From contig CAJINV010000001.1 of the NCBI GenBank assembly GCA_905178155.1, forward strand, positions 16,465,192 to 16,501,155: a stretch of 35,964 nucleotides of DNA, read 5' to 3'. Of this stretch, positions 1 through 35,964 are shown in pieces; the first letter of the stretch is position 1, and each line of letters begins with the position of its first letter. The DNA comes from Amoebophrya sp. A120. Its lineage: Eukaryota > Protista > Dinoflagellata. The translations under genes and the position numbers were made by a program. A model generated the notes under the pieces. That model worked only from the letters and a program-made list of their open reading frames with translations, was not told the origin of the DNA and ran no database searches.

Positions 1-793
1 AAGGATTCATGGGAACGAACGCTTTTTCTGCGTCGCTTTAACGGCCTGCTGGGATGAGAGATAGAGGGAGAGAGGTGCTAGAGCACATAGATCAAATGAA
101 GGCGCGAAGGAGTAAGGACCTTTGGGTAAAAACCTCATGGTCAGTTACTCATCATCAAAGTACTGGGCCGTATTTTTTTCTTGAGTTGCCTTGCGGACTG
201 GCTGCTGGAAAAGAACCTTTTGAATTGAAGAGTTTCGATGTTTCCTTGCTTCCTCATCTCCAGCACAAAGTCTAGTAGCTTTGCCCCTGCCGTGCATGCG
301 ATAGGAGCATTAAACTATTTTACGTAAAAGTGTAGTAACAGTAGTGCAGACATTGCTGTCGTTCTTTTCACTCTAGCACCAACTGAACAGATCGGTACAG
401 GAAGTGACTAGACATCTGTGTTTTTTTTTGTTGTGCTGGTGCAAGAACAATCTTCGGTCACTCTTTCTTTGTTCCTGCAATACAAGATTTTTTTTCGTTT
501 TTGGCGGAAGCATACGAATTCCCTTTTTCTTGCTGTCGAGGCTCCTTTTCTTCATTTCGTTCATTGCAATGAAGCACATGTGGAACAAAGATAGAGTAGT
601 TTAGGCACGCCTGTTAGCAAATATTATTGGGATGTAGAAGCGAGAGCGACGAGACATGCGCAAAGAAATCACACAGGAGCACCTTTTCCATTTTACACCT
701 TTTCGGCACACATAAAAGTCGCTCACTTATTCGCTTTTTGTCCAGAGGACCAGATCACAAATCACTTGCAAAAAACGGCAAAGCACAGCGAAA

Positions 794-2416
794 ATGTTGA
801 GCTCCAACCCGGCAGGTGAGATTGAGCCTACAGCCTCGCGCGCCACCTCTGTCGCAAGTGCTGCGGAGGCGCCTGCAACTTTCGGACTGGAGGTCCTGGA
901 CTTGCGTGGGAAGCAGCTATGTCTCGAACCGCGCTCGTGGATCGCTGCAACAACTACGAAGAAGCAAGTAAAGCAGGCCATTGCAAAGGCTTGGCTGCTC
1001 TCCGAACGCAATACGGAAAAGAAGCGTAGCTGTTTTTGGGGGCGCGTTTTCGTCTTCCCCACGGGCGCTGAAATGGCTCAGCAGTGCAGCGTAGGAAGTC
1101 TCGACGTAGTGCAGGACGAGGAAAACTTCGCCGATTGGTGGCAGGGCCTGCAGGAGGAGGACAAGGAAGAGCAGACGACAAAGCCATCCCTCACATTCTT
1201 CGTACGCTACCGCAAAACCTTCGGGAGCCGCGAGGAACTAGATGTTGCGCTCCGTCCTTATTTGGAGGAAGGAAACGGCGACGGAACCCGAAGTGCGGAG
1301 CAACAGGCGAAAATTGAAGAAAGCGAGCAAGTCTATGGAAAGATCATTACGTGGGACGTAAGTGGTGTGAAAAATTTGCGGGAATTGTTTCAATATCAGA
1401 CCGAGTTTAATCTTGACATCCGCGGTTGGGACGTTTCCGGTGCGGAATGTATGAGATATATGTTCTACGACGCGTGCCGATTCAACCAGCCGGTAGAGGA
1501 TTGGGATGTTGGCAACGTGGAAGACATGACCGGAATGTTCTGCGGTGCGGAGGATTTCAACCAGCCCCTCGCCTCTTGGAACGTCAGCAACGTGGAAGAC
1601 ATGCGCTGGATGTTTTCGCTCGCGCTAACGTTCAACCAGCCGCTCGCATCTTGGGACGTCAGCAACGTGAAAGACATGTCGGGGATGTTCAACAGCGCAC
1701 GGAATTTCAACGAGCCCCTCGCCTCTTGGAACGTCAGCAACGTGCGCAGCATGGGGTCGATGCTCTATGGTGCGCTGAATTTCAACCAGCCCCTCGCCTC
1801 TTGGAACGTCAGCAACGTGCGCGACATGAGTTCGATGCTCAGTCAAGCACTGAATTTCAACCAGCCCCTCGCCTCTTGGAATGTCAGCGGCGTGGAAGAC
1901 ATGGAGTTCATGTTTGTGAGCGCGCAAAGGTTCAGCCAGCCACTTGCATCTTGGAACGTCAGCAACGTGCGCAGCATGAGGTATATGTTCCAAGGCGCCA
2001 CAGAGTTCAGCTATCCGCTGGACAGCTGGCAGGTGCAGGCGGGTACCAATCTCGACGGCATCACTTGCGGCGCCTCCTCCTACACACACGGGCTGCCGCA
2101 GAGGGTCCTTGACGATGCTGGCAACATCATCACCGAGGCAGTGCAAGTGGATTCGGATAGCGATTTTGAAGCCGAGGACGAGGGCACCAGCGACAGCGAC
2201 GGCGATTCAGGTATGTCTGAGCTTTGGTTGCCCTGCTTCATCATGGCTCCAGAGCCAAAATCTAATGAAGGCTTGCAATCAGTAGTTTCTCTTCTCTGCA
2301 GATATCATTTCGATGAAATTTTCGCAGGTAGTCATGTCGACGGCGATGAAGAGGAGGAAGATGCCGAATCCCACTTAGATTCCGAGGGGCTGCAGGAAGA
2401 TGCTGGACTTGAGTAG
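794..2416 (+). CDS. DUF285/BspA-type repeat protein with putative N-terminal ubiquitin-like domain and acidic tail; likely join(794..2210,2328..2416)
   Basis: About 9 repeats of 25 aa of the form F-N-Q-P-L-A-S-W-N-V-S-N-V-x-x-M-x-x-M-F, preceded by YGKIITWDVSGVKN, typical of DUF285. Probable in-frame GT-AG intron 2211..2327 interrupts the acidic tail. Confidence 0.85.
   Translation: MLSSNPAGEIEPTASRATSVASAAEAPATFGLEVLDLRGKQLCLEPRSWIAATTTKKQVKQAIAKAWLLSERNTEKKRSCFWGRVFVFPTGAEMAQQCSVGSLDVVQDEENFADWWQGLQEEDKEEQTTKPSLTFFVRYRKTFGSREELDVALRPYLEEGNGDGTRSAEQQAKIEESEQVYGKIITWDVSGVKNLRELFQYQTEFNLDIRGWDVSGAECMRYMFYDACRFNQPVEDWDVGNVEDMTGMFCGAEDFNQPLASWNVSNVEDMRWMFSLALTFNQPLASWDVSNVKDMSGMFNSARNFNEPLASWNVSNVRSMGSMLYGALNFNQPLASWNVSNVRDMSSMLSQALNFNQPLASWNVSGVEDMEFMFVSAQRFSQPLASWNVSNVRSMRYMFQGATEFSYPLDSWQVQAGTNLDGITCGASSYTHGLPQRVLDDAGNIITEAVQVDSDSDFEAEDEGTSDSDGDSGMSELWLPCFIMAPEPKSNEGLQSVVSLLCRYHFDEIFAGSHVDGDEEEEDAESHLDSEGLQEDAGLE
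1481..2030 (+). repeat. 75-bp coding tandem repeat (DUF285 units)
   Basis: ttcaaccagcccctcgcctcttggaacgtcagcaacgtg, with minor variants, recurs at 75-nt spacing. Confidence 0.9.
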
Positions 2417-4766
2417 GATTCCAATCGCGAGGAACAAAACAGAGTCAGGATTTCACACGTGGGCCTTCTTGTCACAGCAAACGTTCAGAATGGCCGCTCT
2501 ATTTGATAGGAGGGCACCAAGAGGGCGTCTTGCGTTGAAGCAAGCAGGTATCCTCCTAGGCTTGCTAGACTTGATGCCAAGTGCAGCTTTCGAACGTGGC
2601 ACCAGTATGCTTTCGTCATTTTTCTGCGCGCGAAACCGAAATAGTATGCCAATCCCGATGGTCAAATATTAAATAAAACAGGTGTCATCAACTACTTACT
2701 ACATCTATTTTCTTCTTTCCCTATTTCTAGTGGACCACGGGCGCGTTGGAAGTTAAATCCGCGAGTTCCTGTGTATTTGGAAGTGACGGATCGAGACGCC
2801 GAGACCTTCCCTTGCAAACTACACAGTTTCTAGCAAAACGCCATCGCCGCACTCCGAATTATGGAGGTATACTATCGCCATGCAGTTGATATCCTTTAGC
2901 GTTGGCGGGCAAATGCAAATCCGCATGACCAGTCAACGGCCACGATTTAGGTTAATTGTAGATTTTTAGGCATTACAACTTGGCTGCTTGTTGTTCAATT
3001 AGCGTATCATCTCTATCTGTAAATAAACTCTAACTACAGGTACGAGAGCAGAGGTGTTGTTATGCAGCAGGTGCAGTATCTTGGAGATCGTGAACGACGA
3101 ATTGATTGAGAAGCATCATCAAGTAATGTACGACGAGCATCCGGAAAATCGCACCCGCTCTAAAGTTTGAATTAAAAGAATGCGCGATGTCATATTACAT
3201 ACATAAGTTTAAGTACTCATACATGAAAATGGAATACATAGAAGTGAAGAGATACCGAATCGCTCGAGGCCGTCGAGACCAAATGGCTGCACAGCAACAA
3301 AGTTTCGTAGTGTAAATGCATACCGCGGTATCCAACAATCTGCACTGTACAGCCAACAAATGAATTGTCGCAGCATGGCGCCACTATCAGAGCATGATCG
3401 ACCACTCCCGGCCTTGCGTACATTGCAACAGCATCCTCGTACAAGAGTAGTGCTCTGTGGTCATATCGTTGCTTATAAAGTCAAACAAGAGATACGACAT
3501 TTTTACTATCATGAGTTTCTCCTTCTCCACCTCCTCCTGTACAAGCCTTTTGTTTCGAAGTAGCATCAAATTTCCAAATTAGACATATTCCACATAAAAG
3601 CAGTATTTATGTATTTTGCACAGAACTGCCATGAGTGTGTTGTGTGGCTTCAAGAGAGACGCTCTGTGCGAGAGTTTCACAGTGTTCACGCATCACAGGC
3701 GTAGGAGATGATCTCTTCTGAAGTTGATCCAGTGCTCGATAAAAATAACTTCGCTGTCATCTGCAATTGCTTCGCATCATCAAAGATCCATCGGGCAGGG
3801 AATAAAGGAGAACTCCCTCCGGGAAAGGTAGCCTCAACTTTGGATAGCCACGGCGCAAGCTGCAGCTGTCCGCGCCGAGATCAGGCAATTGTGCATGTGG
3901 AGCTCGTCTTCATCTTGTTGTTTCAAGAAGCTCCAACTCCATATGGTATTAGTAATTTTTCTCAACAACTACGAACTGCTACCTTTTTGGAAGAAGTGCG
4001 TCGAGTGGTATTAAAAACGTACAATGTTTCTCACAAAAATTCAAAGTCTCCGCTGCAAGAGGATAAAGTCTTCATTTTGCTTCTTCACCCCAGAGGACAC
4101 GAAAGGCACCTTCCGTTTCGCACAGAAAAATGTCGTTGCTTCGTCCCAATTTGGTTTCGCAAGTAATTTTTGCGTGACGTCGAGCGGGTTGTCGTGTCTA
4201 CTCTATCGACTTGTTCACTGATCCTGCTAAATTCTTTTTCCCCTGAAGTAGACCATCGATGGAAAATGAAAAAGCGCGAGGACAGGAATCCCCGCCTTTA
4301 TGTCTTCTTTCATCTCACGTCGACGTCGACCGACTCGTCTAGCAGTGGTGGAGCAACCAATAACCAGCAGCACCTCAAGAAGCGCATCCATGGTGTAGCC
4401 TTTATTGCTGTGTCCGCGTAGTTGCTGTTGGAAAATGCTACTTGTTCATCTACTGTTCTCCGTGGTCGTTCCTCGACGCAAGGATCTTCAATACCACGAG
4501 GAGGATTTTTGCAGTCAGTTGTAGAAACACAAGATTTACTTACTTCCTGGAACGATCAGTTTCGTCCCCTGGGTGCTGGCAAAGTAGTTCTTGCACAGTA
4601 GGCTGTAGTTGTGAGCAGTCGGTCTGATGATGTGCACCAGCTGCTGCTGCTGCTGTGTAGAAGTGTTATTTCCCCACATTTGAAGAGTTCGTCTGCCCCT
4701 CTTCCTGCCGCACCAAACAATTCAACTCCAGGCCGTCTAACGTATCCTGTGCAAAAGTATCGCACT

Positions 4767-4829
4767 CGTGTAAATGCATTACAAATTTCCTCAGCATGAG
4801 AGATAAAATTTGTAATGCTGATTTACCGT
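4767..4829. repeat. Small inverted-repeat element flanked by CGT direct repeats
   Basis: cgt-gtaaatgcattacaaattt ... aaatttgtaatgctgatttac-cgt; 13-bp perfect core stem, extending to 19 bp with a 2-nt bulge. Confidence 0.6.
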
Positions 4830-4879
4830 AACATGGACATGCTGATTGGATTCTTCGGGACTTCTCGGACGTACCAGAC

Positions 4880-5533
4880 ATGGACATCCCGACCTGCGTC
4901 GGGCCGGTTTGCGAAGCAAAAGTAGACAGCTTTGCTTGCTGTGCGCGGCTCTGTCGGTCAATGCCGGAAGACACCTGCCAAGGCTACGCCTACGAGCCGA
5001 CTTCGTTCTTCTCTCGTCGCTCGATAGAGAGCGGTGCCATGCAGGATCATGCGACTCCCACCGCCGCCGATGGTGCCGACGATGTCGCGACTAACATCGG
5101 TGGTGCCACTGCGGCGACTAACACCGTTGGTGCCACTGGGGCGACTAACACCGTTGGTGCCACTGGGGACACTAGTGAGCCCGCTACGACTACCGTCGCA
5201 GACGATGCCCCCGACGAAATCGTGCTTGACAAATTCCGTCCCTGCGATCCACCTCTGGAGTGCCTCAAAGAGGTTTGTTGCGTTCCTGAGAGCCAGAAAA
5301 CCGCGAAACCAGTTGTGAACGCAATATTGATGACTGACGACGAAGGGGAAGAGGGGGCAACCAATGATACAAACAGCACCGTGCCGGAAGGAGGTTTCGC
5401 AATCGCAAGTGGCGTTCTTGCCGCTGCTGGTATTGCCGTCGCTGCTGTTGCCGCTAATCCGGAGCTTATGGCAGATAGAAAAGCGCGCCCATGGTTGACA
5501 AAGTTTGTTTTTCGCTCGGGGTTTGTCATGTAA
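4880..5533 (+). CDS. Cys-rich, Thr/Ala-repeat protein with C-terminal hydrophobic anchor (probably the last exon; 5' end unresolved)
   Basis: CCARLCRSMPEDTCQGYAY (PAN/Apple-like Cys spacing), ATNTVGATG repeats, second Cys cluster CDPPLECLKEVCC, hydrophobic GGFAIASGVLAAAGIAVAAVAA. Confidence 0.55.
   Translation: MDIPTCVGPVCEAKVDSFACCARLCRSMPEDTCQGYAYEPTSFFSRRSIESGAMQDHATPTAADGADDVATNIGGATAATNTVGATGATNTVGATGDTSEPATTTVADDAPDEIVLDKFRPCDPPLECLKEVCCVPESQKTAKPVVNAILMTDDEGEEGATNDTNSTVPEGGFAIASGVLAAAGIAVAAVAANPELMADRKARPWLTKFVFRSGFVM
5087..5167 (+). repeat. 27-bp tandem repeat x3
   Basis: gcgactaacaccgttggtgccactggg units encoding ATNTVGATG. Confidence 0.85.
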
Positions 5534-6363
5534 GAGACGCTTGCGCATTTCTAAGCGTTGCTATGGGCCACGCTTTCACCTCAGTGCAAGTTCGTGTCTT
5601 GCACTTAAAATATCTGTAGGAGAACTGAGTCTTTTTGCTACGCGACACGGGCGCGCGTTTCCGTCGGATAGGTTTTGCGGCTGGTGTGTTGGCTGTTAGG
5701 TGACGCCGTGAATACGCTACCGAAGGCTTGGGGCGGAGGCATGGAATCTTTGTCCTATCACATGATGGGAGAAGTGCTCGACTCCGTGAAAATGCTTTCA
5801 GAGTAGGCCAGTGAGAAAAATACCGCAATACCTATGTGAAGTGCAAAGCGTTGCTTGACTTCGTTCACGTTTACCACTGACTGTTTACTTGGTTACAGTG
5901 TCAGTCGGTCCATGTAGAGTCGATTCGAGTTCAGCGACCGCATTTCTCTGTCGTCTGTACCGTTGCTACTTTCCGTTTTTTGAATATGGCAAACGATCTT
6001 GACAAGGTGAAGATCTCCGATCGCACGCACTTCTCTGTGGGTCTCTCTGGAATACCGGATCCGAAAATATGGCTTGCGCACACATGTCTTGACGCAGCAG
6101 CCTGAGAGAAATTTCGGCTGCGACTTCTCTCTCTGTTTATTTTGCGAAATTGTGTGAAGACTGGCCCGAAGAGAATGCAAATTGGAAAGAGTTCTGCGTT
6201 GTTTTGATATGCAATAACTCTTGAAGTGCGAGAGCTTGAATTGGCGCCACAGTATAACTCGCAAGACAAACAGTATTTGCGGCGCAGGTGCAGTAGGTCG
6301 GTTTACCTCGATAAATGTTGCAGAGGCCTTTGAAAACTTGATGACGGAGGAGTTGTGCGACAG

Positions 6364-9300
6364 TGCCTACCCCGGTGCGCGACCTTCTCCTTGGCTTGTC
6401 CCGAAGTAGCGCAGCCACCTCAAATCCGATTCTGGACAACGAGAGCGGTTCCGCGCGAGGTGTTTCTGGCACTGGAAGTAGCGATCATGTGGAAGAAGAA
6501 ACAGTTCCTGGTCCCTCAACATCCACTGGGACTGCTGGCGCAGCGGGCAGTGATATTCAATCTAGTCACGATGAGGTCGTTGCTGCTCCGCAAACTTCAG
6601 CTTCGAATCCAGCAGCAGCTGCAGGAGGTAGTGTTAGCCAAGAGCCGCGTCCGCAACCAGGTTCTAGCGCCCCTTCCGGGGGAGCTTCATCCGGACTGGA
6701 TTCGACTGGCGATGGCGGGGAAGTTGTTCTGTCTAATACCGGAGATTCTCCCACACCTGGCACTGGAGGAGACGTCGGACGACTGGGAGAACATGGAGGC
6801 GATGTGAGTCCGCCTGTCCCTGATGCTCCAGCACGGGGAAGGCGTGGTGTGGAGGACGATGTCCCTTCTATCGGGACAAGCAGGTCGCTGTCGCCACCAG
6901 GCGGACGTCGCCACGACCGCGACGCATCTCCAGATCCGGGTGCCCGTCGCGGCGCGGCTACGGGCGGTGGTGGCGATGACGATAATCACAGCAGTGCAGA
7001 TGATGGTACGAGAAATTGTGATGGTGACGCCCATTCGTCGGTTTGCGGTTATGACGACCTATTTCGAAGGAATGAAGACGATTTTGGAAACGCGGGCTCA
7101 TCTTCTTCCCAGGATGGGAAAGAAGATGATCAACACGAACAAGGAGTTGGCAGCGCGTCTGAAAATGCGCCCGAGCAGCCGACGTCGGAGACCGGGCGCG
7201 GAGAAGAGGACCTCCACCGTAACGCGGCCTCGCCCGCTGGTGCAGCCAATGACAACCGATCAAAACAAGACACTGCTTTCGGCCCTCTTGCCGCAGAGGG
7301 CTCAAGCTCCGCAAGCTCATCTTCGGCACGGCAGGATGCGGCAGGTGGTGTCAGGCAGATTGCTGCCACTGCGCAAGCACAACAAGAAGACGGCAGGTCT
7401 CTCGAAAGCCGCACGGCCAGTTGCGAAGACCTCTACTTGGATGTTCTTCGCGAAAGAGTAGGCAAAAGCAAGCCGCGCGATTATTGGAACACAACTGTGG
7501 ACTTGGGAGCGGACTATTTGCAAAAATTCCAAGAACAAGTTGAGAGACCGCGAGAAGAGGGCGGGAAACGGGTTGCGCCGGATGAAACCGACTGGAGCGT
7601 ATTAAAGATAGATACTTTGTAGTCACGCTCTTGCATTTTCTTTCGAAGCACATTAGGATATAGAATTGAGTACTGGCGTGGCTACGTTTAATTTTGACGG
7701 CAAGTTTTGTTCTACGCGTCTAGTATCAGGAGGAGGAAAAGCAGAAGCTACGTCGATGTACTGTATTAGCCTGTTGATGATATGCAGAACGAAGGCGGCC
7801 GCAAGGGCCTCTACTTTTGACATTCATCAACTGGATATTATTTACAACACCCCAGGTGCGACTTCTCATGACCATGGTGAGAGAAACGTGCAATCCTGCT
7901 ACGGTGTACGAGACGTCTGGCAGTCTTTCTCTGACAATTCCCGCCCTGTATGACTCTGATAAGCTCAAGACTGGATGTCACAAAAGCGACAAAGCGTTTT
8001 TTCGAGAAGTGCTGGATTTTTTCCACGAACAGTCTGTGAGAAAGAAACCACGGAAGCCAGGTAAGAGTCCGAAGACCCGAAGTGTTGTAATTTGGAACCC
8101 GCCAGTGGCCCATGCATTTTTCCGGTACAATGGGAAGACGGAGGATGATACATGTGCTTATGTGGCCCCTGCGGAGTTTGCGAGGCCTGTGAACATGGCA
8201 AGGAATCGGCGACACCGCAACGTGTTAGAAGCGAGGTGCCGTCTGGGTATGGCAACGGAACTGCTCTTCCAGAACTCGTCAAGACTTTACAGTTCGCTGA
8301 AATTTCCGATTAAGCATGGTACGTCTAGTGTGGTGGATGGCTGTTTTATACCGTGGTCAATTTGAAAAATCTGTCTCTGTTTCTGTTGATTGGCTGTATT
8401 TTTTTGACACATACGACTAGCGGAATCTTGTGTACATGTCATGTTCATATTACGCCATTCGGGTTTTGCTGCACAGGTCGCGTCCCGCGATTGATCCGTG
8501 AAGCGCTCTCTATTTGCAGTCCGATTACACCCACACACTCTATGAATGTTCTTTAGCGCTCGTGATCAAAAAGTTAAGCGGCTGTAAGGGTCATTCAGTG
8601 CAAAAAAAATCTGCTTCAGGTTATTGCCTAAGTCCGGAGTTGCAGGAAGACTACCTACGGAACCTGTTTGTTAGCCGTGATCCCTTAAACGAGGATTGGT
8701 ATCCACTTTTCCGGAAAATGTTCCGCAAATTCGCTCGCAAGTGGCGCGGAGGTTCCGATGGAAAAAGCCTGTGCTGGTCCTATGATCAGTTTCAGTGGGA
8801 TTGGAGGACATTCCATGCGAAGCGTCTCCGAAATCTTGCGAAGTACCGGAAAAATCCGTACTTTCGCGCAGAACCTCTCCCGAAAATGTTGGCGGAGGAT
8901 CCAGAACTTTATCTCGTTTCGCGGCCAACGAAGATCGATTACGACTTCGCGGACATCGAAGATTCTCCTACACCTGGCGCTGAAGAAGACGTAGGACGAC
9001 TGGGAGAACATGGACGCGATGTGGATCCACCTGTTCCTCATCCTCCAGCACCGGGCAGGCGAGATGCGGACACACTGCTACACAATGGCACCGGAGGCGG
9101 AGGTTGCTACAACCGCTCCCCATCTCCCGATTCGGATGCCTGTCGCGGCGTGGCTGCAACAGGCGATGGCGCTGACGATAGAGGCACGCACCCCCCACCA
9201 CCGCTACCATACTATTGGATCGGACACGGACCAGGTGCCCTCAGCCGTTCCCCATCTCCTGATTCGGATGCCCCTCGCGGCGTGGCTGCAGCAGGCGATG

Positions 9301-11222
9301 GTGATGACGATAGAGGCACCCGCATATCTGGAAGTGAGAGTGGCGCCGACAAGAGGGGTCAGTTCTTTTCTCTGCTACCGTCAGTCGCTTCGTCAGTCTC
9401 TGAGCATCATCAGGCTGTAGTTCGGCGGCCTCTGAGCAGCCCACCTGCGTTCGGCGGTAGTTCGTCTAGTTCCGCGGCATACATCGCTCCTTCGCAGGGA
9501 GCAAGGCAAACGGCGGCCGTGATCGATAAAGCGACCACGCGAGTCCGAGCCCGACGCCGGCGCCACGAGTCCGACTCCGACTCCGACGATGATTTGCCGT
9601 TGGATGAAGAAGCAGAAGCGAAGGCAGTGGCTTCTGGCGTTGCGACGGTGCAAATGCGGGAAGGATACGGTGCAGAGAGTTGTGAAAATCTGTTTCTTGA
9701 GGTTCTTCGCGAACAGATAGGGGACAAGACGCCGCGTGACTTCTGGAATGTGGATGTAGATCTGGGGCGTGACCGGCTACGGGAGGCAAATGACGCGATC
9801 ATCGCGTCATTTGTCTCCCGTAGCCGGTCATATTCAGCAAATCATCGGATGAAGGGATTTGCTGACGTTTTCCCTGCTGCCCGCTGGAAAGTATCTTTCT
9901 ATTAAAAGAACGATCAGCATCAAGAGTTTCTTATACTTTTGAAACAATCTGGTAGACTAACGACCGCCAGTGCCAGTCGGTCTTACATTTTTAAAATCGC
10001 CATTGGAAAACCTTGAACACTTCACCTGTAGTGATGTCGTGCGTTGTGTACTATGAGTCGCGATGGATTCTTTTTCTCACAAACTTGCGTCTATCAAATT
10101 GATTCCAGGTCTCCACCATTTTCGCGATGATGCCCTTCTGTCACATCGATGTGGCGTCGGGAAACATGGAATACCAGTATGACCAGTGGCCAGCGCGTGA
10201 GGAAATGGTTTACGATTCGGAACGCTTGAGCACTGGGTGCGTTCGCGAGGATAAGGAATTTTTTAAGAAGGTATGGGACTTCTTTCACGAAAAACGGAGT
10301 GCCGGGACTGTTTTCACGAAAAACGGAGTAACCGAAGTCGAGTCCGCGGTTGTAGTTTGGGACGACCCGCTGGTCTACCGCAACGGTGGCCCGAGCCTCC
10401 ACGATGCCGCTGCTCTAATCAGTACCGACACGGAAACCTACCGCAGTTTAAGAGAGCAGCGCTGCCGCATCGGTATGGTGACGGAGCACCTGTTCCAAGC
10501 TGACGTCCAAATAGAGGAGTTCATGGCGCGGTTCCTTATCGAGCCCTATGGTATCACTTGCACAGACATATCAACCTGTGATGGATCTGGAACCTTTTTT
10601 TCTACAAATTCTCAGCGAACTAGTAATATGGCATACATTGATTCAAAATTCTTGATGAGTTTCTCCAATAGGAAAACCAAAAATCTCTAAGCTCCATTGA
10701 AATCGCAATTATGGGATGCGCTTTTTGTCTCCTTACCAGCAATTGTTTGCAAAAATAGTGCCATAAGTATTTACAATTCAGTGGCGTTCATTGCGTTTTT
10801 TCACAGGTTATTGTCTCAGCACCGAATCGCCGAAGGAGCTGAATGAAGAGGAACCGAAGTGGCCCGAGGCCGTTCGTGGACGAATGCGAGATCAACCTCG
10901 GTTAATGTTAACCGACGTCCCTGCTGTGCAGCCTAGATGGCACGCGTATTTCCAACTGGACTTCGAAGACAGAGCGGCTTTCTGGCGGCAGAACTCCGAC
11001 GCCCGGAGCCCGGAGTGGACGTATCGCCATTTCCGGTGGTGTTGGACTAGGGCACGGTCGAAGTCCGTTCCCCACAAGGGCGAAAACCCATTTGCCTTTG
11101 CGAGTAGAGAGTCGCAACGGATGTATCCGGGCTTCAATCCTCGAGACGCGAAATGGGTCGAAAAATTCCAGGCAGTTCTGCAGGACATCAAGCTACCGAG
11201 GATAATCGACTACCGGGACTAG
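6364..11222 (+). CDS. Protein with two tandem copies of domain X, each preceded by a low-complexity linker; join(<6364..7598,7856..8318,8620..9890,10109..10550,10807..11222), about 1275 aa, 5' exon(s) not found
   Basis: Four GT-AG introns with matching phases join the ORFs into one frame (TDWS|VRLL, KHG|YCL, ARWK|VSTI, PYG|YCL). The same junctions recur in the paralogs. Confidence 0.8.
9112..9320 (+). repeat. ~75-bp direct duplication within the linker (about 9112-9187 and 9245-9320)
   Basis: RSPSPDSDACRGVAATGDGADDRGT versus RSPSPDSDAPRGVAAAGDGDDDRGT, near-identical DNA. Confidence 0.85.
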
Positions 11223-11467
11223 GACCCGTGGTATCGGAAAAAGATGAGAGTGAAGCAAGTGCAAGTGCAACAAAGTGACGGCCCCGGATTATCCTAGTGA
11301 TGCACTTCACAATGCTCAAGTCTCGAACCAAGAAATCAATCGTGATCTCACTTCTACAGCGCCGACAATCAGAGCTCTTAGGCCTAGAGTGGAGTAGAAG
11401 CAAGTGCAAGTCTTCGACCTTGTCGGACTTCCGGTTTGTTCTTCTAGCTTTTCGCAAAAATGAGAAA

Positions 11468-11788
11468 ATGGCTCTGTTGCAAAAGCAATATACGCAATGG
11501 GCGAAGACAACGGGACCTGTGAGTCGGCTGCTTCTTGAGGAGGATGCGAAACAACTTCTCGACGGTTCGATAAAAATGCGCTTGGAGTTGTGCCGGTCCG
11601 AAGAAGTGATAACGATCCATTGTGCACGACATAAACGCGCCTCTACCGTACTTACTTACTTCTTCTCCCTCCCACGCCAGCTTCGTCCGCTCGAAGAAGA
11701 GCAACACGGCTTCCGGCTACGGTTGCAGAATCAACATGATCATGGTCGTTCCTGCACTCTATGTATGAGCACCCCAAAGAACCCTTGA
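11468..11788 (+). CDS. Possible small hypothetical protein or first exon (weak beta-grasp/SUMO-like pattern)
   Basis: Open frame from ATG 11468 with protein-like composition (IKMRLELCRSEEVITIHC...); no firm motif. Confidence 0.2.
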   Translation: MALLQKQYTQWAKTTGPVSRLLLEEDAKQLLDGSIKMRLELCRSEEVITIHCARHKRASTVLTYFFSLPRQLRPLEEEQHGFRLRLQNQHDHGRSCTLCMSTPKNP

Positions 11789-13067
11789 AATCGCCGTTTC
11801 AGCATGTAGGAGGAAGATGGACATTATGGGTTGCACAGTTCTATTCTCAAAATACTACCTGCTCCGATAGAGTTCAAGTGCGATGAGATCAACATCAACT
11901 ACGTCAATGTCAGTCTGGTCCTGGTGATCCATTTCCAACATAGCGCACCACCGGCTGGCAGTTTATGGTGTCGAAGATATGATACACATCTTGACATGCA
12001 AAAATCGCACTATTGTGCCGAGGCTCTCACGATGAACACTAATTCGCAAAAGTCAAAATCGAGAACCATTTTTCACTTCTCATCGCCCAAACACCTGATC
12101 TTGCTTAGGAAAATCATCTGCTTCTTCTCGCGACCTGAAATTAAAACCGCTTCAATCATGGAAAATCAATCTTCTCGTTGTATATAGTCGTTTTGTCGGA
12201 TCGCCTCTCGTCGTCGTGGCATCGTCTCAGAATGTTAATATATAAAACAAATCGTTTTACTTTCAAAATCGCTTCAGGCACGGGCAGTTGTGGTTGCGGT
12301 ATATTGGCGACCATTGTTTCAGTACGTAGACATAGCCCTAGATAATTCCTCCATGAGACTGCCTTTGACAGCCGGCAACGTGTCTCGAGTTTAGTGTATG
12401 ATGACTAGCACAACTTGGAAGCCCTTTTGTAGTCACAACTCGACATTGCTTTATCGATTTACGGGGAGAGAATCTACAGAAAAGAAACCGCTTTCACTTT
12501 TAACTGTTTCATTTTTCCAAATATGATAAGTAGACGCCGGAGCACAAAAAATTTTGTACACTCAGCATCCACACCACCAGTTTCAGTTTCAGCGCGCAAT
12601 AAATTCATAGATGAAAACTGCTCTGCGACTTTTCATCTTTAGAAAGGAATGTATTTGTACAATTGAACCCACGGACACGTCGCATGGAGCAGTTGTGTCT
12701 ACCTTCAATTCGAGGAGAGGCCAACACTAAACCCGCGCGGAGCACAAACTTGTTGCTCATCTGAAGGCGTTTTTACAATTTCGCAGTCGCGGGTGGAGAT
12801 CCGAAAAACACGACAACAGGCTGAAAGACGCATCCCGGACGAGCAGTTCTCTTAACGAAGGTCGCATTTTTGCGCATGCAGTTGTAGTATCTAATCTGCC
12901 CCGAAAAGGGTTTGTGACTATTGTTGCTTTCGACGAGTAAAAGTTGTATAATAAGTAACGGCAGAACATCGACATCGACAAACGGAGCGACACCCCTTTA
13001 TTTTTACCTAAAAGCCAGTGACTTTTGCTGTTCCCTCTGACTGTGGCGCAACCTGGAGCTGTACCCT

Positions 13068-16000
13068 ATGGGCGACCGGCGCAACCACCATTTCGAGCCC
13101 AACGACAATCCCCCACGACCCGCGATTCCATCTGACCAACGTAATTTTAACCCTCACCATCCAGATCCGCACGGTGGCATACAGCCTCCATGTGGAGCTA
13201 CTAATGCCGGCCGCGACTTAGCAGAGCCGGGTAACAAGAATAGACGCTTCGAAAATAACCGTGCGCGCTTCGTCCAAGAAGAGCATGACGTACCCAGCTA
13301 CCCTTTACCCGTCGCTCCGGTTCCCACGCAAGCAACGTCGGCGTTGCATACTGCGACCACATTCGATTTCGAACCGAAAGTTTGTCATGCACCGGCCGCA
13401 AATGCGGGAGCCGACGTGGGACAACATACACCGGGAGAAGGTGTTCGAGAAAACGCAGCCTATGAGTGGCAAGCGGCACGAGATGTGGTTGGCGGGCCAC
13501 GTGACCCTCGCGCCCATGAACGAAATAACGCGACGTCGTACGACGGCACAGTGAACACCACTCTGTGCTCCGCCGGTAATTATGGAAGCTCGTACTACCA
13601 GGAGCAAAACGACGCCAGGAGGCCAGCAGCGACAAGCACGATTGAAGATGATGTAGCGATATTAAGAAGCGATGTAGGTGGTGGAGCTCCTCCTGCGCGG
13701 CGCCCTGGCCGCGGCCAAGTGCAAATCCGGCCTGCGGCGACACGAGATGACCAATTTTCGTCCTACAATCCGAACAGGGAGACCGAGAGCTCTTATTCCG
13801 TGGCTGCTCCCAGGGTCAGACATGTTGACCATGCGGGCCTCACTGATGCCTATCGCGACAACAGGCACGATTCCCGCACAGCCAGAGGGCGGCTGGAAAA
13901 CAGAGAAACCAGTTTCGAAAGCAATGCCGACTGCGAAAACGGTGACACACAGCCCGCCGCACCGCAGGAGCGACACCAAAATGCTGGCCAGAACGACCAG
14001 CAGCCTCAAGGACTGCAAGACTTCGTCTACCAGGCGGATTTGCCAAAGGTTGCTGTGGTTGGCATATCAAACGGTAAGAACGAGTTACAGCGAAACGTGG
14101 AGCCAGTGCTTCACCAGAAGGAAGAGGCTCAGCTTCTAGCTGAAGCGGAGAATTATGGACGTCGCGGTTTTCATATCAGAAATCCTCGTGACACTACCAG
14201 CTCTGGAGGGTGCAGCCGCGACATCAAGGCCGACAACCGCAACAACGCGCCAGTCGCCCCGGAGGACTCTGCGCCGACAGCTCCCAGACGCGCGGATCAA
14301 AAGGTCGAGACTTCTCCCGCGCCTGATGGCATCCTCCGCGGTGTTTCCGATCGCCGTTCTTATGCTGAAGTTCCTGGCGATGCGAGTCCTGCGAACAACA
14401 TAAATGCGCAGAACCAACATGCGCCTGATGCTATAGTTTCTACCTCCGCGGCATGCAGCACGATCCCCGTCTACGGGCGCCACAACGCCCCTTTTCTCAA
14501 CTCCCCGAGCGACCTACCGGAGTATTTCAACGACGAGGACTGCCGGACTTCGTACCAGGAAAATGATTCGTTACTCTCCACGGCTGCGTTCATCCAGCGG
14601 AAAAACATCGCTGTGACCGCCACCGCCCGCGTTGGCCCCGGCATGGTCATCTGCATGGGCGAACAGGTGGTTGACAACCATCACGTGGACTTCAACAAGC
14701 CGACTTTATTGCTCGAAGTTGTGAAGCGGATCGGGAAGGGCGGGTCGGCGGAGGTGTTCGAGTGCGTGGATTTGCGAACTTGTGTGGTAGACGGAGGATC
14801 GACTACGACGGCTTCGGGCAGTCGTGGCAACAATTATAGCTGCAATTACGAGGACGCGTCGCGAAGTGGTCGCTTTCAAAGCAGCAGCAAAGGTCGCGAC
14901 AGGGAGATGAAATCTTCTCCGTTACCCGCCACCCGATATGCGTTGAAAGTCGTTTACGCTCGGGACGCGAGGCAAATGCGTTCGTTTGCCATGGAGGTAA
15001 ACTGGCTCCGGGCTTTACGGGACAAAAATCGCGCGAGCGCAGGGGGCAATGGCAATGCCAGCCACAACGCGGACGAGCTGCGGGTAGTAAAGATGATCGG
15101 GGAAGCGAAATTTTTTCCGAAAGACCTGGTGATCCACATTTTGCTGGAATTCGCGGACTGTGGTATGGAAGGGAAGCGTTTGTGTTGGTTTGAGTCATAA
15201 TGTATTTTTGTGATGCGGAATGAAACATGGACAAGATGCAGCAGTGGGGGAAGTTTACTCCTAATTTCTCATGCGAGTGAACCCGCAGGCGCAACTGGAT
15301 GCAATTTTCAATATATCAATTTTTGTACCGCATCTGCACTACAACTAGAACTGGTTGTTCAGCAACTGAAGCACCTTCTTTCCCCTCCCATACCCAACCT
15401 TCATTCCTTCCTCCGGAAAAACTACGAAATCTTCTCGATTTACGACATCCGCAACCTCTGGCGCGACATGGTCGCGGGCGTCGCGGCCATCCACAGTCTC
15501 GGGTTGATCCACTTTGATCTCAAACCCGCGAATTTCCTCATCGTGGACAACATCGTGAAGGTCTCTGATTTCGGCCTCGCGAGAGGGATCAATAAAGACG
15601 AGGGAATCACCCATGTCTCCCGCGATCGCCAGTGCGGCACGCCGCGCTACATGCCACCTGAGGCGTTCTATCAGCCGGATGAGGGATCGGCGAGTTTGAA
15701 AATGCGGCCAGCCGCTGACGTTTGGGCTTTGGGGATCATCCTCTACCAGTTATTGTACGGTCGGGCGCCGTACGAGCATTTAGAGGGGTGCGGGATGCGG
15801 GCGCAGTTCGCCGTGGCGGATTCCCGGGTCCGGATTTTGTACTCGAAATCTCGGCGGTGGGAGCAGCAAGACGCGGCGTTATTCGGCCATCTGGTGTCTC
15901 TGCTACAGGTCACGCTGCGGTGGCGTTGGGAAAGGCGGTGGGACGCACAGACGGTGCTGAAGTATTTGGAAATGGGAGATGAGCAGTACGATGCGAATGT

Positions 16001-19000
16001 TCAGCCATGCCAAGCGACCATCAAGAGAAAGAATCAAAAGCTGCTGAAAATGCCGAAAAACCTTGTCAATGAAGAAGACACGAAGGGAAAAACGACGAAA
16101 TGGGAGGGCCATCGGCTGTCAGACATTTACGAAGAGGAATTTATCGAGCAAACGTCGTTGCCGTTGCTGGCGAAACAAGAGATGAACTACTCCTGCAACC
16201 CGACTTCTCTCGGCGCTACGGGTGCGGAGCAAGCAGAGCTATTGGCACGACGACAGGACGGACTTGGAAACCTGGATGATGGCGGCGGCGCTACGGGCCA
16301 AATCGAGAAGGAGGTGCTGGAGTCAGGTGGTGAAGAAAAGAAAATGAGAAGCGACAAAAATATCCGAGATTTCGCAAATGAAGTAGCAGCAGAACACGAG
16401 CCAGAGCTGGCATCGTCCTCGGAGGAAGAGCATGAGTTGGATGAAAATGCTGAGAAAGGTTTGGCATTGATGATGTCGCAGCAGCAGCAGCAGGTGCAAG
16501 GCGCCGCTTCCGAAGATTTTGCTTTGGAAAACAACAAAACAGCATCGCTAACTTCTGCAACACAAATCTTCGACACCGGGCAGCGAGACACGACACCAAG
16601 TTTTGCACGTGACGATAATGAGGAACCGTCGCAAGAAGAAAAATTTCATTCCATGACAGAAGATCCCTCTTCATCATCGACATCTTCCACTCTATCTCCT
16701 TGCGCCGCTTTCCTGGCCTCATCGCTCTCAACCATCATCATCACCATCATCGCTGTTTGTCTTCTCGCGGGCGCTACGGGCTTGGCAGTCCATATGGGCA
16801 ACGTGAGCGAGGGGAACAAACAGAAAGCAGAGCTGGGATCTTCAGGGGACGGTGATGAGTATCCGTTTGGCGGCTTCGGCGGCGGGCATAAGCCGAACAT
16901 TTTAGTCCCGACGAGAATCTTCAACGGGGATGGAGGTGGGGGTGGGGGAGGCGGGGGTGGTGGCACTTCACCTGGAGGGAATTCCAGCGGTCGTCCACCA
17001 ACAGGTCTAGGAAATGATGGTCTGGGCGGGAATTCTTTGCAGCAACCAGTTCCTCCTGCGAGTTCTTCATCGGGCGTGGTGAGCCTCTTCCCCCCGGGAC
17101 CTGTTTCCCGAGCAGAGTTTCTAGCGCCGGCGAAACCAAAACCAAAACCTGCAGCGCCGACGGGTGGTGCGGCAGCGCCAAAACCAGCACCGGTTGCTTC
17201 CGGTTCTGCTACACCGGTTGCAGCTTCTGCTGCACAGGTTGCAGCTTCTGCCTCCGCCAGCCCACCAACAGTGCTTCCCGCTGCGACGGTGCCAGCTCAA
17301 CCGGCAGTTCCTGTTGAACCGAGTGCAGCAAATCTTCAATCACCTACAACTGTAGCTGACCCGGAAGCTCAAGCAGGTCAAGCAACACCTGAAGCTGATC
17401 CGGCATCGGCTGCCCCGTCTGGTGCGTCATCATCTCCTGTGGAAGGTGGCGGGGCAGATGATGCAAGTGCCCTCGCAGCGCACGAAACAACAAGCAGCGA
17501 CTCAAACCAGTCAGCACGGCAAACGCCTGAAGGCAGCGAACACGAAGGTGCGCAAACTGATGAAGCTTCTCGTCAGGCGCAACAAGAGAACAGCCCAGCA
17601 GCTGCTAGTTCAGCTCCACAGCTGGAGGAACAGCAAAGGGAACTATCTTCGCGAACTGAAACGCAGGCAGGTGGTGGTAGTTCTGAACAATCGTCCTCCA
17701 CTGGAGATACTATCGGTTTGGCAAGTGCTGGAGCTGACCCGTCTGCAGCAGGATGTACTACGGGCAGTAGTGTTAGCGATCCCGGTCCTTCCGCTTCAGC
17801 GTCGAATCTGAGCCATGACGGCGGTGTGGATCAGCTTGCTCGGGTTCCTGCTTCAGACACAGTGAACGGAGATCAAAACCCGCGGGAACAACGTCAAGGT
17901 CCCGAAGGTAGTTTATCCTCCGCTAGTGCCAGTACGACGAGTCCACCCCGTCCGCCCCAGGATGGTGGCAGCAGCGATGGTGCCGTGCCTGCAGCGCAAG
18001 AGGGAACTGGTGTTGGAGCAAGCGGCTCAGCATCACAAATTGGCTTGTCTGAAAGCGTATTCAGAGGGGAACAAAGTGCGACACCGCGCTCACGAAGTCT
18101 GAGCCCTCCAGGTTCGATTTCACGAAGGTCATTTCGCACAGCGAGTCCCGAAAGACGCGGAGATACAGGATCAGGAGGTGTGCCGTCCGATGTTACAGCA
18201 GGAGGAGCTGCTGGTGCTGCAGCCCCGACCGGCGGAAACCCACCGCAGCCAGGTGCGGCAGCGCGGGACGGCGGCAGTGGCGCAAAAGCGACATTTGAGA
18301 GGACCGGCACTCCAAATCCCGGAAGTACCGCTTCTGGTGGAGGCAGCTCTAGCGCTTCATCCTCTTCCATTGTCACTATTCCTGGCGCAGCAACTGTCAG
18401 TGGAAGTCCAGCGATACGCCCTCCGCCAACGAGGCTAGCCGAGTTACAGGTGGCGTCGCTGGAGGAGCGGCAAACGGAGACGGTGAGCTGTGAGGACCTG
18501 TTTGTGGAATTTCTCGAAGAGAAGCTGCAAACTGTCGAGAACGGAGCGATGGCGGGATACAAACCGAAGGACTTCTGGAACGCTACTGTAGATCAAGGTC
18601 ATACGCAGGGAAACAGAAGAGCGCTTGTCGCACTCCCATCCGCGTCAATATAATACTTTAGCATGATGAGCTAAAAATCATTTTCATTGTGAACCAATGC
18701 TCAGCCTGTATTCGTAACACAGCAGGGTATTCGCGGTCGCACAACAACCTGACGTGAGCTTTTTTCGATTGTCGTGCGGCAGGGTTTCATAATTGTTCTG
18801 TAGCAAGATGAGTCTGAGGCCAAGAAAGAGCCCATTTCATGATTTTGGCGCGGCGACGACTGTTTCTCCGCATAGGCGAGGATCTTTTGGGGACGACTAA
18901 TGAGACACTCGCCAACATTTTGCCGCCGTTGGGTGCACTTGATGGACACACATGGAAGGTATTGTGAGTATCGATAGATTAAGTATTGGCAAGCAAACGT

Positions 19001-20634
19001 GCTGCGTTTTTGCCGTGCTGAGCAGTTTACCTTCGCGTTTAGTGTTGTTTACTACAAGGTGCACACGCAGGATCGTGTCTTGCGTACTTTCTGCTGACCA
19101 TGAAGTTGTGAACGACGAAGACACAAAGCCTCTTCCATATGTATGCATGTATGAAGTGAAACTCGAATCAATGTCTGAAAAACGACTTGACTTACAACTT
19201 TACGTACGAATACACAGATCTTAACGATTATGGCGCTGATGCCGTACTGCTATGCCGATATCGCGACTGTCCGAATCATGTACGGAAGACTTCTAAAACC
19301 AGCGATGCAGGACTATAGTTCAGAGCGGTTGAGCACGGGATGCGTGCGGGGCGATAAGGGGTTCTTTGCTGCGGTATGGGACTTTTTTCACGAGCCTCTC
19401 AGAACGCGTCCCACTGAAGAAGCTGTGGCCAATGCTCTGGGAAGCATTGCTACCGAGCCAATCCAGCGGCAGGGCGATAAAGTGGTGGTTTGGGACGATC
19501 CAGCCATCTTCAGAAATCCTGCCTACCGTGCCGAATCGGATAGTATGAAGCGCAAGCAAGGCGAAGGCGACCTGGTTCAGTCTTGAGTTAATATACAACA
19601 AGCTTTGCATGAACGTCAACGTGATCGGCATTACTCTAACTGAGAATCCCTGGGGAGGTAAAAGCGCAAATGTAGCAACGCACACAAAAAGAACCCAAGT
19701 GTAGCTTCATGAGGCTAAAATTCTTGGCAACATAAACATTCATGTGTGTTCATTGATTCAAGTGCACCAGCACTTGAGATCTTTGTGTGATTCTCTGCAA
19801 CTCTGGACACAGGCATCATACGCCTTATCTGCCCATCGCGATAGAGCACCCGTTAGCCCGGCAGTCACGACAGCAGCGGTGCCGCATTGGTATGGTTGCG
19901 GAGTACCTGTTTCAGGCCTCAACTGTGGTTTCCTGCTACTCTGCGATCTTTTTTCGCGTTCCCTACGGTACGTTTTCAATTTGTTGGTCCTTCTCCTCAA
20001 CGCACGAAATTTGTCTTGATTAATGAGATTTTCTGCCATGACCAAGGACGCAGACATGACAGTGATTTCGCTCCTTTGGTAAAGAAATTTCTGATTGTGA
20101 TTTTCGATCTGTCTTCCCATTTTCAAAAATAAATGGTGAACAGGTTATTGCCTGAATACGAGACCGAAGTTGCAGCTTCAGCAAAATTGGCCAGAGCGCG
20201 TTCTTGCTGAGAGGATTCGCACACCCGAGGATGAATCACCGATACCGCCGGACTGGCATCACAAATTTCAACTCGACTTTTACCGACGTGCAGATTTTTG
20301 GCGCGCGCGGTCAAATGGTATTGGGCCGGAGTGGAGTTATCGCCACTTTCGATGGAAGTGGTTAATAAATCAGTGGTTCGCAATACCAGGATCGCGAAAC
20401 GGGCTCGACAGATTGATTTTTCACTCGGCGGGTACGGGTAGGGATCCGGATCCGGTTTCGGGAAGCGACTGCCCCGTCCGCGACCTTTATCATGATTTTC
20501 ACCCCAGAGAACTCAGCAGCGAGCTCCGTGAAATTTTTGAAGAATTGCCGACAGAGCCGATCAACGTTAACGTCAGGGAGATTGAGGAGTCATCTGACCC
20601 TGGTTCCTCTTCTTCTGATGATGAATCTCCATGA
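13068..20634 (+). CDS. MPS1/TTK-like protein kinase fused to a TM helix, S/A/P/G-rich stalk and C-terminal domain X; join(13068..15161,15396..18597,18819..18958,19218..~19542,~19845..19967,20144..20634), about 2100 aa
   Basis: Kinase motifs IGKGGSAEV, YALK, E of alphaC (FAMEVNWL), HFDLKPANFL, DFG, GTPRYMPPEA, DVWALGIILYQLLYG. DLKPANFL and YMPPEA are characteristic of the MPS1/TTK family. Hydrophobic segment at about 16704-16790. Domain X exons match the paralogs. Boundaries of intron 4 are uncertain. Confidence 0.8.
15162..15395 (+). mobile_element. Putative non-canonical intron / introner-like element with terminal inverted repeats
   Basis: Starts ggtatggaagggaag and ends ctttcccctcccataccc (imperfect inverted repeat). 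Contains an in-frame stop. Removing 234 nt restores a normal hinge, LLEFADC|NLHSFL. Confidence 0.65.
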
Positions 20635-21784
20635 TAATCAATTTATTCGTTGCAGCGACCAAGGCTATAATTTTCTCGAGTTATAGTATGGCTATACCAG
20701 GGCAACCGGTGCTAGCGCCGTTCCTTGCGTAATATCGACTCTTTTCCGATAATAATAATAGTACTGAAAATGTTGGCGAACAATGAGGTAGCCCTTGTCT
20801 TCATGGCTTTCCTATACCATAAGGATAATGTAATATCGTCAATATCATTCGAGCCCGCGATGCCGATGCTAGGGACGCAACGATGTGAAAGCAGATGAAA
20901 GCGCCACCACGAATGCCAAAGCCAATGATTGGTGTAGGAGTGGCAACGGCAAAAACAGCCGGGGCCGGGCGTGTACTTAGATAATTCATTGGATCTTTTA
21001 AAACTAAGAGCAACTCAGATTTCGGGATCTGAAAGCCGCTGTTTATCATCATGCTAGGTGATCTTCATAGTTCTGTCGCCCCCGCGGCGTAAATGATACA
21101 TGATAATAATATCAGATCCGACTACAAAATTAAAGATATTGTTGCTTTTGTCTCAACCATAGAGTCCGTTGGCTGCATATATGAATCTTCTGGATTCGCT
21201 TTCTCGAAGATCGAGCGTTTTTTCCAGCAGGTCATCGTCAATTATATCAACAGAAATCCTAAGACACGTGACAGAGCATTTTAATTTCTACTAGGCTATT
21301 TGATGAGGTAAGCTTCAGCCACAGTTTGATGTTGGCCCAGCCTTTGTATAATAGAACGTCTTCGATCTTTATGTGTGTGAAATCTGTACGATAGCTGTAG
21401 ACCGAACCGAACGTAACAACAGAATAGTCTCCCTACATCTCTATATCTCTCTGACCGGGCAAATCAAATACTTTTTGTTAAATCTTGAACTTGACTGTAC
21501 ATGTATTGTTGTAGCTGTAGGATGTGAATGATATACAATCTCTACCTAGTATGTGTATTTTCTGTATGGCCACCGTATGTATTTTGCCTCATGACTACTC
21601 CGGTGGCATTCCTACGCGATTTCATTCAGCAACGGCACGTCACGGTAGTGGCAAGGTGAAGCTTTAATAACCGGTTTTCGTCGAAGCCAATCTGTCCGCC
21701 AGGCACGTCTTGTTGTGCGACGAACAGTCCGTGCACTTGGGTTGTACTGCTTTCGAAGCTCCGATTTTGGTGAACGAATCGACC

Positions 21785-24019
21785 ATGCCAGTGGCGCGTT
21801 GCACTTTGTGGGAGAAGATGGTGGCATTGGCTTTATTGCTGCTCCCGTCGCTGATGCAACTTTATTATTGCGATGCTCGCGAATATGCCACGGCAGGGAA
21901 GCCGCCAATCCTGTATTTGAACATCCTCTCGGGGGATGATCTGCTTCCAAAGTCCAAGCGAGAAGCGCCGCAAGGCGAGAAATGCGACGCGGACTCATCC
22001 CAAGCTGGCTGCCGCGCGAGTACGACTTCTCTCGAACAGGCGAGTCGAGATGCAGGTATGGAAGTCGGTGCTTGTAGTGATATTGATAGTGAAACAGGCT
22101 GCGTCAGTGAGTTTTAAGGAAAAGAAGACGGACAACGTCGACAAGAAGAATTTATTGAACTTGAACAAAAACTTCCGCAGGTATCACATCGCACCCTCCT
22201 GTGTCCACACGAAATCCGGCAGGGAGCAGCAATGATGAAATATTGCCGCGTTTCCGATCACGGACGAAGAGCCATGGGTCGAGGCACGACGGAAAGGCGT
22301 CTACACTACGTGAAGTTCTGACGAAGAAACGTCGAAAGCATAAGCAGCGGGCCTGCATGAAAGGCGAACAAGCCAATGCAGGCGAGAATCGACTTCCTAC
22401 CGCTAATCCCACGGATGCTGCAGTGCAACACCAAGAAGAAGGAGAACACAAACATGCAGCTCCGCGTGCCTCAAGGCCGGAGTCGAAGCTGAATTTGTTG
22501 GATAGCATCAGAAATTCGGAGGACGGGTTGATGTTTTCGGGCAGTAATGTTCTTAACGACAGGAAAAGTGACGGAATTCTAAGTTTTCTCTCTCCGAAGG
22601 ACGTGGCTTCAATGTTTATGGTAAATAAGTTGCATTCGAATACCGACGAATTTGGTACAAAAGTAGCGTCTGCTGCTGCCGTCCAAGCTGAGCAAGACCG
22701 CTCCCTGGAAAGCCGAACCGAAAACTGCGAAGATTTATTTCTTGAGGTGGTGCGGGAGCGGATTGGAAACAGAAAGCCGCGGGACTATTGGAATCCCCAG
22801 GTCGATGGCCATTCTGATTTCTTGGCGAAGTTCCAGAATCGTGTGGAACCGAGAAGAAGGAAACAGATTGCCAGCGAGACCGACTGGAGCGTAATTACCT
22901 GTTTGTTGCACATGACCAATCCAACGCTATGTCCACTCGATAGAAGCAGAATTGGAGATCTCGCCCATAATTTACCCTGTTTACTTCCTTTGAAAAAGTC
23001 ACACGCTCCGAATCTAAAATTTGAATAGGTACTGTTGTTGATGTCGATGGCGGCCGAGACCTGTAGTCCCCTCAGATCCTACAGCACCAGCGAAAACGGG
23101 TCCGCGACCTTGCAGGATAGGTACGCGTCGGAGAACCTTCAAAAGGGTTGCCATGCGGGTGACAAGGATTTTTTTCGCGAGGTTTTGGACTTTTTCCACG
23201 CGAAAGTTTCACGGTTGGATCGTACGTCCGAGAGGGGAAGACATGTTGTAATTTGGAATCCCCCGCAGGAGGCCAATGGATTCAATGGAACTTTGGCTGC
23301 GCGGGCAATCGCGAGTAATCCCAATCGGGACCTCTTGGATAGCAGATGTCGACTTGCAATGGCAACGGAGCTCCTCTTTCAGAGACACGCGGTTGTCTAC
23401 GACACACCCTTTTTCTTCGTGAAGCATGGTATATATTTGTTTGCTCGCTCACTATCTTCATCCCCCACCCTAAACAGCTAGGAAAAATGCCTCACTGGTG
23501 ATTTATCATTCCAAGTGCATTTTATTTTGATTACTCCTAGGAGCGATTCCCTCATCGCGCCGAACGACGTCTGCAAATGCGACATAGCTTCATGCTGGTC
23601 GTTGCAGAATGGTGAGTGTACGATGAAAATCTGCATGACGCAAGAATTCAAGAATAAATTCAATAATTTTGATGGTCACTTCAGGTTACTGCCTCAATTC
23701 GGATCCGGACGCGAACGTATCAGACGTCGAAGACGAGTATTCCAGACAAGACCCCATTGACGCAGCTTGGTATACGTCTTTTCGGAGGCTGTTTCGCACT
23801 TATGCGCGACAGTGGAGAACAGAATCAGACGGCGTCAACCTGCGTTGGTCGTATGATCAATTCCAATGGGACTGGCGAAGCCATCATGCCGCACGGCTAC
23901 AGAACACTTCCTATTATGACACCCGACGTAAGGACGATCGCAGGCCGCCACGTATTTTGGCCGCAAATCCGGGCGAGTTTTCAGTTGTCATTCCCACTCG
24001 CGTTAATGTTGAGATGTAG
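21785..24019 (+). CDS. Secreted single domain X protein; join(21785..22055,22181..22890,23029..23428,23685..24019), about 571 aa (alternative start ATG 21818)
   Basis: Signal-peptide-like MVALALLLLPSLMQLYYCDA; three phase-consistent GT-AG introns; domain motifs closest to copy 1 (SLESRT.CEDL, KPRDYWN, ETDWS, WNPP, WSYDQFQWDW). Confidence 0.8.
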
Positions 24020-25542
24020 CTTCCAGTCCATCGGAAAAAAACGCTGACATTGCGGAAGAAAGTCCAAGTTCTGTAGATGCCTGGGCATAATTTCTAACAG
24101 GTCGCAGTAGGATACGTGTTGCCACGGCTCGCGCTGGCGCTCGCAGGGCTGGGCATGAAGAATTGCGAGCGCCGTGGCGAAAATATACACTGCTCGTAGA
24201 TGTTACGCTCCAACAAGAATAGAAGTACTTATTGTCGAGCCGTGTCTTGAATGACGAATAGAAGAAGTTGTCCCTGGCTCGCTTTGTGAATTTTGTACAA
24301 TTTTAGCTTGACTGTGGCAGAAACTCCAAGTCCAACTGACATAGATATTCCCTTTACAATAATCTGAAGAAAAAATTATGTGAGCTCATGGTAATGAAAG
24401 AGAAGATGAAGACCGCTAAGGATCCGTAGTGATTCGCGTCGGAAGTTTCGGCCGCTTTCTTTTTTTGCCGCCCTACTCCTTAATGTACAATTTTTGCATG
24501 ATAGATAGGCTCTGAGGCTGCACGAGAGCCATACTTTGCTGATGTAGTGAATAATGAAACTACCCTGCAGCCGCGGAGAAGTCGATACGTCGTCTTCTAA
24601 TCTTTGACTGGGGTATGGAACCTATGGTGTTTGGCAGGTGACGCCAAATGATGATGGATTACGTCAGCAAGTGGAAAAGTTTGTACCTCTAAGTGTTCGA
24701 AAAAAGACAAGTGACTTTCTAAAGTCCAAGATGAGTTCGGAAAAATTACGAGGGATGCATGAGTATGAAATAAGTCGTGGTGCTGAGGCAAATACTTTGA
24801 CGATGATCGTGGTGCTCATTCAAAAAACGGCAATGAATAAGATCGTGGTGGTTTTTGGAAAATACAGATCTGAAATGGATATCAATGTCGCTCAGTGGTG
24901 GCAGAGAAGCACGGGTCAGGAAAGTACATATGTATCAACTCAAATAATACGACTGCAAAATGTGGATCATGGTATTCGTTCGTTCCCTAGATGCAAGATC
25001 GCATTTCTATTCTACCGTGAGCTCAACCGCCCTGCCTTTTTTTAGTTTCACTTCCTTTTCCATGATGGATGCAAAATTTTGTCAGGCGAAACCGCTTGCG
25101 CTCTTCGTTGAACTGAGTACGAATAGTATATCCAAAAGCGTAGTATTTGGTCTTTATTTTCCTCGCTAGTTGTAGTTTTAAAGGTAGTCCTAGTCCTTCA
25201 TTGTGGCAATACTAACTAACTAACTATTCCCGACATTCAAAACAAAGTAACATAGCAAAAAAATTGTGAAAGGCCGCTCGTGTGAGTGTGTGAAAGGGTG
25301 TGTCGCCGTTAAGTACGTGTCTCTTTCGTCATTCTCAACGACAACGCATGTTTGATACCAGGAAAAGTAAGATTAAGTTTAAGGTAGGCAATCCAAATCT
25401 CGTGTCAAGCTTTGCAGAAGCGAAGTATATCTTGGCGCAGCCAACTACAAAGAACACGAACATGAACAAGATTAAGACTGACAAACATCTGAAGATGCGG
25501 CTGCAAGATTCCACTATTTCCTTCAGTGCCGGAACACCAAGG

Positions 25543-28500
25543 ATGCTCGCCAGGCGTCTTTTTTGCCTCCTCCTTGCTTTCGTAGGGCAAGCCACGGCAT
25601 CCCTGCTGTCTGCGGCTTCCTCAAGAGGGCATGCATTGGCTCGTCCGTGGCTAGGCAAAGCCTGGGAAAAAATGAAGTGCGGCGCAGGCGTAGAGAGACT
25701 GTGTGAAGAAAGATTGGATTTGCTCGTAAGCCTTCAGAGACGGCTCCTGATAGCGCCTCGGGTTACATCGCGCTCCGTACCGGAAGACGTCGCGGATGAT
25801 GTCATGTTCCACCTGGTGACAGTTCTTGGGACGCAACTTGCGAATTTGGATTTGGGTAGGGATGTCGCTGGGCACCCAGTCAACTTCACCTTGCTCAAAA
25901 CTCGTGCTTCGGTGGAGGACGTGTTCGAAAAGATTTTTGGCAGAATCTGGAGCTCGGGCGCGGCAGACAGCGAAATGCGCCTCGAAAAATGGAAAGAGGA
26001 CCTAGCGACATGCCGTGCACTAATTTTCGATTTCGATCATGGGCCGAACCAGAGCATTTTTATCGAAAGCGAGCAGATTGTACTCACGGCCACCTGCATG
26101 GGTAATTATATATGATTATTCTAGTTTACTTGATGCGATAGGATATCTGCGACCTGTGCATACATCTCCCAGCATGCCTTTCTGCAGTGAGCGCGACGGC
26201 TTGGGCTTTTTGCGGCGTGGGATGAATATGAAAAACGCTCAATGAACTGATTTATTCGGTTTCAGTAGCAGATGTGCATGTTTTTAGCCAGATCCGCTGC
26301 ACTCTTCAGGCCGAATAACGCTTCTGACTACTGGTGTGCTGATCCGAATCATGCCTGCAAGATGAAGATGGAGCATGTGTGCGTGGATTTTGTGGGAATT
26401 CGTTGAAATATATCACTCATCGTCATCTTTCTATCGTGCGCGGATCAACAGCGTAATTTTCCTTATCGTTGCGAAATTCCATATTACAGGCCTCGGACCT
26501 AAGAAGTGGGGACAAAGCCTACTGCAGAACATCAACCCGAGGGACAACTCGCTGCGGAGCAAACAGATTCGCTACTGCCGCTTGCTGTACGTTATGTATT
26601 CAGGGGTTCAAGGCTCGGGAGAGGAACAAGAACGGCAGGGCGGAAGCCGCAGTTCAGGTCTCATGGAAGGGCGTTTGCGACCTATCGATTACCTAAGTAG
26701 GACAACCATAACGGAGCGCATGAACGAGGCAGCACCAATATGCGACATACCAGATGGAGTGATAAGTACTGGATTAGTTATTTTTTCCTGTTGCAAGAAC
26801 ATCCAATAGACCTTGATTTACTTTTGAGAGCAGTACTCCTGAATAGTGAAATCACCAGCGTAAGCCCGTTGTGTTTGTTGGTTGCATCAGTATGTAGTAA
26901 GTTTTGCCGCCTGTGCTCATGATAAATGAAGAGAAAATCTAATTCAAAATCGCAGACGATGCTGCAGCTAGTGGCATCGAGCCCCATATGTTCCTTGTTG
27001 AACTCGGCGTGTCTTTCCCGGATGGATCTTTTACTACTGTGTCGCCCGCTTTTCCTGTGTATCCCCTCCATGGTCACACCGAATTGCGGCTGCGGATCCA
27101 GGCAGCATTGGAAGGCTATACGCAGAGCAGGAGGAGTAAGAACTTGCCGAGTATTCCCTATGGGCGAGCGACTGGATTTCGTCTTGTTGTCCAGCAAGCG
27201 GCCCGCAGCGCTCTCGGCTATGCCCCTTCTTGGTTTATGGAGTCTACCAGGGCAGGCGAATGGAATGACTCGACAGGCATGCAGCGCTTCTGGGCCCGCG
27301 GAAGCGCAGGTCGCAGATCTGCGCCGGTGGAGGAAGAAATTCGAGAAAGGCGTCAGCGTCCAACGCGGGAGAGCAGGGCGGGCATCCCGAATGAAATTAT
27401 TTACGCACTATGCAGCACTTCTTCCATGGCGGGACTGTCAATTTCGCAGCGACCACAGACACGAGACGGCGTGGTTCACTATCTTCGGATGGAGCTTGAA
27501 GTAGAGGGTGGTGGTGCTTTAGAAGGAGGAGGAGCTACAGGTACTTCATGGTCGTTGTAAATCACACTAGGGCTGTTGATCATTTCTATTCGTTGATGGC
27601 GAGGCCATGGGGTTTTGTCCGCTAAGCTGTCTAGGCAGTCCGGACAGCTGACCATCGAGCTTTGAAGACAGATACATACAAGACGGAGAGATCAAGGACT
27701 GAAACGTCCTTGCATAGCCCGCGAAAAGGAAAACAGAAATTGGCCATTGTCTTTATGTAAATATACCAGGTTCGATTGCGCCATCGGACCCGCCTTCCGG
27801 ATCGGACGGGTTCGGGGGTACCGGACCTAGACCACCCCGCCGGGGACCTCGAGATAACCACGGAAATGGATCTAACGCACCACGCGACCAACCAGCTTCC
27901 ACTCATACTCCCCAATTGGGAAATTTCCAATCCCCCGGACAGCCGCAGTCGTCTATGATGGTCGAGTTAGATCTTCTGAAGTTCAATTTCATCGGGGTAA
28001 TTAACACAAATTTCACGCAGAGCGAGTATCTTGCGACATGGTGGAATCCAGAGGGGCAATGCATCAACGAAGAGCAAGACCCAAGCATTTTTTCCGGCAG
28101 CCTGTGCACCGACGAAGAGTTGCAAGATTCGCCCTACTGCAAAAGGATTGCTCCTTTGCAGCCACTGGAAACGCATATATTAGATAGTCCTGGCGTGCGG
28201 GATGTCTGCCGCGCGAATAGCACCACTAGGTTCTACGATTTTACCTCCGGCTTCGACCCTGCTCGCCGTCGTCCTGACGGGGCCCTCCCCCTCACGACGA
28301 CGGCTACCATGATGCCTACCCAGGTACGAAACCTGTTTTGCCTACAGCTTCGTAATTCCTGTAGGATAATTTGGGCTTGGTTGAATTGTTGTACAACTTG
28401 TACTTTTGCTTTACATTGATGTATATCATTCGCTGTCGAAGAGCTAAAAGAAGCTCGTTTTACCTCGTCTTTGCTCTCTGCGTGGAGCCACGCGACCAGT

Positions 28501-30762
28501 GCGTGCACGAGTGGGGACACAACGTTAAGTAGACAAAAAGGAGATGGAAGAAATCTCTTGCGGTTTCAGAATCAGAACCGAAGTGCATACACTTGCAAAT
28601 CGGAAATCCAAATCAAAACTACAAAACAGCAAGTCATGGTTACGAGAGTCCCAGCAAGCGATGGAAATGCGCACGGCCTTGGGATCGTCGCTGCATACAC
28701 CCCCCTGCCTACTGGTCTGAATTACATCCGTGAGGCCGACGGCAAGGAGTACACGCCTCGTGAGTATGAGGCGGGGCGCTACGCGGTACTCAAATATCTG
28801 CTGCTGAAGCTTGCGTCCTATGTTGAAAAGGAGGTGAAGAACCCGAGCCGTTTCCTCTGGCACGGCGAGCCGGTTCGTGATGTCCAAACCGAGTGGCCGG
28901 ATCTGCTTCAAAACCAGCGCAAAATAATCGAGCCGGGAATGTGGTTTGTGGCGAGTCGCATGCATGCTTTTCTCAGAGCGGCGCAATTGATAAATACCGC
29001 CGTGGCCAGGATAAGGGAGGGGTCCCAGGTTTTGCCTCACGGTGCTCCTCAACAAGCGCAAGAAGCGAACACGCAACTGTCTCCCACAATGCCGGGCGCG
29101 GTTCCCCAAGGTTCGTCTTTGGCTGGCGCTGCAGTGGGAGGCGTAGCTACGGAGAGCGCTGCAGCGATGGACACTGCCACTTCTGAGGATGAGGGCGAAG
29201 ATGGGTCAACAGGCAGTGGAGACGGTCCGGGGGGTGCGCCTCAGGTTGCCGACGAAGCTCTCCTCGCTCAGACACAGGACCGAACCTTGCTGGCCAACAA
29301 CCGCGTGGTGCATTTTGTTGGCAACTGTGCCCAGGTCTGTCTGCAAATTTACACCGACATGGGTGGCACCGGCGTTACAACCGATCTGGCGTCCTCCCTG
29401 CTACCCGAGATTCTGCAGAACATCTCGGTGATCGCGCAGGTCGTGCAGCGACACCTCGCGTTGGCCAGTCGAAGCCTCCGCACGATCTTGCAGCTGCTAC
29501 TGCTAGTCGCAGTGCTTACGCGGACCACCTTCACAACGACCCCGACCGGATTCAATCTGCAGTTTAACGGCCCCGCCGCAGTGCCCACCTCCCTCGCCGA
29601 TGTCTCATCTGGGGGTGTCCTCATCGTGAAGGACATGGGCATGCTGTCTTGGGAAAGGCGGCGGGCGGCGTCCCGGCCCGCGGCCCGCCGTAAGAAATCC
29701 CCCGTCCGATCGATCAAACAAGCCTCCACGATGGAACAACCGCGGCCGCAGCCCGTGCTGTCGCAGTACTGCCTCGCGAATGGCCAGCCGGGGGCGAGCT
29801 ATTGCACGGTGGGAGATATTGATAAGGCCGCTTGTTGCAGCGTTTCCGGGGACATGTACGCGACGGGCAAGGAAAAATGGTGGTCGCACGAATTCAGCAA
29901 CACCTCCTTGCGCGTCACGATCGCGGCGCCGACCTGTGAGCCCGCGCTTTGGTCCCACCTGACGGACATCGTTGGCGCACAGGTGCTGCAGCACGCAAAC
30001 GACGCTGGCACCGCGCGTGCCATCACCACGGCCGTGCGGGAACACGGGTTGTCCCCGTGCGAAGTGCGCATCAACGACCGGTACGTACGGGAGGCTGAGT
30101 ACTGTTCCGCGAAAGGCGACGAGCACCAGTTCGTGTACTGTCCGCAGCCCGGCAACGGGGCCAAGGAGTGCATTCAGCGTCGCGTAGTATCCGAGTATGC
30201 TGCTGGGACTGACAGGGGCGTCGTGGGGTCCCGGTGGGCCACGGTGGAAGGCGAGCCTGAAAAGTGCGATGGCTACGACCTGGAAGAGCTGGGCCGCCGG
30301 CTCTCCAAACTGTCGGTGCAGAATCGGCCAAAGAGGTGCGTCGACGGGGAGCTCCAGGTGCTCCGCACCCTTGGTGGTGATGGAGGTGGCGATGACCAAA
30401 ACCGCGACGAGGGTGTGCGGCGCGGCTTTGGGAAACTGCTAGCCGAGGTGTCCAAGAAAATTTTCCCGTGGTCCGCGCAGCAGAGAACGACGCCGTCCGA
30501 GCCAGAGCATGTTCTCCATCTCGAGCGCAGCTACCACTCCGCGCAGGTGGACAAGCGAGAGCAGTGGAAACAACGCGAAGCAGCGGAGGCAAAGCTTTTG
30601 CGCAAACAAACGGGAGGACGAACAGTTCGGGGACAAGACCGATCGCAGCCGGATAGAGGCACGCGCGGGCGAAACGCTTCTAAGCGCGACACGAGAGGTC
30701 AGCGGCGCGGGAAGAAAAGCTGGAAAAAGGTCCTGAAGCCCGGCGGGGAGAGAAAGAAATAA
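25543..30762 (+). CDS. Large multi-exon secretory-pathway protein, divergent HAP2/GCS1 (fusexin)-like N-terminal half; approximate exons 25543..26101, 26142..26186 or 26216, 26288..26376, 26490..~26690, 26956..27540, 27770..28323, 28630..30762
   Basis: Signal peptide MLARRLFCLLLAFVGQATA; most junctions are GT-AG and phase-consistent; several motifs occur in HAP2 order; basic C-terminal tail. The gene's existence is well supported; the family call is tentative and rests on recalled sequences. Confidence 0.55.
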
Positions 30763-32539
30763 GAGTGGCTACGACAACGAAACTTCGAATTGGTTTCGGA
30801 CGAAGGAGTAACAGCGCCGTTTGCAATAAACACCAGCCGGGCGGGACGCTGCTGTCAATTATTGCAAGAAGCATTGGAGGACTTGAATTTCTTTTCCGTG
30901 GCGAGACAGCCTTGGCTGAGCCTCTGTATCCATGGTGTAAATGGAATTGATAAATGGTGCTCGTCTACGTTTTCCAAGAAAAAGTAGTGCTCTCTTAGTC
31001 CTGATCGATTTATTTGACCTGTATGATCTTTTACTTACACATTCTCACGCTCTATGATGAACGTTGACTGCGTAGCCTCACATTCTAGCTTTGGAACTGC
31101 TACGAAGTGAAGACGGGCGTGTATGCACTCACAAACAGAAATAGGGGGTTGCGTGCATGACTTAGAATAGACAAAGAAATGGTGACAAGTTTTGATGTGA
31201 GCGTTGAAGTTTGACGTAAGTTTACGTTTTTTTTTCCCGCTGAAGCATTTTTCTTCTTTACACGTGAAACGTGAAACGAACGGATTTTCACAGAGCAGGA
31301 GTTTACCATCAGAAAAAGCACGGAGACTGCTACAATAAGGCGCGGCGCCAACATCCTCTTCAACCACAGCAAAAGTAATGACCTATAGTATGAGTTTTGA
31401 AGCTCGAGAAGCTTTTCACCAGTAGTAGAAGAAACGCCCGAAGGCATATGGTGACCGGAACATAAAGTAGTGCTTCCTTCATTATGCGGTCCACTAACAT
31501 GAATGATTTACTCAACATGAAGGTTCAGCCTCTGTACTAACAATTTTAACCAACATGAAGGAAAGTTTATCGCTTATGACGCCAACTTTAGTTTGAATTG
31601 GAATTCCTGGATTACTCGACTTTCTTTTCGTTGTATATGTATTGAAGAATTGCCTGACCTACACAAAGAATGACGCTTAAGTACTACAAAGAATCTGAAC
31701 GGCGCGAACGCGGCCAGTTCTTTTTGGGAAGGCAAAGTAAGTAGCTGTAGCTAGACTCGAGTGTATAATCAGCATACTTCCAAGTGAGATGGACAAGGTG
31801 GTGACATCACAACAAGCTCTGCGCAGTGGATGATCCAAGGGACAGAAATGAGAAAAATAGTCGTGCCCTGCGCTCTATTTCTGTAAGCGATTTTTGTTTT
31901 GTGGTGTTCCTGTGGTCTGACCTCGCACAAGGAAGCTGCTCTCGTGAATCGTGGCAATGGTCTGCCGTATGTGCTATTGAGTTTGCCTGCTTTGCTGCTC
32001 TTGCTCTTCTCCGTTTCGATCCAAAATGAGAAGCGAAGCTAATATTAGACCGGAAATGTCAAACACCTTTTCTTTGTGCAGTCGACATTTAGAGACCCAA
32101 ACTTTCCTGAGGTGAAGAAGAATGACGAACACGACGATGGAAATGCAACGAGCCCTCTTCTAAAGTAGTTAAAACTAATGCATAGGTAGCGATATCCCGG
32201 CAGTCTTGGATCTCTATTGCAAAACTTGATTGGAGTCGAGCATGTGCTTATCCTGGTTGTATCTCAAACACCCTCTTTCATTGTTCTGCAGCGGAGCCCA
32301 GCAAGTACTTCCGTTCATCACTGTAACGTAGCCATGTGTAAGCCCACGGATGAGTAGTACTTACAAGTCTCTAGCTTGTATTGCAGACATGCATTACATG
32401 CCAAAAAAAATGCCAATTTTCTTAAGGTAAAAGCGCGCCTTTTTAGTGCTAATTCGAGTCATTTTAGTGCAAAACTGGTCTTGTTAAGTCAAAAGAGACG
32501 AAAACGACGAAAATGCGCACGGTGGCTTCACCTAGTTAA

Positions 32540-33700
32540 GCCCATGACTCGCAACCCTCTAATAGAATTGATAGCCGGAAAACTTCCCCGGAGACCTTCG
32601 GGGGACAGAAGCGCGATAATTTGGCAAACGAAGAGCCTCTGAAAAGTATTTTTCGAAAAGTGCATCTGAGGCGCATCTGAGAGCTAGCGTTTGAAAAGTG
32701 AAAAATCAGTGATTTTTCACTTTTTCAAAATTTTCTGAAGTCGACGGAGCGTGCAACTCTTTCCAGGTTGACAAGTTTCGAAAAGTGGAAATCATTTAGA
32801 AGTGAAAAAGCACTGACTTTATTCTACTTCTCAATGATTTTCATTCCGGAAGAGTGAACGCGGCCTCGACTCGCGAAAATTTTCAAAAAGTGAAAAATCA
32901 CTGATTTTTCACTTTTTGAAAAGTTTCACACACTCTGAGAAACGCGGCTACGACTCCAGAGTGAAAATTTTCAAAAAGTGAAAAATCAGTGATTTTCACC
33001 TTTGAAAAATTTTCATTTTGGAGTTCAAGCCGCGCTCACCCTTCTCAGAGTGAAAATTTTCAAAAAGTGAAAAATCACTGATTTTTCACTACTTTTCTCG
33101 AAGGTACCCGTGGTCTCGAAGGCCTCCGTGGCCACGGGTACCTTCGAGAAAAGTAGTGAAAAATCAGTGATTTTTCACTTTTGAAAAATTTTCACTTTTG
33201 AGGCGAAGCCGCGTTTCTCAGAGTGTATGAAAATTTTCAAAAAGTGAAAAATCACTGATTTTCCACTTTTGAAAAAATTTCACTTTGGGGCCTCGACTCC
33301 AGAAAATTTTCAAAAAGTGAAAAATCACTGACTTTTCACTTTTGAAAGATTCCCACTCTGGAGGCGAAGTCGCGTTCACTCTTCCCAGAGTGAAGCAAGG
33401 CCGTCGGGCCGGTGGGCAAGTTTGTGAAAGCGCCTCGCGCTGCTCTTCCGCGATTTCTTAACTACTTATGAGCGAGCTGTAGGAGGCCTTGAGTTAATTT
33501 GGGCAGCGGCTCCTGTTCATGCGAGCAAGCTGCAGACTTGCAGTGTCCCTCCGATCCTCGCACTGTTGGAAAGGCTTTTTGAGTCTCAGACGAACGAAAA
33601 AGCGCGCGCAAACTATCGAACTTGCGCGATTTTTGTCCCTCGAAGGCGTCCGGAGAAATTTTCCGGCGAAAAGGAAGGGGCTTTTGCGAGTCATGTTTAA
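32540..33700. repeat. Subtelomeric foldback (large imperfect inverted repeat built from palindromic modules), centre about 33122
   Basis: 51-bp perfect arms at 33063-33113 and 33132-33182; repeated module aaaagtgaaaaatca(g/c)tgatttttcactttt; outer matches such as catgactcgc (~32544) with gcgagtcatg (~33686). Confidence 0.85.
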
Positions 33701-33820
33701 GCCTAAAAATTGCGCAAATGCGCAAAAATGCAAAAACTAAAACAAAAAGGCCGCAAATTTATCAAACTAGGCACAAAAGTGCGCCACTTTGCGCATTCTC
33801 TAAAAATGCGCAAAATCGCT

Positions 33821-35086
33821 ACAAGGCGCGCGCCGATGATTTTGCAGAGGTTCGCAGCGCGCTGGCGTTGTCGCACCCGTAGAGCCAACTGCCGGCAGTT
33901 TGGTTGCGCTTAAGACCAAAATTCGCCGAAAGAGCTCCTCTCAGCTCAAAAAAGAACAAAAACGCGACAAAATAAACGAAATACGACAAAAAGACAGCGA
34001 AAGAAACCAACCCAAGGCACTTTGGTCGTTTTTAGGTCCAGCATGCGCCGAGCGCGCTCCTTTTGGCTCGAAAAGGCGCAAAAGCGCAACAAAATAGAGG
34101 ACAAAAGCAGCGGAAAGACAACAAAAATGGACGGCAAAGACAAAACGAGGACAATGTCGCCTCTCTTAGCGCAAAACTTAAGCGACTGCGACGCTTCTCG
34201 GGCTTGATAACTCGAAAATGGGCAAAATCTGCAAGCTGTAGCGCAAAAAGGGCAAAAATGCCACACAAGTGCAGAAAAAAAGCAAAAAACGCCAGCGAGC
34301 AACTCCGCTGCGCTCAGGTATGCAAGCAGAAAAACGCCGCGCGGTCATCACCTAGAGCCGAAAGCGCTAAAATACCGCCCACACCAAGAAGCAGGCCGCT
34401 GGCTGGCAAGACGCACCGGCCTCCGGGATTACATTACATGCCAAACCAGCAACAAGGCGCGCGTCGATGATTTTGCAGAGGTGCGCAGCGCGCTGGCGTG
34501 GCCGCACCCGTCGACCCAACCTCCGGCAGTAAGTTTGGTTGCACTTAGGACCAAAATTCGCCAAAAGACCTCCCCTCAGCTCAAAAAAGCGCAAAAACGC
34601 GGCAAAATGAACGAAATACGGCAAAAAGACAACGAAAGAAACCAGCCCCAGACACTTTGGTCGTTGTTAGGTCCAACATGCGCCGAACGAGCTCCCTTTG
34701 GCTCGAAAAGGCGCAATAACGCAACAAAATAGAGGGCAAAAGCAGCGAAAAGACAACAAAAATGGACGGCAAAGACAAAGCGAGGACACTGTCGCCACTT
34801 TTAGCGCAAAAATTTAGCGGCTGCGACGCCTCTCGTGCTTGATAGGTCGAAAATGGGCAAAATCTGCAAGCTGTAGAGCAAAAAGGGCAAAAGCGCCACG
34901 CCAATGCAGAAAAAGAGCAAAAACGCCAGCAAGCCACGCACTCCGCTGCGCTCAGGTATGCAGAAAAACGCCACGCGGTCATCACCTAGAGCCAAAAACG
35001 CTAAAACACCGCCCACACCAAGAAGCAGGCCGCTGGCTGGCAAGGCGCGCCGGCCTCCGGGATTGCATTACATGCCAAACCAGCAA
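33821..35086 (+). repeat. Tandem duplication, two diverged units of about 631 bp (33821-34451, 34452-35086)
   Basis: Both units begin acaaggcgcgcg(c/t)cgatgattttgcagagg and end cattacatgccaaaccagcaa, and are colinear throughout. Confidence 0.9.
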
Positions 35087-35767
35087 AAGGCCGCAAGGGC
35101 GCGCGGCTTTTCGCTGCTCTTTCAGGCTGCTTCGCGTATTAACTTGCACGGACGCCAAAAAAAGTTAGAGCCTTCTGAAAGCAAAGGCGGACCCTTTTGA
35201 TGCTAATTAGGCCCGTTCTAGTGCAAAATAAACGGGTCGCGCTAAGTTAAAAAACCAAAAACATTTTTACACGCAAAGGAAGACAGCGCCGAAATTTTTC
35301 GCGAACGTGGGGGAGGCGAAGCCCCCCGGCAGCGCAAGCTTGCGCGCGCTGCAAAAATTCAAAAAAAGTTTCTTTTTTCATTCGTTCCAATTGTCAGAAG
35401 ACCGGTGGTCTGATGTTCCACGATGAAGATCCTCGCTGTTTTGGTCCCGTTTGGACGCAAGAAGATGATCTAGATGATGATCAGACGATGATGTACATAG
35501 CACCTGTCTCAACACAAGATGAAGATGTACACTCGCAGTGCACCGATGCAAGTGCATGAACTCAGTGGATTCATTTGGAACGTTGTACACTTTCACAGGC
35601 TTAGGAGTTGCAGGGCTGAAGGCTCTCAGAACGTAAACACACACAACCCGCATGCGACCACGCGTGCTATGTACTTCGCGCGCTACATCTGGATCTGTGT
35701 CAACGTCGTGAGTTCACCCACAGCAACCAGTGACCATGTCGCATCCATCGTGTCTCGAGTGAGAGTC

Positions 35768-35964
35768 TGGGGTTTGGGGTTTGGGGTTTGGGGTTTGGGG
35801 TTTAGGGTTTAGGGTTTAGGGTTTAGGGTTTGGGGTTTAGGGTTTAGGGTTTAGGGTTTAGGGTTTGGGGTTTAGGGTTTAGGGTTTGGGGTTTAGGGTT
35901 TGGGGTTTAGGGTTTAGGGTTTGGGGTTTAGGGTTTAGGGTTTAGGGTTTAGGGTTTAGGGTTT
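35768..35964 (+). repeat. Telomeric repeat array, mixed TTTAGGG/TTTGGGG
   Basis: Uninterrupted 7-mer array running to the window end, with the G-rich strand oriented toward the end. Confidence 0.97.

Follow-up and report, generated by a model that had tools for sequence, protein, structure and literature searches.

A predicted membrane-anchored MPS1-like kinase joined to a stalk and a domain of unassigned fold in Amoebophrya sp. A120

Gene structure and transcripts

The window, meaning the whole stretch of 35,964 nucleotides that was analysed, carries a gene whose parts are listed in Table 1. The DNA is from Amoebophrya, and a gene next to this one agrees with a protein of A120 exon for exon. 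The spliced model is 2,104 aa long, is open to a stop at 20632-20634, and reads, in order, a disordered N-terminus, a kinase, a hydrophobic helix, a 560-aa stalk and a domain here called domain X. An ORF scan found the kinase C-lobe, helix, stalk and start of domain X in one stop-free frame on the + strand (15201-18653) and the kinase N-lobe in an upstream frame (13068-15197). Positions 15396-18596 are open over 1,067 codons, whereas the longest open run in 300 shuffles was 300 codons; the single uninterrupted ORF described in a first-pass annotation of this DNA was recovered. The same is true of the disordered N-terminus lacking a signal peptide, as frame 13068-15197 does not open with a hydrophobic stretch (the best 12-mer of its N-terminus has a Kyte-Doolittle value of -0.1).

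Table 1. Parts of the kinase-stalk-X gene, with positions in the window.
Feature	Positions	Strand	Details
Start codon and ~546-aa low-complexity N-terminus	13068..14705	+	No signal peptide, no Pfam domain; exact RNA contig 14369-14557
Kinase N-lobe with inserts, end of exon 1	14706..15162	+	GKGGSAEV, YALKVV Lys, alphaC Glu, hinge LLEFADC
Inferred 234-nt intron, kinase hinge	15163..15396	+	GT start, non-AG end; 12-nt terminal inverted repeat
Kinase C-lobe	15397..15980	+	HFDLKPANF, DFG, activation-segment Thr, GTPRYMPPE, DVWALG
Kinase-helix linker, ~250 aa, acidic, low-complexity	15981..16730	+	Frame; paralog-derived RNA contigs
Single predicted transmembrane helix, aa ~1144-1163 of model	16731..16790	+	Hydropathy only
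560-aa Ser/Gly/Ala/Pro-rich stalk	16791..18470	+	4 N-glycosylation sequons; exact RNA contigs over 16995-18598
Domain X start, end of exon 2	18471..18597	+	Spliced model
Intron, 278 nt, GT-AG	18598..18875	+	Joint in RNA contigs of X1, X2, X4
Domain X exon 3	18876..18958	+	RNA contigs, spliced model
Intron, 259 nt, GT-AG	18959..19217	+	Joint in X1, X3
Domain X exon 4	19218..19542	+	RNA contigs
Intron, 305 nt, as read a non-canonical GT...GC, preserves the frame	19543..19847	+	Joint in X1, X3
Domain X exon 5	19848..19967	+	RNA contigs
Intron, 176 nt, GT-AG	19968..20143	+	Joint in X1, X3
Last exon: domain X end, acidic tail, stop	20144..20634	+	RNA continues to 20905

The four 3' introns, one of which ends in GC and not AG, are borne out by RNA contigs from one sample, in which the stalk is spliced to domain X within a single transcript. 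RNA also bridges position 17161, the point where a paralog diverges. It should be noted that the contig sets X1-X4 were not recorded as RNA and were treated as such because they contain spliced joints. The helix is retained in RNA and not spliced out, since an exact contig (16643-16760) covers part of the helix region. No RNA contig joins the N-lobe to the C-lobe, the kinase to the stalk, or the kinase to domain X, and the long contigs over the kinase and the linker behind it, 96-97% alike in the linker, come from a paralog. Of the fusion first proposed, RNA supports the part from the stalk to domain X; no single contig runs from the kinase of this copy to domain X.

The hinge intron, whose joint was not seen in the RNA contigs, is best placed as in Table 1, with a 3' end uncertain by one codon. 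With its terminal inverted repeat it resembles the introner elements described for A120 (PMC7789003). This non-canonical intron in the kinase hinge is probably why the gene escaped annotation, which makes the locus a case of a gene missed by annotation.

Kinase placement and helix-bearing relatives

The C-lobe matches Pfam Pkinase (E 1.5e-29) and the N-lobe matches a profile of the family, from which the window row had been left out, at 53.6 bits (E 1e-15). Searched by itself against PDB sequences, the N-lobe exon gave no match, and its single-sequence model (pLDDT 38) was useless. All catalytic motifs are present, the catalytic loop is non-RD (HFDLKPANF), and both activation-segment threonines align with the activation-loop and P+1 threonines of TTK, in agreement with the intact kinase with MPS1-family signatures noted at first. 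We take this pair to correspond to human T676 and T686. These numbers follow the threonine numbering of human MPS1 in PMC5863767.

MPS1/TTK is the nearest family by PDB search, profile and tree. TTK was the best PDB match at 102.8 bits, with PLK3 (60.3) as the next family; TLK2 scored 56.8. The window kinase scores 209 on the canonical-MPS1 profile, 119 on the bacterial and 83 on the PLK profile, and in 21/21 rows of its clade the canonical-MPS1 score lay above the bacterial and PLK scores. The first tree was a quick one, and two later trees left out 24 and 25 rows (fragments, near-copies and long branches). The branch uniting the clade with canonical MPS1 has a support of 100/99 in a tree with 8 outgroup rows, none of them TLK, and in the best trees the clade is the sister of canonical MPS1, itself a group supported at 99/97. 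An AU test rejected grouping with bacterial kinases (p 0.011, compared with 0.071 in an earlier, thinner test). A tree in which the clade nests with dinoflagellate MPS1 was not rejected (p 0.076; 0.11 in an earlier test). The proposed MPS1/TTK affinity is thus upheld, with the clade placed as a sister of canonical MPS1 and not demonstrably inside it.

Helices and signal peptides were both called by hydropathy. Only one helix in frame 15201-18653 reaches a Kyte-Doolittle 19-mer value of at least 1.5 (2.62 at 16734-16790). It is also the single membrane-like helix in the whole model, with the next-best segment trailing it by 6.5 units on an approximate scale of membrane insertion, and so the one hydrophobic helix first described is confirmed. 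Exactly one predicted helix lies between the kinase and a large non-kinase module, and the C-lobe runs to domain X in one frame; the earlier observation on the architecture of this gene is confirmed. The default reading of the predicted protein is a kinase-first topology. The flanking charge in 20-residue windows (0 Lys/Arg before the helix, 2 after) does not favour an inside N-terminus.

The search for other MPS1-like genes with a membrane helix, recommended at the outset, revealed a family and not a one-off. A distal helix with a Kyte-Doolittle value of at least 2.3 is present in 13 of the 17 testable clade proteins, versus 0/24 testable canonical MPS1s, and in none of 43 canonical-type frames of metagenome loci. 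Kinases with a distal helix are carried by A25, A120, AT5.2, Ameob2 and marine records. Several divergent paralogs occur per genome: the window, P0147/P0029, P0206 and P0153 (a kinase fragment, 98% identical) in A120, and P0027, P0146, P0202, P0207 and P0230 in AT5.2. The kinase-helix part has many DNA contigs that are 90-99% alike and the stalk has few; neither copy number nor expression was read from contig depth. What comes behind the helix differs between members: a short tail (20 aa in P0027, 25 aa in P0028), a long domain unrelated to those of other members, or another helix with ankyrin or RING. The last arrangement is found in three tandem relatives in L043/L051, where ankyrin repeats or a RING-like finger follow the second helix, which fits a kinase-inside topology. 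Because the post-helix region is not conserved, the trait shared by the family is anchoring, not sensing. The tail of P0036 had no match in an Atlas search. P0146 has a galactose-binding F5/8 domain behind its helix, but this was left out of the evidence, since it may reflect a merged gene model: P0028, the version derived from transcripts, ends 25 residues past the helix. These data give good support to a membrane-anchored offshoot of MPS1. The kinase plus distal helix is new here as a family, and a literature search found no paper describing a membrane-tailed MPS1-like kinase.

Stalk and domain X

The stalk consists of 16% Ser, 15% Gly, 15% Ala, 11% Pro and 6% Thr over its 560 aa. The stalk that the first-pass annotation gave as ~550 aa and mucin-like is of low complexity, and poorer in Thr than "mucin-like" implies. 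Towards its distal end it is similar to the spacers in A120 proteins with tandem copies of domain X. Domain X has 7 matches, all in A120, and no locus among 379 metagenome candidates; it has no Pfam family, no PDB sequence match and no usable ESM Atlas match (best 0.84). A structural model built from 7 sequences (pLDDT 60, pTM 0.70) had no Foldseek match at E<=0.001, and the best VIA Z was 4.4, on a helix pair. Domain X could thus be assigned to no known family or fold, and these searches do not imply that the fold is novel. A search for fused kinase-X relatives of 1,886-5,000 aa found none (17 weak matches; weak evidence).

By hydropathy, two of the seven A120 domain-X proteins open with a signal-peptide-like hydrophobic stretch and a third does so weakly. 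The remaining 4/7 lack a signal-like start; three look 5'-incomplete and P0025 starts Lys-rich. The signal-like starts, together with the missing signal peptide of the window protein, favour a domain X outside the cytosol, and P0025 and the flanking charge do not. Further upstream in the window, frame 4832-5533 has a helix at its end, with basic residues and a candidate splice donor (5530) behind it; judging from the sequence, it might splice into the neighbouring stalk-X-X gene.

Potential roles of the protein and comparison with known kinases

We regard it as an even chance that the gene product is a kinase-first (type II) receptor-like kinase, with a cytosolic kinase and with stalk and domain X predicted beyond the membrane. 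Sequence and RNA show that one reading frame runs through helix, stalk and domain X and that all three are transcribed, and removal of the hinge intron would place an intact kinase on the same mRNA. The helix would act as a signal-anchor with the N-terminus inside, because there is no signal peptide and 1,140 residues lie ahead of it. Domain X, at the tip of the stalk, could then make contacts that cluster the kinases and activate them. The model for this step is human MPS1, which is activated by clustering and trans-autophosphorylation, and forced dimerisation switches on human Mps1 (PMC5863767). The MPS1 affinity, the helix shared across the family, the two-helix tandem relatives, the signal-like starts of two or three domain-X proteins and the aligned activation-segment threonines speak for the receptor reading. 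With a linker of 250 aa and a stalk of 560 aa, clustering is the only coupling route left, which counts against it, as do the unconserved post-helix region, the flanking charge, the domain-X proteins that lack a signal-like start and the RNA contigs that stop short of joining N-lobe, C-lobe and stalk; a putative ligand-sensing role is plausible. The C-terminal module may have been gained by shuffling between a multi-copy kinase-helix unit and a stalk-plus-X unit, the latter from an expanded A120 family. Our best guess for the site is the parasite surface or a host-facing secretory membrane; Amoebophrya is a parasite of marine algae.

The main rival to the receptor reading is a nuclear-envelope or ER tether, in which the helix would hold an MPS1-type mitotic kinase at the nuclear envelope, the ER or a spindle-pole structure, the luminal part being structural or a passenger; we consider it rather unlikely. 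Dinoflagellate kinetochores are attached to the envelope and yeast Mps1 acts at the envelope-embedded spindle pole body, both of which would suit such a tether. So would the closed mitosis of dinoflagellates, with its extranuclear spindle (PMC11453091). P0027 and P0028 are effectively tail-anchored, C-terminal parts vary freely across the family, and, as nesting with dinoflagellate MPS1 was not rejected, the clade might be the lineage's own MPS1. However, dinoflagellate-type canonical MPS1s have no helix, and several divergent paralogs per genome with large, shuffled C-terminal modules would be odd for a housekeeping mitotic kinase. We think it improbable that a chimeric copy with little function arose recently at this locus, or that kinase and stalk-X lie on different transcripts. 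The many similar kinase-helix contigs beside the few from the stalk, the 98% identical fragment P0153, the restriction of domain X to A120 and the want of a single RNA contig across the gene are consistent with this, but the frame is open across the junction with intact catalytic motifs, and exact RNA contigs come from exon 1, helix, stalk and domain X alike. Least probable, and in our opinion very much so, is a cytosolic domain X, through reversed topology or a cryptic second pass, which would make the protein a scaffold on the membrane, both ends of it in the cytosol, like the L043/L051 relatives. The two-helix relatives, the signal-less P0025 and the possible splicing of frame 4832-5533 into the stalk-X-X neighbour point that way, whereas the model of the window protein contains no second helix.

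Returning to the receptor reading, we tentatively advance, as possible, a wider scenario in which Syndinians evolved a receptor-kinase class from an MPS1 duplicate, with the kinase in front, a single helix, and outer modules that can be exchanged. Eukaryotes would here have converged on the layout of bacterial PknB; the MPS1 clustering switch would report host contact, and the window would capture a new ectodomain being grafted. MPS1 is a soluble, usually single-copy mitotic kinase, and to find it expanded and anchored to membranes in parasites that abound in the sea is a surprise, whether it serves as receptor or as tether. A receptor would represent another independent origin of receptor kinases, with the kinase, uncommonly, in first place, and would help to learn how these parasites sense their algal hosts; an envelope tether would offer a molecular entry into the mitosis of early-branching dinoflagellates.

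The window protein shares with MPS1/TTK a non-RD loop (HxDLKPANF), both activation-segment threonines and a long disordered N-terminus. It differs in its distal membrane helix with ~940 residues beyond, in reading DFGLA and HFD where MPS1/TTK has DFGIA and HSD, in having no recognisable kinetochore-targeting domain, and in belonging to a fast-evolving sister clade in which a genome carries several paralogs. Plant RLK/Pelle, animal RTK/STKR and protist transmembrane kinases typically have a signal peptide and ectodomain first. Like the window protein they are single-pass with varied non-kinase domains, and single-pass kinase families diversify by joining different non-kinase domains (PMC10463195); the main text of that survey does not mention the MPS1 branch. 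Compared with the plant and animal families, the window protein has a kinase of the MPS1 branch in first place, no N-terminal signal peptide or ectodomain and no C-terminal TKL/TK kinase. Bacterial PknB, PrkC and StkP have the order kinase, helix, extracellular module and are activated by dimerisation (PMC4601284). The window protein resembles them in its N-terminal kinase, one helix and variable C-terminal extracellular module (a topology predicted here), but its kinase is non-RD and scores far higher on the MPS1 profile, and bacterial grouping was rejected; as read from the sequence, the likeness is a convergent architecture. Among eukaryotic kinases, VRK2A and DMPK isoforms are tail-anchored, with the kinase first and a C-terminal helix. 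P0027 and P0028 appear to have that layout, whereas the window protein continues well past its helix.

Relationships of the kinase and its membrane-tailed relatives

The first-pass annotation had called the kinase MPS1/TTK-like, and the best trees place it in a probable sister group of the canonical proteins. The final tree, built from 40 rows and 283 columns under LG+G4, joins the window kinase to P0026, a protein of strain A25 (100/98), within an 18-row clade (80/91) of fast-evolving kinases. Canonical MPS1 (99/97) is the sister group of this clade, and the two together receive 100/99 support against a thin outgroup made up of PLK, bacterial kinases and one CAMK-like row. A quick tree of 63 rows under a mixture model was concordant (97, 87, 99). 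Grouping of the clade with bacterial kinases was rejected (p-AU 0.011); nesting with dinoflagellate MPS1 was not (p-AU 0.076). The best of 2,324 PDB matches were all TTK (102.8 bits), followed by PLK3 (60.3), and the sequence contains the Gly loop, Lys, alphaC Glu, catalytic Asp, DFG, PE and the Asp of subdomain IX. Judged by sequence, the window kinase is MPS1-related.

Its closest relatives come from Amoebophrya A25, A120, AT5.2 and Ameob2, plus further records. Other MPS1-like genes with a transmembrane helix, which the first-pass annotation had proposed seeking, are common among them: helices with Kyte-Doolittle hydropathy (KD) of at least 2.3 occur ~280-540 residues past the catalytic loop in 13 of the 17 testable clade proteins (21 in the set, 4 too short), the remainder comprising one weak helix (1.79) and three proteins without one; of these three, one model is partial, and its paralog is the protein that carries the weak helix, further on. 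None of 24 testable canonical MPS1s (33 in the set) exceeds KD 1.55. Eighty metagenome loci included 4 clade-type, 43 canonical-type and 33 bacterial-type, and no helix was found in the canonical-type loci (0/43). Beyond the helix, members of the protein set carry between 20 and ~700 residues, which are unrelated from one member to the next and mostly lack a Pfam match. Loci L043 (1-12319) and L051 (5219-11995) carry three tandem, intron-free clade kinases with a second helix ~130 residues after the first, followed by ankyrin repeats (two) or a finger that looks RING-like by eye (one); both ends would be cytosolic, and this layout fits a first helix with the kinase inside.

The window gene is real and expressed, and it belongs to a family of MPS1-related, membrane-anchored kinases of Amoebophrya and relatives that is apparently undescribed. 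The mainly open-access literature, whose supplements could list such genes, yielded no report of Mps1 in Amoebophrya; the portions consulted held nothing relevant on a transmembrane Mps1 in dinoflagellates or on Mps1 in a Perkinsus kinetochore context. The main text of a survey of protist transmembrane kinases lacks the terms TTK, Mps1, alveolate and dinoflagellate, the word 'kinase' is absent from the A25/A120 genome paper (PMC7789003), and the consulted part of an infection transcriptome paper does not mention a membrane-tailed kinase family.

Gene structure and transcription

Two same-phase frames separated by a single stop encode the first 1,770 residues. The second holds one hydrophobic helix (KD 2.62) and 1,067 open codons, against a maximum of 300 in 300 shuffles. 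The C-lobe, helix, stalk and start of domain X share this frame, as the first-pass annotation had noted. The N-lobe (53.6 bits on a family profile built without the window sequence) ends the first frame and would be joined to the C-lobe through a putative intron in the kinase hinge. No joint among the RNA contigs spans this intron; its favoured end gives the hinge spacing E-x-x-x-x-D-hydrophobic, as in 21 of 22 relatives, and an alternative end likewise preserves the frame. It carries a 12-nt terminal inverted repeat, and such repeats are described for A120 introner elements, with over 60% of A120 introns non-canonical, in the sections consulted of PMC7789003. The four 3' introns are supported by joints in contigs of four runs (X1-X4, taken as RNA since they contain spliced joints), all from one sample, and their removal leaves the frame open to a stop at 20634. 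In the full model of 2,104 aa, the kinase spans residues 551-892 and the helix 1145-1163, and domain X begins at ~1729.

Long kinase/linker RNA contigs differ from the window at 23 and 20 positions and thus derive from another copy. Two DNA-like runs each gave ~350 short contigs, two thirds of them 90-99% alike and concentrated on the kinase-helix part, and P0153, an A120-labelled kinase fragment, is 98% identical; the stacked contigs and this fragment point to near-identical copies of the kinase-helix unit. A paralog diverges from the window at 17161, a point bridged by RNA contigs. No contig running from kinase to domain X was seen among those of the sample.

Domain X, orientation and possible working

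The window, which is eukaryotic, holds four copies of domain X (~350 residues each). A profile of four domain-X pieces retrieved seven proteins, every one of them labelled as Amoebophrya sp. A120; with the match of one of these, P0019, to a window gene, the stretch is best taken to be from A120 or a strain very near to it, a syndinian that parasitises dinoflagellates. The domain was not found outside A120 in the protein database or metagenome loci, and Pfam, PDB sequence, ESM Atlas and structure-model searches assigned it no family or fold. Domain-X proteins are often tandem, with stalk-like spacers between; the distal stalk of the window gene is 46-61% identical to the spacers of P0021 and P0025, which suggests that stalk and domain X were acquired together as a single module. 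The signal peptide that the first-pass annotation had noted on the neighbouring paralog is matched by a signal-like start in the corresponding A120 protein, P0019, and likewise in P0024; the start is weak in P0020, whereas P0025 begins Lys-rich and lacks a signal. P0021-P0023 appear 5'-incomplete.

In established membrane-protein biogenesis, N-inside is the default for a protein without a signal peptide whose helix lies 1,140 residues in. The predicted helix, at ~1,140, would by default be such an anchor, with the kinase inside; the charge of the flanking residues gives no help on orientation. Both activation-segment threonines of TTK are aligned in the window kinase, and human Mps1 is switched on by clustering, forced dimerisation restoring activation-segment phosphorylation (PMC5863767, in the part consulted). 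The flexible linker and stalk could transmit clustering, though hardly a conformational change. Together these points favour a clustering-driven, kinase-first receptor-like kinase, to which we would give roughly even chances; a receptor role is a reasonable hypothesis. Bacterial PknB-type kinases share the kinase-first layout (PMC4601284, consulted in part), which under the favoured reading was arrived at independently.

The main competing explanation, a nuclear-envelope or ER tether, is possible with distinctly lower probability; it draws on clade members that are near-tailless past the helix and on closed mitosis in dinoflagellates, as described in the consulted part of PMC11453091. A non-functional chimera, or separate transcripts for kinase and domain X, seems improbable. 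Least probable, and quite unlikely, is a cytosolic domain X.

Neighbouring genes and feature positions

A possible GT donor at 5530 might connect the Cys-rich frame at 4832-5533 to the downstream domain-X gene. The DUF285 family, also represented in the window, is best known from bacteria.

Positions of features, RNA contigs and repeats in the window
Feature	Position	Description
DUF285 repeat protein	716-2416	Pfam E 3.5e-94
Cys-rich frame	4832-5533	Thr/Ala repeats; terminal hydrophobic helix plus basic residues
Neighbouring domain-X gene	6345-11222	stalk-X-stalk-X (two tandem copies); 5' end not found
Hairpin	9770-9830	61 nt, near-perfect (95%), about an exon-intron border of the stalk-X-stalk-X gene
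First frame	13068-15197	without hydrophobic start; N-lobe at its end
Second frame	15201-18653	kinase C-lobe (Pkinase E 1.5e-29), helix, 560-aa Ser/Gly/Ala/Pro-rich stalk, domain X start
Putative hinge intron	15163-15396	GT start; alternative end 15393
RNA contigs, exact	14369-14557; 16643-16760	
RNA contig	15672-15935	one difference
Long RNA contigs	15767-16672; 16138-16672	23 and 20 differences
RNA contigs bridging the divergence point	17009-17342; 17107-17564	
Overlapping RNA contigs of different runs	16995-18598	exact coverage
Intron	18598-18875	joint in X1, X2, X4 contigs; canonical, 278 nt
Terminal inverted repeat	18602-18616; 18860-18874	15 nt, imperfect, introner-like; inside the 278-nt intron
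Intron	18959-19217	joint in X1, X3 contigs
Intron	19543-19847	joint in X1, X3 contigs; GC end as read
Intron	19968-20143	joint in X1, X3 contigs
Stand-alone domain-X gene	21785-24020	signal-like N-terminus; exon-by-exon match to P0019 over 21785-24000 (99% and 95% in segments without introns)
Two long frames	27718-30762	without Pfam match; the second, of 780 aa, is rich in Cys and has hydrophobic stretches
Repeats at the window's end	32690-35091	inverted repeats, nested; tandem duplication of 640 nt (89%)
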